Below, in pieces: positions 1 through 64,000 of a stretch of 64,000 bases of DNA. The notes below the pieces were generated by a model. It worked only from the letters and a program-made list of their open reading frames with translations. It was not told the origin of the DNA and ran no database searches. How positions within the stretch are numbered: position 1 is the first letter of the stretch; each line of letters starts with the position of its first letter. Position numbers and translations under genes: made by a program. The stretch is taken from the sequence record OQ603353.1. One strand, written 5' to 3'.

Positions 1-959
1 GACTTGGACGGCATCGAGCTTGTGTTGAGCAATGGCACGATGGTGACTCGGGAATAGTTCTCCAGAATCTTGGCGTTGGCGTTGGCATAGAAGCCTGTAC
101 CCAGCTGATCGTCGATGAAAGGAATGGTGACATTGCGTACCGTGCCTGCTGCTTCCTTTTCCATCAGGTAGAACATTTGACTGTCCTCAAAATCCGCTGA
201 CAGAATATATACCGACTTGAAGCCTTGGAAGGGATACGATGGCAGGGTGATACGCATGAACTGTCGCTTCCCTTTGGCTCCCGTCTTCATAGCGCCAAAC
301 ACCTTCATGCGTCCGTTAGCCCTTTCGGGATCAATGTCGTGCAGAAGCTGCTTGACTTGTAGAACGTACTTCTTCGGCCCCATTGCCTTAATGAGAGCTT
401 TGCGTTCCGAGGGCTTCACTTCCTCGTTGACAGCCACCTCAAAGATGTTGGTTCCGTTGAGGCGCCTAGTGACGAACAGCTTGTCTAGCAAATGCTTGAC
501 CGTTGCGTTGAATTCAATCTTGTCGGTCATAGTCACCCACTTGCGCGCCTCGTCAAACAGCACAGTGGTATGCTCAAAAGTTGGATGGGATCGTAGTTGC
601 AGGAAGGTGGCGTGCGTGATGAACATGATGCTACCGTGCTTGTACGGATTCCCTACGTACAAGCCATTGCCCTTCTTCCAGTTCAGCACCGAATTGACGA
701 TACTCATCACATTGTCGTTGGTACTGGAATCGCTACCACTGGCAATGTAGTGCAGGAAGGAATGCTGGGATTCTGGCAGCACTCGCTGCACACTCTTGAC
801 CGTCTGCTCCAGCAATTTCTTGGTGGGAGCGACGTACAGAATATATCCGGGTTTCTTTTTCGCGTGGCCTGCCTCCACATGCTTCCGCATGAATTCCACA
901 GCAGCCCTAGTTTTGCCCAATCCCGGAGGAGCGGACACAAAGTTGACAGTCAGGGTCAT
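1..959 (-). CDS. SF2 helicase-like protein (possible origin-binding/replication initiator), 5' part; runs off left edge
   Basis: Hand translation from ATG at 959 is open to base 1: MTLTVNFVSAPPGLGKT (Walker A), ILYVAPTKKLLEQ (motif Ia), VLFDEARK (Walker B), ILSAD (motif III-like). Missing from the ORF track because there is no stop in the window. Confidence 0.8.
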   Translation of the reverse strand, partial: MTLTVNFVSAPPGLGKTRAAVEFMRKHVEAGHAKKKPGYILYVAPTKKLLEQTVKSVQRVLPESQHSFLHYIASGSDSSTNDNVMSIVNSVLNWKKGNGLYVGNPYKHGSIMFITHATFLQLRSHPTFEHTTVLFDEARKWVTMTDKIEFNATVKHLLDKLFVTRRLNGTNIFEVAVNEEVKPSERKALIKAMGPKKYVLQVKQLLHDIDPERANGRMKVFGAMKTGAKGKRQFMRITLPSYPFQGFKSVYILSADFEDSQMFYLMEKEAAGTVRNVTIPFIDDQLGTGFYANANAKILENYSRVTIVPLLNTSSMPSK

Positions 960-973
960 AGTGCGTATTTACG

Positions 974-987
974 CTGTAACGTTACAG
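974..987. repeat. Perfect 14-bp palindrome CTGTAACGTTACAG just upstream of the helicase start
   Basis: Sequence equals its own reverse complement; contains the CGTTACAG core of the nearby direct repeats. Confidence 0.85.
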
Positions 988-1038
988 TACCTTTACAGGA
1001 TGCCAAAACAGGGCGTTTCGGTAAAAATACTTCCGCCT

Positions 1039-1228
1039 TTAGACACGCCTGCGTTACAGTAAAATCTGAGCAGTCTGAGGGGAAACCGCCGCAGGGGTCG
1101 AAAACGCAGAAACGCGGATCCTTCAATCCCCAGCAATAAAAAACGCGGAGACTTGATGTTTTGACAGAAATTTTATGTAACGTACCCTCCCCTAGAGATA
1201 TTAGACACGCCACCGTTACAGTAAAATC
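1039..1228 (+). repeat. 28-bp direct repeat TTAGACACGCC-NN-CGTTACAGTAAAATC (1039-1066 and 1201-1228)
   Basis: Two copies, 26/28 identical; an inverted variant (ATTTTATGTAACG) lies at 1170-1182. Confidence 0.85.
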
Positions 1229-1242
1229 GTCTTTTCAGGTGA

Positions 1243-1282
1243 AAACCCCACCCCAAAGGGGCCAGCCTTTGGGGTGGGGTTT
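1243..1282. other. Perfect 17-bp inverted repeat / hairpin (AAACCCCACCCCAAAGG, 6-nt loop)
   Basis: Arms 1243-1259 and 1266-1282 are exact reverse complements; terminator or origin/cruciform element. Confidence 0.8.
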
Positions 1283-1837
1283 CGTACCCAGGTACACATC
1301 AGGAATCTCTAGCTCTACGTTTCTATGAAATCCCCACTAAGGCACAAACCTAGGAATGGCTCCGGCCTCCGGCCTTCTCCATTCGTACAGGTTGTTCTTA
1401 GGGGGAATGCCTTTTCGCTTACGCGATCCTCCCTGATTCAGCCTCTAGAGAACGAAATCCTCTAAAATCACCGCGTTTTTCGTAGTTTACCCTGTAGCTG
1501 GTAAGCCGGAGGCCCAAACTCCGGGTAGTTTAGGGTCCAACCTCCTAAAAATGGTTCCAGAACCTACATTTTCCTGCCTGCGTTTCCGGCAGTTCTGCCC
1601 TTACGGAACCACCCCGCACGGGTCAGGATCGACCCAGGAGGGTCAGAATGGGTCCAGAAGGCCAAAATCGCCTAGGATCGAGCATATCTACGCTGGATGC
1701 ACGCTGTTTTCTCGCAATTTGAGTGTACGAGGGCGATAGAACCCCTCAGCCTACCATCACCTGCTCTGGCGTTGTCCGGGTTGGGGTGGAAATTGTGTCA
1801 TAACAACTTACGGACAACTTCAACTGAGGAACACGTT

Positions 1838-3688
1838 GTGAATCTCATTCCAACTGTTTTTGCTTCACAGAAGCCGTCCCTTCCCAGCGCTGAGGTTGCT
1901 TTCGCTTCCTTTGGCTGCGAAGGCTGCGGCAACCACTTCTCGGTGCAGGCCAGCATGAGCACTCCGTTCTGCGTTCTGTGTGGTTGCGACAATACCACTC
2001 GATTGCAGGACAGCGTTACTGCCTCCGCTCTGGATCCGATCACTGAAGAAGCCAATTGCGCAGTAGTAGAATGCTCCTGCTGCAATCAGCACCTCGTCAT
2101 GAGTTCCGCGGTCGAAGACAACGGCGTTGTTTTCTGTTCGGTCTGCGGCACTGACAATCATTTCGTTTCGGAAGCTGCTTCTGACGACGATGATGAGGAC
2201 GAGGACGAAGAGGACGCTTGCGTCAAGATTGGTCGGGAAAGCCAAGGCCGTACTGAAATCGAACTGGAAGCGGACAAGGTTGCTGATCCGCAGACGTTCG
2301 TGGATGCCAACGAGCCGCCGCACTACCGCGAGTCGAACCCGGCCGCTGCGAAGCGCGACAAGAACAACGAAGAAAAGGCCGCTGCCAAGTGTGCATCCGA
2401 TAAGGATGACAAGGAAGAAGCCAAGAAGGAAGACCCGGGTCTTGCTCATGAGCGTGAACGCCACGGCATGCTGAAGAAGGATAAGGAAGAGGATGCGGGC
2501 TGCGACGAATTCAAGGTCGGTGATCCGCAGACGTTCGTGAACAACCACGAACCGGAAGGCCATCGTGATTCCAATCCGGCTGACGCCCATAGGAACAACG
2601 AGAACGAAGAAGTGAAGGCAACTAAGGGCGATGCCCCTATCGAAACCATCGCTGCCCGTAAGGGCCGCACCACCGATCTGGACAAGGTTGATCGCTCTGA
2701 ACTGAGTTCGGTTCCGGGCGCTGATGGCCGTCTGCCTGAGTTCAAGTTCCCCTCGGAAGAGGAGGTCTACAAGAACAGCGTGGCTAAGGATAAGCTGGAT
2801 CAGAAGAGCGTGCAGCCGGACGGCACGGACAACTGCGTGAACGAAGACGCCTTCAAGGGCGAGCAGTTCAAGGCAGTCCCGCTGCTGGACATTGTGCGTA
2901 CCTCGCAGCCGGGCAATCCGCCGATTCGCTTTGGCCGTGTCGAAGCCTCCATCGTTGCATACGTCGGCCCGTACACCGTCGCTGTGCTGGAAGAGGCAAA
3001 CGTCAACGTCAACGTGCGCGAGCACTTCAAGACTCAGGCGTACCTGGAAGCCATCGCCAACAGCGTTGAGATTTCCGGCTTCGATGAGACTCTGGCCTCC
3101 TTCGGCTTCGAGCACCTGACCATCAAGAGCAACGATACGGCCATCGCCGCCCTTGCTAATGATCGTGTCGAAGCTCGCGCTGCGGAGCTGGCCTCGGCTC
3201 AGAATCAGGCTTCGCTGGACGAAGTGCAGGCGTGCCTCGCTATCGCCAGCACCGGCATCACCAAGCAGTTCTTCGATGCGGGCAACCCCATCCGAGACGC
3301 GCTGGTTGCTTCGCTGGAGAATGCGGGCCTGCGCAATCCCCACCGTATTGTCGATGAGGCTCTGGCTTCTTCGCAGGACGGGTACAACAAGGCTCTGATC
3401 GCTGAGGCGTTCAACCTGCTGTCTATGCCGGTCGAGGCGCGCAACGCTATTGCCAAGACCGTCGTCGGTTCGCGTCACGTCTATGAACGTGCCAACGCGG
3501 GCGTCCACGAAACCACCAGCACCGTCGTTGCTTCGCTGCGTCAGCCTATGGTCGGCGTCAACGAAGAAGTGACTGCTAGTGTTCCGCGCCAGAGCGGAGT
3601 CGGTAGCAATGCGCGCGGCAATGCCGTTCACCGCACTGTTACGCAATTGAGGTCGGAAGTGGGTAAGGGTCGCCTGTTCGGCGGCTGA
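1838..3688 (+). CDS. Putative capsid scaffolding protein with N-terminal Zn-ribbon motifs
   Basis: GTG 1838 preceded by GAGGA (track start 1697 is probably too long); four CxxC motifs, acidic low-complexity tract, helical C-terminus; two genes upstream of MCP. Confidence 0.6.
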   Translation: MNLIPTVFASQKPSLPSAEVAFASFGCEGCGNHFSVQASMSTPFCVLCGCDNTTRLQDSVTASALDPITEEANCAVVECSCCNQHLVMSSAVEDNGVVFCSVCGTDNHFVSEAASDDDDEDEDEEDACVKIGRESQGRTEIELEADKVADPQTFVDANEPPHYRESNPAAAKRDKNNEEKAAAKCASDKDDKEEAKKEDPGLAHERERHGMLKKDKEEDAGCDEFKVGDPQTFVNNHEPEGHRDSNPADAHRNNENEEVKATKGDAPIETIAARKGRTTDLDKVDRSELSSVPGADGRLPEFKFPSEEEVYKNSVAKDKLDQKSVQPDGTDNCVNEDAFKGEQFKAVPLLDIVRTSQPGNPPIRFGRVEASIVAYVGPYTVAVLEEANVNVNVREHFKTQAYLEAIANSVEISGFDETLASFGFEHLTIKSNDTAIAALANDRVEARAAELASAQNQASLDEVQACLAIASTGITKQFFDAGNPIRDALVASLENAGLRNPHRIVDEALASSQDGYNKALIAEAFNLLSMPVEARNAIAKTVVGSRHVYERANAGVHETTSTVVASLRQPMVGVNEEVTASVPRQSGVGSNARGNAVHRTVTQLRSEVGKGRLFGG

Positions 3689-3728
3689 TCCTCTTCAATC
3701 AATCATTTCACTACTGAGGTAAAATCCC

Positions 3729-4442
3729 ATGTTGGACTTTTCGCAGACCCGTCTCCGTTCGAGCACCTCTCGCAAGACCGGTACCCCGTTCCTCGTCAAT
3801 GAAGAAGGCCTGGCCCTCGTCGCTGACACCAACGTTCAGGACGGCGTGACCGTTTCGACCGGCGCTGCCGGTGAACAGTTCGTCGGCCTGTCGATCACCA
3901 CTCAGCTGGATCCGGTTTCGGTTCCGCAGGTTGTGGAAGTCGTGGTCGGTGCCAACGGTCAGTTCAAGCTGCCGGCCGTGCCGTACACCGGCGCTGCTCT
4001 GTTCGTCAAGAATCAGACCAGCAACGAAGCCCTGACCGCTGTGGCCGTTGGTGCTACCCCGACCGCCGCTCAGTACGCTCCGACCGCTGACGCTCAGGTC
4101 TTCGCCACCGCCACTGCTTCGGCTGGCAACACCATCCTCGTCGCCTACCGCGTCGCTGCCACTGTCGAACTGGTCCGTTGGATTCAGGGTGACCAGCTGC
4201 CGGGCCACAACGTCGCCGCTACCCTGAACACCGTCGGCGTGTTCACCAGTGGTGATATCCGTACCTCCTGCTTCGATACCGGCGCTGACTGGACTGCCGC
4301 CGCCCTGTACGTGAAGCTGGGTCCGAACGGCCTGTTCACTGCCACCACCAACATCGCTGAAGCCATTCCGGGCGTTCGCGTCCTGAGCCGTCCGTCCACT
4401 GGTTCGGCTTGGCTGGGCCTGAGCGTCGGCTTCAACGGTTAA
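3729..4442 (+). CDS. Head structural protein (putative decoration/cement protein)
   Basis: 237 aa, beta-rich, strongly biased codon usage like the MCP, GAGG RBS, between scaffold and MCP. Confidence 0.55.
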   Translation: MLDFSQTRLRSSTSRKTGTPFLVNEEGLALVADTNVQDGVTVSTGAAGEQFVGLSITTQLDPVSVPQVVEVVVGANGQFKLPAVPYTGAALFVKNQTSNEALTAVAVGATPTAAQYAPTADAQVFATATASAGNTILVAYRVAATVELVRWIQGDQLPGHNVAATLNTVGVFTSGDIRTSCFDTGADWTAAALYVKLGPNGLFTATTNIAEAIPGVRVLSRPSTGSAWLGLSVGFNG

Positions 4443-4472
4443 TTCATTGACACACCTCTGAGGAACATTCAA

Positions 4473-5570
4473 ATGTCGAACATTCAGTTTTCTTCGCAGC
4501 GCCGCCCGGTGCGCTCGGCTGTCGCTACTGACTTCCGCTTGTCCGGTCGCAGTGAACGCCTTGTCGGTCAGGACGGCCACATCAACGCAAGCTCCAAGGC
4601 GGACGCACTGAAGACCCTGGCCGCTCTGGCCCAGGAAGTTGCCAGCGGCACCCACGTGGTGACCGAAGAGGCCGCCGCGACTGCGGAGACTATGGCCAAG
4701 GCCCACCGCGAAATGGTGCAGGCCGCTTTCGATGATCCGAAGGAACACGAAGCTCTGGGTGCCGTGCTGACCGACGAAATCAACTTCGCCGCCAACAAGC
4801 AGGGCTTCGCTCGTAAGCTTCTGAAGCGTCAGGAGCTCCAGCAGGGCCAGTACCCCCAGACCCTGCTGCCGTTCCAGAACGTCATGGGCGTCGTGGCTAC
4901 CGGTCCGGTCAAGTGTGAAACTCAGCTGATCCGCAACCGTCGCTTCTGGCCGCAGGAGTTCTTCATCGAAGCTCGCCCGTACATCGAGCAGCGCGAAATC
5001 GATCAGACCAACACGGACATCCTTCAGGACAAGTACCTGGAAGCTCTGGAAGGCATCATGGTGCAGGAAGATCGCACTTGGCGTGCGATGGCCCTCCAGT
5101 CGGTCGGTATCGTGAACCCGTCCACCACCATCGTGGGCGACCTGACCCCGCAGGGTCTGGCCCAGGTTCGCACCCAGCTGATCTCGAACCGCATCGGCGC
5201 GACCAACCTGGTCATGGCCGCCGACCTGTGGAACGACATTATCGGCTCGCAGCAGTTCATGAGCGGCGTCGATCCGGTCACCCGTCACGAAATCGTTCTG
5301 ACTGGTGAAATCGGTCGCCTGCTGGGCATGACCATCACCACTGACGCCTACCGTCACCCGTACCACCACGTTCTGCCGAAGGGCGAGTTCTGGGTGGTGT
5401 CGGATCCGAACTACCACGGTAACTTCACTGATCGTGGCGGCGTCGTCGCCGAGCCGATCGGTATCGCTACCGAGGGCGTCCCGGGCCGTGGTTGGGCGAT
5501 GTTCGAGACCGTTTCGATGGTCATCGCCAACGCCGCTTCGATTGCTCTGGCGCGTCGCGTCGGTTCGTAA
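4473..5570 (+). CDS. Major capsid protein (HK97-fold inferred)
   Basis: 365 aa, highly biased codons, GAGGA RBS, strong terminator downstream; C-terminal GRGWAMFETVSMVIANAASIA typical of MCP P-domain ends. Confidence 0.85.
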   Translation: MSNIQFSSQRRPVRSAVATDFRLSGRSERLVGQDGHINASSKADALKTLAALAQEVASGTHVVTEEAAATAETMAKAHREMVQAAFDDPKEHEALGAVLTDEINFAANKQGFARKLLKRQELQQGQYPQTLLPFQNVMGVVATGPVKCETQLIRNRRFWPQEFFIEARPYIEQREIDQTNTDILQDKYLEALEGIMVQEDRTWRAMALQSVGIVNPSTTIVGDLTPQGLAQVRTQLISNRIGATNLVMAADLWNDIIGSQQFMSGVDPVTRHEIVLTGEIGRLLGMTITTDAYRHPYHHVLPKGEFWVVSDPNYHGNFTDRGGVVAEPIGIATEGVPGRGWAMFETVSMVIANAASIALARRVGS

Positions 5571-5587
5571 TTCCCCCGACAGGGATA

Positions 5588-5618
5588 GGGAGTGGGAGCT
5601 TCGGCTCCCCTCCCTTTT
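5588..5618 (+). terminator. Intrinsic terminator after MCP (cUUCGg loop)
   Basis: GGGAGTGGGAGC-TTCG-GCTCCCCTCCC followed by TTTT. Confidence 0.85.
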
Positions 5619-5732
5619 GAATGTACTAACGAGACGATTCACCAGTCCTTGTATGAACCAAAAGATGGGCCGATTAGGCTATCAAGGATGGCGTAAGGCT
5701 GTTGGTGTTTCGTCCCTTTAGTACATTTACTT

Positions 5733-5808
5733 GGACATGTAGCTCAGCTGGTAGAGCACCGGACTGTTAATCCGGCCGTCGCAGGTTCGACCCCTGCCTT
5801 GTCCGCCA
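5733..5808 (+). tRNA. trnN: tRNA-Asn (anticodon GTT), CCA encoded
   Basis: 76 nt cloverleaf: D arm GCTC/GAGC, anticodon stem CCGGA/TCCGG with loop CTGTTAA, T arm GCAGG-TTCGACC-CCTGC, G73 discriminator, CCA; one U6-U67 mismatch in the acceptor stem. Confidence 0.95.
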
Positions 5809-5855
5809 AAATCTGCACTGGTGTGCGCGCCCGACGTCGCCACTGGCAAATCCTC

Positions 5856-5884
5856 GGGCTACCTCGAAAGGGGTGGCCCTTTTT
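5856..5884 (+). terminator. Intrinsic terminator after tRNA (GAAA loop)
   Basis: GGGCTACCTC-GAAA-GGGGTGGCCC followed by TTTTT. Confidence 0.8.
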
Positions 5885-5910
5885 CATTTCTGCACTCCGA
5901 GGACAACGCT

Positions 5911-6366
5911 ATGCTGGAGACGGCGAGTGACAAGAAAAAGAAGGAAGAGCAAAAGCTGCATAAGGACGTGACGGAAATCATTAAGCACGAACGCCTTGGT
6001 GCTCAGAAGGGCCGAGAGGTTGAATTGCTTCAAGCGCATCAAAATAGATTGAGACACGCAGGGCGCTCCATGCAGGCCGAGAGCCTGAGCCCTCACATTC
6101 GCATCAATTCAGTTGAATCCCAAGATCATAGAGAAGCAGCACAGAAGCTCACTCATCGACTCAAGGAAAAGGTGGCCTTCCTCAAAGAAAGTGGCCGCGC
6201 CGACAAGGGCAAGGAGTTGCACACGCAGCTTGCCGAACAATACAAACACTTGCACTATTGGGCCAACGCAGGCCACACCCGCAACAAAAGTCCGACCCTG
6301 CTGCGAGCACGCGACGATTTCTACAATCGTCACATGGAGCATCAGCGGCTTGCGCTGAAACAATAA
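5911..6366 (+). CDS. Small His/Lys-rich protein, putative internal head protein
   Basis: ATG 5911 after GAGGAC RBS (track start 5821 overlaps the terminator); begins MLETASDKKKK. Confidence 0.65.
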   Translation: MLETASDKKKKEEQKLHKDVTEIIKHERLGAQKGREVELLQAHQNRLRHAGRSMQAESLSPHIRINSVESQDHREAAQKLTHRLKEKVAFLKESGRADKGKELHTQLAEQYKHLHYWANAGHTRNKSPTLLRARDDFYNRHMEHQRLALKQ

Positions 6367-6378
6367 CTGGAGGCATTC

Positions 6379-8001
6379 ATGCAATACAACAAGGCACGCG
6401 ACCTTCTGTTGGTCGCCATGACTCATCCGGACACTGGGGAGGCACTCGCAGCCCTCCTTAGTGCCCGTTCGGCTCAAGGCTTTGAGTCACTGCATCATGA
6501 ACTAGAAGCTACTAGCGCGGCAGAATACGCAGCGCTGGAAAGTGAGTTCGATACGGTGTACGCAGGCCGTACCGACAACGCCGATGGTACTGACGGCAAC
6601 TACCCACACATGCCGGGCAAGTACGATCACAGTTCTAACGGCCGCGCAAACCCTGACGACATTCTGAAGGGCAACGGCCTCGACCAGTACCCAGGTACAA
6701 AGGTAACCTTCCTTATGGACGGCAAGATTGGCAACTCGGGTGATAGCCCGAACGACCCTGCGCTCTCTAACATGCAGGACGCAGAAACTGTTCGACAGTC
6801 CAATCCCGAAGACGTTGAGCTTGACGACATTATTGGTGACGGTGATCCTATCGTTTCCACTGCGCCGGGTGAGTTCAACTACGCGCTGGATGGTGAACAC
6901 AACAACAACTTTGACGTGAGTGATTTCACTCGCGCCAACAATGATCCGAACGATCAAGACACCGTGCACGGCATCGACGACGTTCTGGATGATGAAAGTA
7001 ACGAAGTTGATCCGCAGCTGCAAGACATTCCGTTTGATGACGATGGTGAAAACGTAGATACGGAATCAGAGCAGAATTCTTCAGCCGACGATGACGGCGA
7101 TGCATCGGATGATCCCACCATGGAAAAGCAAAAGAAGCCCTCCTGGACTGACCTTGAAGGTCGGGACGACGATGAAATGGTGAACCCCCAGCTGGCGGAC
7201 GTGGACGATTCGTGCTTGGTTGTCAAGCATCCTGATTCGGTCATCAAGCGCCTTGGCAATCACCTCAAGTATCGCCATGATTCGGAAGACAATGGTGCTG
7301 GCTATGGCACCAGCTACGAACATTCGTCCGCCGATGATGATGACGTATACGATGAAGATGACGACATTCTCGATACCGACAACGAGGATTTCACCATCTT
7401 TGATGACGATCCGCTGTATGATCCGAACGATGATGACGAGGATGAAGAGAACGAGCAGGACGACGATGACGAAGATCATAACGATGGGGACTATGTTCCG
7501 GCATCGGTTGATCTTCCCAATGCCAGTCAGTACCCTGTGCAGTCCGCTGAGGATATGCCGGTAAAGATTTGGGATCGTGGCGAGCAGGTGTCGGACGTGG
7601 AGAACGACGGCGACGATGATGTACGCTTGAATCAAGTGCAGTTGGCTGATACCGATACCAACGGTGAGGCGGACGAGCTTGACATTTACCCGCCAGACGT
7701 TAATTGCACCATCACCATCGAAGGGCTGGTTCCGGGCGAGTATTGGTACAAGCATCGGGCTGTAGAAGATGCTGCCTACCACTTGCAGGAGCAGGATCGT
7801 TTCGAGAAGGCTGCATCGGCATTCACCACCCTGCACATGGATGCGAAGCGCACTGGCAACACTGAAGACGCCCGTAACTTCCACAAGCAGTTCGAGCACG
7901 CGAAGCGCTGGGCGGGTCTGCACGGCACTCGCGCTCAGGAACTTCTGAGGCTGCCTGCTGTACGACGCAAGCCGCTGCCGGAACCCCACGGCCTGTCGTA
8001 A
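6379..8001 (+). CDS. Very acidic (Asp-rich) protein, putative internal head/ejection protein
   Basis: 540 aa, GGAGG RBS, long D/E tracts, basic His-rich helical C-terminus. Confidence 0.65.
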   Translation: MQYNKARDLLLVAMTHPDTGEALAALLSARSAQGFESLHHELEATSAAEYAALESEFDTVYAGRTDNADGTDGNYPHMPGKYDHSSNGRANPDDILKGNGLDQYPGTKVTFLMDGKIGNSGDSPNDPALSNMQDAETVRQSNPEDVELDDIIGDGDPIVSTAPGEFNYALDGEHNNNFDVSDFTRANNDPNDQDTVHGIDDVLDDESNEVDPQLQDIPFDDDGENVDTESEQNSSADDDGDASDDPTMEKQKKPSWTDLEGRDDDEMVNPQLADVDDSCLVVKHPDSVIKRLGNHLKYRHDSEDNGAGYGTSYEHSSADDDDVYDEDDDILDTDNEDFTIFDDDPLYDPNDDDEDEENEQDDDDEDHNDGDYVPASVDLPNASQYPVQSAEDMPVKIWDRGEQVSDVENDGDDDVRLNQVQLADTDTNGEADELDIYPPDVNCTITIEGLVPGEYWYKHRAVEDAAYHLQEQDRFEKAASAFTTLHMDAKRTGNTEDARNFHKQFEHAKRWAGLHGTRAQELLRLPAVRRKPLPEPHGLS

Positions 8002-8043
8002 CGGAGAAGGGGCGCAGGATCACTGCGCCCCTACAGGTGATCT

Positions 8044-8727
8044 ATGAAACCCCAGCGAGCACTGATTACGCAGTTGATTCACTCGGTCGGTACTAAGCTC
8101 TCCATAGCGTTCCACCTTCCGGCTCCTGTTGTTACTACAGGCAATAACCCCGTACAGGAATTCCTGCGCAGGGCTAACGGCCAGAAGGATACTCCGGAAA
8201 CTCAGTATCCCTTCTTCTACTTGAAGCCACGTGCGTTCAACCTGAATCGCCAAAGCTACAATCCACATCGGATGGCTAAGAGTCCGCTGGCTTCCCAACT
8301 CGGGCGCTTGGACGATGGCACCTTCATTCAGATGAGGCTGGTTCCCACGTTGGTCACTATCGAAGTTGGGTACGTGACTAACGACAGTCTTGAATACGAG
8401 GTATGGGCAGCTAATTGGATCGCGCTGGCGGCTTCGGGTAGGATAGACTTTGACTTCAAGTACAACGGTATCAAGATGGGTGTCTTCGTTGAGTTGGCCG
8501 ATCAGATTGAAATCCCTGAAATCGACCAAGGTGAGGACATAAACCAAATAGTGGGCACTACTACCCTGACCCTCCACGGTTACGTAGAAATGCCCGGCCG
8601 TCCCACTGAGGAAATCGGCACGGTGTCCCCGAAGCTTAGTTTTTCCACCACAACGGCCACGGCTGACCCTGAACGCTTCACGACCTACGCAAAGGTTGGT
8701 CCTAAAACCACTGTGAGAGACCGATAA
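8044..8727 (+). CDS. Putative tail terminator/completion protein
   Basis: 227 aa; position upstream of sheath; alternating beta pattern (RLVPTLVTIEVGYVTND ... TTTLTLHGY). Confidence 0.45.
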   Translation: MKPQRALITQLIHSVGTKLSIAFHLPAPVVTTGNNPVQEFLRRANGQKDTPETQYPFFYLKPRAFNLNRQSYNPHRMAKSPLASQLGRLDDGTFIQMRLVPTLVTIEVGYVTNDSLEYEVWAANWIALAASGRIDFDFKYNGIKMGVFVELADQIEIPEIDQGEDINQIVGTTTLTLHGYVEMPGRPTEEIGTVSPKLSFSTTTATADPERFTTYAKVGPKTTVRDR

Positions 8728-9185
8728 TGGCATCTGGCAATTTTATCCCATACGATAATTTCATCAAGGAAGTGTTCAGCGGCGCGCTGAACTACTCCAC
8801 TGATAACATCCAAGCAATGCTGCTTGGTAACAACTACGTTCCGGACCGGTCCTCGCACAAGTTCCTGTCGGATGTTGTAACCTACGAGGTTCCTGCTACG
8901 GGCGGTTATGCACGACAGGTTCTGAGCAACAAGAAGGTGGAACTTCTGTCTCCATCTGGCTTCACCAAGATCACCGCAGATAACATCCTGTTCGGTGAGA
9001 ACGTAACCATTCGAGCGCGTTACCTTGTGCTGTTCAACGCTACCCCGACTGGTACCAACGCCCAGCAACTGATGTTCTACGTCGATCTGAACAGTGGTGG
9101 TACGGAAGCGGTGCAGTCCGCCAACAGTACCTTTGCTCTGGACATTTCGCCGAACGGCATCTATCAGATTGATCCCATCCAGTGA
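8727..9185 (+). CDS. Virion structural protein (minor tail/fibre-type GYARQ family)
   Basis: 152 aa; NIQAMLL..YVPD...FLSDV..EV..TGGYARQ pattern recalled from phage minor tail proteins; paralogue at 58127. Confidence 0.55.
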   Translation: MASGNFIPYDNFIKEVFSGALNYSTDNIQAMLLGNNYVPDRSSHKFLSDVVTYEVPATGGYARQVLSNKKVELLSPSGFTKITADNILFGENVTIRARYLVLFNATPTGTNAQQLMFYVDLNSGGTEAVQSANSTFALDISPNGIYQIDPIQ

Positions 9186-9526
9186 AGACTCTGATCGCTG
9201 GGTTGAACATTCAGACGGCAGATGACTACATCAAGAAGACGGCACTTCGCACAATCATCGGAGTGCCTCTCCCCAAGGAAATCGTCGTCTCTCAGACGTT
9301 GGCATTGAACAACAATGTTCCCGTCACCATAACGGGAAGGGATGATTCAGTCGTTACGATCATTTCTCCCGCCAAGCCGGTCAAGGTTACGGCACGTATC
9401 GGTAATACCCCTGTGGAGTTCCCTGAGAGCATCACGCCTCTCATTCTCCCGGGCAAGGTTACCAATATCGTGGTCACCTCCTTGAATGTTGATCCGGTGA
9501 ATGTTTTCATCCTTCAAGGAGCATGA
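9182..9526 (+). CDS. Small beta-rich structural protein
   Basis: 114 aa, GTG start overlapping the upstream stop; in the tail operon. Confidence 0.6.
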   Translation: MKTLIAGLNIQTADDYIKKTALRTIIGVPLPKEIVVSQTLALNNNVPVTITGRDDSVVTIISPAKPVKVTARIGNTPVEFPESITPLILPGKVTNIVVTSLNVDPVNVFILQGA

Positions 9527-9527
9527 C

Positions 9528-9794
9528 ATGAGTAATCGTATCCTTAGCACTTCTACCATCAGCCGCGCCGTCCGCATCCTGAATCCGACCACCGGCGACG
9601 TGCAGGAAATTCAGGTACAGCGTGGTCAGTACGAACTGCCGGAAGGTTACAGTATCGCTGCCGCTGACCTTGCCCTGTATTCCCCGTTCCTTTCGCAGAT
9701 TGATGTTGAAGGAAAGGTGATTCCGCTGGCTGGGGTTCAGTCGATCCCTGACACGCCGATTGCGGTGCCCACTAACGACGCTGACGACAACTAA
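9528..9794 (+). CDS. Small hypothetical (structural) protein
   Basis: 88 aa from ATG 9528 (AAGGAG RBS); immediately upstream of sheath. Confidence 0.6.
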   Translation: MSNRILSTSTISRAVRILNPTTGDVQEIQVQRGQYELPEGYSIAAADLALYSPFLSQIDVEGKVIPLAGVQSIPDTPIAVPTNDADDN

Positions 9795-9805
9795 GGTAAC
9801 TTCCA

Positions 9806-11803
9806 ATGGCAAACCCGATTGGTAACAATCAAGCTTCTGACGTTTATGTCAGTGAGCTTAACCTCAGCACCATCATCACTACGGTAGCAACTTCGGTTGG
9901 CGCTATGGTGGGTGCTACTACGCAAGGCAAGCTGGGCCGCCAGTTGGTCAGCGACTACGCCTCGTTCAAGACGCAGTACGGTCCGAGCAACCCGTCGCAG
10001 TCTCGCGTGCACATGGCGGTACGTGATTACTTCACCAAGGGTGGCGAAGGTATCATCTTCAAGCGCGTCTGTGGTGCCGGTTACAAGTATGCAGGTGTCC
10101 TCCTGCAATACACCGGGTCGACTGGTAATCAGACCCTCAAGCTGACGCCGTATGGCATCGGCGGTGAGAATCCGGCTGACACCATCGACTTCCGCAGCGC
10201 CGGTGGCGTGTCGGACTCGAATCAGAACCTGTGCTACATCTACGGTATTGGTCCGGGTACTCGTTACAACCAGTACGCGATCAGCATCACCTCCAACAAC
10301 ATCATGCCTCCGGGCAACCTGAGCCTGACGCCTGCCCTTACCGGCGGCATCTTGCAGGGTGGCACGCAGTACACCTACGGTGTCTCGGCCATGAGTGCCT
10401 TGGGTGAAACTCTGACCTCCACCCAGCTGAACATCACGCTGGAGCAGACCACCAGTGGTTCCGTCGTCATTTCGTGGGACCCGGTCCCCGGTGCCATCGG
10501 CTATCGCATCTACGGTCGTTCGACTGGTTCGACTGGCACTGGCACTGTGTCGCTGGGCCTGATTGGTTCGGTTGGTCAGGGCATCGTGCAGTTCGTGGAT
10601 ACCGGCCGCACTGTTCCCACCACTGTTCCGCCGACTCCTGTCAACTCGAACAGTAACCGCTTCACGTTCACTGACGTGTTTGCAATCAACGTGTACGATC
10701 TGGCTTCCAGCGTCAATGCCCCGGTCGAGACTCACGCTGTCACGCTTGCCCCGAGTGTCAACGGTATGCAGCAGCAGCAGGAAATCGAGACGGTCATCAA
10801 CACGCAGTCGCAGTACATTCGCGTGGTGAGTAACTATCCGAACATGACTGTGGCTCCTCCGACCATCTTCACGTTGCAGGCTGTCACGATGAACGGCGGC
10901 GCTAACGGTGCAGCTGTGACCTCGGCGGACCTCATCAACGGTTGGCAGGCTTTCGCTGACAAGGACACCGTGCAGGTTGCCCAGCTGATCGACGGCGGCT
11001 ACGCTATCCCGTCGGTCCAGAAGGCTATGCTGTCGATTGCCAAGGATCGTCAGGACTGCGTAGTGTTCGGTGACGTTCCGTCCGATCAGCAGAACGCGAT
11101 TGACGCGGTGGCTTACCGCACCCTGACTCTGAATGAAAACAGTGATCGTATCATGCTGTTCACTTCGGACATTCAGGAAATCGATCCTGACACCAACTCG
11201 CTGGTTTGGGTGCCGGGCTCCGGTGCAGCGGCAGGTTCGGCGGCGGCTGTGGACAGTCAGATTGGTTCGGGTGGCTCCATCGCAGGCCCGACCTATGGTG
11301 CGATCACCACTGCGGTCAAGCTGCGCCACAACTACACCAAGGCACAGCGTAACATGCTGGCTGGCTCGCAGGTTAACTACTGGCGTAGCCGTACCGGCAT
11401 CGGTACGTACCTCGCCGAGCAGAAGACTTGCTCGACTCCCATTTCGGCCGTCACCTACTACTCTGTGCGTCGTATCTTCGACGTGATGGAGCAGTCGATT
11501 GAACTGGCCCTGACCTACTCGCTGCAAGCTCCGAACACGCAGTTCACCGCGCAGCAGATTGCGAGCATGCTGACTCAGTACCTCAACGGACTGGTTTCGG
11601 CACAGCGCATCAACGGCTTCAGCGTGCGAGTGGACAACTCTCCGGCAGTGCGTGCTCAGGGCAACCTGCAAGTGTATGCGGCCATCGAACCGATCCTGCC
11701 CATCGACAAGATCGGTCTGCTGACCATCATCACTCCGCAGGGCGCCAACTTCGAGGAAATCCTCGGCAACGTGGCTCCGGGCGCAACCGTCTCTGCAACC
11801 TAA
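9806..11803 (+). CDS. Tail sheath protein with inserted Fn3/Ig-like domain
   Basis: 665 aa; N-terminal VYVSELNLS..GAMVGATTQG and C-terminal VRRIFDVMEQSI..GLVSAQRINGFSVRVDN..LQVYAAIEP sheath signatures; precedes the tube gene. Confidence 0.92.
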   Translation: MANPIGNNQASDVYVSELNLSTIITTVATSVGAMVGATTQGKLGRQLVSDYASFKTQYGPSNPSQSRVHMAVRDYFTKGGEGIIFKRVCGAGYKYAGVLLQYTGSTGNQTLKLTPYGIGGENPADTIDFRSAGGVSDSNQNLCYIYGIGPGTRYNQYAISITSNNIMPPGNLSLTPALTGGILQGGTQYTYGVSAMSALGETLTSTQLNITLEQTTSGSVVISWDPVPGAIGYRIYGRSTGSTGTGTVSLGLIGSVGQGIVQFVDTGRTVPTTVPPTPVNSNSNRFTFTDVFAINVYDLASSVNAPVETHAVTLAPSVNGMQQQQEIETVINTQSQYIRVVSNYPNMTVAPPTIFTLQAVTMNGGANGAAVTSADLINGWQAFADKDTVQVAQLIDGGYAIPSVQKAMLSIAKDRQDCVVFGDVPSDQQNAIDAVAYRTLTLNENSDRIMLFTSDIQEIDPDTNSLVWVPGSGAAAGSAAAVDSQIGSGGSIAGPTYGAITTAVKLRHNYTKAQRNMLAGSQVNYWRSRTGIGTYLAEQKTCSTPISAVTYYSVRRIFDVMEQSIELALTYSLQAPNTQFTAQQIASMLTQYLNGLVSAQRINGFSVRVDNSPAVRAQGNLQVYAAIEPILPIDKIGLLTIITPQGANFEEILGNVAPGATVSAT

Positions 11804-11805
11804 AT

Positions 11806-11832
11806 GGATGGGGCTTCGGCCCCATTCCCTTT
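11806..11832 (+). terminator. Hairpin (cUUCGg) between sheath and tube genes
   Basis: GGATGGGGC-TTCG-GCCCCATTCC then CTTT. Confidence 0.65.
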
Positions 11833-11854
11833 CACCATCAAGAGGTAATTCTAC

Positions 11855-12370
11855 ATGGCCCGTACTTGGGTACTTCAAGACCTCGCCGGATTGCCGGATC
11901 CGCTTCAGCCGTACAACTTCGACCTGTCCATCCCCAACGTGCCGGGTGGTGGTAACGGTTACCAGTTGATGCTGCGCTGCGCGTCCGCTACCCTGCCGGG
12001 TCACGCTAACGAGGATGGCATCCTGCCGCTGCGCGGTTCGGAAATCACCTATGCTGGTCGCCCGCTGTGGGAACACGCGTTCAACCCCACGTTCTCTGAG
12101 CACCGCGATATGGTTTCCCGTCAGTCGCTGCTGAACTGGATTCTGTACGCACGCGACAACCGCACCAGCCCGACTGCTGGTGCGTACATGACGAACTATA
12201 AGACCATTGGCGACCTCATCATCTACGATGACATTGGTAAAGAAATTCGTCGTATCCGACTCCACGGTCTGTGGTGTCAGAGCTTGCAGGAAGCGCAGCT
12301 TGAATCGCAGGGTAGCGGCCCGGTGATGCTCGGCGCTTCGTTCCGTTACGATTGGTTTGAAGACCTGTAA
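11855..12370 (+). CDS. Tail tube protein (T4 gp19-like)
   Basis: 171 aa directly after sheath; DPLQPYNFDL, RCASATLPG, ITYAGR, F.E.RD and FRYDWF patterns. Confidence 0.88.
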   Translation: MARTWVLQDLAGLPDPLQPYNFDLSIPNVPGGGNGYQLMLRCASATLPGHANEDGILPLRGSEITYAGRPLWEHAFNPTFSEHRDMVSRQSLLNWILYARDNRTSPTAGAYMTNYKTIGDLIIYDDIGKEIRRIRLHGLWCQSLQEAQLESQGSGPVMLGASFRYDWFEDL

Positions 12371-12386
12371 CCAATCAGGCACGTCG

Positions 12387-12418
12387 AAGGGGCCGTAGGT
12401 AACACTACGGCCCTTTTC
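12387..12418 (+). terminator. Intrinsic terminator after tube gene
   Basis: AAGGGGCCGTAG-GTAACA-CTACGGCCCTTT followed by T. Confidence 0.8.
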
Positions 12419-12452
12419 TGATTCAGGCACTCCAAACCACTGAGGTAACAGC

Positions 12453-13307
12453 ATGGCGTTCTCTCTAAAGCTACCGGGTGTGGAAGCACTCGGAAAACAA
12501 GTTGCTGGCTTCGCTGGTGGTGTCGCCAAGCAGATCGGTGGCAATCTTCTCGCTCCAATCGCTAACCTTACTTCCGGCAACGGTGGTTACTCAAAGGTTC
12601 CTTCGGGCGGCCAGATCGGTGACTACGTTGGTGGCCTGCTTAGTAACGCAGCCAAGAACAAGTATCGTGAAGTAACTGGAGACTTGGTTAACAAGATCGG
12701 TAGTAAGGTAGGCAAGCAGCTTGCAGGTGCGTTGTTCTCTAACGTGTTGTCTACCGGCTATGGAACTGGTCAGTTGAAGGAGCTTGTAGCCCGAGGTGAT
12801 CCGCACCTTCTCATCGACTGGTCCATCATCATGCCTAGCCTCAAAGGTGCGAATGGTCTGTCGGATTCCTTGGTTGAGTCGATTGACTTTAGTGCTCCTA
12901 GCTATGGCACACGCCGCATCCAGTTGGGCACCACTCACGTGAACTATCCTGGGTATAAGGAAAATTCACCAATCAACATTGTCTTTGCGGAAGACACTGA
13001 CCACACGGTATCACAGTACCTTAATTGGTGGCGGTCGTGTATTCGTGACGTTGACGGCACTTACTCCTATCCGCAGTCGTACAAAGCGGACATCAACGTC
13101 CTAGCTCTAACTCCAGATGGCAAGGTCGCAGCGATGATGACTTTGCTCGGTTGTTACCCCGACGGTCCCTTGTCTTATCCGTATGCCTCGGGCACATCTG
13201 AATACCTCCGGTTGCATCAGTCGTTCGCATGCGACCATGTTGCCTTCTCGTACCCCAACTCGGGTACGGTGAGTGTAGGTAATGCACAGACGATTCCCAG
13301 TACCTGA
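12453..13307 (+). CDS. Tube-like baseplate protein (T4 gp54-like tube initiator)
   Basis: C-terminal half is tube-fold-like (VESIDF, VNYPG, INIVFAED, YLNWWR, LLGCYP); Gly-rich N-terminus. Confidence 0.7.
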   Translation: MAFSLKLPGVEALGKQVAGFAGGVAKQIGGNLLAPIANLTSGNGGYSKVPSGGQIGDYVGGLLSNAAKNKYREVTGDLVNKIGSKVGKQLAGALFSNVLSTGYGTGQLKELVARGDPHLLIDWSIIMPSLKGANGLSDSLVESIDFSAPSYGTRRIQLGTTHVNYPGYKENSPINIVFAEDTDHTVSQYLNWWRSCIRDVDGTYSYPQSYKADINVLALTPDGKVAAMMTLLGCYPDGPLSYPYASGTSEYLRLHQSFACDHVAFSYPNSGTVSVGNAQTIPST

Positions 13308-13358
13308 GCATCCTCAAGCAAATAACCACCACATAAGGAACCAAGAAAGGTAACGATT

Positions 13359-13739
13359 ATGCGTGAGATTGCAGCACTCAGCAAAGAGACTTTTCGTAAC
13401 TGGCCCATCGAGCGTCGGGAAGCCTATCTCAAGGCTCACCCGAACAGCAAGTTCCATTACCATGAATTGATTGAGCGCAAGGGCGTCAAGCTCCCTGCGA
13501 CCACTCCTAAGCTTGGTACAAACTGGGCTGAGCACGCACGCTATCCAGACCCGGATCACCATCGCCGCCACGCGAAGGCACATGCTATCGCGGCGGAGCA
13601 TATCAAGGAACAGGCAAAGAAGCACCGGGCTCATACCCCTGCCTACCATGATTTGCTGGAGCAGGCATCCCTGCGCCTCAAATGGAAGGAACGGCACGAA
13701 AAGCTCTACAAGAAGCTGGCCGACGATCTACTGAAGTAA
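13359..13739 (+). CDS. Small basic His-rich protein, putative internal head protein
   Basis: 126 aa; carries the F..W/L.....AYLKAHPNSKF motif shared with the Topo IB C-terminus. Confidence 0.65.
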   Translation: MREIAALSKETFRNWPIERREAYLKAHPNSKFHYHELIERKGVKLPATTPKLGTNWAEHARYPDPDHHRRHAKAHAIAAEHIKEQAKKHRAHTPAYHDLLEQASLRLKWKERHEKLYKKLADDLLK

Positions 13740-13768
13740 CACTCACTTGATTTCCTGGACTACAACCC

Positions 13769-14839
13769 ATGACCTCCAAGAACGAACTGCCTGCACGCAA
13801 GCGCAAACTTGCGTTCACTGTTACCACCAAGACGGCGGAAGGTGAGACTATTGCCGAAAGCCGTCCCCGTCAAGACCCTCCAAAGCCAGCTGCCCCGCCG
13901 CCGATGGGCGGTCAGTCGGGCGGCCGTATGAAGGTAGCACTGCCTACTGTAGCAGAGGAAGAACGCGAAGCCACTCTCGCCGATTCGGACTCACGCTATA
14001 TCGAAATCGACCACCTGCCTAGCGGCGGTGTGTTCTATCCCTTCGAGCGTCTGAGTATTCGCCGCCTCGGCGTACCCGAGGTACGCAAGGCGTATCAGGC
14101 TCACATGACCAAGAGCTTCCGCACCTTCGTGCAGATTCTCACTCCTAGCATCGACCGCGATGCTTACTCGTTGACCATTGGTGATTTCTGGTACCTGATG
14201 TACTTCCATCAGAGTAACAGCTACCCGAAGTCTCCTGCTACCATGTCGTTTGAGTGTATGGGCAAGGAGCATCTGGAGAAGGTCAAGAACGGCGAACTTG
14301 AGCCCGAAACCCTCCGTCAGAAGATGGAAGTGCGCTACAAGGAATTGAAAGAGCATTCCATCAACGAGGAAATCGGTTACCAGCTTGCTGAACTGATTAG
14401 TGAAGTACGTGAACGCTTCAACGTTACCCTGTATCCCCCGACGGTTCAGGACACGATTGAAATGGTTGAAGAAATGGAAGCGCTCGATGAGAAGGCTCTG
14501 AACGCCTCGTCTTCGGACAAGCTTGCTACTTCGGCTCTCGACTTCGTGCGCAACAAGAGCGCATACGCTGATCTTGAATGGATCAACGAGTACGCCTCCT
14601 ACCTGCACCCGGCCATACACGGCACTTCCATCAAGCAGCGTAGGGAGTTCCTTGATTCGCTGGACAACGACATGCTTGAACTGTTCGATTACATCGACCG
14701 CTTCAAGAAGCTGTCCCAGCACGGCATTGTGGAAACTGTCAAAACTAAGTGTACGGTGTGCGCGGCTGAGAGGATGGTTCCGACCTCCCTCTCGGCCGCC
14801 ATGTTTCTTCCCGATCTACAGCGAGCAAAGCTTGCTTGA
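13769..14839 (+). CDS. Baseplate hub/tail assembly chaperone (T4 gp26-like)
   Basis: 356 aa; LPSGGVFYP, LTIGDFWYLM, C-terminal CTVC; upstream of tape measure. Confidence 0.7.
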   Translation: MTSKNELPARKRKLAFTVTTKTAEGETIAESRPRQDPPKPAAPPPMGGQSGGRMKVALPTVAEEEREATLADSDSRYIEIDHLPSGGVFYPFERLSIRRLGVPEVRKAYQAHMTKSFRTFVQILTPSIDRDAYSLTIGDFWYLMYFHQSNSYPKSPATMSFECMGKEHLEKVKNGELEPETLRQKMEVRYKELKEHSINEEIGYQLAELISEVRERFNVTLYPPTVQDTIEMVEEMEALDEKALNASSSDKLATSALDFVRNKSAYADLEWINEYASYLHPAIHGTSIKQRREFLDSLDNDMLELFDYIDRFKKLSQHGIVETVKTKCTVCAAERMVPTSLSAAMFLPDLQRAKLA

Positions 14840-14840
14840 A

Positions 14841-14993
14841 ATGCAGATGCAGATCGAAGCTTACCTAAACGTGACGATTGACAAGGACATGGAGTTCCGT
14901 GCCTTGTATTATCGCTACGCCAAGGTGAAAGAAGAACTGCGGAAGCAAGAGGAAGAAAATAAGCGCCGCCAGCAATCTAGAGGACAACGGTAA
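14841..14993 (+). CDS. Small chaperone partner (gp51-like/GT-like segment)
   Basis: 50 aa MQMQIEAYLNVTIDKDMEFRALYYRYAKVKEELRKQEEE; ATG 1 nt after the upstream TGA; the +1 frame is open back through 14523. Confidence 0.6.
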   Translation: MQMQIEAYLNVTIDKDMEFRALYYRYAKVKEELRKQEEENKRRQQSRGQR

Positions 14994-14995
14994 TC

Positions 14996-17761
14996 ATGGC
15001 AAAGCGCCCTCCTAGCAAGCCCATCAAGGGCAAAGTCAAAACCAAGCTGCTGGATCAGCCGCCTGTACGAAAGGCCATCCCGAAGACTGCCGGTAGGGCC
15101 TTGAACAACGACAAGATCAAGGTATCGGCGCAGTTGAAGAAGCCTACCGAAGCTGCGAAGCGTGCTGCCAAGGCGAACAAGAAGGCAATCGTCAAGCCGG
15201 TTCCACCCCCTATCGACCCACGACTGCTAGGTAAGAACGGGCGCCCGCTTGTCGGTGCTGCACTCAAGATGCGCCTTGACAAGATCAGGGCCACGGGCGC
15301 ACGCCCTCCTGAATCTCCGCCGCTTGATAAGAACGGGCGTCCACTAGCAGGCAACGCCCTTCGCATGTGGCAGATGAAGAAGGACCGGGAGTACGCCGCT
15401 GCACGTGAGCACGCAATTCGCAATCTGAAAATCACTGCACCTCAGGAAGAGACCGATCCTATCGGGGTGGCCGCAGCCGCTTCAATTCAACAGCAGCTGG
15501 CAGGCGACCTTGACCCGGAAGAGCAGCATCGACTTCGGCAGATGGAACTGCGTGATCGCATGCGCATGGCCAAGTTCAACATCCGAGTACGTGCTCGAAA
15601 GGCTGCTGAGAAGCAACAGCAGATGGCCGAACAAGCTCAGATGGAAAACACAGCGCAGTCTATGCGTGAACGTGTGGAAGAGTGGCGCATCAATCGAGGA
15701 GACAACTACGCAGCCTCGGACTACGAGACGGAAGTGGCAGACACTGCTACCGCGCTCGACAACTGGACTGGCCCTATTGTCCAGAGCCCTGCTGACATTG
15801 AACACCCGTCCGCACCTTCTTCTGCACCCCGACGTCGTAGTAAGCGAGGCTGGCGTCCTAGCAGCTGGCAAGCACGTGGTTACCCGAAGCCTTGGGAAGA
15901 CCCCGAGCAGGTTGCATTGATGGAAGAGGCTGGCGTTCCACCGGACTCCCCGACTACCAACCCGCGCCAGCGCGATGAGAAGATCACGCAGAGCGAAATT
16001 GAAGCGGCTGAAAAGATTTCCGAAGTCATTGGCGACAAGATCGAAGAAGTCATCGAAACCAAGCGCTCTAAGCGCAAGGTCGAAGACGCAGAAGCCCCTG
16101 ATGATCCAGAACACGTCATCATTGAACCGAAGGACAACAAGGAATTGTTCAACGGTCTGGACAACATCGGTAACGTTGGTCAGGACTTGGCAGACACCAT
16201 GTCCGAGCAATTCAAGCAGGAGGAACGCCACCGTCGTCGCGCTGAATTGGATCGTAAGCGCAAGGCTAGCAGGGATGACGATTTCGGCATGCCTTCGGGA
16301 TTCCGCAACGCAGCTGCTATCGCTGCCGCAGGCCCCAAGCAGCTTCTGAGCGAAGTCGGTAACGTGCTCAAGAGCCTCGTTGGTGTTGGTGGTATCCTCG
16401 GAACCCTGTGGGCGGTTCGTGAGAACTTCGACCGCGCTCCCCGAGTGATGAATTCTATCACCAAGGGCTTTAAGGGATTGATGGCGAGCGCTTACGACTT
16501 GGTAGGTATGCACGATGAAGCAGACGCTCTCCGTGCAGAAGCTGACGCGATTCAAGACAAAGACCTTGCTTCGGGTAAGGACGCTGCTGTCGTTGGTGGT
16601 ACTGTTGCAGGTGCTTCATTGTTTACGCGTCCGGGACGCTGGCTTGCAGGTAAGCTGATGCGTGGCGGCTGGCGCGCAGGTGGTAGTCTTCTGGGCCGTG
16701 CCGCTACTCTGGCACGTGCTAACCCTTGGGTGGCTGGTGCTATGGCCATGTTCCATACCGAAGACCTCGGTGGTCCTGAACGTGCTGATGGTACTCGCTC
16801 CGATGAAATGCCACTGGCCATGCCAATGCGTACTCCGCAGCAGCTAGAAGCCGACTTCAACAGCACCGATCCTAAGCGTCGTGAATATGCTGCGCGTGTG
16901 CGTGTTGCGCAGAAGTATTGGGATGACAAGAATCGGACGTACACCGTAGACAAGGGCGCGTTTGACGCAGAAGTAAGGGCGCTCTTGCGAGGCGATGATA
17001 CTTCGGGGTGGAACTCGGCACGTGCTTCTAGTGGCGCAGGTAACTTCTCTATCTCACAAGGCCAACGTGACCTTATGAGCGGTACGTACCAAGCTTTCCG
17101 TAAGGCGGGCCTCTCCCATGAGGGTGCACTGGCTCACACGGCTGAGATTGGACGGGAAGGTGCCTTCCTCGGTAAGAACGTATTCGGTAGTCATGTCGAT
17201 CCTGCTAATGGCGCGACCAACGTTGGCTTCATGAGTTGGCAAGGCTCTCGGGGTAAGGCACTTATGGCCCGTTTGCAGTCTAAGGGAATGCTCAACTCTG
17301 ACGGTAGCATTATCCCAAGTCAGGCAGCCCTAGATGAAATGGCTCAGTTCTCCGTTGATGAAATGGCGAATGGCTCCAAGGATCAGCAGGCAACTCTTGA
17401 TTACTTGAAGCGTGACAACATCAGTTCTAACCGGGCGATGGATATGCTTGGCGAGAATCACATCAAGTGGCGCATCAACGATCCTAAGTACCGTGCTTCG
17501 GGTATCCGTAATCGTACTGGCTACTACAACGAAGCCAGTAAGCTCATGGGTCAGGGCACCATGCAGCAGATTCCTAACGAGGTTACTCCGTTCCAGTCCA
17601 AGGAATCGGTGCAGCCCCAGCAAGACTGGAATCAGATGAAGCGTGATATGGGCCTCAGTGCAACGCCGTTCCCCTCCAACCGTGGCGAAATGCCTAGTCT
17701 TAGTTCCAGCTACATTGATGACATGCTGCTTGTTGGCATCAATGGCGGTCTCATCACTTGA
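14996..17761 (+). CDS. Tape measure protein with C-terminal phage-tail-lysozyme-like domain
   Basis: 921 aa; coiled-coil and Gly/Ala amphipathic segments; AHTAEIGRE...NVGFMSWQGSRGKAL lysozyme-like motif (~17070-17540); follows chaperones, precedes hub genes. Confidence 0.72.
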   Translation: MAKRPPSKPIKGKVKTKLLDQPPVRKAIPKTAGRALNNDKIKVSAQLKKPTEAAKRAAKANKKAIVKPVPPPIDPRLLGKNGRPLVGAALKMRLDKIRATGARPPESPPLDKNGRPLAGNALRMWQMKKDREYAAAREHAIRNLKITAPQEETDPIGVAAAASIQQQLAGDLDPEEQHRLRQMELRDRMRMAKFNIRVRARKAAEKQQQMAEQAQMENTAQSMRERVEEWRINRGDNYAASDYETEVADTATALDNWTGPIVQSPADIEHPSAPSSAPRRRSKRGWRPSSWQARGYPKPWEDPEQVALMEEAGVPPDSPTTNPRQRDEKITQSEIEAAEKISEVIGDKIEEVIETKRSKRKVEDAEAPDDPEHVIIEPKDNKELFNGLDNIGNVGQDLADTMSEQFKQEERHRRRAELDRKRKASRDDDFGMPSGFRNAAAIAAAGPKQLLSEVGNVLKSLVGVGGILGTLWAVRENFDRAPRVMNSITKGFKGLMASAYDLVGMHDEADALRAEADAIQDKDLASGKDAAVVGGTVAGASLFTRPGRWLAGKLMRGGWRAGGSLLGRAATLARANPWVAGAMAMFHTEDLGGPERADGTRSDEMPLAMPMRTPQQLEADFNSTDPKRREYAARVRVAQKYWDDKNRTYTVDKGAFDAEVRALLRGDDTSGWNSARASSGAGNFSISQGQRDLMSGTYQAFRKAGLSHEGALAHTAEIGREGAFLGKNVFGSHVDPANGATNVGFMSWQGSRGKALMARLQSKGMLNSDGSIIPSQAALDEMAQFSVDEMANGSKDQQATLDYLKRDNISSNRAMDMLGENHIKWRINDPKYRASGIRNRTGYYNEASKLMGQGTMQQIPNEVTPFQSKESVQPQQDWNQMKRDMGLSATPFPSNRGEMPSLSSSYIDDMLLVGINGGLIT

Positions 17762-17769
17762 GGTAACAC

Positions 17770-18834
17770 ATGGGATTTTCTATCGGCGGTTTTGTAAAGT
17801 CGGCCTCGACTTCTGTGGCCAACTACGCCACCAACACTGCAAAGGGAGCGATCAACAAAGCTTACGGGTCTGTTACTGAAGCACTCAACCGATCCATCGG
17901 TATTGGTGGTAGCCCACTTGAGCAGCGCAAGTTGGCAGATCAGAATGCGAGCAGTGAATTGCAGCAAGCCTACACCCCGAACGCCGCGTATCAGGTTATC
18001 TTGAGCGCGGATACGGATAACGGCGAGCCCCTAATCGTCTCCGGCTGGTATGGAGCGGAGACGCTCAACTTCAGTTTTGGTGGTAGCTATGATGCACCAT
18101 TTGCTCAGGGCCTCCTGAGCATGATGGGCGGTCCAACTCTGGAAACCATTGCACGTCTGAACGGCGTGCAGTCGGTTACCAAAGATATGACTGCACAGAT
18201 TTGGCAAGGCGCTACCCGTATCGCCGTGGACATTCCGTTGGTGATCGCAGCACAGTACGATGGCGAGCAGGAAATCATGCAGACCATCAACAGCTTGGCC
18301 CGTATGGCACTCCCCTCTGAAACTGAAAGTGGCTTCCTCCGCGCCCCGGGTCCTCGCCCAAATCTGAATCGGGCAGTTGACAACATTGGTGACACCTTCA
18401 ACAACATTTCCACTGGCTTCAAGGACTTCGCTAAGGAAGCTGCTTCGGGTGGACTCAATAAGCAGTCCCTGACGCAGGTTCTTTCCGGCGGTCCCAATAG
18501 TCTGCTTGGTGCGAGTGCTGAATTCATTGGCTCGCCCGTGCGTGAAGTGGAGGGCAACATTGCTTTGAAGATCGGTAACATCCTGCACCTAGAGAGTGTG
18601 GTGGTTGAGAGCATCAGTCCGACTATCGAATGGCAGTTGGATGGACGAGGTAAGCCCATGTTTGCAACCATCAACATTCACGTGAGTACGTTCAAAATTC
18701 CTACGGCAGAGGAAATGACCAACATCCTCATGCTCAGTGCTCCCACTCCTAGCCGTGCGCAGAACCAGCAGTCTCAGAACTTCGGTTCGATTGACCTGTT
18801 TGGCAACAACATGCAAGATTTCATCGGAGGGTAA
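17770..18834 (+). CDS. Baseplate-tube junction protein (gp48-like)
   Basis: 354 aa; AQIWQGATRIAVDIPL, VVVESISPT, PMFATINIHVST; position after TMP. Confidence 0.6.
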   Translation: MGFSIGGFVKSASTSVANYATNTAKGAINKAYGSVTEALNRSIGIGGSPLEQRKLADQNASSELQQAYTPNAAYQVILSADTDNGEPLIVSGWYGAETLNFSFGGSYDAPFAQGLLSMMGGPTLETIARLNGVQSVTKDMTAQIWQGATRIAVDIPLVIAAQYDGEQEIMQTINSLARMALPSETESGFLRAPGPRPNLNRAVDNIGDTFNNISTGFKDFAKEAASGGLNKQSLTQVLSGGPNSLLGASAEFIGSPVREVEGNIALKIGNILHLESVVVESISPTIEWQLDGRGKPMFATINIHVSTFKIPTAEEMTNILMLSAPTPSRAQNQQSQNFGSIDLFGNNMQDFIGG

Positions 18835-18837
18835 CGC

Positions 18838-19227
18838 ATGAACCAGTACAAGCAGCGTACCTATATCCCGGTGACGACTGTTCCTGTGGACGTGAAGGGT
18901 AGCGAGACTGAGCAGCTGCTGGATTATCTGGCAAGCTCGATGAACAATCCTCAGTTCCGATTGTCGAAACAGATTCCTGTCAGCACTCCTGAAATGATTA
19001 CTCCGAAATACGAGTTTTCGCCGGAGATCATGAGCTATGACAAGTACGGTACTGAGTATCTGTGGTGGGTGCTATGCAGGTACAACGGCATCATCCATCC
19101 CCTCCACCCCATCCTCGGCTTCGTCGCTGGTAATTGGGTCAACGTTCCTAGCGCTGCTGACGTTACGCAGTGGCTCAAGAACATCGGTCTTGACCAGCAA
19201 CAAATTTCCCGTCTAGTAAGGGTCTAA
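18838..19227 (+). CDS. Baseplate wedge LysM-like protein (gp53-like)
   Basis: 129 aa; PEIMSYDKYGTEYLWWVLCRYNGIIHP. Confidence 0.8.
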   Translation: MNQYKQRTYIPVTTVPVDVKGSETEQLLDYLASSMNNPQFRLSKQIPVSTPEMITPKYEFSPEIMSYDKYGTEYLWWVLCRYNGIIHPLHPILGFVAGNWVNVPSAADVTQWLKNIGLDQQQISRLVRV

Positions 19228-19228
19228 C

Positions 19229-20356
19229 ATGCTCAAGTATGACAACGGGCTGGAATTGGACGTTACCATTGGTGGCGTCCAGCTTCCTGACAATGAGTTC
19301 TCGTTTCACCACCTGTCCCTAGTCAGTGACACTCGGTATTTCTTGCCGATGATGTTCATGCAGTTCGCTGACCAAGGCGACATTCTTCGGAAGGCTGGCG
19401 TTACCCTGTTTGACGCCGTACCCATTGTCATTAGCTTGGGCACTGGCGATCAGAAAAGGAACTACGAGTTCCGCCTCCACCGTCCTGAGCAAGTCACCAG
19501 CGGCAACCTGACCATCTACAAAATGAGCGGGTATCTAGATGCCCCCAAGTACCTAGCTGAGTCTCAGAACATTGGCTACACGGGTACTAGCTCTGAAATC
19601 ATCAGTCAAATCGGTGAACGTAGCGGCCTCACGCCACAGGTTGAGGATACCACCGACAACCAACGATGGTGGCAGGCCAACCGCCGCAATGCTGAGTTCG
19701 TTCGCTACATGGCCCAGCATGGATACAAGTCAGATGATTCCCTCATGTGTACGGGTGTGCGCTTCGACCGCTCCTTGCGATACATGGATCTAAACGCCAT
19801 CGAGCCGCGAGATATGTGGCTGAGTTACACAAAGATGGACCAAAACGTCGTTACAATCGTTGACCACCGATTTAACGATCCTATGGGTGGGAATAATTTG
19901 ATTAGGGGATACAGGAGTCGCACGGTAGATCAGAAGGTGAACACTCCCGACACTAACTACAACGACACCACCATCAATCCCCGTGCTTCTACCGTGAGTA
20001 TGAACCTGGACCTACAGTCTCAGATTCAGCGTGGCAAGGTCGAGTTCTCACCGCTGTACGCTCCGGGTCAGGTGCACGATAACTGGGCCAAGGCCCGCCA
20101 CCAAAACCTGCGCGGTCGCTACCTCAACAACTCGATCTGCGTTGCGCTGACCACTAACCAATCTAATCTGGACCTGTTTGATAGCGTCAAGATCGACAGT
20201 AGCTTGTCGATCCGAGACAACACTATCGGTGACGGCCAGAACAACAGCCGGGAAGGTCAGTACATCGTGGCAGGCAAGGAAATCATGCTTGTCGGTCGCA
20301 ACTACGGCGAGAAGATCAAACTGATGCGCGGCGGTATGAACGGAGAGAGTCAATGA
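19229..20356 (+). CDS. Baseplate hub protein (gp27/Mu gp44-like)
   Basis: 375 aa between the gp53-like and spike genes; TSSEIISQI, C-terminal GQYIVAGKEI hub pattern. Confidence 0.72.
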   Translation: MLKYDNGLELDVTIGGVQLPDNEFSFHHLSLVSDTRYFLPMMFMQFADQGDILRKAGVTLFDAVPIVISLGTGDQKRNYEFRLHRPEQVTSGNLTIYKMSGYLDAPKYLAESQNIGYTGTSSEIISQIGERSGLTPQVEDTTDNQRWWQANRRNAEFVRYMAQHGYKSDDSLMCTGVRFDRSLRYMDLNAIEPRDMWLSYTKMDQNVVTIVDHRFNDPMGGNNLIRGYRSRTVDQKVNTPDTNYNDTTINPRASTVSMNLDLQSQIQRGKVEFSPLYAPGQVHDNWAKARHQNLRGRYLNNSICVALTTNQSNLDLFDSVKIDSSLSIRDNTIGDGQNNSREGQYIVAGKEIMLVGRNYGEKIKLMRGGMNGESQ

Positions 20357-21090
20357 GTATCGGTATGGGCGTCCGTGAATCGGACAGCTACAAGGGCATT
20401 ATTTTCTATGGCAAGGTAGTGGACAACAATGACCCCGAACAGCTACGGCGTGTACGTGTCCATATCCCCGAGGTCTACGGTGATACCCCTCCCGAGGAAT
20501 TGCCGTGGGCCTTCCCCAAATGTCCTCCTAGCGGCACTGGCCAAAGTAGCACCTTCGGTAGCTACGGTGTGTTGGACGTAGACAGCGAAGTATGGGTGGA
20601 GTTCCAGCAAGGCGATCCCCACTTCCCTATGGTGATTGGCGTAGCCTTGCGCGCCGACCTTCGGAAGCAGACTGAGCTAGTCAACTATCCCCACCGCTAC
20701 GGCCTTGACGATTCCAAGGGTAACTGGATCATCGTTGACAAGCTGACAGGCGACGTGGAGATTGGCCACTTCTCTGATACCCGTGTTCGCATCGAGCCTA
20801 ACGGCAACCTGCACATCACTTCGGTAGCCAATCAAACGATCACGGTTGAACAGAATCAAGAGACCGAAATCAAGGGCAACGCTACAGTGCAGGTGAAAGG
20901 TAACGTCAACGTCACCGTGAACGGCAATGCGGAAATGAAGGTCGATGGGGCTATGAAGGCTAACATCGGTCAGAACCTCCAAGCTACTGTGGGTGGTAGT
21001 GCCACTGCCCAGGTTACTGGTCCTGCAACTATCAATTCAGCAGTCAAGATTTCGCTCAACGCACCAACGGTAAGTATCAACGGAGCATAA
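20353..21090 (+). CDS. Baseplate central spike (gp5/gpV-like OB-fold plus beta-helix)
   Basis: GKVVDNNDPEQLRRVRVHIP, VWVEFQQGDPHFP, then 8-residue V.GN repeats. Confidence 0.9.
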   Translation: MSIGMGVRESDSYKGIIFYGKVVDNNDPEQLRRVRVHIPEVYGDTPPEELPWAFPKCPPSGTGQSSTFGSYGVLDVDSEVWVEFQQGDPHFPMVIGVALRADLRKQTELVNYPHRYGLDDSKGNWIIVDKLTGDVEIGHFSDTRVRIEPNGNLHITSVANQTITVEQNQETEIKGNATVQVKGNVNVTVNGNAEMKVDGAMKANIGQNLQATVGGSATAQVTGPATINSAVKISLNAPTVSINGA

Positions 21091-21091
21091 G

Positions 21092-22024
21092 ATGGGAACG
21101 ATCACCATTTCAGTGACAGAGCCTTTGCCTACGTTCGACAGTCTGTATCAGGCAATGCTCCCGAATCTGACGTTCCCGCCAACCGGGTTCCAGTGGCCTC
21201 CCGCCCTCCCCGGCATCCCTACCATGTTCCCTTCTATCAGCTGCCCTAACATGAGTGGCGTCATGGCAATGGGCCAGCTGATGACCGAACAGCTGCTTAC
21301 GTCTGCGTTCATGATGATTAAGCCTATCTCGGAATTCCTAGGCTTGGCAATGTCTGCCATTCCCAAGATTCCCATCCTGAACATTGGCGTAGACCAGCTG
21401 CTAACTATGTCGGGTGACGATTTGATCGCGGCAGTAAAAGGCGCAATGCCTTCGCTACCCAATCTCTATTTCTCTCTCGACATACCGGACATCAACATCG
21501 TGCAGTGGCTGACGCAGCTGAAGTCTAGCTATCTAATGTCGCTAGCTGGATACTTGCAAAACATCATCAAGCAGGTGACAGACAAGATCAAAATTCCGGG
21601 CATGCCCACGTTGCCTACCATCCCCACGATGGAGGACGTGAAGCAAATGCTGATAGATCAGATTCCTCCTCCGATCAATGACCTTCGCAACGTTGACCTC
21701 AACGCGCTGTTGGCCAACATCAGCATCCCAGGCATCCCCTTCGATTTCTCGTTGCCATCGCCTTTTATCCCCAACATTTCGATGCCTGAGATTGATTTCA
21801 ACGAAATGATTTCGGGGCTGTACAATAGCATCGTCATGATGCCGATGAAGACAATGCAGGACTTCATCATGGACAAACTAAGTAGTGTGATTTCCCTCCA
21901 GCTGCCTACGCTGGTTTTGGTCATTCCCACTATTGAAATCCCCATTCCGGAAATCCCCATCCCTGTTATCCCGCCACTGCCTAGCATCCCGGACCTGCCT
22001 CCGCTCACCATTCGAGGCCCTTGA
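21092..22024 (+). CDS. Pro/Ile/Met-rich protein with three internal repeats, putative spike-tip protein
   Basis: 310 aa; directly after the spike where PAAR genes usually sit; repeats LP.P..P.IS.P.I plus amphipathic helix. Confidence 0.55.
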   Translation: MGTITISVTEPLPTFDSLYQAMLPNLTFPPTGFQWPPALPGIPTMFPSISCPNMSGVMAMGQLMTEQLLTSAFMMIKPISEFLGLAMSAIPKIPILNIGVDQLLTMSGDDLIAAVKGAMPSLPNLYFSLDIPDINIVQWLTQLKSSYLMSLAGYLQNIIKQVTDKIKIPGMPTLPTIPTMEDVKQMLIDQIPPPINDLRNVDLNALLANISIPGIPFDFSLPSPFIPNISMPEIDFNEMISGLYNSIVMMPMKTMQDFIMDKLSSVISLQLPTLVLVIPTIEIPIPEIPIPVIPPLPSIPDLPPLTIRGP

Positions 22025-22025
22025 A

Positions 22026-22967
22026 ATGCCTGTATCTAATCCACCTACCTTGTTGAGTGTCATTGCAGAGTTCGGAGGCCCTAACAATCTTGGGGCCTAT
22101 TACCGCAAAGGTCCATACGTACCTGACGGTCCTCCGCAGAATGCCAACATCAGTGATACGCCGGGCGGTCTTCGTCTCAGTCAGTTTGCGGGTGCGGTCA
22201 AGTACAATCTCAGTGCGTCCCTGAATCGCACGACCGCCAACACCAGTGGTAGTGGCAACAGCCAGTCGGGACGTGTCCTAACTCCACAGCTGATTGTTTA
22301 CCCCGTTAACGGCAGCGGCAACTACAGCTACTACTGGAACTACACCGCAGGCGTCCCTGTTAGCGGAAATACCAGTAGTACGTTCCAGCTGTACGCTGAT
22401 CTCAACAATGGTCAGAACATTTCTGGCAACGGTAACTGCGTGGTTACCGATAACGTCACTGGTCAGAATGCGATCCCTAGCTTTACGTTCTACCTAAGCT
22501 GGACGTATGAACGCCCACCCACCTGTGTTGTCATGGAAGCATACCTGCACGATGGAAAGCAGGCAGGCATGTACAACTCCAACGATCCTCTGCTGTTGGT
22601 CGATCCATACGCAAGGACTTCGGAGACGCTGAACATCGTAGATGCGCAGACCTTCACCCGAGAGTGTGTGACCTTGGTTACTGCCAATGGCTCACGCCTA
22701 ACGTGCTCCACCACTGCACCTATTCCAGTCAAAGCCGACTCGGAAACGCTGGTTCGTGCGGTGGATGCTCTAGGCCACCACGTTGCTACTACCACACGCC
22801 CTAACGACGTGATCCCATCGGTCACTTGGGATAAGGTAGTGCGTGTGCTGCCTGCTGGTGAGCGTGCTGTCCGCAATATCTACATCTACGACAAGTGCTT
22901 CTGGGCTTCGGATGACAATCGTTCGTTCATCCTCCATCACAACACGACTGGTAAGCAGATCATATGA
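22026..22967 (+). CDS. Fibre-tip adhesin A with C-terminal Hint (intein-like) domain
   Basis: ATG 22026; N-terminal SNPPTL.SV..EFGG docking domain; Hint from Cys 22524 (CVVMEAYL) to HHN 22943, followed by TTGKQII. Confidence 0.75.
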   Translation: MPVSNPPTLLSVIAEFGGPNNLGAYYRKGPYVPDGPPQNANISDTPGGLRLSQFAGAVKYNLSASLNRTTANTSGSGNSQSGRVLTPQLIVYPVNGSGNYSYYWNYTAGVPVSGNTSSTFQLYADLNNGQNISGNGNCVVTDNVTGQNAIPSFTFYLSWTYERPPTCVVMEAYLHDGKQAGMYNSNDPLLLVDPYARTSETLNIVDAQTFTRECVTLVTANGSRLTCSTTAPIPVKADSETLVRAVDALGHHVATTTRPNDVIPSVTWDKVVRVLPAGERAVRNIYIYDKCFWASDDNRSFILHHNTTGKQII

Positions 22968-23569
22968 TCGTCAACAAAGAACCACGCACCGCTACTCCGA
23001 TGAATTGGTTGCCTACGTACTACCTCAGTCGGATGTTTAACGCAGAAGAGTGCGCCACCATCATCAAGGAGTCAGAGGACTCCGGACTGTTTGTGCAAGG
23101 CCGCACCATTGGCGACAATAACGTGACTGTAACAGAGCAAGGCCGTCAGGTGGCCATTATCCGACTGGCTGGAGGTACGCTGTACGAAATGATGCGCCAA
23201 CGGATACTGGAACGGCTGCCTGACCTAAACTCCTGCTATCAGTTTGAACTGTTCGGCGCAGATGAAGTCTTCAAGGAAATCCATATCCTGAAGTACGTGG
23301 AAGGTAATTTCCACGGTGAACATTTGGACCTCGCCGGTTACGAGGAAATGTGCAACCGGAAGCTCAGCCTCATCGTCCAGTTGAATCCGGATTACGAGGG
23401 CGGTGAATTAGTCCTCTACAACTCTTATCCCGAGAAACCTCTGACCAATAGCAAGCAGGCTGGCGACGCAGTGGTGTTCCCTGCATGGATGCCGCACGAA
23501 GTAAGACCTGTTGACTACGGGACTAGATACGTTCTTGTGGTTTGGTTGCGAGGCCCTAAATTTAGATAG
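22964..23569 (+). CDS. 2OG-Fe(II) oxygenase (prolyl-hydroxylase-like), catalytic motifs intact
   Basis: HLD (HxD), RKLSLIVQL, YEGGEL, VFPAWMPHEV (distal His), GTRYVLV.W (2OG-binding Arg). Confidence 0.9.
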   Translation: MIVNKEPRTATPMNWLPTYYLSRMFNAEECATIIKESEDSGLFVQGRTIGDNNVTVTEQGRQVAIIRLAGGTLYEMMRQRILERLPDLNSCYQFELFGADEVFKEIHILKYVEGNFHGEHLDLAGYEEMCNRKLSLIVQLNPDYEGGELVLYNSYPEKPLTNSKQAGDAVVFPAWMPHEVRPVDYGTRYVLVVWLRGPKFR

Positions 23570-23579
23570 GGAGGTACTC

Positions 23580-24167
23580 ATGGCCGTATCAAACCCACCA
23601 ACATTGGTGAGCGTGCGTAACGAATTCGGTGGCAACGGAAATCTCCGTGCCTACACACGAGGCGGTGGCCTTGTTCCAGATGGGCCTGCGCAGAATGCGA
23701 ACATCAGCAAAACTCCGGACGGTTTGCGGCTTAGTCAATTTGCAGGAGCAACTAAAATCACTGCACAGTTGACCGACATTTATGCGCAGCAGTCCTACTA
23801 CGGACAATCGGGTCAAGACAACACTGCTTCTGCCACCATCCAGTTTAGTACCGATGGCAACATCTACTACACATGGGGTATGGGAGCTTTGCAGACGTAC
23901 CGATGGTTGGCTGGCGGTAATGCAAGTGATTTTGACGTAGAAGGATTTAATCAGCAGATCGCAGGTAACGGTCAAACCTCGGGCACGATGAATCGTCAGA
24001 ATTTGGGTGGTTCTCCCCGATGGTCATGTTCCGCTGCAACCCGATTTGGTTTTGTTGATTCTTCCATGTCATTTGGCTGCCGAATCTACCAAGCGGGTAC
24101 TGGTAACGTTATCGCTACAGCGAATTTCAGTATTTATGCCGCCGCCTCAGATGGTAGCATCGGATAG
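23580..24167 (+). CDS. Fibre-tip adhesin B (no Hint domain)
   Basis: ATG 23580 with GGGAGG RBS; first ~57 aa closely match the N-terminus of 22026. Confidence 0.75.
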   Translation: MAVSNPPTLVSVRNEFGGNGNLRAYTRGGGLVPDGPAQNANISKTPDGLRLSQFAGATKITAQLTDIYAQQSYYGQSGQDNTASATIQFSTDGNIYYTWGMGALQTYRWLAGGNASDFDVEGFNQQIAGNGQTSGTMNRQNLGGSPRWSCSAATRFGFVDSSMSFGCRIYQAGTGNVIATANFSIYAAASDGSIG

Positions 24168-24222
24168 CAACTCCATCTTCTAGTAACAACCAAAACGTTT
24201 GACACAACAAGGGAGAAGAAAC

Positions 24223-24900
24223 ATGTTCCAAGAAAGGGACCAAACTACAGCCAAATGGAATCCCCTCTGCCACGAACAGGTCAACTTGATTAACTCTTCG
24301 CTGATCGCGCGCCTCAAGGCGAAGGCAGATGAGTATCCGGTTAACCCTTACGGTTGTGGGTGGGATAACGGCGTTCCACTGGACCTTACTGCACCAACGG
24401 CCAGTGACGCGTCGCCAGAAGCTGCGTTGATTCACGACACCCGAACACTCATCGCAGAATGCGTCCACCGCCTAGCAGGCTTCTATCCATTCGATTTGTA
24501 TTTCAAGGATGCGGCCTTTGTTGTTCCTGCCCCACAACCTTCTTCGGTACGCTTAGTGCGACTCGCTATGGGTGCGAAGCTTAATCCGCCCCACGCTGGT
24601 ACGGCGGTTGCTCCCGGCGCCACGAATCGCATTGATCTGAATACGCATAGTCAGGCTCATCAGAAGATTCATATGATGATCCCGCTCTCTGCTTACGAAG
24701 GTAACGACGTGTTCTTCCCCTTCTTCGATCCGAACTTGCAGGAATGGAAAGACGTGTCGCCCACCATCACTAACGCACGGGCTGACTGGACAGGCATCAC
24801 GTTGTCATGGCCTGCGTGGCGGTTGTGTAGGTTCAGTCCCGTCGAGGACGGCGAAGCCTACCTCCTGCTAGTCACGTTGTACGGACCTCGCTTCCAGTAA
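24223..24900 (+). CDS. 2OG-Fe(II) oxygenase-like paralogue lacking catalytic residues
   Basis: Aligns to 22964 (YEG, WPAW, PV..G, L.V.L.GPRF) but HxD is PHAG, distal His is absent (WRLCRF), and the Arg is lost (EAYLL). Confidence 0.7.
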   Translation: MFQERDQTTAKWNPLCHEQVNLINSSLIARLKAKADEYPVNPYGCGWDNGVPLDLTAPTASDASPEAALIHDTRTLIAECVHRLAGFYPFDLYFKDAAFVVPAPQPSSVRLVRLAMGAKLNPPHAGTAVAPGATNRIDLNTHSQAHQKIHMMIPLSAYEGNDVFFPFFDPNLQEWKDVSPTITNARADWTGITLSWPAWRLCRFSPVEDGEAYLLLVTLYGPRFQ

Positions 24901-24926
24901 GTGCCCACATCTAATTCGGAACCAAC

Positions 24927-25331
24927 ATGGCAACCACCAACAACATCCTGTTTAGTGACTTCAACACGCTAGTCGGGTTGAATAACAAGCAAGCCATCGT
25001 CATCAATGATGATGCAGTTGCCAATGTGGTGCTCAACATTGTTCTGATCCAGAAGCGCAGCCGTAAGTTTCGGATTGGGTATGGAGCATCAAGTCACTTC
25101 TTCCTGCAAAAGCAGGTGACTGCTGAGAACGCGGAGAAGTACAGGATGACCCTCTACCAAGACCTGACCAAATGGGCCGGGTCTGTAGCCAAGTTTGATA
25201 TGGCGGGCATCCAAGTGAAGCCTCTCCAGAATTACGACGGTTACGGAGTGGTCATCCTGTACAAGTCCAACCTTTCGGGTTACTACAATCAGGTTTCAGT
25301 CCAGCTGCCGTCCACCTCGGTGGCACGCTAA
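24927..25331 (+). CDS. Baseplate wedge subunit gp25-like
   Basis: 134 aa; DAVANVVLNIVL...SRKFRIGYGAS gp25/gpW-like pattern; upstream of gp6-like gene. Confidence 0.75.
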   Translation: MATTNNILFSDFNTLVGLNNKQAIVINDDAVANVVLNIVLIQKRSRKFRIGYGASSHFFLQKQVTAENAEKYRMTLYQDLTKWAGSVAKFDMAGIQVKPLQNYDGYGVVILYKSNLSGYYNQVSVQLPSTSVAR

Positions 25332-25404
25332 TACCGAAAATAGGGCCAAAATAGGCCCACAGCACCCTACCCACAGGGCGCCAAATTTAGAGGCTCCAGC
25401 TTCC

Positions 25405-25452
25405 ATCTACGACCCCAATCCTTGCGTCAAAACGCATAGTTGGGGCGTAGAT
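25405..25452 (+). promoter_or_regulatory. Nested stem-loop in the gp25-gp6 intergenic leader
   Basis: ATCTACG(A)CCCCAA pairs with TTGGGGCGTAGAT (13 bp, 1 bulge) and encloses TGCGT-CAAA-ACGCA. Confidence 0.55.
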
Positions 25453-25514
25453 TTTGGCTACATTTTCCACTCCCCAACCCTCATTTTCCTATGGCCACTG
25501 ACCGGAATTCAACC

Positions 25515-27272
25515 ATGACAACTGTAACCGCGTTGTCCAATATCCGCCCTGACTTCGATGACATTGCAGCACAGCTGGGATCGAGTCTGACGCGCAAGGC
25601 GAACTGGGCTCCGCTGCTTCCTACTCAGACTGCAAGCCTCTTGATTGAAGGCGTGGCCGCCGCCACTGCGTTCCTGCAAACCGGTGTGCAGAACAGCTTT
25701 GAAGAAACGTTCCCTCAGACCGCCCGTATGCCTTCGAGCCTGCGGGCGTCTGCGCGTCGGCTCGGTGTCCGTCTGACGCGCAAGTCCCCTGCACAGACTC
25801 GGGTACGGCTCACGCGAGCCACCGCAGCCACGTCCGTCCTGATCCCTGAGTTCTCGGCCTTCCAAGCGCCGGGTGTGTCTCTGTTCAACCGCTCTGCCAT
25901 ACTGTTCCCCGTCGGTACCCTCTCCGCTGAATTCGACTTGTACGAAGGCTTTATCACTCAGGTTTCGTACACGGGTCAAGGTGCTGACAGTCAGATGATC
26001 GTTGTATCTGTCCCCGGCTTCACCATCAGCAACATGGACGTGCGGGTCACTGTCAGTGGCCGTCCGCTGCAAGTGGTGACTGATGGCATCTGGCACTACC
26101 CCATCACGAACAGTGGCGATCCTAACTACGTGGTATCGGACAACACGCTGCCTACGGGCGAGCTTCTGCTTGAGTTCGGTAACACTCAGTTCGGCATGAT
26201 CCCTCAGCGTGGTGCGCAGATTCTTGTGTCCTATGCTGTGACCAATGGTACCTCCGGCAACAACGTACAGTTTGAGAATCAGCGCATCACGTACTCGGCC
26301 AACGGTGTTGAGTTCACTGGCAGCGCGCTTACTCCACTCACCGGAGGTACTGACGAACTTGACGCAGAGCAGTACCGCGATAGTCCGTTGATCTACGCGT
26401 CCTACGAGCGCGCGGTTGCTATTCCAGACATGCCTGCTATTGCTACGAAGTATCCCGGCGTTGTCGATGCCATCTTCCTTGGTCAGAAGGACATTGCTCC
26501 GAACCTCAAGGAATTCATGAACGTCGTCTACACTTACGTTCTGATGGATACGGGTTCTCAGATTTCTGCTGCGCAGTACACGGACTTCCTCAAGTGGTGG
26601 CAGCCGCGCTCGATGCCTCTTGAATACGTCCGCCAAACCGCCAAGCAGATTGCAGTGGACGTTGCAGGCACCATCTACATCACGGGTCAGGGCGATCCGG
26701 ATTCCATCTTGGCCAAGGCGCGCGCAGCAGTTGCCAAACTGTTCACTGCACGCCAAGGTTACTTGGGTCGCGATCTGTACGTGGACGACCTTATTGACTC
26801 CATCCGTACTTCGGACCCTTACGTTGACCACGTTACCCTGACTTCACCCACCGCTGACGTTATCTGTAAGATCAACGCACCGCAGGCCCCTACTGTTACC
26901 CCGGCTACTGGCGGTACGCTCCCCAACGGTACGTACATCTATTCGGTGTCTGCTGTCTCCAATCTCAGCCCTGTGCAAGAAACGTTCGCTTCGGTGAATG
27001 GTGCGGTGACGCTGACGGGAACGAACAACGCCGCACGTATCAAGTGGAATGCAGTGGCAGGTGCTGTGCAATACAAGGTGTACGGGCGCACTGCTTCCCA
27101 AGAAATGTTCCTTCTGGCCACGGTCAGCGCATCTTCTGCGCTTGAATTCTTGGACACGGGTTCTGTTACTACTGGCGCTGCTGTCAACAAGATCAACACT
27201 GCGGGTATCTCTTACGTTACCCTCAACAATACGAACTTGCAGGTGGCGTTCACTGATCGAGTAGGTGTCTGA
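25515..27272 (+). CDS. Baseplate wedge protein gp6/gpJ-like with Fn3-like insertion near the C-terminus
   Basis: ETFPQTARMPSSL, LLEFGN..FGMIP, GGTDE.D.EQYR, ERAV..D motifs. Start could be 25491 or 25515. Confidence 0.88.
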   Translation: MTTVTALSNIRPDFDDIAAQLGSSLTRKANWAPLLPTQTASLLIEGVAAATAFLQTGVQNSFEETFPQTARMPSSLRASARRLGVRLTRKSPAQTRVRLTRATAATSVLIPEFSAFQAPGVSLFNRSAILFPVGTLSAEFDLYEGFITQVSYTGQGADSQMIVVSVPGFTISNMDVRVTVSGRPLQVVTDGIWHYPITNSGDPNYVVSDNTLPTGELLLEFGNTQFGMIPQRGAQILVSYAVTNGTSGNNVQFENQRITYSANGVEFTGSALTPLTGGTDELDAEQYRDSPLIYASYERAVAIPDMPAIATKYPGVVDAIFLGQKDIAPNLKEFMNVVYTYVLMDTGSQISAAQYTDFLKWWQPRSMPLEYVRQTAKQIAVDVAGTIYITGQGDPDSILAKARAAVAKLFTARQGYLGRDLYVDDLIDSIRTSDPYVDHVTLTSPTADVICKINAPQAPTVTPATGGTLPNGTYIYSVSAVSNLSPVQETFASVNGAVTLTGTNNAARIKWNAVAGAVQYKVYGRTASQEMFLLATVSASSALEFLDTGSVTTGAAVNKINTAGISYVTLNNTNLQVAFTDRVGV

Positions 27273-28888
27273 TGACTATCTATAACGGCGATGATCCGAA
27301 TATCTCGTTGCCTAATGCTTCATCCATCAACCCACTAATCACCTACGGCTTCCATCAAGTCTACGGCAAGATGGACGGGAATGGCGTTGTTGTGGATACG
27401 ATGGGCATCATGCTGCCAGAAGGTTTCCGTGATATTGAGGTGTGGCGAGACTTCGCTGATAGCGTCGATGAGATAATGAACAGCGAGATTGCAACGCAGA
27501 TCGAAAGCCTGATGAGCACGAACGACCCGTATGCGTCTTCGGTGAATCCTGCTATCGACCGCCGTACCCTCCTGTACCTCATTGGTGCAATCGGATTCAA
27601 GTACAAGCAAAACGACGTGTTTGACATTGATGATTTGAAGCGGTTCGTTCGGCATACTCCGCAATTTTGGGGTGAGAAGGGCAACCGCTTCTTCATTCAG
27701 TACATGAGCTATGTCGTTAACGCCCAGCTTCAAATGCAATACCTGTGGACGCAGGACTACAAGGTGTTCGTCCCCGAGGGTAGTCCACTGATTGGTCGCC
27801 CTGTATGGGAGTCCGCAGTAAATGCCACTGCCAACGTGGTCCCCTTCGGTACAGGCGATGGTGCTCAGACTGTGTTCCCCCTGATGGTGATGAACTCCAC
27901 CATCGACAGCGTTTCGGGAACCCCTACGATCTACCGCGTTGACTGGGCAGGGCAAACGCGCCTATACAACACGCCACGCACCAACCGCATTAGGCGTAGT
28001 GTTGAAATCGGTAGTTCTGCTTGGTACAACGATAATCCCACCAACCTGATTGTGCAGACCACTTCGGCGTCGGCACCTGACGGTAGCGCGACTGCCAGCG
28101 TGCTCAAACCTATGACTACCGGCGCTAACGCAGGCTCGCTTCTTGATGGTAGCGCAGTGACGCCCGGCCCTGTGACCTGTAGCGTTTATCAATCCTCCGA
28201 GGGATTGACCGCAGGACAGAAGGTTCGGTACGCTCTGTGGAGTGTGGACTCAAGCAACGTTATCAGTCTAGTGGGCCAAACGGATTTGGAATGGACGGGC
28301 ACTCAGATGCGCGTGGCCGCATACAGTGGTCTTGCCTCCAGTGTCCTGCAATCCTTGGGTGATGGTTGGTATCGCATTGAGTACACGGGTACGACTGGCG
28401 TTGGTGCTCGACTCTCTATCCAGCCCGGCCTAACCCACACCAATCCTGTTACGGTGTGGGGCGCTCAGTTGGAGCAGGGTAGCTCTGCGACTCGCCTCAT
28501 CAAGACCTACGGCGTTGAAGTAACCACCACGGATTTCGCCTTTACCAACAATAATCGGAGTATCACCCTGTCTTCGCCGCTCCCCGTTGGCGCGAGCCTC
28601 AGCTGGAGCGGAACGTACAATCAGGCAGGCACTTGGTATCCAACAAGTCACGTATACATCGTCTACGACGTTGATAAGTTCCGAGGCTCAGTCTCGAATA
28701 ATTTCAATAGTCAAGACAGCTTGGCTGCATTTTTCTACACCATCGCTCCAATTGAACTGGTAATCCAGTCCTTCGTGCTCAACGTCAACTTTGATCCTAC
28801 GGTTCTACAGTTGGCAGGTGACGTGCAGATTAGCGTATATACGCCGATGGAAGTGGAAGCTATTACTCCGATGAACACTAGGGCTTGA
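27272..28888 (+). CDS. Baseplate wedge protein gp7/gpI-like with carbohydrate-binding-like insert
   Basis: LLYLIGAIGF..FWGEKGNRFFI wedge motif; FGTGDGAQTVFPL; insert with GDGWYRI..WGAQLEQGSSAT (27980-28507). Confidence 0.7.
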   Translation: MTIYNGDDPNISLPNASSINPLITYGFHQVYGKMDGNGVVVDTMGIMLPEGFRDIEVWRDFADSVDEIMNSEIATQIESLMSTNDPYASSVNPAIDRRTLLYLIGAIGFKYKQNDVFDIDDLKRFVRHTPQFWGEKGNRFFIQYMSYVVNAQLQMQYLWTQDYKVFVPEGSPLIGRPVWESAVNATANVVPFGTGDGAQTVFPLMVMNSTIDSVSGTPTIYRVDWAGQTRLYNTPRTNRIRRSVEIGSSAWYNDNPTNLIVQTTSASAPDGSATASVLKPMTTGANAGSLLDGSAVTPGPVTCSVYQSSEGLTAGQKVRYALWSVDSSNVISLVGQTDLEWTGTQMRVAAYSGLASSVLQSLGDGWYRIEYTGTTGVGARLSIQPGLTHTNPVTVWGAQLEQGSSATRLIKTYGVEVTTTDFAFTNNNRSITLSSPLPVGASLSWSGTYNQAGTWYPTSHVYIVYDVDKFRGSVSNNFNSQDSLAAFFYTIAPIELVIQSFVLNVNFDPTVLQLAGDVQISVYTPMEVEAITPMNTRA

Positions 28889-28890
28889 CC

Positions 28891-30033
28891 ATGACCCAAC
28901 TTTACATCACTGAGGCAGGCATCGCTGCTGCCAACTCGTCCAGTCCTAACGGACCTATGATCCAAATCGTGTCGTTCGCCCTAGGCAGCGATTACGGATA
29001 CACCCCTCCACCGTCCTCCGTGTACCCGGGCGCCAACAGCGTCGTTACTTCGCAGAGTGCGCTACGCGGCACGGTACGCTATCCAGTTGGTACTCAGCGT
29101 GCCGTACCCAGTAACTACCACCTCGCCGCTGATGGTATCACAGGCGTGTTCACGCTAGTGGTAGGTCTGGACGTGGGCGACTTCTCGTTTGGTGAAGTCG
29201 CACTCTACATGCCCGGCAACGTCATGTTCGGTATTGCAGTTCTTCCTCAACTGCAAACCAAACTGACTACCACACAGAGTCAGACGGGCAACATCATCAA
29301 CATGACGGTCAGCTTCCAGCTGAACGGTGTCAAGCCCAACATCACTGTGCAGAATGTCACGACCGCACTGGCTGATATTCGCACGGTCGGTACCGTTGAC
29401 GTGATGAGTCCCCCTTCGGCCAGCCCTACCAACAACGCCATTTCTTTGCAGGTTGATGAATACAACCGCAGCAACTTGATGACGAAGCGTGACACCGACC
29501 TGTGGCAGTCCCAGCAGTATGACTGGATTGTACATGAAGGTGTTGTGCAGGTATCGGGCGACAAGACTCTGAGTGATGCGACTCTGGCTACGTCGCCTAT
29601 CTACGTTGCACCGGGCCGCTACATTCTGCAATTCACCAGTGGTGCGTTGAAAGGTCAGGTTCGCCAAATCACAGCCTTCCCTGTGTGGGCTGCAAGTGTG
29701 GTTCGTCGCGTGGGTGACGTTATTCAGCCTACCAACAATCCCAACGTCCTACTTAGGTGTACTACCGCTGGCACTTCGGGTACTGCACAGCCAACGTGGA
29801 ACACTGGCACTTCGGGTGCCACCACTACGGATGGCACGGCGGTGTGGACGTATACGCCCAACAGGGATTCTCCGAATACCACGCTTTCGTGGGCGGGCTC
29901 TACCTCTTCCAATGCGCTGAACGGCGTTACCTACGCTGTGTACCGTGCCGCATCTTTCAGTGGCATTCGTCAGTACATCGGCGAATACATGCTAGACGCA
30001 ATGCCCATCAACTATTACAACCAACACCACTGA
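28891..30033 (+). CDS. Tail collar/proximal fibre protein with CBM5/12-like module
   Basis: MTQLYITEAGIAAA..IVSFALG..F.FGEVALY tail-collar-type N-terminus; WAAS..RVGDVI..RCTTAGTSG..PTW..DGTAVW module. Confidence 0.7.
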   Translation: MTQLYITEAGIAAANSSSPNGPMIQIVSFALGSDYGYTPPPSSVYPGANSVVTSQSALRGTVRYPVGTQRAVPSNYHLAADGITGVFTLVVGLDVGDFSFGEVALYMPGNVMFGIAVLPQLQTKLTTTQSQTGNIINMTVSFQLNGVKPNITVQNVTTALADIRTVGTVDVMSPPSASPTNNAISLQVDEYNRSNLMTKRDTDLWQSQQYDWIVHEGVVQVSGDKTLSDATLATSPIYVAPGRYILQFTSGALKGQVRQITAFPVWAASVVRRVGDVIQPTNNPNVLLRCTTAGTSGTAQPTWNTGTSGATTTDGTAVWTYTPNRDSPNTTLSWAGSTSSNALNGVTYAVYRAASFSGIRQYIGEYMLDAMPINYYNQHH

Positions 30034-30045
30034 GGATTTCCCAAC

Positions 30046-30393
30046 ATGGCTTTCACTCCTTCCTCCGGCGTCCTCGGTCAGATCAAGCCCTCGGGTGCCA
30101 CTGAGACTGTTCTCTACACCTGCCCTGCGGATGCACGTGCCTCCATTAGTGTCACCTGCTGCAATACGGATAGTGGTTCCACTACTGTAACGGTCAAGGT
30201 AAGGTCAGGTTCTACCTCCACTGCTCTTGTGAGCGGCGCACAGTTGGCACCTGCTGGGGAACAGGGACACTCAATCGACATTCGCGCTCTGATTCTTGGG
30301 CCGGGCCAATCGGTAGCAGTCACTAGCTTCAGCGGTACTGTAGATTTCAGTGCAATCGGGTACACGGCGCCTTCCAACGTCGTTGCGTTCTAA
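30046..30393 (+). CDS. Small structural protein (fibre-associated)
   Basis: 115 aa beta-rich (VLYTCP..SVTCCNTD); GAGGA RBS; between fibre genes. Confidence 0.6.
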   Translation: MAFTPSSGVLGQIKPSGATETVLYTCPADARASISVTCCNTDSGSTTVTVKVRSGSTSTALVSGAQLAPAGEQGHSIDIRALILGPGQSVAVTSFSGTVDFSAIGYTAPSNVVAF

Positions 30394-30403
30394 GAGGTGA
30401 CCG

Positions 30404-32689
30404 ATGATTACCCATCAGGATACACTGTTCTCCAACATCCTATACGGAAATAATTGGAGTGCAGCTACCTACCAAGCCGCAAATCGGTTCACCATCCAAG
30501 GTGACAAGCGAACTTCGTATGAGGTAGGTACCCAGGTTCAGATTCTCACGTCTGCTGTAGCTACTATGCAGTACAGCTACGTTAGTGCAGTTACGTTCGC
30601 CTCCAACGTTACTACGGTGACGGTGAGCGACGGTCTATTCGCTTCGGGTCAGAAGATCAACGTTCGTGCATCGCCGTTTGGTGCCAACAACATGCCCCTC
30701 GGCCGACGCTTCAAAGAAATCAGCGTGTTCGGTGCGAACGGCCTGACGATCTCGAATGCGAGTCCGAAGTTCACCCTGTTCGTTGAAGGCGTTGGTGCGG
30801 GCAAGGTCAACACGTTCACTTTCCAGCCGGGCTCGGATGGTATCTCGTTCAAGGTTGGCCGTGATGCAATCGGTCTCGATGCCATGCGCATTGACGCCAC
30901 TTCGACTGCCATCACCAAGGTGACGTTGTTCTCGCCACTGACCTTTGGCGCAACGTACACGGGTGGTCTGACTTCCCTGACCGATCTTCTGACGATTGGT
31001 CAGTATGCACTGACCTATTCGGCTACGGGTTCTTCGACCGGCAGTAACCGCCTGTATGTATCTGGCCCTAACGGTGGTGAGTTCACCGTTGGTCCTACCA
31101 ATGATGCTCAGGTGTTCCGTCGTATTCGACTGCGCGCCACTGACGTTGTGGTCGAGAACAATCCCGGCGGTTCCTCGCAAGCAGGCTCGATCTGGCATAG
31201 CCTCAACTTCGATCCTGACACCCGTGTTACCAAGGGTCAGAATGGTTCTTGGATGGATTCGGCTTACACTGCGATCAACAACCTTAACAACGCTCAGGGG
31301 TATTTCAACCAGTGGGCATCGGGCGCCGCACAGGCTCCTGTTGCAGGTTCGACGGGTGTTGTGCAAACCATGCACAGTGCGGGTGGCAACAACTTTAACC
31401 CTGTGGCTGGTGCTTCGCTGGTGCAGACGGCTTATGTCACCAATGGCACCGCACCTGCCCTGTATGTGCGACGCAACGTAGGTGCTTCGGGTTGGTCTGC
31501 ATGGACTAAGCTGTATACCCAAGCAGATTTCTCGCTTGGCGATTACGTCAAGATCGCAGGCGGTGATACCATCCAGTCCCCGATCACTGTACGTACTGCC
31601 TTGTCCGTTGGCACGACTGCGGATGCAACGTCCACCCTGAACTTCGGTACCTCGGCCAGTCCCAACGGTCCTGCTGCTACCATTTCTGTTACGGGCGGCG
31701 CAGCGACCACGGGTCGTGGTGCAATGACTATCAACGCGCAGTCCATCGCGCTGCCTGCACTGAACGTCAACGGTACGATGAACGTTTCGGGCGCTGCTTC
31801 GATGGCGGGCCCACTGACCATCACTACTGGCTCCATACTGCTGGGTAACGGCACGTATGGGGAATCGCGTATTAGCAATACCTTCGACGACTGGTATTTG
31901 TATTCCAGTCCTACGGGACTTGGCTGGTACAGTATCAGTAAGGGTAGTGCTTTCTCACTGGACAAGAACAGCAAGGCGTTCACGTTCAATGGTGCGGGTA
32001 CCATCAACGGTCAGACTACCATCAATGGTGGTCTGAACGTGGCGAGTGGTAGCGGTATCATCACTTCGGGCAACGTTGTTGGTGCCAACGGCAACTTCTC
32101 CAATGACGTGTTTGCTCCGGGCGCTTTCCGTGGTGCTCGCCTGCACATTTACGCAGGCTGCATTGCCTACGGTCAGGGCTTCCTGCCTAGCTGGAACGAC
32201 TACGGTGATGGCGCAACGGTCCTGACTAACGCACGCGGCGGTGGTACGGGCGGTTTCAAGTTCCGTCAGATGAATAGTGACGGTGGTGGTCAGGTTTTCC
32301 TTGCCTTCATCAACCCGAACGGTACCATCGGTTCGGCGTCGGACGAACGCATGAAGGAATTCGGTAAGGTACTCGACCTGTCTGACGCTCTTCGGTTCAT
32401 CCGTGAGCAGCGAGTCAAGCATATCAAGTGGAAGCACACCGGCGAGGAGGATATTGCGTTTGGTGCGCAGAGCATCTTCAAGACCACTAGGTTCCTGGCC
32501 CACTATGACAAGGGTGCTGACTTCTGGCAGCTGTACTACCCGAAGGTCGCTCTGTATCATCACGAAGCTCTCTTCCATATCCTTGAAGTGCAGAACAATC
32601 ACGAAGCCGACATTCAGATTCTGATTCGCAAGAACGAAAATCTGGAAGAGGAAGTGAAGCAGCTGCGCGAACGGTTGGATTCTCTCTAA
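30404..32689 (+). CDS. Long tail fibre with C-terminal peptidase S74-type intramolecular chaperone
   Basis: 761 aa, Gly/Thr/Ser beta-rich; IWHSLNFDP knuckle; SDERMKE motif then coiled-coil end. Confidence 0.85.
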   Translation: MITHQDTLFSNILYGNNWSAATYQAANRFTIQGDKRTSYEVGTQVQILTSAVATMQYSYVSAVTFASNVTTVTVSDGLFASGQKINVRASPFGANNMPLGRRFKEISVFGANGLTISNASPKFTLFVEGVGAGKVNTFTFQPGSDGISFKVGRDAIGLDAMRIDATSTAITKVTLFSPLTFGATYTGGLTSLTDLLTIGQYALTYSATGSSTGSNRLYVSGPNGGEFTVGPTNDAQVFRRIRLRATDVVVENNPGGSSQAGSIWHSLNFDPDTRVTKGQNGSWMDSAYTAINNLNNAQGYFNQWASGAAQAPVAGSTGVVQTMHSAGGNNFNPVAGASLVQTAYVTNGTAPALYVRRNVGASGWSAWTKLYTQADFSLGDYVKIAGGDTIQSPITVRTALSVGTTADATSTLNFGTSASPNGPAATISVTGGAATTGRGAMTINAQSIALPALNVNGTMNVSGAASMAGPLTITTGSILLGNGTYGESRISNTFDDWYLYSSPTGLGWYSISKGSAFSLDKNSKAFTFNGAGTINGQTTINGGLNVASGSGIITSGNVVGANGNFSNDVFAPGAFRGARLHIYAGCIAYGQGFLPSWNDYGDGATVLTNARGGGTGGFKFRQMNSDGGGQVFLAFINPNGTIGSASDERMKEFGKVLDLSDALRFIREQRVKHIKWKHTGEEDIAFGAQSIFKTTRFLAHYDKGADFWQLYYPKVALYHHEALFHILEVQNNHEADIQILIRKNENLEEEVKQLRERLDSL

Positions 32690-32732
32690 GGACATTGGGC
32701 ACAGGGACGTGCTCCCTTTTTAGGTAGAGGCT

Positions 32733-34124
32733 ATGTGGATCACCCCTCAGAATCAAACTCTTGATGACACGTTCGATCCCTACTTTCCGGGTACAACTCG
32801 GTGGTATGGTTATACCGGCATCCTCATCAACAACACGCAAGACACCTACGATCGGTACGCTCCTTTGCAGTATGGCAGGCAAGCTCCATCCACGGCGATC
32901 CTTGCGCAGAATCAGGTAGACCTGAATCAGATTTACGCAGCCCGAGGTACAGCAGGCTACCTGCAAGGTATCTCTATCCCCAATTGCTACGTAGGTTGCT
33001 CGGGCGTTACCATCAACGATCTTCTCGCTGCGCGATGCACCATCATCATCAAGAACGACGGTACGTGGCAGCAGTGGTTCTATTCCACCAACTACAAGAC
33101 GGATAGCCCGGGTGCGTATGCACCTCCCAATCGCGGCATTCCTCGAACCGAAACCAACTTCAGCAACGGACGCATGAACGCCGCTGGTAACTGGGCACAG
33201 ATTCCGTTCGCTGGTGTAGGTAACAACTACGAGACTTTCTGCCACGCTCCTTGGGCCCCCTACGAAAGCAAGAACCCACCCGATCTGGATTGGGGTACTG
33301 CCGATCACTATAATCGGTACGATGGCGCACTCATCAACTATATCTGGCACAACTTTAAGGGCCAAGGACAGTTCGGTAGCGCTAGTGATCCCTACGTGGT
33401 GCAGAACACTACACAGAACCCTAATGAAGACATTCCAGATGGTCGGGTATATCGCATCGACCGCGATATTCGGTTCACCCTTGGCTTGACTGCACAGGGA
33501 CGCAACAACGTTCGTTGGAACTACGATGACAACGGTGCTCTGTCATGGTACAACCGAGCCAACTTTTCGGTGTACATTCAGACACCCGGCGGCGGTCAGC
33601 GTGTAGGTGCCACGTGCTTGATGACCAATGAGATTCGATGGAACGCGTGGAATTGGACGGGTGGTAGCGTTGGTGGAGGTGGCGGCGGAGGTGGCGGCGG
33701 TTGCGTTGCTGCTACCAGCTATGTTGACTTCCAAAAGACCGCAGGCACGGTTGAGGCGGGCGACTATCTGATGGGCATGACTGATGATCTGCAATTCATG
33801 GAGCTACATGTCCTGAGCGTGCGTCGTCAAGTACAGCCATGTGTCCGACTCTACTCCAAGAGTGGTGTCACCCTTGTGTGCTCAAAGTCTACGCCGCTGA
33901 CCCTACAGAACGGAGACTGTGTGCTGGCAGGCGAGGCACGTGCAGGCATTAAGCTTCCGGTACGATTCTTCGCTGCTGATCCTGAGTGGGAAACCATCAT
34001 CAAGATCGAGGAGGTTGGCAACCGAGAAGTGATGCTCATCAACTGCGGTGGACAGAGCTATGCTGCCGGTGAGTTGCCGGGCCGTTATATCTACACCCAC
34101 AACAACAACCAGCAGAAGATGTGA
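32733..34124 (+). CDS. Fibre-tip adhesin C with Gly10 linker and C-terminal Hint domain
   Basis: 463 aa; aromatic/Asn-rich body; G10 then Cys 33702 (CVAATSYV), LVCSKSTPL, WETIIKIEEVG.REV, IYTHN 34103. Confidence 0.78.
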   Translation: MWITPQNQTLDDTFDPYFPGTTRWYGYTGILINNTQDTYDRYAPLQYGRQAPSTAILAQNQVDLNQIYAARGTAGYLQGISIPNCYVGCSGVTINDLLAARCTIIIKNDGTWQQWFYSTNYKTDSPGAYAPPNRGIPRTETNFSNGRMNAAGNWAQIPFAGVGNNYETFCHAPWAPYESKNPPDLDWGTADHYNRYDGALINYIWHNFKGQGQFGSASDPYVVQNTTQNPNEDIPDGRVYRIDRDIRFTLGLTAQGRNNVRWNYDDNGALSWYNRANFSVYIQTPGGGQRVGATCLMTNEIRWNAWNWTGGSVGGGGGGGGGGCVAATSYVDFQKTAGTVEAGDYLMGMTDDLQFMELHVLSVRRQVQPCVRLYSKSGVTLVCSKSTPLTLQNGDCVLAGEARAGIKLPVRFFAADPEWETIIKIEEVGNREVMLINCGGQSYAAGELPGRYIYTHNNNQQKM

Positions 34125-34543
34125 TGATTGGTTCTGACCAACTCTCAGAAGTAGGTGTACCTGTCGGAGAGCTCTCCATTGGGAGGACTCTAGACGTATA
34201 TGCGGTGGACGATCTACACTCGGTCATCCGCCTGAAAGGAACCGTCTCAAATCGGGTCCTCCGTAGTGCAGAAGTAGTCACCATCACAACTGCCTCCGGC
34301 GCTTCCGTTGTGGTGGCTGCCCAAAGTCGCCTCCCTGTCTATAGCGGACAGACGGCGCTGGCTAAGAATGTTGGTGCCAACATGATTGCTGTGATGGCCC
34401 CTAATGGCGCTTTTCGGTGGGAGCGGGTTGACACCATCGAGGCTGGTACTGAGGCCGTAGTGGACCTCAAGTGTGAAGGCTACATAGTAGCCGGTAACGA
34501 TCCTAAAACCGGGCTAATCTTGGTGTCTGGATCGCTGTCGTGA
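34121..34543 (+). CDS. Stand-alone Hint-fold-like protein lacking catalytic residues
   Basis: 140 aa; ITTASGASVVV, FRWERVDTIEAG..VVDL..YIVAG align with Hint strands; no Cys1 and no terminal HN. Confidence 0.6.
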   Translation: MMIGSDQLSEVGVPVGELSIGRTLDVYAVDDLHSVIRLKGTVSNRVLRSAEVVTITTASGASVVVAAQSRLPVYSGQTALAKNVGANMIAVMAPNGAFRWERVDTIEAGTEAVVDLKCEGYIVAGNDPKTGLILVSGSLS

Positions 34544-34555
34544 CAGTCAATTTTA
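34544..34555 (+). promoter_or_regulatory. Candidate phage late promoter motif CAGYYAATTTTA (copy 1)
   Basis: CAGTCAATTTTA, intergenic; matches copies at 43423 and 54782. Confidence 0.5.
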
Positions 34556-34622
34556 CGTAAGGACATAAGGCTACGGATAGCAGCCTCACATAAAGACACT
34601 TCCCAACAAATAAGGAACGATC

Positions 34623-35300
34623 ATGCAACTCCAGGTTCTTCTCTCCTCCGTCGAAGCTCTCAAGTACGTTGCCGGCCTGCGTCTGCCTGCTGTCAAGGCG
34701 TTCAAGGTCAGTTCGTACCTGCAACGTGCTCAGGTCCACATTGACGCATGGCAGGCAACCGGCCGGACTCTGGCCCAGCGCCACTACGGCGAAGACCAGC
34801 AGCCGCTGTCTCCCGAAGATGCCGTACAGTTCAAGGCAGCCACTGACGAAGTGCTTGCTTCGGATGTCGAAGTCGATACCGTCAAGCTCCTGAGCTACCC
34901 GGCAGACTTCAAGGAGGAAAGTTTCATCCCCCTGAATATGGCCATCCTGTCTGAGCACTTTGTTGACGTTACCAAGCCCGAAGCTACTGGCGTCACCAAG
35001 ATTAGTCGGGGTAAGCTGATTGGCGCTTACATGTCTCTTCAACAGTTGGGTCAGCAGGAACTGCCGAAGGCTGTTGGTGAGAATCTGCTGTTCAACCTGA
35101 TGACGGTCCGAGACCTACTGAATTCGTTCTCGGAGCGCGACGTTGAACTGACTAAGCAGGGCGATGCGAAGGCTCTGGAGGAATATCGTTCCGAGGAAGT
35201 GGAGGTCAACTTCTATCCCATCAACATCAATGCGTTTGGTGATGTTGAAGTGGCTCCGGCACTTCTCGTAGATGCCGCGTGGCTCATCACTGAGGAATGA
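34623..35300 (+). CDS. Tandem two-domain DUF1617-like protein, putative fibre assembly chaperone
   Basis: Halves share L..L....LP.......L..D/EVEV....I pattern; follows the fibre cluster. Confidence 0.55.
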   Translation: MQLQVLLSSVEALKYVAGLRLPAVKAFKVSSYLQRAQVHIDAWQATGRTLAQRHYGEDQQPLSPEDAVQFKAATDEVLASDVEVDTVKLLSYPADFKEESFIPLNMAILSEHFVDVTKPEATGVTKISRGKLIGAYMSLQQLGQQELPKAVGENLLFNLMTVRDLLNSFSERDVELTKQGDAKALEEYRSEEVEVNFYPININAFGDVEVAPALLVDAAWLITEE

Positions 35301-35303
35301 TTC

Positions 35304-35849
35304 ATGGCTGAGTTTGACATTGCCTATAGGCAGCAGAACATCGAGTCGGATTTGATTGATGATCCTACTGACCCTGGGGCTGTGACAAACTATGGTTGGA
35401 ACCTTGGCTCCCTCCGCTTGGTGGGAGTCGAGGCCGACTACGAATTCGTCAAGAGTATGACGGCGGCAACTGCCAAGGAATTGTATCGTCAGTATTTCTG
35501 GCATCCACTTTGGACCGAACTCAAATGTCAGCAGGCGGCAAACAAGCTGTTTACCCTCGCTGTGACAACGTGTGCACCCAACAACTTCAACTTGGCTACT
35601 CGCTGTTTGCAGAGGGCCTTGTGGGCATCGGGCGCTTACGTGCATGAGGATGGAAAGCTTACAGAGGATGTAATAAGCGCGGCTAACGCCGTTGAGTGTT
35701 CGGCCCTAAGCTCTGCCATGCGTAGTGAAATGGCCTCCTACTACAGGACGCTTAACGCGGAGTATGAACTGAGGGTCAAGTACAAGCTGCCCGTGGTAGT
35801 CCCCGTGAATCGTTACATTCGCGTGTGGCTTCACAACTCCTATCGTTGA
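35304..35849 (+). CDS. Divergent GH108-like lysozyme with peptidoglycan-binding segment
   Basis: IESDLIDDPTDPGAVTNYG vs canonical HEGGY.NDP.DPGG.TN.G; KELYRQYFW; CLQRAL...EDGKL. Confidence 0.7.
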   Translation: MAEFDIAYRQQNIESDLIDDPTDPGAVTNYGWNLGSLRLVGVEADYEFVKSMTAATAKELYRQYFWHPLWTELKCQQAANKLFTLAVTTCAPNNFNLATRCLQRALWASGAYVHEDGKLTEDVISAANAVECSALSSAMRSEMASYYRTLNAEYELRVKYKLPVVVPVNRYIRVWLHNSYR

Positions 35850-35859
35850 AGAGGATGGC

Positions 35860-36585
35860 ATGACCATGAGCACGGAAACCGTTCTGATCGGTCTTGGCTG
35901 TCTACCTGATAACGCTCAAGCCCTTGAGGGGGCGTGCATTCGGTACGGCATCGAGACTACGTGGCACAAGTCCATTTTCATCGGACAGATCGCTGTAGAA
36001 ACAGGTGGCTTCCGTGCCACCCGCGAAAGCATGAATTACAGCGTTGAAGGTCTTATCAATGGTTTTGGCCGTCACCGTATCAGTGTGGCGGACGCTCAGA
36101 AATACGGGCGTATTGATAAGGTCGTGAACGGCAAGAAAACTGTTATCCGAGCAGCTAACCAAGTAGCCATCGCCAACATCCTGTACGGCGGTGAGTGGGG
36201 ACGCAAGAATTTGGGTAATACCGAGTTGAACGACGGATGGAATTTCAGGGGCGGCGGTGACAAGCAATTGACTGGCCGCGCTAATTGGACCAACTACAGC
36301 ATGGACACCTATGGTGACTTGCGTGTGCTGGAGAATCCTACTCTGATCGAACTCTATCCCGACAAGAGCTACACTGCTGGTTGGTTCTGGCAACGCAACA
36401 AGCTGGGTGACATTGCTTCGCAATATGTGCTCCCTGATGATCCCAAATCTCCGGAGTACGATTCCATCCTGCGTTCTACTGTTACGGTAGTTACCAAGAA
36501 GGTCAACGGCGGTGACAAGGGTTTGGAGGATCGCATCATGTGGACGAAAAAGGCCCTGCAAGGCTTCAATCAACTCGTACTGTGA
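35860..36585 (+). CDS. GH19-family endolysin
   Basis: FIGQIAVETGGF, RESMNYS, DGWNFRGGG..QLTGRANW, VTKKVNGG.KGLEDR. Confidence 0.92.
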   Translation: MTMSTETVLIGLGCLPDNAQALEGACIRYGIETTWHKSIFIGQIAVETGGFRATRESMNYSVEGLINGFGRHRISVADAQKYGRIDKVVNGKKTVIRAANQVAIANILYGGEWGRKNLGNTELNDGWNFRGGGDKQLTGRANWTNYSMDTYGDLRVLENPTLIELYPDKSYTAGWFWQRNKLGDIASQYVLPDDPKSPEYDSILRSTVTVVTKKVNGGDKGLEDRIMWTKKALQGFNQLVL

Positions 36586-36591
36586 CTAACG

Positions 36592-36620
36592 TGCTGGGAA
36601 CATTAGTTCCCAGCATTCTT
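36592..36620 (+). terminator. Intrinsic terminator after endolysin
   Basis: TGCTGGGAAC-ATTA-GTTCCCAGCA then TTCTT. Confidence 0.75.
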
Positions 36621-36637
36621 CGTATAGGCCCCTGACT

Positions 36638-37003
36638 ATGAGAATTTTAGCCAATAGCACCAAGGTACGCGAAGGGGATTTCTCCAAGCTTCGTATCCCA
36701 AAAGCAAAGCAAGTCAAGGTGCACACGCATGACGCATGGCAGGGCCGAAAGAATCATCACCTGTCCTACGATTTTACTGCACCTAGCACTAGCATGCACC
36801 ATCAAGCAGTCGGGAAGGCCATCCATGAGCATCTTGCGTCTCATGGCCTGTCTCCACACAAACGCTCCAGTTCGGGCAACACGGTTACCATTGAGTACAG
36901 GCACCCATCGGGTCACCGCGCCGTTGTCAAGATGAAGCGTACAAAGCTCGCAGGCGATCCCAACCATCACGTGGAATTCGCCGTAGAGAAGACCGGTAAC
37001 TAA
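36638..37003 (+). CDS. His/Lys-rich small protein
   Basis: 121 aa; HEHLASHGL..EYRHP module resembles repeats in 47320. Confidence 0.55.
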   Translation: MRILANSTKVREGDFSKLRIPKAKQVKVHTHDAWQGRKNHHLSYDFTAPSTSMHHQAVGKAIHEHLASHGLSPHKRSSSGNTVTIEYRHPSGHRAVVKMKRTKLAGDPNHHVEFAVEKTGN

Positions 37004-37023
37004 CACTTCAATGAGGTAACGTC

Positions 37024-37365
37024 ATGCCCTTGTGGTTGACTGCATGGTTTGCGAAAATGTGGGCCAAGTGCTCGCAGTATGTCATTGCCGCTGGCTCCAT
37101 ATTGGCGGCAATTGCTGGTATCTTCCTGTACGGTCGCTTCAAGGGTAAGTCCGCCGCCGATGCAAAGCATGCGGAGCAGGATGCGAAACGAATTGAGGCT
37201 GAAACCAAGATCGTTGAGAAGATCGACCAAGCTCACGAATCTACCCGTGAGCAGGTCGAGGAAAAAATCGAGAAAATCCCTGCTCCAACTACGGATCCTA
37301 ACGAGACAGTTAGGGTGGGGGATGCACCTAAAGATTCGGCCGCAGGCAAATTGAGGGGCTGGTAA
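37024..37365 (+). CDS. Inner-membrane spanin (Rz-like)
   Basis: N-terminal TM (VIAAGSILAAIAGIFLYG) then charged coiled coil; overlaps a lipoprotein gene. Confidence 0.8.
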   Translation: MPLWLTAWFAKMWAKCSQYVIAAGSILAAIAGIFLYGRFKGKSAADAKHAEQDAKRIEAETKIVEKIDQAHESTREQVEEKIEKIPAPTTDPNETVRVGDAPKDSAAGKLRGW

Positions 37366-37592
37366 TGAAAACTCTCCTGATTATCGCCATCGCCTTACTT
37401 GCAGGCTGCGCAACTACTCCACAAGTGGTGGCTCAAACCGACATTTGCGCTGGCTGGAAGGCCATCAAGGTCAACGAAAACGACGAATTCACGGATGGAA
37501 CTGCCAAGCAGATTCTAGCGCACAATTGTCAAGGCGCAGCCTTGAAGTGCTGGGCCTATCCGAGGAATGATCCCCAAATTTGTGAACGCTAA
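37365..37592 (+). CDS. Outer-membrane spanin lipoprotein (Rz1-like)
   Basis: MKTLLIIAIALLAGC lipobox; additional Cys; overlapped-spanin arrangement. Confidence 0.82.
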   Translation: MKTLLIIAIALLAGCATTPQVVAQTDICAGWKAIKVNENDEFTDGTAKQILAHNCQGAALKCWAYPRNDPQICER

Positions 37593-37601
37593 GAGGTAAC
37601 A

Positions 37602-39986
37602 ATGCCGCTGCCCACTTCCATCCAACCCATCATTGAGAATACTCCGGACATTCTCAAAGCATGTGTTGAAGTCTATCAGTCCATGTCTCTGCTACAGGAC
37701 CGGGGCTTCATGTTCTTGAACGAGCAGATTGAATTGCTCACGTCTACGGGTCAGGTGGCACACGTCACCACTGCGTATGGTACTCAGGTTGAGTTGCCCA
37801 CGTATCATACTCTGGCAGCCACCTCGAACGCCTCTACGGAATTGGTGCAGCAGTTTCAGCGCCAAATCTACGACGTGTTCACTAGCAACAACCCGACGGT
37901 AATCATTAGTGACGGTCTTGGTAACGACACTCAGGTGATCGGCTATCAGACCATGAACGACAAGGTTAACGCTACGTCGGACGTGGCTTCTATCGCCAAC
38001 ACCAACGCGCTCAACGCGCTGGGTAAGGCCACCGAAGCGCTGAACCGTGTTACCAACTCCGAGCTCAACGCCAACGTGGCTTTGGCGAACGGCACACCAC
38101 CCACCTATCAGACGCGTTCGGTTCTCGATACTGTTACGACGATGCAACGCAATAGTATCGCCTACGTGATCGCTGATCCGGTTCCCACCAACAACACCAT
38201 CTACCAGTACAACGGTACTGCATGGACTCCTCAGTATGATCGGCTGCTGACCGCCCTAGGTAGTCCGCGTGGCTATCTGGCCCCACTCACGGGCGCTATC
38301 TACCGTACCTATCAGAGCAAGCTAGAATCACTGGTTACTCCTGAAGACGTGGGGGCCAAGGGTGACGGCACTACTGATGACGGTCCCGCCTTCATCGCCG
38401 CCGCTGCGAACGGGCGCCTGATTGTGCTGTCCCCCAACAAGACCTACCGTATCACCTCCAACGCCACTGTAGGCAGCATCATGCCTAATGGCTCCAAGAT
38501 TTCCATCGGTCCGGGCGCTACCCTGACTTTTGATGGCCTGATCGTGGACGATGCTACGGTTGTGTTTACGGGTGAGGGCAACGCCGTCAGCAGCACTAGC
38601 GTCTACAGCGTTGGCTGGTTCGCAGGTGATAGCTTTAACGCCAAGTGGCTCGCCATGAAGCGTGGTTTCACCCAGCAGGTAGTCAAGTACGTCACGCTGC
38701 CGATGCCGCACCGCACCGATCCTGCGGCAACTACCGCAGCTTCGGACGGTCAGGCACGTTGGAAGCTTACGGACTCTGTGGTCTTCAACAATACGGAATC
38801 TAACCTGATCGTCAATGCGCTGGGCGAATTCCTTGTGGACCAGTCCGCCTCGCTGTCGGCAGGTGCTTTCATCCTTGGCGAGCTGACTGCCCCCTCCAGC
38901 ATCAACTTCCCGAACGGCTTGCGCGTCCTGTGTAACGGTAGTGCAACTTATGGTCTGCGCGTTCGCGGCGGTAGCAGCATCAGTTTTGAAGAACTACTGG
39001 TTCTGGACAGTGCAACCAACTCCGGCATCCTGTGGGACAACTATAACGGCCCGAGTCATCGCATTAGCTTCGACCGCGTGCGTATCGACGGCTTTGGTGT
39101 GGCAGGCGTAACTATCCAGCCGCAGGGTGGCCCGAGCTATCCGAACCAATCGCCTCCGATCACTTCGTGTTCGATCAATTCGCTGCAAACGCGAGGCGGT
39201 CGTAGCGGCTGCACGAACTTCGTCAAGATCGCGGGTAACGTGGATGGCCTGACCATCACCAACGTCCTTGAAGATCGTCCGTCGGGTAGCCTGCTGTTCG
39301 ACTGGAGCGATTCCATGTTCTCGCTGACTAACACTCAGTACGGCACGATTGGTCGCTCCGGTTTGGAGATTGGTCACATTCAGGCGACCAGCACCCAGCT
39401 GCCCATCATCCGTGCGTTCGACAGCACTTCCGCTGCTGACCCTGCGAATGGCAAGATCACGTTCTCGGTAGAGCACATCTATCAGGCGTATCAGCAGAAC
39501 ATCGTTCCGGTCATCATGGAATACTCGAAGAACTGCACCATCGGACGTATCAACGCAGGACGCCCCACCTCTAGTCAGGAAGTGCTTGTCCGTATCTTCC
39601 GCGACTGCGAGGGTATTTCTCTGACCGGTACACACTACACCGCTGTTCGTAGTCAGGCCCTGCGTACTCAGTTTGACGGACGCTTCGGCATGGTGGACGT
39701 GGTGCAGCAGAACTCTGCGATCTTCACGGATCTAAACACTGCGGCACTGACGTTCAAGTTTGACCTAATCTGCCTCACCTCCGCGTCTACTTACGCTTCG
39801 GGTTGGGCAGGCGCCAACGCTCTCGATATTCCCACGTCGCTGACCAAGAATATCAACGTTGCCCAGGGTCCGCTGGAAGGAACGACCGGCCCTGAAAGCA
39901 CCATCAGCATCAGTGCTGCGGAAAACAAGTTCTTTGTGGAAAACCGAACCGGACAGAATCAGCTCGTTGCGGTTCTCATGTCCTAA
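37602..39986 (+). CDS. Tailspike/depolymerase with pectate-lyase-like beta-helix
   Basis: 794 aa; TPEDVGAKGDGTTDDGPAFIAAA cap motif followed by right-handed beta-helix-type repeats. Confidence 0.85.
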   Translation: MPLPTSIQPIIENTPDILKACVEVYQSMSLLQDRGFMFLNEQIELLTSTGQVAHVTTAYGTQVELPTYHTLAATSNASTELVQQFQRQIYDVFTSNNPTVIISDGLGNDTQVIGYQTMNDKVNATSDVASIANTNALNALGKATEALNRVTNSELNANVALANGTPPTYQTRSVLDTVTTMQRNSIAYVIADPVPTNNTIYQYNGTAWTPQYDRLLTALGSPRGYLAPLTGAIYRTYQSKLESLVTPEDVGAKGDGTTDDGPAFIAAAANGRLIVLSPNKTYRITSNATVGSIMPNGSKISIGPGATLTFDGLIVDDATVVFTGEGNAVSSTSVYSVGWFAGDSFNAKWLAMKRGFTQQVVKYVTLPMPHRTDPAATTAASDGQARWKLTDSVVFNNTESNLIVNALGEFLVDQSASLSAGAFILGELTAPSSINFPNGLRVLCNGSATYGLRVRGGSSISFEELLVLDSATNSGILWDNYNGPSHRISFDRVRIDGFGVAGVTIQPQGGPSYPNQSPPITSCSINSLQTRGGRSGCTNFVKIAGNVDGLTITNVLEDRPSGSLLFDWSDSMFSLTNTQYGTIGRSGLEIGHIQATSTQLPIIRAFDSTSAADPANGKITFSVEHIYQAYQQNIVPVIMEYSKNCTIGRINAGRPTSSQEVLVRIFRDCEGISLTGTHYTAVRSQALRTQFDGRFGMVDVVQQNSAIFTDLNTAALTFKFDLICLTSASTYASGWAGANALDIPTSLTKNINVAQGPLEGTTGPESTISISAAENKFFVENRTGQNQLVAVLMS

Positions 39987-40027
39987 CGTGGTGGTCACAT
40001 GGACGTGACCCTTTCTTGAGGTGCACA

Positions 40028-40171
40028 ATGAAGCTATTGGTATTGATCGGAGTGCTAGCTCTGGCAGGCTGCAACTCGATGCCTACGCCGTCCAAGCCGC
40101 TGAACACTGGGGACGAAACGCAACCTCCTCCGGGTTGTGTGGAACTACGTAAGCAAGGAGGCAAGTGCTAA
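40028..40171 (+). CDS. 47-aa lipoprotein (not in ORF track)
   Basis: GAGGTG RBS; MKLLVLIGVLALAGC lipobox; ends PPPGCVELRKQGGKC; stop overlaps next ATG (TAATG). Confidence 0.75.
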   Translation: MKLLVLIGVLALAGCNSMPTPSKPLNTGDETQPPPGCVELRKQGGKC

Positions 40172-40593
40172 TGGCCCTGTCGGTACAAGATTACACGGCA
40201 CTGCGACGCATCCACTCCAAGGCAATGTCTGCCTTCAAGTATGTGTCGGACAAAACCAAATGGGGACTGGTAGAGTATTGGGAACCCGAGGACGTACTGT
40301 TCCCCGTAGGTGCTAGGTTTACGGGAGATTGCGAAGAATTCGCTAGAGTGTGCATGCAGGAAAGCATCAAGGCCGGTTACAAAGCACGGCTCGTTGCATG
40401 CCTTACTGAAGGTGGCGAAGGCCACTGCATCTGTGAGGTGGCGGATGAGGAAGAAACGGGATCGTTCTTCTTAGACAACCGCAAGACCAACATCGTTACC
40501 AAACTGGGATTGACTGGCTACAAGTTCTACAGCGTGTCGCCTTGGAATCCCCAATTTAGCGAGACTCGGCCGTGGAGGCTGGTCAAGGAGTAA
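40171..40593 (+). CDS. Transglutaminase-like cysteine proteinase (BTLCP/DUF920, LapG-like) catalytic domain
   Basis: YVSD..WG..EYW, GDCEEFA (Cys), GEGHC (His), FLDNR (Asp); AAGGAGG RBS; no signal peptide. Confidence 0.85.
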   Translation: MALSVQDYTALRRIHSKAMSAFKYVSDKTKWGLVEYWEPEDVLFPVGARFTGDCEEFARVCMQESIKAGYKARLVACLTEGGEGHCICEVADEEETGSFFLDNRKTNIVTKLGLTGYKFYSVSPWNPQFSETRPWRLVKE

Positions 40594-40596
40594 GGT

Positions 40597-40815
40597 ATGT
40601 CGCTGGTTCCAACCAACACACCACGGCAAAAGATCGCTGCCAAATACAATCCTAGAATCACTAGGATTCGGAAGCAGAAAGCGCAACTGCGCAAGTCCTT
40701 GAAGAACGCCAATACGGCACAGCGCAAGGTCATCGGTAACAAGATTCTGGCCATGAGTAATCAGATCGCTTTGCTTACGGTACAGCGCAACCGCGAGTTG
40801 CAGCGCCTCCGATAA
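40597..40815 (+). CDS. Small highly basic helical protein
   Basis: 72 aa, Arg/Lys-rich, TAAGGT RBS. Confidence 0.6.
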   Translation: MSLVPTNTPRQKIAAKYNPRITRIRKQKAQLRKSLKNANTAQRKVIGNKILAMSNQIALLTVQRNRELQRLR

Positions 40816-40818
40816 GCC

Positions 40819-40853
40819 AAAAGAAAAGGGCCACCCCTTTCGGAGCGGCCCTT
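40819..40853 (-). terminator. Terminator for the minus-strand operon
   Basis: AAGGGCC...GGCCCTT stem preceded on + by AAAAGAAAA (U-tract on the minus strand). Confidence 0.6.
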
Positions 40854-40896
40854 ATGTTGTTGGGTTGGACTGCAAGGATGCTAGTGTCCAGGAGTT

Positions 40897-40925
40897 AAGG
40901 GGAGCACGATGCTCCCCTTCTTTTT
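40897..40925 (+). terminator. Terminator for the plus-strand operon
   Basis: AAGGGGAGCA-CGA-TGCTCCCCTT then CTTTTT. Confidence 0.75.
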
Positions 40926-40926
40926 A

Positions 40927-41628
40927 TCAGCCCTCGTACTCGTCAGCGTCAACCGGAGACGACTGCTTACGCAGCATCTGGCGTTCAGCCCAGCGGGCCA
41001 GCTTATCGAAGTTCTTGATCTTGCTGGCTTCCTCGAAGACATAACGGTAGTCGGCCGCAGACAGACGTTCATCGCCACAGTTCTTGATGGACGCGTGCAC
41101 TGCATCCATGTTCATATCCTTGGCCTGAACCATGATGTTCAAGATGACCGGATTGATCTGATTGGCGATCACCACGTCGTTCTCTGCATCCGGGTTGCGA
41201 ATCGGCTTGCGGTTACGATCACCCAGCGCTGCCGGGGTCTTGCCACTGCCACCGTTCTCAATGCCCATCGACGCATTGATGACCTCGTTACGGATGTTCT
41301 GAATACGTGCATGCTCCGCACGTGCATCGCTGCGCTCCATGAACTTGTTGGCCGCTTCCGGGTCGATGATGAGCAGCAGACCGCTGTTGACCGCACGCTT
41401 GAACGGAGCCGAATTGACGATCACGTCACGGTCGCCGATTTCAACAAGGTTCTGAGGAATGAAGGAAGCTTCAATCATCAGTCGGTTGTTGTCGTCGATG
41501 TGCAGGGACACGCGCGAGCTATCCGAGTGTGCATTCACCGCCATGCGGTTTACGTTCAGCACCCACAGTTCGTCGTGCTCCGAACGAATGGCGTCCATGA
41601 TGGTGATGGCGTGGTTTTCAAGACTCAT
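40927..41628 (-). CDS. Hypothetical protein
   Basis: 233 aa, GGAG RBS, tandem stops; part of a three-gene minus-strand block. Confidence 0.75.
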   Translation of the reverse strand: MSLENHAITIMDAIRSEHDELWVLNVNRMAVNAHSDSSRVSLHIDDNNRLMIEASFIPQNLVEIGDRDVIVNSAPFKRAVNSGLLLIIDPEAANKFMERSDARAEHARIQNIRNEVINASMGIENGGSGKTPAALGDRNRKPIRNPDAENDVVIANQINPVILNIMVQAKDMNMDAVHASIKNCGDERLSAADYRYVFEEASKIKNFDKLARWAERQMLRKQSSPVDADEYEG

Positions 41629-42128
41629 GAGAAATCTCCGATGGGTTTAAGGATTTGATACTCCGCCTTTGTCAGGTTCAATACCCTGCGCAGGCGGTGA
41701 TTGTGGGCATTGAGGAAAGCCAAGTCGCCTTCCTCTAACTTTTTGATTCCCGACAGGAATGCCTTCCAGTTCTTTCTAGACAAGGCAGCTATGAACTTGC
41801 TGACGGACCATTTCGATTGGCTAAACCAAGGCGAAGCTAGTTTGTCTCTGCACAGCTGCTCAATGTCATCCGGTAGCACTGTCGTGGCATACGGCACGCG
41901 CTCTAGGAATGTTGCATACTCATCGAGAATCAGGATGCGGGCTATTCTTAACTTACCTCTCTCCCGAGAGGTACGCAGGGCAGCTAACGTGATGCCCTTG
42001 GTGGTTGCAATGAGCTTCGGGGTAGTAACACCTTTGATGCACATTCCCTGAGCCCAATACATGCAGGAGAAGTTCCCACATGATCCTGTATAAGAAGTAC
42101 CGATAAGTGGACAGCGAAGCTTTGTCAC
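41625..42128 (-). CDS. Hypothetical protein with N-terminal Cys cluster
   Basis: 167 aa; CPL...C...C.....C; overlaps both neighbours by 4 nt. Confidence 0.65.
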   Translation of the reverse strand: MTKLRCPLIGTSYTGSCGNFSCMYWAQGMCIKGVTTPKLIATTKGITLAALRTSRERGKLRIARILILDEYATFLERVPYATTVLPDDIEQLCRDKLASPWFSQSKWSVSKFIAALSRKNWKAFLSGIKKLEEGDLAFLNAHNHRLRRVLNLTKAEYQILKPIGDFS

Positions 42129-43363
42129 TTTCTCCCTTTCCGACTAATAGCTTTGAGTAGCTTGTTCAAAGTTGCCTTGGTGAATTGGTAGTGGGGCAGG
42201 CTGTAATATAGCTCGGACGCATACACACCAATAAGCATCGCATCAATAACGTGAGGCTCTTGATCCGTTTGCTTGTATACGTCCTCAAGGTTGAACTTGG
42301 CGTTGAATGCGTTTTTCCACTGCGACGCAGGGAATACCACAGTCGGTTCTTTCGTTCGTACCATGAATGCCCCGATCATTGCGTTCACTGCTTCCATCGT
42401 GGTGCCGTTCAAGCCCATGCGATACATGAACCTTTCCGCCGCCCACGCAGAAGCACCGAACTCCTGACCTAGTGACTCAATCTCATTCAAGAAGCTCAAT
42501 ACTTGCATTCGATGTTCGCTTCCGACCATCGACTTAACTGTGCTGTTGATCTTCCCTGATCCACGTACTACTGGAAGTTTTCCATACTCCACGTTGAGGC
42601 ATGCCCATGCACAGTTGGACGTACCTGGGTCGAGACTGAGAATGGTCATCATTGGCCGCTCAACACGGCGAATGATTCCCGCAACCCAATCGAACCCTGA
42701 TCTGAACCACCCTTCGGGAAGCTCATAGGCATTGCGTCCCTTGACCACAAAGACGCGCAGCTTTTTCTTCTTTCCAGCTTTAGCCAAACTGACGAACTTG
42801 TCCCATTCCGAGTACAGCTTGTTTACGCTCACTGCACAGATGGGGGCGCCGTTGGCCATAGCAGACGGAACATAGTGGCGGACGATCTTGTCAGTGGTAA
42901 AGGCGATGGAATCCCCATCCCTAGCCGCCGTGATCTTGCCACGTATACAATTAGTCGGAAGGCGTCCTGAGCGATATTTGGCAGGTGGGGCCTTGCATTT
43001 GGGGCAGCTGTCGAACTTGGTAGCCGTAGCCCAATTATGTGCCGCCACGAACTGCTTGTTGCACACCTTGCACAGGTAACGCCGTCCTTTAGCCTCAATC
43101 CGAATGGGTAGCACACGGTCGAATTTCTTGATGACCCGAGCTATCCATTCGGCTTGCTGCTGGCCTCCTGCATACATGCAAGCCTGACACTTGCCTGCAC
43201 TCGACAACATAACCCGAGGGCTACGATTGAACGTCTTGCCACACCCCACGCACTTGTGGGCTATGGCTATGTCCCTGCCTCGATACTTACCCAGCATCAA
43301 GTTGGAACCAAATCGCTTAGTCAGCGCCGCAGTGTAGGCCGCTGCCTTAGCCCCTTTTGCCAC
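42125..43363 (-). CDS. RuvC-like Holliday junction resolvase fused to two N-terminal Zn fingers
   Basis: C-terminal ILSLDPGTSN, AAERF, PASQWK, HVIDAM (RuvC acidic residues); N-terminal CVGC..CQAC and CKVC..CPKC; possible internal start at ATG 42652. Confidence 0.8.
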   Translation of the reverse strand: MAKGAKAAAYTAALTKRFGSNLMLGKYRGRDIAIAHKCVGCGKTFNRSPRVMLSSAGKCQACMYAGGQQQAEWIARVIKKFDRVLPIRIEAKGRRYLCKVCNKQFVAAHNWATATKFDSCPKCKAPPAKYRSGRLPTNCIRGKITAARDGDSIAFTTDKIVRHYVPSAMANGAPICAVSVNKLYSEWDKFVSLAKAGKKKKLRVFVVKGRNAYELPEGWFRSGFDWVAGIIRRVERPMMTILSLDPGTSNCAWACLNVEYGKLPVVRGSGKINSTVKSMVGSEHRMQVLSFLNEIESLGQEFGASAWAAERFMYRMGLNGTTMEAVNAMIGAFMVRTKEPTVVFPASQWKNAFNAKFNLEDVYKQTDQEPHVIDAMLIGVYASELYYSLPHYQFTKATLNKLLKAISRKGRK

Positions 43364-43422
43364 AAATCCTCCGAAATTGGCGGTTAAACGTGCTATAGCT
43401 GGGATTGTCTAGATAGCCCCAG

Positions 43423-43434
43423 CAGTTAATTTTA
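43423..43434 (+). promoter_or_regulatory. Candidate late promoter motif (copy 2)
   Basis: CAGTTAATTTTA in the divergent intergenic region ~95 nt upstream of the next + gene. Confidence 0.5.
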
Positions 43435-43529
43435 GATGACAGGCAAGCTCCCCTTGAACGTAGCGGGACGCTTCCTACGCCTATTATTTACAGTATTGCC
43501 CTGAACCGATTTCCTCATAAGAGTTGCTC

Positions 43530-44762
43530 ATGGCCACTAGAGTTTCACGGCCGAAAAGGCCATATCTACCTCCCAAGAATAATCGGTTGGTGAGTGTAGG
43601 GCAGCGTAATCTACAAGCCCTGCATCACAACAATCGACAGAACGTAATCAACGCCATCAGCGCTACCGGGTACCCCATCACCCTCTACAACACTCTGAGG
43701 ACGGGCATCAAATGTAGCTGCATGTTCGTACAGCAACCTCCGAACCAACTCCTAGATCAAGAGGGGAAGCTTTCGGAAAGCAATATGAACGCGCTTCTTG
43801 AGCCTAGCTCTGGCCTACTTGATTACGGACAAGACACGCTACCCTCTGAGAACCTGCAATCGGTTCTTCCGGTGGAGCGAATCGCGCTCAACGATACTTC
43901 GCGTCCGATCCTGAATCCATACGAGCGCGCCGAACGCACTCAATTTGACCACATCGACACATCCACTGCACAGATGGATCGGATGGTGGACGATTGGGAT
44001 ACGCTCGAAATGGATACGGAGTTTGACGCAGTGCTGACCCCTGAACGCTTCATGGCTAATCAGGGACGCGCCTGCGCCGTGTGCTTCGGTACGGGTTACG
44101 TGGGTGGGTACGAACTGCTGCATGGCACTCGACTCATCCTGACGCCTCTGCATCCACATGAGCGCTCGGACACGATTGTACTTGATCGCAACGCCAGTCC
44201 TAACACGTTTGACAGCATGACGGAAGGTTGGGTTCGTTTCCAAGTCACGCTGCCGCGAGGCACTGACTACGCCCTATTCCCCCGACTGTTCAACAACACG
44301 ATCCCCATCCCCTACAAGGAATGGAAGCTGTTGGATAACGAGGGCATTCGGATGGACCCTGCACGTATCAAGGAATTGTGCATTGGTAAACCGATCTTCA
44401 TTGAGGTACACGTAGGTAAGCTAGTGTTCACCCATCTGGAGATTCTTCTCAGCGGTCGGCCTCAGAATCAGCCGCTCAAAGCAGACAGTCCTGAAATCCA
44501 GACGATCACTGACGTGAACCGAATGGACGCCAAGACGCCTGTTACGTGGATTCTCGGTGGCACCTACAATATCTCCAAGCGCGCTGTGGTGATTGACCAC
44601 TTGCCGGGAATGAGTAGGCACTGGCGAGTCAACGACATTCAAGCCCGTCGGGATAACCTCAACTGGATTTACGAAGAGACTCTATCGAGTCGATTGGTTG
44701 ATCTGTACGAAATCACCCAACTCCTACGTCCTGTCCGTTATGAAACGGCCCCACTAGACTAA
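43530..44762 (+). CDS. Putative neck/head-closure protein with Zn-binding motif
   Basis: GIKCSC...CAVCFGTGYVGGY motif recalled from myophage neck proteins. Confidence 0.55.
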   Translation: MATRVSRPKRPYLPPKNNRLVSVGQRNLQALHHNNRQNVINAISATGYPITLYNTLRTGIKCSCMFVQQPPNQLLDQEGKLSESNMNALLEPSSGLLDYGQDTLPSENLQSVLPVERIALNDTSRPILNPYERAERTQFDHIDTSTAQMDRMVDDWDTLEMDTEFDAVLTPERFMANQGRACAVCFGTGYVGGYELLHGTRLILTPLHPHERSDTIVLDRNASPNTFDSMTEGWVRFQVTLPRGTDYALFPRLFNNTIPIPYKEWKLLDNEGIRMDPARIKELCIGKPIFIEVHVGKLVFTHLEILLSGRPQNQPLKADSPEIQTITDVNRMDAKTPVTWILGGTYNISKRAVVIDHLPGMSRHWRVNDIQARRDNLNWIYEETLSSRLVDLYEITQLLRPVRYETAPLD

Positions 44763-44770
44763 AACAACTT

Positions 44771-46078
44771 ATGAACAAGCTAAAGCGTCTCGGTCAGTCT
44801 ACGGTGACTGCTCTCACTGATTATCAGTTCCGCACTGTGGGTGAAGTGGAAAAGGTTCTGGCAAGCATGCCGCTGCCTACGATGGAAACTGCCACGTCCC
44901 TGCGTCGTCTCCCCATCTCCGACTCGAAGGAAGAAGTCCCCGTTGAGGACAACAAGCCAGAAGGTTGGACGCCGGGCCAGCGCCTGTCCACCAACAAGTT
45001 CAAGCATACTGGTGTTCCGGGTGAGCCGGTCAAGTTCAATCAGCGTGAATCGCGCGAGATTCGGGCCCTGACCAACCTGCACCACGACTTGGCGGATCAG
45101 GGCGAGAAGATCAACTCTCTCAAGGTCAACGCCCTAAATTCGTTCAAGGGTTCCAAGTTTGAATCTCAGATGGAACGCGCTCTTGGCCTGTTCGACAAGC
45201 GCGAGCGCGAACTGCTGGAACACGAACTGGACGCACACGGTCGCCTGCACGAAATCGCAGAGAATGCGATCCCCGAGGACGCCCGTGTCACGTTCAACAA
45301 GACGGTCAACCCCATCGTCAAGAATCTGGCAGGCAAGTACAAGTCGCTGACCCGTCGCTACACCGTGACTCTGCTGCCGTCGGATCAGAATGTGGTGCAG
45401 TTCCAGCTGATCGTCTCGCTGGAGAAGCTCAAGAATGACAAGGGCTTTGTTTACCCGCACTTCTACATGATTGTCACCTGTATCATCGACAATCGGAATC
45501 ATTACCACTACTACGTGGACACTTCGACGGCCAAGCCGGTTCCCAATGTGACTCCTATCGAGCACGAAAGCCGTGGCTTCTCCTTCACCAAGGCTGATGA
45601 CGGTCGCCGCCTGCTGCAATCGCACCTGCTGGTGGACGAAAGCATCGACCTGAGTATCCCGACTGAACTGCCGCGCAGTAAGGAAGAGATTGAGGGCACC
45701 AAGTTCCGTAACGACAACATCCGCACGGTCAAGGTCAACGCTGACGATCACACGATCACGTTTACCACGGATAAGGATGTTGGTCCTAAGCTGGTGGACA
45801 AGGTGGTAAAGGACATTCTCGCCGATCTTGCTGGTCTGTTCCTGAGCAAGAACCTGCATGAGAAGATGAAGCACAAGGTAACCAAGCTGAGCACCGGCGG
45901 TTACAAGGTGGTGGTGTGGGTTGGTACTCCGACTGCTCGCATCGGTAAGGAGTATCAGGCAGACAGCCATCGTCTCGACGTGTTGCAGCACGATCTGGGT
46001 CTGGATGAAACTCAGGTCAATCAGATTCGCCGCATGCTGCGTGGCCGCTCGCAGATTCGTATTCCGGATCATGAGTAA
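44771..46078 (+). CDS. Virion structural protein, function unknown
   Basis: 435 aa, biased codons, in late operon. Confidence 0.65.
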   Translation: MNKLKRLGQSTVTALTDYQFRTVGEVEKVLASMPLPTMETATSLRRLPISDSKEEVPVEDNKPEGWTPGQRLSTNKFKHTGVPGEPVKFNQRESREIRALTNLHHDLADQGEKINSLKVNALNSFKGSKFESQMERALGLFDKRERELLEHELDAHGRLHEIAENAIPEDARVTFNKTVNPIVKNLAGKYKSLTRRYTVTLLPSDQNVVQFQLIVSLEKLKNDKGFVYPHFYMIVTCIIDNRNHYHYYVDTSTAKPVPNVTPIEHESRGFSFTKADDGRRLLQSHLLVDESIDLSIPTELPRSKEEIEGTKFRNDNIRTVKVNADDHTITFTTDKDVGPKLVDKVVKDILADLAGLFLSKNLHEKMKHKVTKLSTGGYKVVVWVGTPTARIGKEYQADSHRLDVLQHDLGLDETQVNQIRRMLRGRSQIRIPDHE

Positions 46079-47309
46079 GCTTCGGCAGGTGCTGGTAGTG
46101 CAGGCGGACAAGGGCAACAACGTAGATGACCCCAACATTACTCAGGACAGCACGGCGCTGGACAATCACGAACTGGCAATCTTCGGATTCGGCAAGAAGG
46201 CAGCGCATGAACGCAAGCGCACTGCTTTCTACAAGCACCAAGACTCCGAAGTCGAGCACCTGAAAAATCACGCACGCTCTACCGGCTTCAACGGACACAT
46301 CATGCGCGGTGGCAAGTTCACCAAACGATACATCGCGCACATCAAGAAAGTGAATGACCCTGCCATCGCCCACCGGGTCATTCAATTCCATCACAAGAAC
46401 CAGCTTGGTGTGAAGCATCGCCTTGGCTATCATCATGGCTTTACTACCGCAGTAGTAGACGCCGGACCTGATCCGCACACGGATGACTTCCACGATCTAA
46501 ACGCGGAGCATTCCATGACTGAGAAGACTGAAAACGCTGCACTGTGGAACGGTGAAGCAACGCACACGATGGGTGACAACCTTGGCGAGATTATGGACGG
46601 TCGCCAGTTTGTTGGTACCTTGCTTGACTACGAGTTCAACGAAGTGCCCGTGTGGTATCAGCCGCGCAACAACACGCACTTCCGAGGTTCCTCCACACTG
46701 GTGATCCCTGATCGCACGGTGGCCTACGGTAACTGGAAGGTTCTGTCTACCAACGGCAAATTCCACGTGCGCAAGCTGCGTGCTTTCCTCGACAAGCAGC
46801 TGCCGCCCGACCGTCGTACGCCTGACTACAAGGCACTCAAGATCGAAATCAATCCGTCGGAGCTGGTCAAGTCCGTGGACACCACGATCCAGCCCAAGAC
46901 TCAGGTGGACCTGACGGGTGGCACGATGAAGGTCACTCAGGATCGCCGCCTGTGGGACGATGAAACTTCGGTACTGGCGAACGAACAGATCGACATGCTG
47001 CTCACTCAGATGACGGCGGCCGGCTTCAATTTTGTACGTAGCTACTACAGCGTACACTACGCGTTCTACAACGCCAAGCTGGATAACCACGTTCTGTTCA
47101 ACCTCACCACCTCTCGGACCAAGAGCATTCAGGAAATCGAGAATGCACTGAACGCAATCAGCTGGAACTTCCAGCCGTTGCCGTTCCAGTGGCCTGCGTA
47201 CAACTACACCGCTCCCACGTGGCGCGCTATGGTGGAGTTGGATAACGGGCGTCGGCTTGTGATGGCATTGGACTACGCCAAGAGCACTTTGGTGTTCGAC
47301 CTCCTGTAA
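46071..47309 (+). CDS. Modular hypothetical protein (acidic leader, basic His-rich part, globular C-terminus)
   Basis: ATG 46071 overlaps the upstream stop; track start 45921 probably too long. Confidence 0.65.
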   Translation: MSKLRQVLVVQADKGNNVDDPNITQDSTALDNHELAIFGFGKKAAHERKRTAFYKHQDSEVEHLKNHARSTGFNGHIMRGGKFTKRYIAHIKKVNDPAIAHRVIQFHHKNQLGVKHRLGYHHGFTTAVVDAGPDPHTDDFHDLNAEHSMTEKTENAALWNGEATHTMGDNLGEIMDGRQFVGTLLDYEFNEVPVWYQPRNNTHFRGSSTLVIPDRTVAYGNWKVLSTNGKFHVRKLRAFLDKQLPPDRRTPDYKALKIEINPSELVKSVDTTIQPKTQVDLTGGTMKVTQDRRLWDDETSVLANEQIDMLLTQMTAAGFNFVRSYYSVHYAFYNAKLDNHVLFNLTTSRTKSIQEIENALNAISWNFQPLPFQWPAYNYTAPTWRAMVELDNGRRLVMALDYAKSTLVFDLL

Positions 47310-47319
47310 CGGAACTTAT

Positions 47320-49263
47320 ATGGACAGGGAAAAAGAGCACCCATTCGACTATCATCTTCGGATGACGAATCTTGCTGCCAAGAAGGCGCACGAAGCTACG
47401 GCCCAAGGGCAGCACAACGAAGCGCACAAGTGGCATCTGAAAGTCCTGCATCACATAGGCGAAGCGCGCAAGCACAAGCCACCCACCATTCCACCTTCCA
47501 TTGCCTCCGAGCTCGCTAAAATGGCACATAATTCCAAGATGCACACCGCATCTGCGAAGACTTCAACCCTACAGCATGCTCATCGCATCGTTAATGACCA
47601 TGCTTCGGATATCCACGGTGGTGATTCGCACAGCGACGTTTCTAAGCGTCGCTTCACTCGTTATCAGCTCCGCGCTGGTGACCTTGAGAACGCTATGCAC
47701 GAACTCAAGACCGCTGGTTTCAAGACTGCTACCAACCATGCCCCGAGAGCCAAGCATCACTTGGTAAACGGACGGACGCATGTTCTCATCAGTCATCCTG
47801 AAGGCAGGCACGAAACTCACATCGTCAACGTTCAGCACGCAAGTGTTGATTCTTCTGAGAACTCCAACATGGCACTATCTGCGCAGGCACTCGCCAACCT
47901 CAAGTCTATGAATGAAACTGCCCGTGAGGATCATGAAGATCATGAGCCCTACGGCATGGAGAACAAGCCCCGTCCTAAGAAGACTACTGCAACCACGGAA
48001 TCTCCTGCCGAACTCGCGGCGTATGGCACCTATCGGGGTTATCACCCGCATCGCGCCCTACATGACGAAGCGCGCCATCTGTTGGAATCCCGAGGCCACC
48101 ACGCTAGTCATAGCTCTGACCGCCTAGGTGCTCTCTCCGGGGTTAGGGGCATGCGTGTTCAACATCAAGTTGGCAGTACCGCAACTAAACTGCCCCGCCC
48201 CGAACAGCACGCCGAGCACATGGCTGCCACGCAAGAACTCCACAAGCTTGTTCAGAAGCATGGCTTCCAGCATACCTCTGGCGGTACATATCATCATCCT
48301 GAGACGGGCGCAAAGGTTCATATCCATACCCCTCATGTAGGCAAGACGGGTGATAGTTATCTGGATCACTTCGATAATCATACCAATATGAGCATCACCC
48401 ACAGCCTGAGTAAGCGAAAGGCTACGGCGGGTATGGAAGAAGAAGTCGCCCTGTTCAGCAAGGGTCCGAAGTTCGGCAAGAACTGGAAGGATCATGAGAG
48501 CGTGGACGATCACAACCATCACATGCGCCATGCAGGTAAGCATCTTGCGGAGTACAACAAGTACGCTGCCAAGGTGAACGAAGCACGCGCCGCTGGTCGG
48601 GGCGACGAGGCTAACAAGTTGGCAGAGCGTGCTCAGCGCCACCTCGGGTGGAATCGCAACCACCTCGCACGCGCTCGCAAAATCTACCACAAGTCGATGG
48701 CCGCATTTGAGGCGGAAATTGCTTCCCTGACTGTTGAAGCAGCCACTGGTTCTCAAAAGGCAGCAGACGCACGCGCTGACGCACGTAGGATGGAAAAGTT
48801 CCACGGGTATCACCGCCGCGCCAACGACGCTCACTCCAAGCTTGGTCTTCCGGGTGATCACGCCCACGCTCACCGTAGTGCTTCCAAGGACTACGGTACT
48901 GCCTTGCTGAATCATGTTGGTGTGCACGCCCCCGGCACCATTGATAGTAGTCCGGGAGAACACAAGGTAGGTACCCATCGTCACATCAAGGGCTCCTCTG
49001 CTTCGCACATCAGCCTGCACTCTGTCCATAACAAGTTGACGGACCTAGGCTACGAGCACAAGGGCAAGGTAAATCATGATGACAAGGAACTGGAACATCA
49101 TGAGTACCACCACCCGGAGCACAAGTTCACGGTGTCCCTGTATAAGCGTTCTACGCACGACGGCGGCAAGGCGCATCACAGTGTTGGCGCTATCGTACAC
49201 CATGCACCTAATGGATACGAACACCATGCCAAGGGCCTGACTGCTACTAAGCCCACCACGTAA
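47320..49263 (+). CDS. Extremely His-rich modular protein, putative internal head polyprotein
   Basis: 647 aa; repeated His-rich modules separated by short acidic/Ala linkers. Confidence 0.7.
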   Translation: MDREKEHPFDYHLRMTNLAAKKAHEATAQGQHNEAHKWHLKVLHHIGEARKHKPPTIPPSIASELAKMAHNSKMHTASAKTSTLQHAHRIVNDHASDIHGGDSHSDVSKRRFTRYQLRAGDLENAMHELKTAGFKTATNHAPRAKHHLVNGRTHVLISHPEGRHETHIVNVQHASVDSSENSNMALSAQALANLKSMNETAREDHEDHEPYGMENKPRPKKTTATTESPAELAAYGTYRGYHPHRALHDEARHLLESRGHHASHSSDRLGALSGVRGMRVQHQVGSTATKLPRPEQHAEHMAATQELHKLVQKHGFQHTSGGTYHHPETGAKVHIHTPHVGKTGDSYLDHFDNHTNMSITHSLSKRKATAGMEEEVALFSKGPKFGKNWKDHESVDDHNHHMRHAGKHLAEYNKYAAKVNEARAAGRGDEANKLAERAQRHLGWNRNHLARARKIYHKSMAAFEAEIASLTVEAATGSQKAADARADARRMEKFHGYHRRANDAHSKLGLPGDHAHAHRSASKDYGTALLNHVGVHAPGTIDSSPGEHKVGTHRHIKGSSASHISLHSVHNKLTDLGYEHKGKVNHDDKELEHHEYHHPEHKFTVSLYKRSTHDGGKAHHSVGAIVHHAPNGYEHHAKGLTATKPTT

Positions 49264-50102
49264 TGATCGGTGAACGTCTCGCGTACCCAACTGGATATGG
49301 TTTCCAGTTGGGTATTCGCACAAGTGAACGTACCATGTGGTCAGATGACGGGCGCACTGTTCCTCTGGATCATAAGCCGCAGGTAGTTGCCAATCCTATC
49401 AACTGCCCGCATCCAATCCCCGAGGATCAATTGATCCCTGCTGATTGGCGCAATCTGCTCACGGCCAAGCTTCGGTGTCCTGCTTTTGGTACGCAACTTC
49501 TGTACGGCATGTGGGCGACCATCGCTCACCTGAGCAACTTCAAAGCTGCACAGACGCCGTTGATCGAAATCACGGATGATCTACCTGCGCATAACCTTGG
49601 CAACTTCAACATTGTCCACGGTCGGCCTCGCATACAGGTAGCCAAGTCGCGCATCTACACTTACGCGGCGCTGGCGTCGATTATCGCTCACGAAACTGCG
49701 CACCAAATTCAACGCACCGTGTTCAACTCTTCGGAAGAGTCCCACGGCGAACTGTTCGACAAGATTTGTAGGGAGATTACCTCCCGGACTGGCATTGCGA
49801 TCCATCGTAGTGTCGATTTTGTTGGGGACAGGTCATTCGCTGTTAGCGATCCCCTGCCTAGCAAGTACCCCATTTACTACATCATCGCTGATGGGCGGGT
49901 ATCGTACACGGATAGTCATAGTGAAGTGACGGAAATAATCACTGCTCCTGACGCTATTGATGCAGACCTCCAAGTCTACAAGAGCCACGACATTAGCTTG
50001 ATTGACTGGCTCCGTCCTGAAACTGACCTGAAACGATTTACCCGAGTTCGCCCGGACGTGCTAAAGGTCATCGCACACAGAGGCACACGCATTTACCCAT
50101 GA
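49263..50102 (+). CDS. SprT-like zinc metalloprotease
   Basis: IIAHETAH (HExxH) followed by HGELF, the SprT signature. Confidence 0.82.
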   Translation: MIGERLAYPTGYGFQLGIRTSERTMWSDDGRTVPLDHKPQVVANPINCPHPIPEDQLIPADWRNLLTAKLRCPAFGTQLLYGMWATIAHLSNFKAAQTPLIEITDDLPAHNLGNFNIVHGRPRIQVAKSRIYTYAALASIIAHETAHQIQRTVFNSSEESHGELFDKICREITSRTGIAIHRSVDFVGDRSFAVSDPLPSKYPIYYIIADGRVSYTDSHSEVTEIITAPDAIDADLQVYKSHDISLIDWLRPETDLKRFTRVRPDVLKVIAHRGTRIYP

Positions 50103-52105
50103 GCAACATTCACGATTTCATCAAGACCCAGCTGCTGGCTGCTGCCCATTTCCAAGAAACGCTGGATGCGGGTGGCAAGAAGTGGCTCAAGAGTGGTGGT
50201 ATCGCCGACGGTCGGAAGTTCCTAGAGGAACGCAAGTTCCCTAAATCGGTCATCAAGGCATACGATACTGCCATGAAGAACGTCCTTGCAGGTAAGGACT
50301 TTGAGGAAGACGTTGATCCGCATTTGCAGGAAGTACAGAATGCAGTGAAGGAGCGTCTGCCCAAGCTGACCAAGGACACTTCTATTCCGATCGCAGACAT
50401 CAAGACTCTGAAAGACGTGAGTCTGATCCTGCGCACTGAATCGGACTCTGCATGGGCACGTGTCGAGAAGGACATTGGCCGACTGCGTGACGAAGACCTC
50501 AACCGCATCATCGCTCCTGCTGTGGAATCCTCCAGCAAGTACGTCAAAGACCTCAAGGCAGCGTTCAAGAAACTGACGGGCAAAGATGGTACTGACTTCC
50601 GTGACCTAGAAGAACTGGCTGATCTTGATACTGATGAGTATCGGGAAGCAGTCAAGAAGATCATGGGCAAGAAGCCGGCTGCTGCTAAGGAATTCACCAA
50701 GGCACGCAGCGAGTACACCAAGGCCAGCAAGAAGGCCCACATGGCTCATGTACGTGCTTCCGGCAGTCACCTGATGGACGTGGAGACGGCCAAGAAACAC
50801 CTTGAGTCTAAGGGCTTCCGTCACTCCATCCCTGAAGGCTTCAAGGGCAAGCTTGATGAAAACGGACGTATCCACACTGAGCATGGTGAACCCATCGCCG
50901 GTGGTATCTCCGGCACCGTCAAGATGAATCCGAAGTACGAGAAGGGTTCTAGCGTCAATGTCCTGACCTACTATCCTCCGGGTGCGAAGACGCCGCAGTA
51001 CCTGTTCACCGCAGGTGCCAAGGCTAACGCCATCCAGAAGAAGAGTCAGAAGGTTGACGAACTGTCCGACAAGATTGGTGACCTGCGTAAGAAGTGGGGC
51101 GCTGACCTGAACAGTAAGGATCCGAGCACTCGCATTGCTGCTGCCATTCTCGAAGCCTGCTACCACACGTCTGCACGTATCGGTAATCTGAGCAACAAGA
51201 ATGATGGCATGACGACCTTGAAGGGTAGGAATGTCAAGGTCAACGGGGATACGGTCACCTTCAGCTACACTGGCAAATCGGACCAGCAGCAGAAGCACGT
51301 CATGAAGGGCGACGATCCCATTTCCAAGAAGGCTGTGGAAATCATCAAGGCCCTCAAGGAAAACGCGAAGCCTGACGACCTGCTTTTCCGCAACAAGAAT
51401 CGCCGCGTCGGTAGCCGTCAGGTCAACGATTACTTCACCTCCCTCGGTTCCCCCACCACGGTGCACAAGATGCGCCACGTTCGCGGCAACGCGATCATGA
51501 AGGAAGAACTGAAGAAGAAGCCGAAGACTGACGACGACAAGAAGATCACGGCCTTCCTGACTGCGGCTCTGGCCAAGGTTGGTGAGCAGCTGGGTCACTT
51601 CAACAAGGGCGAGGTCACCTTCGCCACTGCCCTGCAATCCTACGTCTCTCCGTCAATCGTTGAGAAGTATTATGACAGCTACAACATTCGTCCGCCCGCA
51701 CGCATTCAGAAGGTTATTGACCAAGCCAAGAAGGACAATGGTGAACCGACTACTAAGTTGCAGGACTTGCCGCATCACGGCGACGTGGCGGAAAAGCCTA
51801 AGGTACCTCGGGCGGTTAAGCGTGTAGCAAAGGAAGAAAAGGAAGCACCGAAGCCGCGTGTAGTGAAAAAGGTGGAGAAGCCTGCACCGAAGCCGCTGCG
51901 TCAAGTCAAGAAGGTGGAGAAGCCTGAACCCAAGGAACGCAAGCCCACACGCACGGTCAAGCACATTGAGCTGGGTCCCCTGTCTGCACAGCCTGTGAAG
52001 ACGCCAGCTTGGTTCCAGAAGTTGAGCGGTAACGCACAGCGGACTTACATCAAGGAAAATCCGCACACCAAGTTGAAGCCCACCAAGCTGCCGGGCTCGA
52101 AGTAA
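50099..52105 (+). CDS. DNA topoisomerase type IB with N- and C-terminal extensions
   Basis: SARIGN (Arg 51176), GMTTL, FSYTGKS (Lys 51275), HKMR (Arg 51473), LGH (51596), QSYVSP (Tyr 51641); Lys/Pro-rich tail. Confidence 0.88.
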   Translation: MSNIHDFIKTQLLAAAHFQETLDAGGKKWLKSGGIADGRKFLEERKFPKSVIKAYDTAMKNVLAGKDFEEDVDPHLQEVQNAVKERLPKLTKDTSIPIADIKTLKDVSLILRTESDSAWARVEKDIGRLRDEDLNRIIAPAVESSSKYVKDLKAAFKKLTGKDGTDFRDLEELADLDTDEYREAVKKIMGKKPAAAKEFTKARSEYTKASKKAHMAHVRASGSHLMDVETAKKHLESKGFRHSIPEGFKGKLDENGRIHTEHGEPIAGGISGTVKMNPKYEKGSSVNVLTYYPPGAKTPQYLFTAGAKANAIQKKSQKVDELSDKIGDLRKKWGADLNSKDPSTRIAAAILEACYHTSARIGNLSNKNDGMTTLKGRNVKVNGDTVTFSYTGKSDQQQKHVMKGDDPISKKAVEIIKALKENAKPDDLLFRNKNRRVGSRQVNDYFTSLGSPTTVHKMRHVRGNAIMKEELKKKPKTDDDKKITAFLTAALAKVGEQLGHFNKGEVTFATALQSYVSPSIVEKYYDSYNIRPPARIQKVIDQAKKDNGEPTTKLQDLPHHGDVAEKPKVPRAVKRVAKEEKEAPKPRVVKKVEKPAPKPLRQVKKVEKPEPKERKPTRTVKHIELGPLSAQPVKTPAWFQKLSGNAQRTYIKENPHTKLKPTKLPGSK

Positions 52106-52112
52106 GTAATAC

Positions 52113-52143
52113 CCCACCGACTAACCCTCGGTGGGTTCTGTCT
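52113..52143 (+). terminator. Hairpin/terminator after Topo IB
   Basis: CCCACCGA-CTAACCC-TCGGTGGG then TTCTGTCT. Confidence 0.55.
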
Positions 52144-52165
52144 TTGCTTTGTAGGAGAATCAACA

Positions 52166-53125
52166 ATGCCTGTTCGTATGCTGCAAGGTATCGCCAAGAA
52201 AGCGGGTACCACGCACGACCACGCAGAGAAGATTTGGGACGATAGCAAGAAAATCGTTGATAAGAAGTTCTCGGAAGATGACCCGAGCTACTACCCATAC
52301 CTGACAGGGATCGTCAAACGTCGCCTAGGCTTGTCGAAAGGTGAGAAGGCGATGTTCGACTCCCAAGACTCTACTAACGAGGAAGCTGACGTGGAAGAAA
52401 CCGCAAAGAAGAATTGGAGTCAGGAAGTAACGGACAACGAAAAGTTCCATCCAAAGGAAGGTATCTTCAAGCAGAGCTCGGAGAAGATCGCCAAGTATCT
52501 GCTTAGTAAGGGTAAAGGAAAGGCCATGAGCCGCCTCACCTTCTACATCAACCGGGCTGGCAAGTCGCTGAGTCCCGAAGATCGTAATCGTCTTGAGCGT
52601 GCCAAGAAGATTATCTCCAATGCTACTGGCAAGGAAACGGCCAAGGCGCACGACTATACCCCGCAGTACAAGACGCCTGAACAAATCGACAAGGGCCTGC
52701 GTATTACGGACAAGTTCTTCCGCACCATCTACTTCCCCAAGCTGGATAGCGACGGCAAGATCGTTGGCTACGATGAAGAACAAGTCAGTTCGGTGGACTT
52801 CGTGTTCCTGCAATCTGATCCCGACACTGATCCTGTGTGGACTGATCCCCACACCAGTGCGGTTGTCAAGGCGAGCACCCTGCATCACTACATGGTTCAC
52901 CACGCAACCCCTAACGCACAGCGCCGTCGTCGGAACCTGCTGCAAGCTTACGCATCGGCAACCAACTTCAATGGCCCGATCATGAGCAACGGTTCTGTCA
53001 CCGCTGAGTTCATGTGTCACATGCACGGCCATAGCAGCATTGCTATGGCCGAAGTAAGCCGCTCCTTTGAGTACCACAACCGAGTTCATGCTGGCGTGGA
53101 TGACGATCTGATTGCCTCCAGCTGA
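52166..53125 (+). CDS. Three-module protein containing a DUF3175-like domain
   Basis: KKNWSQEVT..GIFK..IA..AMSRLTFYINRAGKSL..RLERAK (52406-52608) matches DUF3175 as I recall it. Confidence 0.7.
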   Translation: MPVRMLQGIAKKAGTTHDHAEKIWDDSKKIVDKKFSEDDPSYYPYLTGIVKRRLGLSKGEKAMFDSQDSTNEEADVEETAKKNWSQEVTDNEKFHPKEGIFKQSSEKIAKYLLSKGKGKAMSRLTFYINRAGKSLSPEDRNRLERAKKIISNATGKETAKAHDYTPQYKTPEQIDKGLRITDKFFRTIYFPKLDSDGKIVGYDEEQVSSVDFVFLQSDPDTDPVWTDPHTSAVVKASTLHHYMVHHATPNAQRRRRNLLQAYASATNFNGPIMSNGSVTAEFMCHMHGHSSIAMAEVSRSFEYHNRVHAGVDDDLIASS

Positions 53126-53170
53126 TACGGATGAATCCTCATAGTAGGGAGTGGCCAACCTAACTTTTTA

Positions 53171-53557
53171 ATGAGGAGACCGATGTTCGACCTGTCCATG
53201 ATCGAAACGCTGAACAACTTCCTTGAGACGCCGACCGCTGCGCGCGCAATCGCCTTCGGTATGCTTATCTCTTGGGGTGGTACGCAACTCGTCAAGTTCA
53301 ATCCGCTGGTTCGGAAGCTGCTGAATCATCTGCCGCCCGAAATGGGCCGGACGGTTGTGCAAGCAATCGCTTTCCTGCTGGCATTCATTCCTACGTTCCT
53401 GCTGTGGCCGGGTATGGGTACGGTCAAGGTACTGGGTAGCATTGTTGTAGGCACGTGGTCCCCCAAGGCGTATCAAAAGGCGACGGTGGTTCTCTACCAC
53501 TTCTTCCCTTACCTTGAGCCCAAGCTGAGTGCCACCCCTGTTCCGAAGGAGAAGTAA
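53171..53557 (+). CDS. Membrane protein, holin candidate
   Basis: 128 aa, two to three hydrophobic segments, charged C-terminus, ends before an intergenic gap. Confidence 0.5.
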   Translation: MRRPMFDLSMIETLNNFLETPTAARAIAFGMLISWGGTQLVKFNPLVRKLLNHLPPEMGRTVVQAIAFLLAFIPTFLLWPGMGTVKVLGSIVVGTWSPKAYQKATVVLYHFFPYLEPKLSATPVPKEK

Positions 53558-53622
53558 TCCTACTTGGAAGGTAGGAGTAGCAACAACATGGATGTTCCAC
53601 CTACTACTAATGGAGATTCGCC

Positions 53623-53877
53623 ATGTATAGCATCACCAATCTCGGCTTTGAACGTCTCGTTGTTGGCAGCCTGGGTTTCGAGCCGCAGGTTGCCCACCCG
53701 ATCAGTGATCTGGACTTCGCCCGCCTGTCGGTAGAGGAAAAGTCCCTGATTAACGCCAAGGTTGCCGAGGGCACCTTCTCCGTGGTGCACACCGCTGAAA
53801 AGCAGCTGGTCTTCTCTCCGGCTCCCCTCTCGGCTGGCCTCGGTCCCATCGTTGCTGCGGAAAATCCGCAGGGCTGA
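53623..53877 (+). CDS. Small structural protein
   Basis: 84 aa, GGAG RBS; N-terminus resembles that of 53901. Confidence 0.6.
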   Translation: MYSITNLGFERLVVGSLGFEPQVAHPISDLDFARLSVEEKSLINAKVAEGTFSVVHTAEKQLVFSPAPLSAGLGPIVAAENPQG

Positions 53878-53900
53878 TCCACACTTAGAGGTTCTCCAGT

Positions 53901-54698
53901 ATGTATGTGTTTACCAACACCTCAGCTAATCAGATGACGTTCGGCGACCTGACGCTGGCCCCGAACGCCACCACTGAATTCCCTGACGATCGGGTGGCTG
54001 CCCTGAGCACCCACAACCTGAAAGCGCTCAACGATTTTGCCAACGGCAATCCGCTGATCCTGAAGGTCGAGTATCAGGCTTCGGTTCCGCCGGTCACCAT
54101 CGGTCCTGTATCCGCCGCTCCTGCCATTTCTACTCCGTTCGGTAACAAACTGATGCAGGCTGCTGATGCAGATGCTGCTAAGGAACTGCTCGGGGAAGGT
54201 CAAGGTAGTGGCTATACGTTGCCTGTCGCTACGGGCTCGGTCCTTGGTGGCGTCAAGATCGGTGCGGGCCTTAGTGCTACCGCCGATGGCACCCTGAGTC
54301 GCAGCGCCCTTGTTGCCGGAGACATTCCAGATTTGGACGCCGCCAAGATCGCCTCCGGCACTCTGGCGGTTGCGCGTTTGGGTACTGGCACTCCAAGTGC
54401 TGCTAACGTGCTTTTGGGTTCGGGCGCTTTTGGCGTACCTCCGACTGCTACTAAGGCAACCGCTCTGGCTACGGGCCGTACCTTCACTCTGAGTGGCGGG
54501 GCTTCCGGTACCACCGCCTCTCCGTTCGATGGCTCTGCTAACGCCACCCTCAACGTTACGCTGGCTACTCCGACAAGTGCTCTCCGTGGCGGTGTCCTCC
54601 AGCAGGCCGCCATTGCTGACTTGACCGCCGCTCCTACCCAGCAGGATTTCAACGCCCTGCTGGCAGCCCTGCGTGCAGCCTCGGTAATCGCTTCCTGA
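53901..54698 (+). CDS. Head fibre/decoration protein
   Basis: YTLPVAT..LGGVKIG.GL repeat and C-terminal APTQQDFNALLAALRAASVIA head-fibre motif. Confidence 0.72.
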   Translation: MYVFTNTSANQMTFGDLTLAPNATTEFPDDRVAALSTHNLKALNDFANGNPLILKVEYQASVPPVTIGPVSAAPAISTPFGNKLMQAADADAAKELLGEGQGSGYTLPVATGSVLGGVKIGAGLSATADGTLSRSALVAGDIPDLDAAKIASGTLAVARLGTGTPSAANVLLGSGAFGVPPTATKATALATGRTFTLSGGASGTTASPFDGSANATLNVTLATPTSALRGGVLQQAAIADLTAAPTQQDFNALLAALRAASVIAS

Positions 54699-54781
54699 CA
54701 ACAACCGGGCCAAGGACGGCCCACTAGTCGGGTAAACCTTTCAAATTAGCCGGGTAAGGGTGCCTCAAATACGGTACTTGG

Positions 54782-54793
54782 CAGCTAATTTTA
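54782..54793 (+). promoter_or_regulatory. Candidate late promoter motif (copy 3)
   Basis: CAGCTAATTTTA, intergenic, upstream of the adaptor gene. Confidence 0.5.
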
Positions 54794-54829
54794 CTGTGAA
54801 GGCGAGGGCTATTCCTCCGTGCTTTTCAG

Positions 54830-56176
54830 GTGCAGGGATTCACCACTTCCTATGGCCTCAACTCAATGTCAGCCTTTCCTAATGTAATCAATGACGCTGT
54901 TGTCGGACAACAAGTCGTAGCCAACGCGAGCTTCTTCATTGCTCCTAACACGGATACGACCGGATTGATTGCCCGGTACAGTATCGTAGACGCAGACGAT
55001 GCGGAGTGGACTTCCGGCATCGCCACAAACATTGTGGTGTCGCCTCTAGGTTCGCGCTCCAAGGTGAATGCCTCGGCTTCGGTCGATATTCCCTACACGC
55101 TACCTGTCGAGTTCTACGGTACCAAGTATCAACTGGCGTGGACCCTTGAAACTCAAGATGGTACATTCGTTTCCAGTTATATCGAGTCGTTCAACGTCAA
55201 GCCTGTCATGCAGGGTGGCGTGTTCGGCGTACCGGACATCGTAGAAGCAGCAACAGACAAAACGATTCTCAAAGCGGTACTGCCTTCCAACGATCAAGTG
55301 GAAGTGCTGGTGTTCAAGGGCAACGCCTGCCTTAACAACGGCAGCCCTGTCATCCTGCAACCGGGTGACAAGGTATTCAACGGTACGCAGTATCTGGGTA
55401 GTTTCAACCATGCTACCCTGCGTAACCCCGGAGCGTCCCCTCCCCCGAATTCTGCGTTGGGGATCAACCAGCCGTCCCCTGCTCTCATACAAGCGATGGC
55501 AGCAGCGCGCGGCTTGAACCCCGCCGACATTACAGCCAGCAATGAATCGCTGACTCCTTCACTTGAGCCCTATAACTTGTGGTGGCAATACAAGGATGAG
55601 GATTCGGGTGAGGTAGTTGTCGAGGATAGCTATCTGTATCATGTGACTCCAATGATCCTACAGGCAGGACGGGAGCTACAACAGTTTGTGAACCGCGCTA
55701 ACAACGAAGGCCGGTTGCAGGAACTGACCATCGACCTGAACGTAATCATTCACTTCCTGAAGCAAGGCGGCGACTACTTCAACAGTGTCGGTATGCCAAC
55801 CTTCTTTGACTTCACCTGTGCTAATGGACCCTTCCGTCAATTCTGGGTCATGTGCAGTGCAGTGCGTCTCCTCCGTAGTCAGTACCTTCTGGAGGCCGAA
55901 CGTAGTATGGTGATGCAGGGCCAGAGCGTTACACTGGACATTGACATTACTGCGTACTACGAAACTGCGGCATCGGATGCCCAAGCATTCGTTGACCAAT
56001 ACTTGCCGGAGTTCAAGCAGAATATCACACGCAAGGGTCTGCTGACCGGCGACGGTGACTACGGCAACGGCGGCATCATTTCGAGGAACGTGGGTGCTAT
56101 GGGCATTCAGTTGTCCGCGACCACCAACCTGTTCTTCGGTTGGCGTAATCAGTACGCACGCCGTGGCCTGTTCTAA
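54830..56176 (+). CDS. Putative head-tail adaptor/neck protein
   Basis: C-terminal FLKQGGDYFNSVG..FWVMCSAVRLLRSQYLLEAE..GQSVTLDID helical adaptor-like domain; start may be ATG 54866. Confidence 0.55.
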   Translation: MQGFTTSYGLNSMSAFPNVINDAVVGQQVVANASFFIAPNTDTTGLIARYSIVDADDAEWTSGIATNIVVSPLGSRSKVNASASVDIPYTLPVEFYGTKYQLAWTLETQDGTFVSSYIESFNVKPVMQGGVFGVPDIVEAATDKTILKAVLPSNDQVEVLVFKGNACLNNGSPVILQPGDKVFNGTQYLGSFNHATLRNPGASPPPNSALGINQPSPALIQAMAAARGLNPADITASNESLTPSLEPYNLWWQYKDEDSGEVVVEDSYLYHVTPMILQAGRELQQFVNRANNEGRLQELTIDLNVIIHFLKQGGDYFNSVGMPTFFDFTCANGPFRQFWVMCSAVRLLRSQYLLEAERSMVMQGQSVTLDIDITAYYETAASDAQAFVDQYLPEFKQNITRKGLLTGDGDYGNGGIISRNVGAMGIQLSATTNLFFGWRNQYARRGLF

Positions 56177-56190
56177 GGGAAGGGACGATA

Positions 56191-56688
56191 ATGGATAACA
56201 CAACGGCCGACTACGCGCGCGCTGTGTTTGAGTACCTCATCCAGCGGTTTCCGAAGGTGTGGGGTAAATGCAAGTACAGCACGAACTTCCTTGGTGGAGG
56301 GGCCACTAGATACAGATTGTTTTCCTCTACTCCCGACACCTGCGTGACCTATGGCAGCAGTTACTTCCAAGGTTATGCCTACCATGAAGTCATCCTCGAC
56401 CACACGGTAAAGGGTGATTGCGAATGCCTGCTTTACACAGCACGGTCTATTTACGAAGACACAGGAAATAACAGCAGCACCACCTATCCGGTAGACATCG
56501 CTGCTGTCAAGGTTGACATGAGCAAACCCAGTTCGGAAACGGCACAACAGATCGCTACCGAAATCTTGGAGTCTTTGCATGCCAATGCCGCACAGATTGA
56601 GGACGTGCCCAATGAAAGCTTTGTTCACGCCTGCGATTGGCACGCAAAGCAGTTGTATAGCGTGTCACCGGAGCAGACTGGTGGCTAA
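56191..56688 (+). CDS. Hypothetical protein
   Basis: 165 aa ORF filling the operon gap, AAGGGA RBS. Confidence 0.6.
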   Translation: MDNTTADYARAVFEYLIQRFPKVWGKCKYSTNFLGGGATRYRLFSSTPDTCVTYGSSYFQGYAYHEVILDHTVKGDCECLLYTARSIYEDTGNNSSTTYPVDIAAVKVDMSKPSSETAQQIATEILESLHANAAQIEDVPNESFVHACDWHAKQLYSVSPEQTGG

Positions 56689-56696
56689 TTTCAAAC

Positions 56697-57170
56697 ATGC
56701 CAAGACTTCAACTAATGTCCGAAGATGCTAACACTCGGACTGCTGTCGAGTTGGCGCAGGTACGCCGCGACCTTGATACCCTTCTCAAGATCGTTCGGGA
56801 TGGCAACGGTACGGCGGCCCTCATCAACCGAATGCAGTCTGTAGAAAAAGACCTTACTCACCTTGTAGCCCGTGACAAGGAAGCAAAAGAAGAGCTTGAA
56901 AAGCTCAAGGTGCAGTACGCGGAGTTGTCAAAGACTCTAATTGACGTAAACCATTCTGTCGGCACCATCAGCGCAGATTTTGCTCGCTTTGTTCAGGAGT
57001 TCAAGATCAGCGAGGATGCACGCGACAAGGCGCGCATCAAGAAGACCGATCTGCTGTGGGGCATGATTACCACGGTTGTCGTTTCCCTCGTTGTTAACTA
57101 CGTGCTCAACCACAAGGTTGTTCCTTCCCAGCCCTCTGTTCCCACCACCGCTGAATCGCGGTCCAAGTAA
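56697..57170 (+). CDS. Coiled-coil protein with C-terminal transmembrane helix
   Basis: Heptad-rich, then LLWGMITTVVVSLVVNYVL; possible holin/antiholin-type component. Confidence 0.6.
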   Translation: MPRLQLMSEDANTRTAVELAQVRRDLDTLLKIVRDGNGTAALINRMQSVEKDLTHLVARDKEAKEELEKLKVQYAELSKTLIDVNHSVGTISADFARFVQEFKISEDARDKARIKKTDLLWGMITTVVVSLVVNYVLNHKVVPSQPSVPTTAESRSK

Positions 57171-57186
57171 TTCACTGGAGATAAAC

Positions 57187-58047
57187 ATGAACGCAAGCTT
57201 CAATGACCGCATCGGTGCTCGTCTGGCCCAGCGCACTAACGGCATCAAGCCGCACGCTGACATTCTGAGCTACGAACTGGTTAGCCCGACCGTGGCTAAG
57301 GTTGTCGTCGCCCACTCTCACCGTGGCACCACTGCTGAGAATCGCGCCGCTCTGGCTTCGCTGCTGGAAGGCCGTGGCAACGTCATACCGCACAGCTTCC
57401 GCGAAATCGAAACGGACAACGCCCACCAGCGCCGTATGCTGTCGGTCGGTTTCGTTGGCGCCAACGTCCTGTCTGAGGAACTGAGCGAAGAACGCGCCAG
57501 TCAGCTGAAGGAGATTGCCAAGAACGTGCTGATGGACGACACCGACAACAGCATGTGGCAGGTTACGCAGGCTTCGGACGGCCGCAAGTTCATCCGCCGT
57601 CAGCACAACGAAGACCTTGCGGAGCTGATGACCGCTACCGCTTCGGTGAACCCGGCCGCCATCGTGCCGAAGCACTTCACCGAAATCGCTGGCACCATCG
57701 TCGATACCTCGGGCCCGTTCACCTATGCTGCTTACGTGGACGCTGACACCCATCAGGTGCGTTTCGGTTACGTGGTGGAACACGCTACCGTCTACAACGG
57801 CTACAAGCACACCATTCTGCCGCGTGACGCTTCGGAAGTCGAGTACGTGTCTGCCTCCCTGATCGTGGAAGCCGCCTACAACGTCGATCCGAACAACCGT
57901 CTGACCACCGCTCGCAACCGCTTGATGGAAACCGCCGGTATTCCGGACATTGATGCGGTCAAGAGCTACTTCCGTAAGGAATTCGGCTACGGCCCTGAGT
58001 TCCTGCGCGAACTGGAAGCCGAGATTGACGAGCACGCTGTCGCCTAA
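57187..58047 (+). CDS. Abundant virion structural protein (inferred)
   Basis: ATG 57187 with GGAG RBS; MCP-like codon bias; followed by a terminator. Confidence 0.65.
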   Translation: MNASFNDRIGARLAQRTNGIKPHADILSYELVSPTVAKVVVAHSHRGTTAENRAALASLLEGRGNVIPHSFREIETDNAHQRRMLSVGFVGANVLSEELSEERASQLKEIAKNVLMDDTDNSMWQVTQASDGRKFIRRQHNEDLAELMTATASVNPAAIVPKHFTEIAGTIVDTSGPFTYAAYVDADTHQVRFGYVVEHATVYNGYKHTILPRDASEVEYVSASLIVEAAYNVDPNNRLTTARNRLMETAGIPDIDAVKSYFRKEFGYGPEFLRELEAEIDEHAVA

Positions 58048-58054
58048 CGAGCCT

Positions 58055-58083
58055 AGCCGCCCCTGAAAGATGGGGCGGCTTTG
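58055..58083 (+). terminator. Intrinsic terminator
   Basis: AGCCGCCCC-TGAAAGAT-GGGGCGGCT then TTG. Confidence 0.7.
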
Positions 58084-58126
58084 TGCCATCCACAACATTG
58101 ATCCCAAGAAACACTGAGGACTGCAC

Positions 58127-58615
58127 ATGCCTTCCATTACCACCAACCGTTCCAAGGCAACCCTGCTCGGTACCTACTTCCGCAAGGAAACGGTCATGGA
58201 GCCGAACGGTTTTTCGATTGCCCTCATCACTTCGGCTGGTGTCAGCACCAACCCGGGTGAGCAGGTTGCCCCCACTCCGTCGAACTGCCTGACTTGGTCC
58301 GACTGCTCGCAGAACGAAATCCCGGCCGGTAACGGCTACGTGGCAGGCGGCATCGCCATTCAGCGTGGCACCGCCGACTGGACCTCGCTGACTGAGGACC
58401 CGACCAACAACCGTGCGTTCGTTACCCTCAAGAACGTTTCGTGGACTGCTACCGGCGGTAACCTGCCCGCCAGCGGCCCGGGTGCAGCCTATGCCGTGCT
58501 GATGGACGACACTGCGAATCGCAACGTGCTGATCGTGCTGGACCTCGGCGGTGCACGTACTGTTTCGGACACCCAGCAGCTGATCCTCCAGAACGTCCAG
58601 TACATCGCAACCTAA
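58127..58615 (+). CDS. Structural protein, paralogue of 8727
   Basis: FSIALIT..WSDCSQNEIPAGNGYVAGG..VSWTATGG..YAVL.D..LI..DLGG; GAGGA RBS. Confidence 0.6.
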   Translation: MPSITTNRSKATLLGTYFRKETVMEPNGFSIALITSAGVSTNPGEQVAPTPSNCLTWSDCSQNEIPAGNGYVAGGIAIQRGTADWTSLTEDPTNNRAFVTLKNVSWTATGGNLPASGPGAAYAVLMDDTANRNVLIVLDLGGARTVSDTQQLILQNVQYIAT

Positions 58616-58627
58616 TAGGAGTAACGC

Positions 58628-58981
58628 ATGACCGAGATTACGACTACGTTTGATGCTGACGCCGAACTTCCGGTGTGGGCATCCATCGTGAACGACTCCG
58701 ACGGTCTTACCAAGGTTCGTGTGGATAGCGAGAAGGCATTCCCTGCTACTCTCCGCGAGCTTGACGGTGCAGTGCGTGACCAGTATTGGGTTGCCATCGC
58801 TCGGTACGTTATCGGGGAAGACCTCCGTCACCTCCTTGGTCCGGGTCTGAACATCGTCTTCTCTGCCGCGCCCCAGTATGCCAATGCGGCAATGCCGCGT
58901 GGTAAGGGTGAGGAACAAGGCCAGCAGGACGCCCCGTTCGCTTACATCCGCCTTCAGCAGAAGCGTGAAGGAACCAACTAA
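58628..58981 (+). CDS. Hypothetical protein
   Basis: 117 aa, AGGAG RBS. Confidence 0.6.
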   Translation: MTEITTTFDADAELPVWASIVNDSDGLTKVRVDSEKAFPATLRELDGAVRDQYWVAIARYVIGEDLRHLLGPGLNIVFSAAPQYANAAMPRGKGEEQGQQDAPFAYIRLQQKREGTN

Positions 58982-58993
58982 GAGTACCCCATA

Positions 58994-61471
58994 ATGAGCG
59001 TCCTGTTTTCTAACAACGCATTGACGGTGTTGGCAGCAGCGGTCGGTCAGAACGAGGTTACCTCGACTATCACTGTAGCAACTGGTGCGGGGCAGCGTTT
59101 CGCTGCCCCCACCAACGGTGACTATCAGGTCATTACGCTCTCCGATCCCCTGTATACCCGATTTGAAATCTGCCATCTAACTGCGCGCACGGGCGATACC
59201 CTCACTGTGTTGCGAGGGCAGGAAGGTACTACCAAGCAAGCGTGGGACGTTGGCGACCGCATTTATGCGTCCTTCACTGCGTCCACGGTCGGTCTCTTCC
59301 TGCGCGCTGACACTCCTGCGTCAATTAGCGGGCTGTGGGACTTCAGTACGCCGCCGCTAATCAATGGTAACAACATTTGGCATTCCGGCAACGTCACGCC
59401 TGCTGATCGTACCAAGGCGCAGACTATCTCCGGGCTCTGGACGTTCACGACGCTGCCCAAGTTCAACGCATTTAATTTCGTGACGACTCAGGGCGCAACT
59501 ATGGTTGGGCCCTTTTTGCTTTATGGGTCCCCGACTCAGGACAATGAGGCTGCCACCAAGCTGTATGTGGACAACCTCGCCGCCGGTCTGCACGATAAGG
59601 AAGCAGTGGTCGCAGCCAGTACTGATGCCGGTGGTAATGTCAATATCACCAGCGCTCCGAGTACGCTGGACGGTGTGACTCTTGTAGCAGGAAATCGCAT
59701 TCTGCTCAAGAATCAGACGAACAAGACCCAGAATTTGATCTACGTGTTCAACGCAGTTGGCCAGCCCCTTACCGCTGCCTCGGACAGCGATGAGACGGGT
59801 GATCTAAAGGCAGGTAGTACCGTATTCGTCACAGGCGGTACCGTCAACAAGAACTCGCGTTGGACCGTCATCACCACTGACCCGATCACCATTGGCACCA
59901 CTCCCATCGAGTGGACTCAGACGTCGGGTGCTGGTCAGATTCGTTCTGGCCCCGGCATCAAGATCATTGGTGACCAAATCAGCGCAGACGTTCCTTCTGC
60001 TGGTGGCCTGACAGTATCGGTTGCAGATGGCATTGGCCTGTCTGTGATGCAAGACCTAGTGGTTAATACCGGGGCTGCCACCGCTGGAACCACGGGTGCC
60101 TCCCTGCGCTACAACAGCATCACGGTGGATAAGTTTGGTCGGGTAGTTAACGCTACCAACCTACCTTATGCTCTGACCACTGGCGCAGTGTTTACGGGAG
60201 CCCTCACTCGCACTTCGACTCCTTCTTCCGGCAACGACATTACCACTGTAGACTTTGTGCAGAATGCCATCGTCTCTATCAGCACCATGCGTCAGCCGGT
60301 TGCTGCGGTGGCTACGTCCAACGTTTCCCTAAGTGGCCTAGGCTTTATTGACGGGTATCAGGTCAAACTCGGCGAGCGTGTTCTCGTTGCAGGACAGACT
60401 ACGCAGACTGCCAACGGTGTTTATGTCACCACGGCTAACGCGTGGGTGCGTGCTTCGGACTTTAACAGCACTTCGTCCCTCGCCGCTGGCGTCATGTTCC
60501 CGGTTCAGAACGGTACCACGTTCAAGAATCAGATATTCATGCTGTCCACTCAGGGCACCATCAGTATCGGTACTACCCCGATCACCTTCCAGCGTGTAAC
60601 GGGTACGGGCCTGATTAACAAGGCTTCGGGTGGTGGCATTGATATTGTCAATGACTCTATCGGTCTCGAAACGCAGTCAGGACTGACCGCAGGCACCTAC
60701 AACACTGCTCGCGTCACTGTGAACAGTAAGGGCATTATCACTGGCATCGAGGCAGGCTCCTCGGGCGTGACCTCGTTTAATGGCCGTAGTGGCGTTGTGA
60801 TGCCCGCTACGAACGATTACACCTTCGCTATGTTGGGTGGCAAGCCCACCACCCTCGCAGGCTACGGCATTACCGACCCGGTCATGCTCCGCACTGGCGG
60901 CACGATCACTGGTGTTGTGTCCATTGACTACGGCAATCCAGCTGCAACGGACGGTCCGTACCCACTGCTGTTCATGCGTCTTACCGAAGGTGAGCGCAAT
61001 ACCAACAAGGTTGGTATGAACATCATCAAGGAGGATCGCAATTCTTGGGCCATCGCTGCTGTAGCTGGTTCGGATGTAGTCAACATCACTAACGGCAGCA
61101 AGTTGAATCTGCGGTTCCAAACCGCAATGGTTAACGACGCTGAGATTCTCACTGACGCCAACTTTGATGCGTGGACTGCCGTTGCGTTCTCTACGGGTAA
61201 CACCACTCGTAACGCGGTCGCGCGTGGGTGCTACATGGTAGACACTACCTCCCTTGCTGGTACGCTGGTACTGCCCTCCAATCCTGCTCCGGGCACAGCT
61301 GTTCGTGTTCTCGATGCTGGTGGTACGTTCGGTACCAAGAACCTGACTATCTCGCGCAACAACGCTAGGATCGTAGGCGCGCTGGAAGACTTGGTTTTGG
61401 ACAAGAATAACGGTGGCGTCACGCTGGTTTACTACAACGCTGCACGTGGTTGGGTCCCGTTCTTTAGTTGA
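58994..61471 (+). CDS. Proximal fibre/platform protein with duplicated domain
   Basis: N-terminal NNA..LAA..RGQEGT baseplate-anchor-type domain; two AATK.YVD/DG..L..G.RVL..QT repeats; C-terminal VDTT..LPSNP..G..RN..I.G..DL..GW domain. Confidence 0.75.
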   Translation: MSVLFSNNALTVLAAAVGQNEVTSTITVATGAGQRFAAPTNGDYQVITLSDPLYTRFEICHLTARTGDTLTVLRGQEGTTKQAWDVGDRIYASFTASTVGLFLRADTPASISGLWDFSTPPLINGNNIWHSGNVTPADRTKAQTISGLWTFTTLPKFNAFNFVTTQGATMVGPFLLYGSPTQDNEAATKLYVDNLAAGLHDKEAVVAASTDAGGNVNITSAPSTLDGVTLVAGNRILLKNQTNKTQNLIYVFNAVGQPLTAASDSDETGDLKAGSTVFVTGGTVNKNSRWTVITTDPITIGTTPIEWTQTSGAGQIRSGPGIKIIGDQISADVPSAGGLTVSVADGIGLSVMQDLVVNTGAATAGTTGASLRYNSITVDKFGRVVNATNLPYALTTGAVFTGALTRTSTPSSGNDITTVDFVQNAIVSISTMRQPVAAVATSNVSLSGLGFIDGYQVKLGERVLVAGQTTQTANGVYVTTANAWVRASDFNSTSSLAAGVMFPVQNGTTFKNQIFMLSTQGTISIGTTPITFQRVTGTGLINKASGGGIDIVNDSIGLETQSGLTAGTYNTARVTVNSKGIITGIEAGSSGVTSFNGRSGVVMPATNDYTFAMLGGKPTTLAGYGITDPVMLRTGGTITGVVSIDYGNPAATDGPYPLLFMRLTEGERNTNKVGMNIIKEDRNSWAIAAVAGSDVVNITNGSKLNLRFQTAMVNDAEILTDANFDAWTAVAFSTGNTTRNAVARGCYMVDTTSLAGTLVLPSNPAPGTAVRVLDAGGTFGTKNLTISRNNARIVGALEDLVLDKNNGGVTLVYYNAARGWVPFFS

Positions 61472-61521
61472 TTCACAGGCAGGTCCACCACGGGCCTGCC
61501 TTTCCTTTGGTGGACTATCCA

Positions 61522-63459
61522 ATGACGATTCTTCAAACGCTGTACCCAATCCCGGATAACGTCCCACGAACTGATGCTTCGTTCAACACCTTCACTGGGG
61601 TCAACCGATTCACTAGGGTGGTGGCAGGTAATTCAACCCCGAACGAAGCATACGATCTATGTGCTGGGACTACAAAGATCGGAAGCACCCTAACCGTTAT
61701 TGGCGATACTACGCTCAACATTGCCAAAGCTGCGTTACTGACAATTACGGGTAGTAACGCCATGATCTTCCAAGGCTTTGGAAGCTCTCAGGGCCGTATC
61801 ACCCTGTTCGGTTGGCTAGGTGTCGATTCCGGCGATACTCTGGCCATCATCGACCGCGTAGGTATGTCCAACTATCGCTGGGCGCTCAGTGCAAGTCAGA
61901 TGACGCTCAACGATAATGCTGTGTGGCATGCAGGCAACTTCAATCCCGATCTGTACCTCAAGGTCGCTGACGCGTCTTCTACTTACGTCAAGCTTGCCAA
62001 CAGTAACAACAACATCACGGGCACGGTGTGGGGACTTCGCTCGGTCACTGCATCGGGCTCCGACACCTTGTCCATACAGATTCAGTCGGGCGGTGCCTAT
62101 CAGTACGGACGTGGCGCTGTATTGGAATTGAATGGCAAGAACGCAACTGGCAGCAACGCTGGCGGCTTCCGTCTGCTCAGTGACGGTCCCTCGGCGATCA
62201 ATTCGTACTCCGGCACTCTATCCCTAGCTGCCTCGGGCGGTGGTCAGATTACGTTCAACAGCTCCGGCCTGTCTCTGCAAGGGGCCACGAGTGTTGCAGG
62301 TGCAACCACATTTGCCTCTACGGTAGCAGTTACTGGCCTCATCACTGCCACTGGCCAACTAAAGGTTGGGCCTGCTTCCGGCGAAGCGCGTATCAACTTT
62401 GGTCTGGACACGGGCTACATCTACAGTAGTGCCACCTCAATTGGCTACTATTGGCCCGGTAGTAGCGCTGTCAACTTGTGGCGTCTTATTAAACCGGGCC
62501 AAAGCGAAGGTGTTTACCCTGCCTTGTCTATGATCGTGTCGGGAGGGGGTTATTTCGACGGTATTGTTCGGGCTACCTCTAGTCTCATCAGCATCCACCC
62601 GGACGCCCTGCGTATGCGGCAATCCGCCCGCACCGTTATTCACCGCTTTGACGGCAACGCTTATTACTGGCTTCGTACTGCGGCTGACGACCCCGATGGT
62701 GTCTGGGATTCCGCACGTCCTATGACCTATAATGTTGGTGGGGACCAGTTGACGTTCAACCCTGCCGGTGGCATCACAGCACAAACCAAGCTGACTTTGA
62801 GTAACGCTGCTCCTCTGGGCTTTACCGGCTTCGGTGCAGCAGGCGCTATCTACATTCATGGTACTAATGGCGGTGGCGATGACGTTTGCACCATCCTACG
62901 CAACAATGCCAACTCTAACTACACGCTGACATGGAACGGTGCTGTTACGATCACTGGTTCTCAGACAGTAGCAGGCGAAGCTTACTGCAATAATTGGTTC
63001 CGCAGCAATAGCTCCGGCACTGGCTGGTATCATCAGGTACATGGCGGTGGTTGGTACATGTCGGATAACGATTACGTGCGTTCGTACAATCAGAAGGCAG
63101 TGGCTGGCTCTGATTTCGTGATTTGGTCCGATCGCCGCTCTAAGACCGAAGATCGTGATCTTAGCATTGCTGACGTGCTTCCCAAGTTCATGGGACTTGC
63201 CCCCAAGTGGTATGTCAAGAATGGCACGAAAGCGGAGTACGGCATGTTCGCACAGGACGTGCGCGCACTGTTCCCCGATATGGTCAGCCTGACCAACAAC
63301 GAAGGATATGACGATTACCACTTCCTCTGGATCAACATGCTTCATGCTCCCCACATTCTTGTGACCCAGGATAACGTGCGCCGCATCGAAGAACTGGAGG
63401 GTATCGTGGCCTCGCAGCAGCATCAGATCGCGCAGCTGCAATCTAGGCTTGAGGTGTAA
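61522..63459 (+). CDS. Distal fibre/receptor-binding protein with S74-type chaperone
   Basis: ATG 61522; VWHAGNFNP knuckle; NNWFRS..GWY..GGGWYM.D; WSDRRSK chaperone motif and coiled-coil end. Confidence 0.82.
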   Translation: MTILQTLYPIPDNVPRTDASFNTFTGVNRFTRVVAGNSTPNEAYDLCAGTTKIGSTLTVIGDTTLNIAKAALLTITGSNAMIFQGFGSSQGRITLFGWLGVDSGDTLAIIDRVGMSNYRWALSASQMTLNDNAVWHAGNFNPDLYLKVADASSTYVKLANSNNNITGTVWGLRSVTASGSDTLSIQIQSGGAYQYGRGAVLELNGKNATGSNAGGFRLLSDGPSAINSYSGTLSLAASGGGQITFNSSGLSLQGATSVAGATTFASTVAVTGLITATGQLKVGPASGEARINFGLDTGYIYSSATSIGYYWPGSSAVNLWRLIKPGQSEGVYPALSMIVSGGGYFDGIVRATSSLISIHPDALRMRQSARTVIHRFDGNAYYWLRTAADDPDGVWDSARPMTYNVGGDQLTFNPAGGITAQTKLTLSNAAPLGFTGFGAAGAIYIHGTNGGGDDVCTILRNNANSNYTLTWNGAVTITGSQTVAGEAYCNNWFRSNSSGTGWYHQVHGGGWYMSDNDYVRSYNQKAVAGSDFVIWSDRRSKTEDRDLSIADVLPKFMGLAPKWYVKNGTKAEYGMFAQDVRALFPDMVSLTNNEGYDDYHFLWINMLHAPHILVTQDNVRRIEELEGIVASQQHQIAQLQSRLEV

Positions 63460-63460
63460 C

Positions 63461-64000
63461 ATGACGATTCTCCAGACTCTGTATCCCATTCCTGACAACG
63501 TGGCCACTCTGGACGCTCCGGGCGTCCAGACCTTTACTGGTATCCTCAAAGCAGGACGTATCCTAGCAGGCAACTCTGTAACGGATGAAAGCGGTTACGG
63601 ATTCGTCGCATCTAACATCAAAGTCATTGGCACCTCCCTCATGCAAGGTGCCACCACTCTGTCCAGTACAGGCAACGTCTTTGGTGGATTCTCGGTAGCA
63701 GGTAATGCCATCTTTGGTGGCAGCAGCCTGTATATCCGAGGGGCTGGTAACACCTACATGACTTTTCAGAATGCTTCATCGCAGACTGATACCCAGCTGA
63801 TTACTGATCGAGGCGCCAAGGGCTTCATCATTCGTAACTGGGTGACCCTTGGTACGGGTTCCTATACTGATTTTTCGTTGAACGCGGCAACGGGTGCTCT
63901 CAAGTGGGGTGCGCAGGACATTTATCACTCCGGCACCTTCAACTGGACGACCTTTGCAGTCACGGGAAGCGCCGCTAGGTTCTCTGCATTGACATTGCAC
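63461..64000 (+). CDS. Second distal fibre protein, 5' part (runs off right edge)
   Basis: Hand translation open for 180 codons; GAGGTG RBS; first 14 aa identical to 61522 (MTILQTLYPIPDNV). Confidence 0.85.
   Translation, partial: MTILQTLYPIPDNVATLDAPGVQTFTGILKAGRILAGNSVTDESGYGFVASNIKVIGTSLMQGATTLSSTGNVFGGFSVAGNAIFGGSSLYIRGAGNTYMTFQNASSQTDTQLITDRGAKGFIIRNWVTLGTGSYTDFSLNAATGALKWGAQDIYHSGTFNWTTFAVTGSAARFSALTLH

What the first reader, a model, noticed from the sequence alone, without database searches (positions are those of the whole stretch)
22026..34543. Candidate receptor-binding-protein maturation system: Hint-domain adhesins each paired with active or dead enzyme partners
Seen: three fibre-tip-like genes each have an enzyme-fold gene immediately downstream, two of them overlapping. 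Adhesin A(+Hint) is followed by an active 2OG-Fe(II) oxygenase, adhesin B by a dead oxygenase, and adhesin C(+Hint) by a dead Hint protein. Known: Hint domains self-cleave or ligate a nucleophile to the upstream protein (inteins, Hedgehog); 2OG oxygenases hydroxylate Pro/Asp/Lys; phage fibres often need dedicated chaperones. Inference: a dedicated adhesin maturation system combining autoprocessing, possible hydroxylation or C-terminal adduct formation, and pseudo-enzymes retained as chaperones or structural caps. I do not know this combination as a described system.
Basis: partly seen in the sequence, partly recalled or inferred. Interest (0 to 1): 0.88.

Follow-up and report, generated by a model that had tools for sequence, protein, structure and literature searches.

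The report
Self-cleaving Hint ends on phage tail proteins
Two accessory tail proteins of a Xanthomonas jumbo phage end in a probably self-removing intein-like (Hint) domain from a large, unannotated family, and each sits next to a conserved partner gene (an oxygenase, or a catalytically dead Hint copy), which points to an undescribed way of maturing phage tail proteins.

Summary
The window is the baseplate and tail-fibre module of Xanthomonas jumbo phage Ep026 (PhiXhv group). Proteins A (22026-22967) and C (32733-34124) end in a Hint-fold domain. It starts with Cys, ends with His-Asn and is followed by only 6-7 residues. A is followed, with a 4-nt overlap, by an intact 2OG-Fe(II) oxygenase. 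B is a Hint-less paralogue of A, followed by an oxygenase paralogue that has lost three of four catalytic residues. C is followed, with a 1-nt overlap, by a 139-aa Hint homologue with neither Cys1 nor His-Asn.

The terminal Hint module is widespread: at least 1,273 protein clusters carry it, almost always at the extreme C-terminus, and no Pfam model detects it. The block-B histidine of inteins is never present.

- C plus dead Hint is conserved in all 5 relatives examined.
- A plus oxygenase is conserved in both other A-like genes that could be examined.
- B plus dead oxygenase occurs only in this phage group.
- Oxygenases and Hint modules are not linked in general.

My reading: self-cleaving, BIL-like terminal modules with lineage-specific helper proteins. 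Cleavage, hydroxylation and any adhesin role are inferred, not shown.

The parts
20353..21090 (+). Baseplate hub protein (context, upstream border of the module)
   Evidence: phrog_430 baseplate hub, E 5.9e-29. Relatives hit Pfam Phage_base_V.
21092..22024 (+). Conserved 310-aa Pro/Ile-rich protein that precedes the variable A/B slot
   Evidence: 68% and 46% identical to L007 and L006 counterparts. No family hit.
22026..22967 (+). Protein A (313 aa): about 60-aa N-terminal anchor motif shared with B, a small middle domain, and a terminal A-type Hint
   Evidence: Homologues P0024 (54%), P0025, and the L127 host protein (30% over 269 aa).
22524..22943 (+). A-type Hint domain of A (Cys167 to Asn306), followed by a 7-residue tail (22944-22964)
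   Evidence: Alignment A4 has invariant Cys1, two further Cys, and His-His-Asn. The hintC HMM scores E 1e-38. Homologous to the Hint of C.
22964..23569 (+). A-partner: intact 2OG-Fe(II) oxygenase (201 aa), overlaps the A stop codon by 4 nt
   Evidence: Pfam PF13640, E 2.4e-15. phrog_61, E 4.5e-28. HxD, His and Arg are present. Junction shown.
23583..24167 (+). Protein B (194 aa; GenBank relatives start one codon earlier): paralogue of A without a Hint
   Evidence: Orthologue in L009 is 67.5% identical. No Hint HMM hit.
24223..24900 (+). B-partner (225 aa; the ORF opens at 24199): degenerate oxygenase paralogue
   Evidence: BLASTP E 4e-6 to the A-partner. The ox4 HMM scores E 3e-4. In the catalytic sites Asp, His and Arg are replaced by Gly, Cys and Ala. 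Against PhiXhv there are 11 synonymous and 4 non-synonymous differences, pN/pS 0.11. Found only in 5 genomes.
24927..25331 (+). Baseplate wedge (gp25-like) protein, downstream border of the A/B slot
   Evidence: phrog_261. Syntenic in L006-L011.
25491..27272 (+). Baseplate wedge subunit (J/gp6-like)
   Evidence: phrog_219, E 1.6e-39.
27272..28888 (+). Tail protein with a GTA spike-fibre domain
   Evidence: NCBIfam NF048003, E 1.6e-19.
28885..30033 (+). Tail-collar fibre protein
   Evidence: Pfam PF12571, E 7.8e-5.
30046..30393 (+). Small tail-fibre-like protein (115 aa)
   Evidence: phrog_693 tail fiber protein, E 9.9e-13.
30404..32689 (+). 761-aa fibre protein with a probable S74-type self-cleaving C-terminal chaperone domain
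   Evidence: Full-length homologues in L006, L008 and L010 carry PF13884 Peptidase_S74. The window copy gives no Pfam hit.
32733..34124 (+). Protein C (463 aa): N-domain of unknown fold, a run of 10 Gly, and a terminal C-type Hint
   Evidence: pN/pS is 0.01-0.02 against PhiXhv.
33672..33701 (+). Oligo-glycine linker (Gly314-Gly323) directly before Cys324
   Evidence: In 111/166 family members, at least 4 of the 6 residues before the nucleophile are Gly.
33702..34103 (+). C-type Hint domain of C (Cys324 to Asn457), followed by a 6-residue tail containing Lys (34104-34121)
   Evidence: Invariant Cys1 and His-Asn. pLDDT 77-95. Foldseek TM is 0.81 to inteins, 0.77 to Hedgehog and 0.75 to a bacterial intein-like domain.
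34124..34543 (+). C-partner (139 aa): standalone non-catalytic Hint homologue, overlaps the C stop codon by 1 nt
   Evidence: hhalign 97% probability. Its profile hits inteins in the PDB. It has no Cys1 or His-Asn. Conserved downstream of C in L006-L010.
34623..35300 (+). Conserved 225-aa protein of unknown function between the partner and the endolysins (context)
   Evidence: 39-44% identical in L006 and L007. No family hit.

Best explanation
The region is the baseplate and tail-fibre module of a jumbo myophage.

The Hint module. Two of its peripheral, accessory proteins (A and C) are made as precursors. Their last ~140 residues form a terminal Hint (Hedgehog/intein-fold) domain of a large family that no Pfam model detects. 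The family most resembles A-type bacterial intein-like (BIL) domains.

Inferred reaction:
- Cys1 makes an N-to-S acyl shift at the preceding peptide bond (Gly-Cys in C). The thioester is then resolved, most simply by hydrolysis.
- The terminal Asn cyclises and cuts off the 5-8-residue tail.
- The Hint is therefore discarded, and the mature tail protein ends at the linker.
- In function this resembles the S74 self-cleaving chaperone on the neighbouring 761-aa fibre.

The partner genes.
- The 139-aa non-catalytic Hint copy after C sits where related phages carry a DUF1353 'tail assembly chaperone'. It probably acts as an assembly helper or cap for C.
- The oxygenase after A is probably a protein hydroxylase acting on A. 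Related phage oxygenases sit next to collagen-like fibre genes.
- B and its degenerate oxygenase are a lineage-specific derivative pair. The pseudo-enzyme is kept under purifying selection, presumably as a binding or helper protein.

Shown: the folds, the motifs, the gene adjacency and its conservation.
Inferred: cleavage, hydroxylation, helper roles and virion location.
For: Hint fold and catalytic ends.

Family size and architecture:
- 1,273 clusters with E<=1e-3.
- In 166 full-length modules the first residue is Cys in 142 and Ser in 18. His-Asn is present in 161. The median tail is 6 aa, and it is <=12 aa in 136/161.
- N-terminal parts carry PKD, FN3, CBM or InlB repeats, and one source names its protein 'predicted phage tail protein'.
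- Nine of 30 distinct loci have two consecutive Hint-terminated tail genes.

Dead Hint:
- Homology and missing catalytic residues.
- Adjacency with start/stop overlap in 5/5 relatives.
- Positional equivalence with DUF1353/phrog_1158 in RTH11, LucasX, L013 and L017.
- An analogous active Hint followed by a truncated Hint in cis occurs in P0026.

Oxygenase:
- Family assignment and catalytic residues.
- The A-like plus oxygenase pair is conserved in L011 (54%/50% identity) and in L127 (30%/30%).
- Oxygenase lies next to collagen-like genes in L012 and L041.
- A JmjC oxygenase overlaps a Hint-terminated bacterial protein in L014.

B-partner under purifying selection.
Tail-module context.
Against: - There are no protein-level data. 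No virion proteome exists for this phage group, and papers on relatives give none for these genes.
- The block-B His that most inteins and Hedgehog need for the first step is absent from all 166 family members, being Thr in 121 and Ala in 45. N-terminal cleavage may therefore be slow, conditional or absent.
- Pfam Hint models do not recognise the domain.
- A lacks the oligo-Gly linker.
- The oxygenase family is mostly found in cyanophages beside a helicase gene, not tail genes. It is absent from 29/30 other Hint loci.
- Relatives lacking the A/B cassette show it is dispensable.
- The N-domains of A, B and C match no known receptor-binding fold.
Confidence: 0.58

Rival explanations
1. The terminal Hint does not simply fall off by hydrolysis. 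Its thioester is captured by an amine or hydroxyl (Hedgehog-like or BIL2-like transfer). The result is a covalent adduct or isopeptide at the oligo-Gly C-terminus. The acceptor could be the conserved Lys of the short tail, another tail protein, or a host-surface or small-molecule group. The dead Hint or the oxygenase might then act as acceptor, adaptor or timer.
For: - An oligo-Gly run followed by Cys is the favoured context for thioester formation.
- Every one of 26 close family members has a Lys in the last few residues, and the column is 21/26 Lys.
- The +1 residue is not a conserved nucleophile.
- Structural neighbours include the Hedgehog autoprocessing domain and Tetrahymena BIL2. BIL2 is reported to form an isopeptide between a Lys side chain and a C-terminus (PMC8616854).
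Against: - There is no acceptor-recognition domain after the Hint, unlike the sterol-recognition region of Hedgehog.
- The tail Lys position shifts between subfamilies.
- The absence of the block-B His argues for a weak first step.
- No protein data exist.
Confidence: 0.12
2. The Hint domains are retained, uncleaved structural or binding domains at the tip of the proteins. The fold has been re-used, and the conserved end residues serve structure rather than catalysis.
For: - The block-B His is universally missing.
- The standalone dead Hint shows the fold can serve a non-catalytic role and stay conserved.
- Amino-acid conservation of C is very strong, pN/pS 0.01.
Against: - Cys/Ser1 is kept in 160/166 and His-Asn in 161/166, always at the two ends of the domain, in proteins that share nothing else.
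- The non-catalytic partner family has lost exactly these residues. That is the expected outcome if they matter only for catalysis.
- Inteins that work without the block-B His are documented in the literature (reference list seen).
Confidence: 0.17
3. The oxygenase genes are unrelated cargo sitting in a hypervariable slot of the baseplate module. They could be auxiliary metabolic or nucleic-acid-modifying genes, as assumed for cyanophage 2OG oxygenases. On this view the 'pairs' with A and B are accidents of insertion and duplication.
For: - 0/80 related oxygenase loci carry a Hint.
- Relatives in isolated phages lie next to UvsW helicase.
- The slot holds 0, 1 or 2 A/B-like genes in relatives, some without any oxygenase.
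Against: - Start/stop overlap with A.
- The same A-like plus oxygenase order, with overlap, is found at 54%/50% identity and at about 30%/30% identity in L011 and L127.
- Independent adjacency of oxygenases to collagen-like structural genes.
- A JmjC oxygenase is adjacent to a Hint-terminated bacterial protein.
- The dead copy is under purifying selection.
Confidence: 0.13

Closest known systems
A-type bacterial intein-like (BIL) domains (Amitai 2003 and Dassa 2004, as summarised in PMC7765530)
   Same: Hint fold. Cys at position 1 and conserved C-terminal His-Asn. No conserved +1 nucleophile. Found in variable regions of non-conserved, surface or secreted proteins. Expected to self-cleave rather than splice. 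The C model superposes on the C. thermocellum BIL structure with TM 0.75.
   Different: Here the domain is strictly terminal, with 5-8 residues after Asn. It is preceded by oligo-Gly, lacks the block-B His throughout, sits mainly on phage tail proteins, and comes with partner genes. No sequence-level link to described BILs could be tested.
Hedgehog C-terminal autoprocessing (Hog/Hint) domain
   Same: A C-terminal Hint that removes itself from an N-terminal 'cargo' at a Gly-Cys bond via a thioester. TM 0.77, rmsd 2.6 A to 1at0.
   Different: No sterol-recognition region or any domain after the Hint. The block-B Thr-x-x-His is not kept. A terminal His-Asn is present, which is intein-like.
Pretoxin-HINT of polymorphic toxins (PMC3482391)
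   Same: A HINT autopeptidase embedded near the C-terminus of long filamentous or tail-fibre-like bacterial proteins.
   Different: There the HINT precedes a C-terminal toxin domain that it releases. Here nothing follows it (median tail 6 aa; only 11/161 have 53-109 aa). The Pfam PT-HINT model does not hit.
Peptidase S74 intramolecular chaperone domains of phage tail fibres and spikes
   Same: A C-terminal self-cleaving module on phage fibre proteins that is discarded after assembly. One is probably present on the adjacent 761-aa fibre.
   Different: Unrelated fold and chemistry (Ser-Lys dyad, trimer-dependent). The analogy is functional only.
Tail-fibre assembly chaperones encoded directly downstream of fibre genes (e.g. 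DUF1353/phrog_1158, Tfa-type proteins)
   Same: A small gene immediately after the fibre or adhesin gene, translationally coupled. DUF1353 occupies this position after C-like proteins in RTH11, LucasX, L013 and L017.
   Different: The partner here is a Hint-fold pseudo-enzyme with no similarity to those families.
Viral and bacterial protein hydroxylases of the 2OG-Fe(II) superfamily (prolyl/lysyl/asparaginyl hydroxylases; PF13640)
   Same: The A-partner passes the Pfam threshold and keeps HxD...H...R. Related phage copies lie beside collagen-like genes.
   Different: The substrate is unknown. Most phage relatives are unlinked to structural genes. The B-partner has lost the metal and 2OG ligands.

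Membership tests
Hint (Hedgehog/intein) fold superfamily | Hint beta-fold | tested here: met
   Foldseek with the C model: all top 50 PDB hits are inteins, Hedgehog or BIL, TM up to 0.81. Profiles of the C/A Hint and of the partner family hit inteins by sequence.
Hint (Hedgehog/intein) fold superfamily | Nucleophile (Cys/Ser/Thr) as first residue of the domain | tested here: met
   Cys167 in A and Cys324 in C. Cys or Ser in 160/166 family members. Not met in the C-partner, which starts at its own Met.
Hint (Hedgehog/intein) fold superfamily | Block-B Thr-x-x-His motif | tested here: not met
   The Thr position is Ser in 162/166. The His position is Thr in 121 and Ala in 45, never His.
Inteins (protein-splicing elements) | C-terminal His-Asn followed by a +1 Cys/Ser/Thr on a functional C-extein | tested here: not met
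   His-Asn is present in 161/166. The +1 residue is variable and mostly non-nucleophilic, and only 5-8 residues follow. A alone has Thr at +1.
Inteins (protein-splicing elements) | Insertion inside a conserved site of an essential host protein, often with a homing endonuclease | tested here: not met
   The domain is terminal, on unrelated and variable N-terminal parts. At 135-147 aa there is no room for an endonuclease.
A-type bacterial intein-like domains | Cys1 plus His-Asn without a +1 nucleophile, in variable regions of non-conserved proteins | tested here: met
   against the description in PMC7765530.
A-type bacterial intein-like domains | Sequence membership in the described BIL alignments | not testable with these tools
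   None of the libraries searched returned a BIL or Hint family for the module (Pfam, PHROGs and NCBIfam). Only structural similarity to 2lwy (TM 0.75) and 6y75 is available.
Pretoxin-HINT / polymorphic toxin | Toxin domain C-terminal to the HINT | tested here: not met
   The tail is 7 aa in A and 6 aa in C. The family median is 6 aa.
2OG-Fe(II) oxygenase (PF13640), A-partner | Pfam score above the gathering cut-off, with HxD...H metal ligands and the 2OG-binding Arg | tested here: met
   57.7 bits against 27. Ligands are aligned with three homologues.
2OG-Fe(II) oxygenase (PF13640), B-partner | Same catalytic residues | tested here: not met
   No Pfam hit. Homologous at E 4e-6, but Asp, His and Arg are replaced by Gly, Cys and Ala.
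Peptidase S74 intramolecular chaperone (761-aa fibre) | Pfam PF13884 match with the Ser-Lys dyad | tested here: inconclusive
   The window copy has no Pfam hit. Full-length homologues at 35-39% identity do.
Tail-fibre assembly chaperone (DUF1353/phrog_1158), C-partner | Sequence homology to the family | tested here: not met
   No Pfam or PHROG hit. There is only positional equivalence.
Phage receptor-binding protein or fibre tip (A, B, C N-domains) | Homology or fold match to a known receptor-binding domain | tested here: inconclusive
   No family or PDB hit. The N-domain of the model has pLDDT mostly below 60. The position in a variable slot of the tail module is suggestive only.

The most novel reading that the evidence does not exclude
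Terminal Hint modules are a general ligation device of phage tails. The oligo-Gly thioester would be captured by a lysine, either the conserved tail Lys or a Lys of another tail component. This would give ATP-independent isopeptide cross-links, as reported for Tetrahymena BIL2. Non-catalytic Hint copies and oxygenases would serve as acceptors, adaptors or timers.
Probability: 0.1. Interest if true: 0.85.

Novelty: new variant of a known kind. Interest (0 to 1): 0.62.

Why it matters
Self-cleaving C-terminal modules are central to how phage fibres and spikes fold, and S74 is the only well-known class. If the inference holds, a second, unrelated class built on the Hint fold exists. It is present on more than a thousand protein clusters, yet no Pfam model detects it.

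- It would change how tail-protein genes are annotated. The last ~140 residues would not be part of the mature receptor-binding protein.
- It would affect how recombinant phage adhesins are produced.
- It would give the intein field a large natural family that works without the block-B histidine.
- The conserved pseudo-Hint partner and the oxygenase pairing add testable cases of pseudo-enzymes and protein hydroxylation in virion assembly.

Tried and rejected
- Pfam, NCBIfam and PHROGs on all proteins and on isolated domains. No Hint model hits A, C or the partner, even at E<=10.
- Word-based homologue search with the C-partner found only itself. Relatives had to be taken from syntenic contigs instead.
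It found nothing for the B-partner or for the partner family A6 in IMG/VR.
- A general Hint-oxygenase linkage was tested and rejected. 0/80 oxygenase loci carry a Hint, and 1/30 further distinct Hint loci carries an oxygenase. The Hint-linked oxygenases are not monophyletic. For L012 the link is better explained by collagen-like neighbours.
- True intein and pretoxin-HINT readings were rejected (see membership tests).
- The N-domain profile of C hit nothing in the PDB.
- Promoter and terminator scans gave no more sites than shuffled sequence.
- The papers I found by full-text search do not describe this module. The PhiXhv, XacN1 and LucasX papers give no data on these genes.

Full report
IDENTITY AND CONTEXT

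The 12.5-kb region is 100% identical to Xanthomonas phage Ep026 (and to the record named Erwinia phage Ep032). It is 97-98% identical to the 227-229-kb jumbo phages PhiXhv-12, -15 and -16. In those records nine of the twelve genes are 'hypothetical'.

All genes lie on the + strand. The order is:
- baseplate hub (20353-21090)
- a conserved 310-aa protein
- A, A-partner, B, B-partner
- gp25-like wedge and J-like wedge subunit
- a tail protein with a GTA spike-fibre domain
- a tail-collar fibre and a 115-aa fibre-like protein
- a 761-aa fibre
- C and C-partner
- a 225-aa protein
- two endolysins

The finding therefore sits inside a baseplate and tail-fibre module.

CHECK OF THE OBSERVATION

A (313 aa) and B (194 aa) share an N-terminal stretch of ~60 aa (47% identity, E 4e-25) and then diverge.

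The last 147 aa of A and the last 140 aa of C are homologous (E 2e-7). Both begin with Cys and end with His-Asn plus 7 or 6 residues. In C the Cys follows ten glycines.

The same module ends proteins of XacN1, DLP_6, RTH11 and LucasX. A profile of six such domains finds inteins as its best PDB hits (gp41-1, E 3.7e-4).

In the AF2 model of C, the Hint part is confident (pLDDT 77-95) and the N-domain is poor. The top 50 Foldseek PDB hits are all Hint folds:
- gp41-1 and NpuDnaB inteins, TM 0.81
- Hedgehog 1at0, TM 0.77
- a C. thermocellum bacterial intein-like domain, TM 0.75
- Tetrahymena BIL2

The A-partner is a bona fide 2OG-Fe(II) oxygenase (PF13640, 57.7 bits against a cut-off of 27). Its HxD, His and Arg are intact. 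It overlaps A by ATGA.

The B-partner is its distant paralogue (E 4e-6). Its Asp, second His and Arg are replaced by Gly, Cys and Ala.

The C-partner overlaps the C stop codon by 1 nt. It is a Hint homologue:
- hhalign 89% with the single sequence
- 97% and E 7e-11 over 116-120 columns with family profiles
- its six-member family profile hits inteins directly (NpuDnaB 5.4e-5, Ssp DnaB 7e-4, a VMA intein 8e-3)
- it has no Cys1 and no His-Asn

The label 'fibre-tip-like adhesin' is not verified. No fibre-tip or receptor-binding family and no PDB sequence matches the N-domains.

THE TERMINAL HINT FAMILY

A word-based search found 21 clusters with the C-type module. A full HMMER scan of 1.84 billion representatives found 1,273 proteins at E<=1e-3 and 981 at E<=1e-10.

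In the 166 proteins I hold with a full module:
- the first residue is Cys in 142 and Ser in 18
- His-Asn is present in 161
- the tail after Asn has a median of 6 residues and is <=12 in 136/161
- at least 4 of the 6 preceding residues are Gly in 111
- host proteins range from 162 to 4,560 aa

The N-terminal parts carry PKD, FN3, CBM or InlB-type repeats, or nothing known. Source names are 'hypothetical' or 'predicted phage tail protein'. Some BFVD entries with a similar fold are named 'Hint domain containing protein', so automated annotation has noticed some phage Hint proteins.

No Pfam model detects the module in any member tested.

The block-B position that holds the catalytic His in inteins and Hedgehog is Thr in 121 and Ala in 45 of 166, never His.

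Two subtypes exist. The C-type ends Thr-His-Asn. The A-type ends His-His-Asn and has two extra invariant Cys. They recognise each other by HMM.

Nine of 30 further distinct loci encode two consecutive Hint-terminated proteins. A syntenic relative (L141) has two such genes where this phage has C and its partner.

CONSERVATION OF THE PAIRS

C plus partner. Five syntenic relatives (L006-L010; C 42-57% identical in L006 and L007; partner 31-42% identical) all keep a gene of 139-141 aa directly after C. In four the start touches or overlaps the C stop, and in L010 it lies 3 nt downstream. More distant phages with a C-like protein carry a DUF1353/phrog_1158 'tail assembly chaperone' at that position instead. 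These are RTH11, LucasX, L013 and L017.

A plus oxygenase. L011 has an A orthologue (54%) followed by the oxygenase (50%) with a 4-nt overlap. L127 has an A-like protein (30% over 269 aa) followed by the oxygenase (30%, HMM E 1e-39) with a 1-nt overlap. The only other A-like cluster lies on a 1.3-kb contig that is too short to examine.

Other proteins with an A-type Hint:
- P0027 has a C-like N-domain and an oxygenase three genes away.
- P0026 is collagen-like and is followed by an oxygenase and another collagen-like gene.
- P0028 looks bacterial. It has a double-glycine-leader-like start and an HExxH motif. A JmjC/Cupin_8 oxygenase overlaps it, followed by an HlyD-like exporter.

In a neighbour-joining tree all these Hints fall in one clade of about 13.

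The link is not general:
- 29 of 30 other distinct Hint loci have no oxygenase within 4 kb.
- 0 of 80 IMG/VR loci with related oxygenases have a Hint.
- Relatives in cultured phages are mostly cyanophage genes beside a helicase.
- The Hint-linked oxygenases are not monophyletic.
- The nearest relative of the L012 enzyme (L041) is also preceded by collagen-like ORFs.

The common theme is therefore a protein hydroxylase beside the structural protein it presumably modifies, not an enzyme devoted to Hint chemistry.

B plus B-partner. This pair occurs only in the five Ep026/PhiXhv genomes. The 67.5%-identical B orthologue in L009 is followed by another A/B paralogue, not an oxygenase. L007 has one A/B-like gene alone. 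L006, L008 and L010 have none. The B-partner is nevertheless under purifying selection (11 synonymous and 4 non-synonymous differences, pN/pS 0.11). Within this locus, the paralogue that lacks a Hint is the one whose oxygenase is dead. That is suggestive, but it is a single case.

MECHANISM

Shown: the fold, the motifs, the adjacency and its conservation.

Inferred, in four steps:
1. Cys1 forms a thioester with the preceding residue.
2. The thioester is resolved, by default through hydrolysis. The terminal Asn cyclises and drops the short tail, so the Hint is removed from the mature tail protein.
3. The dead Hint helps or caps C during assembly.
4. The oxygenase hydroxylates A.

The strongest argument for catalysis is the contrast between two sets of proteins. 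Hundreds of otherwise unrelated proteins keep Cys/Ser1 and His-Asn exactly at the domain ends. The standalone partner family has lost exactly those residues while keeping the fold.

The main caveat is the missing block-B His. Inteins that compensate for it are known (reference list seen), but the first step may need help or be slow.

A more adventurous option is capture of the thioester by a lysine. A Lys is present in the tail of all 26 close members. Tetrahymena BIL2, a structural neighbour, is reported to make an isopeptide between a Lys side chain and a C-terminus (PMC8616854). Nothing here tests this.

COMPARISON WITH KNOWN SYSTEMS AND NOVELTY

By features, the module is closest to A-type BIL domains: Cys1, His-Asn, no +1 nucleophile, variable host proteins (PMC7765530).

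It works like the Hedgehog Hog domain in being a self-removing C-terminal Hint at a Gly-Cys bond.

It differs from:
- inteins: no extein, no splicing nucleophile, no conserved insertion site
- pretoxin-HINT domains: nothing follows it (PMC3482391)

It is functionally analogous to S74 chaperone domains. One probably ends the neighbouring 761-aa fibre.

My full-text searches found no paper that combines Hint or intein-like domains with phage tail proteins in this sense. I rate it a new variant of a known kind: a strictly terminal Hint subfamily without the block-B His, on phage tail proteins, with a conserved pseudo-Hint partner and, in one lineage, an oxygenase partner.

LIMITS

- No protein-level evidence exists.
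- Only one structure model could be made.
- Neighbourhood counts are small and not corrected for shared ancestry.
- The trees are rough neighbour-joining trees on short domains.

Noticed in passing
window 30404-32689: The 761-aa fibre directly upstream of C probably ends in an S74-type self-cleaving chaperone domain. Full-length relatives hit PF13884, but the window copy does not. Adjacent genes of one tail module would then use two unrelated self-cleaving C-terminal devices.
   Followed up: partly
L014 38-3689 (metagenomic contig, bacterial-looking): A 410-aa protein with a double-glycine-leader-like N-terminus, an HExxH motif, an oligo-Gly run and an A-type Hint. A JmjC_2/Cupin_8 oxygenase overlaps it by 4 nt, followed by an AprE/HlyD-like export protein. 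It looks like a bacteriocin-style secretion locus using the same Hint plus oxygenase theme.
   Followed up: partly
L012 6001-9724: A collagen-like phage protein carries an active A-type Hint followed in cis by a truncated second Hint copy (hhalign 97.5%). Downstream lie an oxygenase and another collagen-like gene. The closest oxygenase elsewhere (L041) also follows collagen-like ORFs.
   Followed up: partly
window 22026-34543 compared with PhiXhv-12/15/16: Divergence is mosaic. Synonymous divergence is 0-0.03 in A through the J-like wedge (0.07 in the B-partner against two of the genomes), but 0.14-0.28 in the 115-aa gene, the 761-aa fibre and C. In those genes pN/pS is 0.01-0.05. This indicates recombination within the fibre module under strong protein constraint.
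   Followed up: partly
window 22026-34543 (records OQ603353 and OQ603359): The record named Erwinia phage Ep032 (host Erwinia sp. YA1) is 100% identical over 12.5 kb to Xanthomonas phage Ep026. The host labels of near-identical phages disagree at genus level.
   Followed up: no
window 27272-28888: The 538-aa tail protein carries the NCBIfam 'GTA_spike_fiber' head-spike-fibre domain (E 1.6e-19) in a myophage baseplate context.
   Followed up: no
window 21092-22024: A 310-aa protein rich in Ile-Pro and Pro-x-x-Pro repeats. It is conserved (46-68%) in all syntenic relatives directly after the baseplate hub and matches no family.
   Followed up: no
L015, L019, L021, L022, L024, L037, L038, L039, L139, L141: Many phage and prophage-like loci encode two consecutive large tail proteins that each end in the terminal Hint module. 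Three loci lie in Dyella or Thermomonas genome assemblies (L038-L040).
   Followed up: partly
window 32697-32714: A terminator-like hairpin with a T run lies between the 761-aa fibre and C, so C and its partner may form their own transcription unit. The scan as a whole found no more sites than shuffled sequence.
   Followed up: no

Follow-up and report, generated by a model that had tools for sequence, protein, structure and literature searches.

In the tail/baseplate module of a jumbo Xanthomonas phage, a protein of 313 residues ends in a domain that begins with Cys, closes with His-Asn and is followed by only seven more residues, so that domain and tail together take up the last 147 codons of the gene. 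These are the ends of an intein at the very C-terminus of a presumed structural protein, and the locus raises the question of whether the domain splices its two flanks together, removes itself, passes the protein on to another molecule or is kept as an inert part of the baseplate.

Genomic setting of the gene

The stretch of DNA analysed, referred to here as the window, comprises 64,000 nucleotides of sequence record OQ603353.1. The window region showed 100% identity to Xanthomonas phage Ep026 and Erwinia phage Ep032, and 97.8-99.8% identity to the jumbo myophages PhiXhv-12, -15, and -16 (227-229 kb). The host of this group is a bacterial plant pathogen; the phages are not plant or animal viruses. 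The Hint-carrying protein itself was 100% identical in Ep026, Ep032, PhiXhv-15, and PhiXhv-16 and matched at 312 of 313 positions in PhiXhv-12. In PhiXhv-16 it is annotated as a "hypothetical protein" (XYR93569.1), and the text of the paper on the PhiXhv phages contains neither "intein" nor "Hint".

The gene is preceded by a GAGG Shine-Dalgarno sequence 9 nt upstream of its start, and directly on its 5' side lie a gp5-like spike gene (20353-21090; Pfam Phage_base_V and Gp5_trimer_C) and the gene for a 310-aa protein. Its stop codon overlaps the start codon of a gene encoding a 2OG-Fe(II) oxygenase (ATGA). A general link between the Hint domain and this oxygenase was considered and rejected, since the oxygenase was found only in the closest relatives and in L003, a contig of a related jumbo phage. 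Likewise, a lengthening of the C-terminal tail by read-through or frameshifting into the oxygenase gene was dropped for want of any supporting observation; the two genes lie in different frames and share a simple ATGA overlap. The coordinates of all features are given in Table 1.

Table 1. Features of the Hint-carrying gene and further Hint copies in the window, with the evidence for each.
Feature	Position	Strand	Evidence
Hint-carrying gene, 313 aa, precursor 33.84 kDa	22026..22967	+	ORF and translation
Conserved N-terminal segment, aa 1-58	22026..22199	+	Identity among relatives of ~300-340 aa
Hypervariable, predicted Ig-like beta-sandwich, aa 59-166, last residue Thr166 (-1)	22200..22523	+	AF2, Foldseek, identity
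Predicted Hint-fold domain, 140 aa, Cys167-Asn306, 15.52 kDa	22524..22943	+	AF2, Foldseek, family search, viral loci
Cys1 codon, predicted nucleophile of the N-S acyl shift at Thr166-Cys167	22524..22526	+	Cys in 124/126 domains
Block-B equivalent CSTTAP (Ser228 = intein Thr, Ala231 = intein His)	22704..22721	+	HMMER alignments
Block-F equivalent DKCFWAS, most conserved motif of the C-terminal half	22890..22910	+	Family counts
His-His-Asn end, Asn306 = predicted cyclising residue	22935..22943	+	HHN in 138/151 domain ends
7-aa tail TTGKQII, 0.76 kDa, then stop	22944..22964, stop 22965..22967	+	Translation
Second Hint gene, 463 aa	32733-34124		Family HMM
Free-standing degenerate Hint-like ORF	34124-34543		Family HMM

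The terminal domain and its predicted fold

The first-pass annotation of this DNA had described a 140-aa domain running from CVVMEAYL to HHN and followed by TTGKQII, and translation with scripted coordinates reproduced this description at 22524-22967. Cys1, the terminal His-Asn, and the Thr at +1, which it had listed as the residues required for splicing, are present as Cys167, His305-Asn306, and Thr307, with the domain covering aa 167-306 of 313. The AF2 model of the whole protein, built with 45 aligned relatives, had a mean pLDDT of 90.1, and the model of the Hint domain by itself reached a pLDDT of 93.9 and a pTM of 0.89; the end of the tail (aa 310-313) was modelled at low confidence (pLDDT <50).

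When the Hint-only model was compared to the PDB with Foldseek, the top 50 matches were all of the Hint fold, with TM values of 0.6-0.77. They included the DnaB mini-inteins (TMq 0.70-0.75 for Ssp and 0.66-0.75 for Ssp and Npu taken together) and the BIL domain of C. thermocellum (2lwy; TMq 0.71, TMt 0.77, rmsd 2.9), and the Tetrahymena BIL2 and Hedgehog domains were also among the good matches (Hedgehog 6tyy, TMq 0.68). The earlier assignment to the Hint fold is borne out by confident models, and by predicted structure the domain at 22524-22943 belongs to the Hint superfamily, within which inteins, BIL domains, and Hedgehog domains were not separable by fold comparison (TM about 0.7 for each).

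Single-sequence searches with the domain, against Pfam (E<=0.1) and with phmmer against PDB sequences, gave no match, and a PHROGs search returned nothing for the Hint domain and only weak Ig-like matches. The family profile, when run against PDB sequences, matched inteins only, namely PhoCDC21-1 (E 6e-4) and Npu DnaB and gp41-1 (about 1e-3); among the individual chains, 4o1r and 6qaz were matched at E about 1e-3 and 6rpq at 6e-4 to 5e-3. The same profile gave no match to the BIL chains 2lwy and 6y75 at E<=10.

The HMMER alignments to the intein chains 6rpq, 4o1r, and 6qaz served to assign block B. In these alignments, Ser62 of the family fell on the block-B Thr of the inteins, Ala65 on the block-B His, and His118 (Asn284 in the window protein) on the block-F Asp. 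In inteins, catalysis of the first splicing step normally depends above all on the block-B His, for which no substitute residue was found here. At a number of sites with moderate conservation the window protein differs from the rest of the family, among them position 284, where it has Asn and most members have His. An obligatory disulfide between the block-B Cys and the block-F Cys was considered and found unsupported, as members lacking one of the two retain the other in the alignment.

A family at the C-termini of phage tail proteins

A phmmer search with the Hint domain against 1.84 billion representative proteins returned 336 matches at E<=1e-3 and 91 at E<=1e-10, each match representing a cluster at 50% identity. 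The alignments nearly always extended from Cys1, or the residue before it, through the +1 residue after the Asn. Among 126 full-length domains, Cys1 was found in 124, Val2 in 123, and Trp102 in 115, while the last three residues were His in 118, His in 125, and Asn in 125. In block F, Cys was counted in 97 domains, Phe in 121, Trp in 110, and Ala in 120; in block B, the counts were 116 for Cys, 125 for Ser, 120 for Ala, and 124 for Pro. Together with the alignments to inteins, the Ala that the window protein shares with these 120 domains upholds the first-pass reading that the block-B His is replaced and the chemistry non-canonical. As judged from sequence, 336 matches with near-invariant ends are far more than chance would be expected to produce. 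The ten residues before Cys1 were mostly Gly, with Gly at -1 in 51 of 129 domains; in the window protein Cys1 follows Pro-Pro-Thr. None of 64 different family proteins matched the Pfam Hint, PT-HINT, or intein models, and none of 45 scored above noise with the NCBIfam Hint/intein models.

A scan of IMG/VR with two patterns derived from a 13-sequence alignment, one of them the block-F motif, identified 44 viral loci. Most of them matched exactly the segment equivalent to aa 167-306, a few being extended or short by a few residues, and the domain closed ORFs of 247-2105 aa. The domain forms the extreme C-terminus of tail, baseplate, and Ig-repeat proteins of phages that are otherwise not related to one another, in most cases behind a poly-Gly linker. 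The carriers, of 247-2326 aa, include GpJ/Phage-tail_3, PKD/Ig-repeat, and InlB-repeat proteins, as well as the giant "VlrC" protein of Stenotrophomonas phage DLP_6. At 8 of 53 loci, a Hint domain closed each of two ORFs that lie a short distance apart on one strand and are apparently neighbours; nine loci had been flagged, and one was excluded as a record of this same phage in which the copies are non-adjacent. On contig L003, Peptidase_S74 takes its place at the ends of the neighbouring fibre genes. A Cys-rich subfamily carries an odd number of Cys on each flank of the domain, and therefore an even sum.

Bacterial members form a minority that rests on three cases (L050, P0077, and P0100), one of them located beside ordinary cellular genes, one named as an RHS repeat protein, and one with a Peptidase_M91-like N-terminal domain. 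A scan of genome contigs with one narrow pattern returned one MAG contig, a result that is uninformative on the frequency of the domain in bacteria. In BFVD, proteins of uncultured phages with a similar predicted structure have been automatically named "Hint domain", so Hint folds in phage proteins that are not inteins are already visible in databases. Our search of the literature turned up no account of phage tail proteins that carry a Hint or BIL domain.

A search of every ORF in the window with the family HMM revealed two further members, both situated at the distal end of the baseplate/fibre module. The C-terminus of the protein encoded at 32733-34124 consists of a Gly run, the Cys, a 134-aa Hint domain (33702-34103), a Thr-His-Asn end, and a 6-aa tail starting with Asn, which places Asn at +1; this copy is 21% identical to the first. 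In the adjoining ORF at 34124-34543, neither the N-terminal Cys nor the block-B motif nor the His-Asn end is preserved.

The degenerate ORF bears on the idea that the domain under study is a catalytically dead Hint, retained at the tip of a baseplate protein for structure or for binding. Its presence in the same phage indicates that non-catalytic Hint folds are tolerated, and the absent block-B His and the Asn at the position of the intein block-F Asp would fit such a role. It also shows what decay looks like, however, and the domain at 22524-22943 is unlike it. Cys1 and His-His-Asn are near-invariant at the domain boundaries across the 336 clusters, which a structural role would not need, and homology is bounded exactly by Cys1 and Asn, a pattern that points to selection on the catalytic ends. 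With homologues that work as the N-terminal part alone (described below), these observations make a dead domain an improbable explanation.

The N-terminal part and its Hint-less homologues

The part of the protein ahead of the Hint domain (aa 1-166, calculated mass 17.60 kDa) is composed of two segments. The first, aa 1-58, was 40-67% identical to the window protein in 10 of 12 relatives of ~300-340 aa, the outliers being P0010 (14%) and P0038 (21%), and it also occurs in a paralogue at 23580-24167 and in small proteins of LucasX and RTH11; it probably docks the protein to the virion. The second, aa 59-166, gave an all-beta AF2 model with a pLDDT of about 90, for which Foldseek returned weak matches to the Ig folds of pilins and chaperones. 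Its identity among the relatives of ~300-340 aa was 15-46%, as against 34-55% for the Hint domain.

Two of the small proteins, LUCX_300 of LucasX (173 aa) and WJJ55134 of RTH11 (152 aa), aligned end to end with aa 1-166. Both terminate at the position of Thr166 (-1) and have no counterpart of the TTGKQII tail, and no Hint domain was found within 3 kb of either gene. The paralogue at 23580-24167 (195 aa), in the same window, is likewise without a Hint domain. Since the Hint-less homologues stop at -1, the 166-aa N-terminal part is a complete protein by itself. We regard these homologues as the most telling evidence on whether the domain splices or cleaves. Intein-free homologues of intein hosts run unbroken through the insertion point, and the pattern found here is the opposite of that defining continuity.

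Splicing or self-removal

The residues behind the domain were compared at 151 domain ends. The +1 residue was Leu in 45, Lys in 21, Ile in 21, Ala in 20, Met in 12, and Val in 10, and a potential nucleophile (Cys, Ser, or Thr) was present in only 8. Only the closest relative, P0151 (54% identity), has Thr307 in common with the window protein; it keeps Thr-Thr-Gly, and its locus is syntenic, with a gene order matching the baseplate setting of 22026-22967. Some domain ends had no tail and others one of more than 100 aa; the median was 9, and 97 of the 151 tails had 15 residues or fewer. The single conserved feature was a Lys at +2, present at 113 of the 151 ends. Two tandem-domain proteins finish at His-His-Asp with no tail at all.

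Because nucleophiles at +1 are rare, the tails are variable, and Hint-less homologues exist, the selected function of the family, as far as sequence comparison can tell, is most likely self-removal by a BIL-like cleavage module rather than the ligation of exteins. The first-pass annotation had described a mini-intein-like domain that could join its "adhesin" to TTGKQII and had named cleavage alone as the alternative. The alternative is now supported as the main reading, and ligation is not supported in that place, given the +1 residues and the homologues that stop at the junction. Nor is splicing supported as the purpose of the domain, since the tails vary and the domain is always found close to the C-terminal end of proteins that are unrelated to one another rather than within a conserved host protein.

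For this particular protein, splicing deserves separate consideration. It would join Thr166 to Thr307 and give a 173-aa, 18.34-kDa protein ending in TTGKQII, either through Thr307 in the manner of class 1 inteins or through an attack of the freed amino end of the tail on the thioester, a route reported for A-type BIL domains. The window protein has Cys1, His-Asn, and Thr at +1, Thr-Thr-Gly is retained in P0151, and the Lys at +2 is kept in most of the family; in the Cys-rich subfamily, the odd counts on the two flanks add up to an even number, as if the flanks formed one disulfide unit. BIL domains without a +1 nucleophile give mostly cleaved products, while a single change that supplies this nucleophile makes them splice efficiently, and some inteins are active without the block-B His (PMC7664689). 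A-type BILs can also splice without a +1 nucleophile (PMC5874633). On these grounds, the window protein may also yield some spliced product. As an account of what the domain is for, however, splicing is unlikely: it would have to accommodate tails conserved neither in length nor in sequence, proteins that end at His-His-Asp with nothing to ligate, homologues that stop at -1 without a tail equivalent, the rarity of a +1 nucleophile, and the missing block-B His.

Proposed processing

The explanation that we consider probable is that the gene encodes a 33.8-kDa precursor of a phage tail/baseplate protein bearing an intein-derived, BIL-like Hint cap that removes itself from the C-terminus. In a first step, Cys167 would attack the Thr166-Cys167 bond in an N-S acyl shift and produce a thioester; cyclisation of Asn306 would then release the tail, and hydrolysis would be the main fate of the thioester. 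This would leave the 166-aa N-terminal part (17.6 kDa) as the mature virion protein, and the 15.5-kDa Hint domain and the heptapeptide would be discarded. We infer the catalytic activity of the domain, the order of these steps, and its role in assembly; in the literature searched, we found no experimental processing of any family member.

By this account, the Hint domain would still be attached while the fibre folds or assembles and would be gone once it is complete, in parallel to Peptidase_S74. Many phage receptor-binding proteins have the same three-part layout with an S74 intramolecular chaperone, and a conserved anchor, a variable middle, and a self-cleaving C-terminal module suggest, by analogy, an S74-like role here. 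Cleavage at the N-terminal junction alone would not readily account for the near-invariant His-His-Asn or for the Lys at +2. Against self-removal speak the absent block-B His, the Asn at the block-F Asp position, and the Thr307 kept in P0151, with which canonical splicing would be possible.

The thioester might also be captured by another molecule, such as a virion Lys, a lipid, or a host-surface amine, in a Hedgehog- or BUBL-like transfer that would leave the Ig-like protein covalently attached. The C-terminal position of the domain, a -1 side that is usually Gly-rich like the Gly-Cys site of Hedgehog, the good structural matches to Hedgehog and Tetrahymena BIL2, and tails too short to form a domain of their own are consistent with such a transfer. 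Yet there is no adduct-recognition region behind the Hint domain, the His-His-Asn that Hedgehog domains do not need is conserved, Pro-Pro-Thr and not Gly precedes Cys1 in the window protein, and no acceptor candidate is known, which makes transfer very unlikely. An extension of this idea to the whole family, as an enzyme-free conjugation device of phages in which thioester and amine would yield an isopeptide-linked or anchored fibre, is equally far from what we expect. The amine in such a device might come from the host surface or from a Lys, either the conserved one at +2 or one on a different virion protein, and the device may serve in virion assembly or in adsorption in the style of Hedgehog or BUBL; the only hints of it are the odd-plus-odd Cys counts of the flanks and the Lys at +2.

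If self-removal is indeed active, its consequences would reach beyond this locus. In this phage, the virion protein would consist of the 166-aa anchor plus Ig-like domain, and phages would possess, beside the S74 chaperone, a second and chemically different C-terminal module that removes itself. The prediction of mature receptor-binding proteins from genomes would change, as virions would lack the final ~145 residues. The family would also provide hundreds of natural examples in which an N-S acyl shift and Asn cyclisation proceed although the canonical His is missing, and compact self-cleaving tags of about 135-145 aa would become open to study.

Comparison with known systems

Hint domains are known from three settings: inteins, the processing domains of Hedgehog proteins, and BIL domains. 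The family described here would represent a fourth, a large clade that has lost the block-B His, has motifs of its own, and occupies the extreme C-terminus of tail, baseplate, and fibre proteins of phages; we did not find it described in the literature searched.

When compared to these systems, class 1 mini-inteins (the Ssp and Npu DnaB inteins, the cyanophage-like gp41-1, and PhoCDC21-1) were the best structural matches and the sole PDB chains matched by the family profile. They share with the family Cys1, the block-B Ser/Thr, the penultimate His, and the terminal Asn, and gp41-1 also has the Cys-Ser pair at block B. In contrast to these inteins, the family has Ala in place of the block-B His and His or Asn at the block-F Asp position, its +1 nucleophile is unconserved, its C-extein comprises a few residues, and it is found towards the C-terminal end of tail or surface proteins that are not related to one another rather than at a conserved site in a housekeeping protein. 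Of the features that define an intein, the domain therefore displays Cys1 and His-Asn, while the block-B TxxH is replaced by Ser-x-x-Ala and insertion into a continuous host is not seen.

A-type BIL domains, represented by that of C. thermocellum (2lwy), have in common with the family the Hint fold, Cys1, the His-Asn end, the lack of a conserved +1 nucleophile, and the absence of an endonuclease, and both adjoin hypervariable regions of non-essential surface proteins. The fold, the two ends with no conserved +1 nucleophile, and the variable surroundings are the features by which A-type BILs have been defined, and mainly cleavage products are expected from them (PMC7664689, PMC7765530). Unlike them, the family showed no sequence-level link to Hint, PT-HINT, or intein models or to BIL chains, possesses the motifs Cys-Ser-x-Thr-Ala-Pro and Cys-Phe-Trp-Ala-Gly and the Lys at +2, and occurs mainly in phages, at the extreme C-terminus behind poly-Gly. 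The domain thus agrees with A-type BILs in fold, in its ends without a conserved +1 nucleophile, and in its location on a variable surface protein, and falls outside them in sequence.

With the Hog/Hint domain of Hedgehog, the family shares its C-terminal position, a small residue or Gly before Cys1, the fold, and the release of an N-terminal protein. It differs in retaining His-His-Asn, in having no sterol- or adduct-recognition region, with only seven residues following the Hint domain here, and in showing no evidence of adduct transfer. The pre-toxin HINT of polymorphic toxins is a Hint peptidase that releases the neighbouring module of a secreted protein (PMC3482391), and some bacterial members of the family likewise carry an RHS region or a Peptidase_M91-like domain. 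There, a large C-terminal toxin follows the domain, whereas here it is followed by the heptapeptide alone, and the PT-HINT Pfam model gave no match.

Peptidase_S74 offers a parallel in both place and presumed job, as a conserved self-cleaving C-terminal module found on many different tail proteins of one phage. It works through a Ser-Lys dyad in a trimer, and its fold and chemistry are unrelated to those of the Hint domain, so that the likeness would be a functional one by analogy; the window protein gave no match to its Pfam model (PF13884). Overall, the domain is a Hint by fold, nearest by sequence to class 1 mini-inteins, several of which are phage-derived, like A-type BIL domains in its expected behaviour, and similar to Hedgehog in position.

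Hint-domain genes and their neighbours in the window

In addition to the first Hint copy (22524-22943), the family profile recovered a second Hint-ended protein in the window, whose Hint domain shares only 21% identity with the first. Towards the C-terminus of this protein come, in order, nine consecutive Gly, a Cys, the Hint domain (33702-34103) and Thr-His-Asn, and the chain finishes with the tail NNQQKM; because Asn stands at +1, there is no nucleophile at that position. Its stop is overlapped by the start of a free-standing ORF encoding a degenerate Hint-like domain. This domain lacks the N-terminal Cys as well as the block-B motif and a His-Asn end, and may represent a non-catalytic partner or a tandem copy that decayed.

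Features adjoining or related to the first Hint-bearing gene, in the window and in other family loci (L-numbers)
Feature	Location	Strand	Length	Profile match
Protein encoded after the gp5-like spike gene and before the Hint gene	window 21092-22024	+	310 aa	
2OG-Fe(II) oxygenase (PF13640, prolyl-hydroxylase-like)	window 22964-23569	+		
Hint-less paralogue of the 22026-22967 gene	window 23580-24167	+	195 aa	
Second Hint-ended protein	window 32733-34124	+	463 aa	E 5e-34
Degenerate Hint-like domain, free-standing ORF	window 34124-34543	+	139 aa	E 3e-10, model positions 25-129
2OG-Fe(II) oxygenase, locus of the closest relative	L052 9061-9675			
2OG-Fe(II) oxygenase close to a Hint gene, other jumbo-phage contig	L003 11425-12036			
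Cys-rich-flank Hint subfamily, large phage contigs (proteins P0018, P0040)	L005, L007, L012, L017 (around 5990-6480)			
Bacterial members with long tails (also P0045, P0058, P0070, P0077, P0100)	L050 8001-9500 (P0047)			

Around the first Hint-bearing gene, the upstream protein has a high content of Met, Ile, and Pro, and its C-terminus is a Pro-rich stretch made up of Ile-Pro repeats; neither Pfam nor PHROGs gave a family match for it. On the downstream side, the 2OG-Fe(II) oxygenase gene overlaps the Hint-gene stop (ATGA) both in the window and in the syntenic locus of the closest relative, P0151. Beyond these two loci and one further jumbo-phage contig, no such gene was found in the other family loci compared; the enzyme may modify nearby Pro- or Gly-rich tail proteins. 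The Hint-less paralogue shares its first 143 aa with the Hint-bearing gene at 47% identity, and its C-terminus consists of a different segment of about 50 aa; it has no counterpart in the P0151 locus.

Hint arrangements across the family

Tandem Hint domains, 4-7 residues apart, occur in P0003, P0008, P0036, P0053, and P0129; the final domain of P0036 and of P0053 terminates in His-His-Asp directly before the stop, with no tail. In each of eight loci (L005, L012, L013, L017, L018, L019, L039, and L051), a pair of Hint-ended ORFs lies close together on one strand, and the module is therefore usable on several tail proteins of one phage.

In the Cys-rich subfamily, the sequence on either side of the Hint domain is rich in Cys, with three immediately before Cys1 and five or seven in the 22-26-aa tail. 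The number of Cys is odd on each flank and the two numbers add up to an even total, as though both flanks formed one disulfide-knotted unit, an arrangement that may constitute natural evidence of flank ligation or tethering.

The bacterial members carry tails of approximately 40-100 aa past the Asn, which start with consecutive Gly residues and a stretch that is acidic and contains Trp. One has a Peptidase_M91-like N-domain (an effector-type metalloprotease) and one is named as an RHS repeat protein; in these bacterial proteins, the Hint domain may release a secreted module.

Follow-up and report, generated by a model that had tools for sequence, protein, structure and literature searches.

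To our knowledge, although 2OG oxygenases are abundant in phages, a substrate is known for almost none of them. The predicted enzyme considered here, a 201-aa protein of the Xanthomonas jumbo phage Ep026, has its closest solved relatives by sequence among the PKHD-type Fe2+-dependent dioxygenases PiuC/YbiX (PDB 9ghl, 9qn0-4, 3dkq) and shares the invariant Y/H/D/H/R set of the PKHD family. Unlike these proteins it is encoded in a baseplate operon, and it lacks their C-terminal helical extension because it ends at ...GPKFR. Its best cellular homologues are ~40% identical over the DSBH core. The nearest phage homologues are the cyanophage 2OG-Fe(II) oxygenases (phrog_61; ~30% identity over 90% of the length), which occur in several copies per genome (PMC3037559) and whose genes adjoin DNA helicase or auxiliary metabolic genes, whereas the Ep026 gene lies among those for the baseplate. 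Protein prolyl hydroxylases, of which PBCV-1 vCPH (5c5t), Pseudomonas PPHD-EF-Tu (4iw3), Bacillus anthracis P4H (3itq/5hv0) and human P3H1 (8k0f) are the structural top matches of the model of its neighbouring 225-aa paralogue, share a Pfam clan with the enzyme and supply the analogy of peptide clamping that is used below. Enzymes of the P4H type hydroxylate proteins and hold their substrate by clamping an extended peptide of it.

Two further groups of proteins offer parallels. The genes of the tail-fibre chaperones and tip adhesins (Tfa of lambda, Mu and P2, gp38 of T4 and T2) lie just downstream of fibre genes, and the Ep026 locus matches this order with a small gene of the same operon after each tip-protein gene (an ATGA overlap in one case, 55 nt in the other). 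The Tfa/gp38-like chaperones have, however, no sequence or fold relationship to oxygenase-fold proteins, neither of the Ep026 oxygenase-fold proteins matched a chaperone family in Pfam or PHROG, and we know of no chaperone with a DSBH fold. Eukaryotic 2OG/JmjC oxygenase families include catalytically inactive paralogues (pseudoenzymes) in which, as in Ep026, metal and 2OG ligands have been lost next to a catalytically complete paralogue, and the fold is kept under purifying selection, as it may be in Ep026, although their lineage and context are unrelated to those of the phage. No phage example of such an inactive paralogue was found in the literature searched.

The window analyzed is a stretch of 64,000 nucleotides of Ep026 (sequence record OQ603353.1). 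In its baseplate operon five co-oriented genes separate the spike gene from the gp25/W-like wedge gene, and from spike to wedge these encode a Pro-rich 310-aa protein, tip protein A, the 201-aa oxygenase, tip protein B and a 225-aa protein (Table 1). The spike gene forms the upstream and the wedge gene the downstream boundary of a segment that differs between relatives. All genes lie on one strand, with intergenic gaps of -4 nt (A/oxygenase, the stop and start overlapping as ATGA), 10 nt (oxygenase/B), 55 nt (B/225-aa gene) and 26 nt (225-aa gene/wedge). The two oxygenase-fold ORFs were located where the sequence-only reading had placed them, and the GenBank annotation of sister phages gives them identical bounds. 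Promoter- and terminator-like sites in the region showed no excess over shuffle expectation, no repeats that might flag a mobile cassette occurred there above chance, and the GC and GC3 of the oxygenase-fold genes did not differ from those of adjacent structural genes. The 310-aa gene is kept in relatives and in every case lies immediately 5' of the first gene carrying the N-terminal domain (N-domain) of the tip proteins. Its product has 69% identity to a 307-aa protein of the syntenic relative L003 (40-69% amino-acid identity across the baseplate), a counterpart is also present in the relative L021, and the wedge protein has 56% identity to a 131-aa protein of L003.

Table 1. Genes of the Ep026 baseplate operon from the spike to the wedge proteins, with the matches on which each assignment rests
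Feature	Coordinates	Strand	Evidence
Baseplate central spike, gpV/gp5-like	20353..21090	+	Pfam Phage_base_V 9.6e-12, Gp5_trimer_C 2.5e-8; phrog_430 baseplate hub/tail lysozyme 5.9e-29
Hydrophobic Pro-rich protein, 310 aa	21092..22024	+	No Pfam, PHROG or NCBIfam match
Putative tip protein A ('adhesin A'), 313 aa	22026..22967	+	57-aa N-domain (HMM 2.3e-37) and unique body
2OG-Fe(II) oxygenase, P4H/PKHD-type, 201 aa, catalytic residues complete	22964..23569	+	PF13640, phrog_61
Putative tip protein B ('adhesin B'), 195 aa	23580..24167	+	N-domain as in A; C-terminal part unrelated to A
Predicted non-catalytic oxygenase paralogue, 225 aa	24223..24900	+	Pairwise homology to the 201-aa oxygenase
gp25/W-like baseplate wedge protein	24927..25331	+	phrog_261 baseplate wedge subunit 1.5e-4
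gp6/J-like baseplate wedge protein (context)	25491..27272	+	phrog_219 1.5e-39; 'baseplate protein' in PhiXhv annotation

The 201-aa protein matched Pfam 2OG-FeII_Oxy_3 (PF13640) with 57.7 bits against a cut-off of 27 (E = 2.4e-15) and phrog_61 at 4.5e-28, and a sequence search of the PDB matched PiuC at 6.5e-6. Its best score against the NCBIfam equivalog PRK05467 (YbiX/PiuC), 57.4 bits, was below the cut-off of 143. Residues Y111, H120, D122, H178 and R188 occupy all invariant columns of the family alignment; H120, D122 and H178 provide the HxD...H iron triad and R188 the Arg for the 2OG C5 carboxylate. With this full catalytic set, the protein is assigned by sequence to the 2OG-Fe(II) oxygenase superfamily.

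The 225-aa protein aligned with the 201-aa protein in BLASTP at 23% identity over 160 aa (E = 5e-6), and the Smith-Waterman score of the pair was 75 compared to 29.6 +/- 4.4 in shuffles (z = 10.3), with none of 1000 shuffles reaching it. The C-terminal motif G.[RA]Y.L.V.L.GP[KR]F, recognized in both proteins by the sequence-only reading, fits both C-termini (GTRYVLVVWLRGPKFR and GEAYLLLVTLYGPRFQ). A third paralogue is encoded by phage PhiXhv-15 (201-aa oxygenase against this paralogue, z = 7.0), and among the columns invariant across the three are the first His and the Y.L.V..GP.F segment at the C-terminus. These alignments indicate that the oxygenase and the 225-aa protein are genuine paralogues, although distant ones. 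The 225-aa protein retains H124, whereas the Asp is replaced by Gly126, the distal His by Cys202 and the 2OG-binding Arg by Ala212. Unlike the prolyl 4-hydroxylases, both dead copies (the 225-aa protein and the PhiXhv-15 paralogue) have had three of the four key catalytic residues replaced. The earlier proposal that one of the two Ep026 oxygenases is inactivated agrees with this, the residue set being complete in the 201-aa protein only; its account of the loss was correct for the Asp, the distal His and the Arg, but not for the His of HxD.

Profile searches with the 225-aa protein returned no Pfam match even at E <= 10 and none in PHROG or NCBIfam. Alignment of the PKHD family profile to the dead copies by hhalign was weak or null, covering only 29 C-terminal columns of the 225-aa protein (E = 0.017), so the homology claim for this copy rests on the pairwise comparison with the adjacent gene. 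A word-indexed search of 5.8 billion proteins and an exhaustive phmmer search over 1.84 billion representatives returned the protein itself only, and so did a search of IMG/VR. The three-paralogue profile likewise found nothing in IMG/VR, and the PhiXhv-15 paralogue, absent from the protein collection, had no relatives in IMG/VR or the JGI metagenomes. The dead copies have no detectable homologue beyond the Ep026/PhiXhv clade. A 1476-aa repeat protein (P0006; E = 1.4e-4), whose fn3-like repeats weakly match residues 13-78 of the 225-aa protein, was treated as a chance match because its E-value is inflated by five repeats. An AF2 model of the 225-aa protein built with the PKHD family alignment reached pLDDT 61 and pTM 0.68, and its top Foldseek matches were P3H1, PPHD-EF-Tu, B. 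anthracis P4H and PBCV-1 vCPH (TM ~0.5, sequence identity 8-16%). The alignment imposes the fold, so that this evidence is partly circular; the single-sequence model had a pLDDT of only 31. The least confident parts of the model were the HxD region and the insertion.

Tip proteins A and B have 47% identity over 146 aa, with similarity that is significant in the first ~60 residues only (z = 0.46 beyond them), and what they have in common is a 57-residue N-terminal domain. This N-domain recurs in many unrelated phages, where it commonly adjoins fibre genes; in LucasX, RTH11 and IMG/VR contigs fibre genes directly precede the N-domain genes. The C-terminal 163 aa of tip protein A have 32% identity (E = 5e-4) to the extreme C-terminus of 'VlrC', a giant fibre-like protein of Stenotrophomonas phage DLP_6. 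On the position of the N-domain after fibre genes elsewhere and on this resemblance to a fibre-like tip, A and B are considered putative tail-tip proteins. Neither a scan of bacterial genomes for the N-domain nor a profile search of the PDB with the aligned tip proteins gave a match. Recent gene conversion between A and B was considered and rejected, their N-domain DNA being ~65-77% identical with synonymous sites that look saturated. Among ~15 distinct N-domain loci, the clade's own loci excluded, none had an oxygenase-like gene within ~5 kb.

Relatives of Ep026 differ in the content of the segment. L003 has a tandem pair of N-domain genes, no oxygenase-like gene and an orthologue of tip protein B (P0003, 68% identity). 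L021 has an orthologue of tip protein A (56% identity); the gene following it was sought in longer contigs, and all contigs found were ~2 kb. In PhiXhv-15 the third paralogue has no adhesin of its own upstream. Phages with 98.5-100% identity elsewhere differ in the presence of this extra gene, whose position coincides exactly with the border of a diverged tract; the 310-aa gene shows 48 synonymous and 7 non-synonymous differences, tip protein A none. Near-identical phages with such presence/absence differences are under study for Xanthomonas biocontrol; the PhiXhv papers mention neither the oxygenase nor the module, and no literature on Ep026 was found. The sequence-only reading had proposed a tandem duplication of an adhesin and oxygenase module. 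The paralogy of the oxygenase-fold proteins bears this out in part, but not for the two genes as a unit: A and B share only an N-domain that is widespread in unrelated phages, tandem N-domain genes occur in L003 without an oxygenase, as does the N-domain at the ~15 other loci, and the third paralogue is unaccompanied by an adhesin.

The 225-aa gene is intact in all five sequenced relatives (5/5), and its ATG is preceded by AAGGGAGA, a good ribosome-binding site, in line with the earlier description of an open and translatable ORF. Its two haplotypes differ by 9 synonymous and 6 non-synonymous nucleotides, the latter causing four amino-acid changes, all in the N-terminal half and outside the beta-core. 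From these 15 substitutions between two haplotypes, omega is ~0.14-0.2 (binomial P = 0.0006-0.003 against neutrality), and neither neutral decay nor frameshifts were found. Intact and evidently under purifying selection, the gene is read as encoding a pseudoenzyme rather than as a decaying pseudogene. That it is a recent pseudogene, open by chance or without expression, is highly improbable. Homologues outside the clade were not detected, the gene has the highest substitution density of the module (15/678 nt), and its ratio of non-synonymous to synonymous changes is 6:9 against 7:59 in its neighbours (Fisher P = 0.012); yet it is intact in five genomes, one allele being 2.2% diverged, omega is significantly below 1, the ribosome-binding site is good, and an ORF still open at 23% identity to its paralogue must have been open over a long time. 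We would be equally surprised if the 225-aa protein were still an enzyme, with alternative ligands (e.g. His124, Cys202 and another carboxylate) or another cofactor. Both dead copies keep the first His, Cys is able to bind metals, and one alignment brings Asp135 into register with the Asp if a 9-residue insertion is allowed. Fe/2OG halogenases carry an HxG/A motif, which the H-A-G of the 225-aa protein resembles, but the halogenase reading was rejected because halogenases, like hydroxylases, require a distal His and an Arg that binds 2OG, and the 225-aa protein has neither. In the third paralogue these two positions are taken by Gly and Met, so the substitutions form no conserved alternative site. 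Also against an enzyme are the lack of a Pfam match even at E = 10 and the placement of the HxD region and the insertion in the model's least confident parts.

For the pseudoenzyme, a binding, chaperone or structural role, as the sequence-only reading had suggested, is plausible. In the clade two tip proteins are interleaved with P4H/PKHD-type oxygenase paralogues, and the arrangement suggests a link to the tail in which the active copy would hydroxylate a late structural protein, tip protein A coming first among the candidates on account of the overlap between its stop and the start of the oxygenase. The dead copies would keep the peptide-binding surface without catalysis and would bind the adjacent tip proteins, helping their assembly as a chaperone or adaptor or forming a minor subunit of the tip. 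We consider this link a real possibility, though one that falls somewhat short of being probable. L003 has the B orthologue and a second N-domain gene without an oxygenase, so the tip proteins need no such partner generally; the ~15 other N-domain loci without an oxygenase, the third paralogue without an adhesin and the genomic setting of the enzyme's closest phage homologues, next to a DNA helicase gene rather than among tail genes, also argue against it. A rival reading is an accessory-gene hotspot, in which a gap of the baseplate operon prone to recombination would have received the oxygenase-fold genes and these would be unrelated to the tail, the active enzyme having a host, nucleic-acid or small-molecule substrate and the dead copies an unrelated non-catalytic role. 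Cyanophage 2OG oxygenases are assumed to act on host, nucleic-acid or small-molecule substrates. The helicase adjoining the cyanophage homologues is uvsW, PHROG classes the family among moron and auxiliary metabolic genes, the syntenic L003 lacks the oxygenase-fold genes, the N-domain is never paired with an oxygenase elsewhere, and the extra PhiXhv-15 gene is polymorphic in near-identical phages at the edge of the diverged tract. We nevertheless consider a hotspot rather unlikely, since a single structural operon retains all three paralogues, tip protein A and the oxygenase overlap at stop and start, GC and GC3 are like those of adjacent structural genes, and the flanking repeats or promoter/terminator pairs typical of inserted accessory genes were not found. 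The most specific form of the tail-linked reading, a baseplate hydroxylation system in which the enzyme modifies a receptor-binding tip protein and the dead paralogues that arose from this enzyme act as chaperones with a peptide clamp or as tip subunits, is improbable.

An intact enzyme and its dead paralogues share a single late structural operon here, and the start of the enzyme gene overlaps the stop of the gene for a putative receptor-binding protein. This placement leaves only a few proteins as candidate substrates. If the dead copies do not bind tip proteins, the locus is a clear case of a variable gene segment within a baseplate operon. If they do, an enzyme fold would have been converted into a component of the phage tail that serves in its structure or assembly. 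Were the baseplate hydroxylation system to prove true, the DSBH fold would have been recruited into the adsorption apparatus, and the locus would provide the first hydroxylase-derived pseudoenzyme in a phage tail and the first oxygen- and 2OG-dependent modification of a phage receptor-binding apparatus.

The window derives from the 227-kb genome of the Xanthomonas jumbo phage Ep026 (OQ603353). Its stretch 20000-26000 is 100% identical to Ep026 and to a record titled Erwinia phage Ep032, and 98.5-99.6% identical to the Xanthomonas hortorum phages PhiXhv-12, -15 and -16. Ep026 (host Xanthomonas sp. Q) and Ep032 (OQ603359, host Erwinia sp. YA1) are the same over this 6-kb baseplate/tip region, although the hosts named for them belong to different genera; the Ep032 record carries an UNVERIFIED flag. 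The genes under study sit in a baseplate operon of a single orientation. The five central genes, from the 310-aa gene to the 225-aa gene, are separated by 1, -4 (an ATGA overlap), 10 and 55 nt, the stop of tip protein A and the oxygenase start sharing that overlap; another 26 nt precede the gp25/W-like gene. Promoter-like and terminator-like sites across the region showed no excess over shuffle expectation. The 310-aa protein is hydrophobic with a C-terminus rich in Ile/Leu-Pro repeats and has no family match; its gene is conserved (69% in L003, a relative with a syntenic baseplate), and its place is invariably behind the spike gene and ahead of the first gene carrying the N-terminal domain common to tip proteins A and B (N-domain). 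The GC3 of the tip protein B gene (0.47) is clearly below that of all neighbouring genes (0.59-0.68).

Features of the baseplate operon and associated segments (window positions)
Feature	Position	Orientation
Hub-like protein	19229-20356	co-oriented
gpV/gp5-like spike	20353-21090	co-oriented
Pro-rich 310-aa protein	21092-22024	co-oriented
Insertion point of PhiXhv-15 extra gene	22025/22026	
Tip protein A	22026-22967	co-oriented
N-domain of A	22026-22196	
C-terminal 163 residues of A	22476-22964	
2OG-Fe(II) oxygenase (201 aa)	22964-23569	co-oriented
Tip protein B	23580-24167	co-oriented
N-domain of B	23580-23750	
225-aa protein	24223-24900	co-oriented
Residues 13-78 of 225-aa protein	24259-24456	
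gp25/W-like wedge protein	24927-25331	co-oriented
gp6/J-like wedge protein	25491-27272	co-oriented
538-aa protein	27272-28888	
Fibre-like proteins	downstream of gp6/J-like gene	

The 201-aa protein clearly belongs to Pfam 2OG-FeII_Oxy_3 (57.7 bits, cut-off 27) and also matches phrog_61. When it was aligned with ten cellular homologues from among its best, all PKHD-type hydroxylases, Y111, H120, D122, H178 and R188 fell in invariant columns, so that by motif the protein is predicted to be catalytically complete. It adds one more, unremarkable, member to a very large family, and its closest phage homologues are cyanophage genes adjoining the uvsW helicase.

The 225-aa protein returned zero matches to Pfam, PHROG or NCBIfam, even at E = 10, and no homologue beyond the clade of Ep026/Ep032 and the PhiXhv phages was found in 5.8 billion proteins, 1.84 billion representatives or IMG/VR. 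BLASTP aligned it with the adjacent 201-aa protein (160 residues, 23% identity, E = 5e-6), with a Smith-Waterman score of 75 against 29.6 +/- 4.4 for 1000 shuffles (z = 10.3); the tip proteins, used as controls, gave z < 1. The homology claim rests on this pairwise comparison, since a family profile built from PKHD proteins alone matched just the last 29 columns (E = 0.017). The common C-terminal motif pointed out in the sequence-only reading is present at the end of both proteins. That reading also had the second copy lose HxD, the distal His and the Arg; the same replacements were found in three independent alignments (Asp to Gly126, distal His to Cys202, Arg to Ala212), but the first His (H124) is retained, leaving HxG rather than a motif wholly gone. 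Weak repeated similarity of residues 13-78 to the fn3-like repeats of P0006, an NHL/beta-helix surface protein of 1476 aa (five repeats together give E = 1.4e-4), is probably chance.

AF2 failed on the single 225-aa sequence (pLDDT 31) and gave pLDDT 61 and pTM 0.68 with an alignment of the dead copy, the active copy and PKHD relatives of the latter, confidence being lowest in the HxD region and in an insertion specific to the lineage. In the PDB the best Foldseek matches of this model were protein prolyl hydroxylases and PiuC (TM about 0.5), and in BFVD 2OG oxygenases of phages and giant viruses. The model is consistent with a DSBH fold, evidence that is partly circular because the input alignment supplies that fold.

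In PhiXhv-15 an extra 667 bases separate tip protein A from the 310-aa gene and encode a 210-aa protein (L001:6043-6675) with a C-terminal segment similar in kind to those of the other two oxygenase-fold proteins. Its alignment with the active oxygenase (152 residues, E = 9e-5, z = 7.0) shows 23% identity, and it retains the first His, with Asp replaced by Ser, distal His by Gly and Arg by Met. Judged by these residues, it is a third, predicted catalytically dead, paralogue. The two dead copies have no detectable similarity to each other (z = 0.3) and therefore diverged independently from an oxygenase-like ancestor. Upstream of the insertion PhiXhv-15 is diverged from the hub gene through the 310-aa gene, the latter with 48 synonymous and 7 non-synonymous differences, and the insertion lies exactly at the edge of this tract. 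Downstream, from tip protein A through the W-like gene, it equals the window but for one synonymous difference, in tip protein B. This indicates insertion at a recombination junction, by exchange with an unsampled relative. A second mosaic tract is the gene for a 538-aa protein that follows the J-like gene, a probable receptor-binding gene: in PhiXhv-15 it is strongly diverged, with 101 synonymous and 24 non-synonymous differences, between nearly identical flanking genes.

The N-domain comprises 57 residues, with 26 invariant columns across five sequences, and corresponds to no Pfam family; past it, A and B share no significant similarity (z = 0.46). An HMM recovered about 15 distinct loci besides the clade's own, including L003 (two tandem copies), L021, the siphovirus-like contig L009, L011-L015, L018, L019, L022 and L023. 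IMG/VR copies start at or beside the stop of a long fibre gene, and those in Xanthomonas jumbo phages LucasX and RTH11 lie just 3' of giant tail-fibre genes. In phages as dissimilar as jumbo myoviruses, a siphovirus-like contig and IMG/VR contigs, the N-domain opens small proteins encoded right behind tail-fibre genes, often twice per genome, and probably serves as a common docking domain. Over its C-terminal 163 residues, A has a weak match (32% identity, E = 5e-4) to the extreme C-terminus of two consecutive giant fibre-like 'VlrC' proteins of Stenotrophomonas phage DLP_6 (L020:5001-5426). These data fit A and B being tail-tip or receptor-binding proteins.

The proposed tandem duplication of an adhesin plus oxygenase module survives in part. 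The oxygenase-fold genes are paralogous and the N-domains are old paralogues (DNA about 65-77% identical, no sign of recent conversion between A and B), but the pairing is clade-specific. L003 is syntenic over the whole baseplate (40-69% amino-acid identity) and has between its 307-aa and W-like genes only a B orthologue (68%) and another N-domain gene; that segment lacks an oxygenase-like gene. At the other, about 15, loci no oxygenase-like ORF lies within some 5 kb of the N-domain. The third paralogue lacks an adhesin of its own. The locus is better described as a variable segment where genes of both kinds, N-domain and oxygenase-fold, have increased in number separately, and their pairing is specific to the clade.

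The second copy was rightly taken to be an intact ORF, and pseudogene decay is very improbable. Every gene between the spike and gp25/W-like genes is intact in all five genomes, and between the window and PhiXhv-12/-16 the 225-aa gene shows 9 synonymous and 6 non-synonymous nucleotide differences, the latter giving 4 amino-acid changes, all within the N-terminal half. Omega is about 0.14-0.2, from 15 substitutions between two haplotypes only, and neutrality is rejected (binomial P = 0.0006-0.003); constraint is weaker than on the neighbours (non-synonymous to synonymous 6:9 versus 7:59, Fisher P = 0.012). Residual catalysis by alternative ligands is equally remote.

This late structural operon holds one intact enzyme gene and one or two selectively maintained non-catalytic paralogues. 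We tentatively suggest, at somewhat short of even chances, that the active copy works as a protein hydroxylase whose substrate is a late structural protein, and that the dead copies still have a surface for binding peptides and serve as chaperone, adaptor or minor tip subunit. Its main rival, which we consider rather unlikely, makes the oxygenase-fold genes accessory genes in a recombination hotspot, without a tail-related role; the PhiXhv-15 junction is in keeping with it, and the overlap of the active gene with tip protein A sits more easily with the hydroxylase and peptide-binding reading. Literature searches found no account of a phage baseplate operon with catalytically inactive paralogues of a 2OG oxygenase. 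No homologue of the dead paralogues was detected beyond one narrow clade, and their function is proposed from sequence; the observation itself is solid and yields a small, testable set of candidates.
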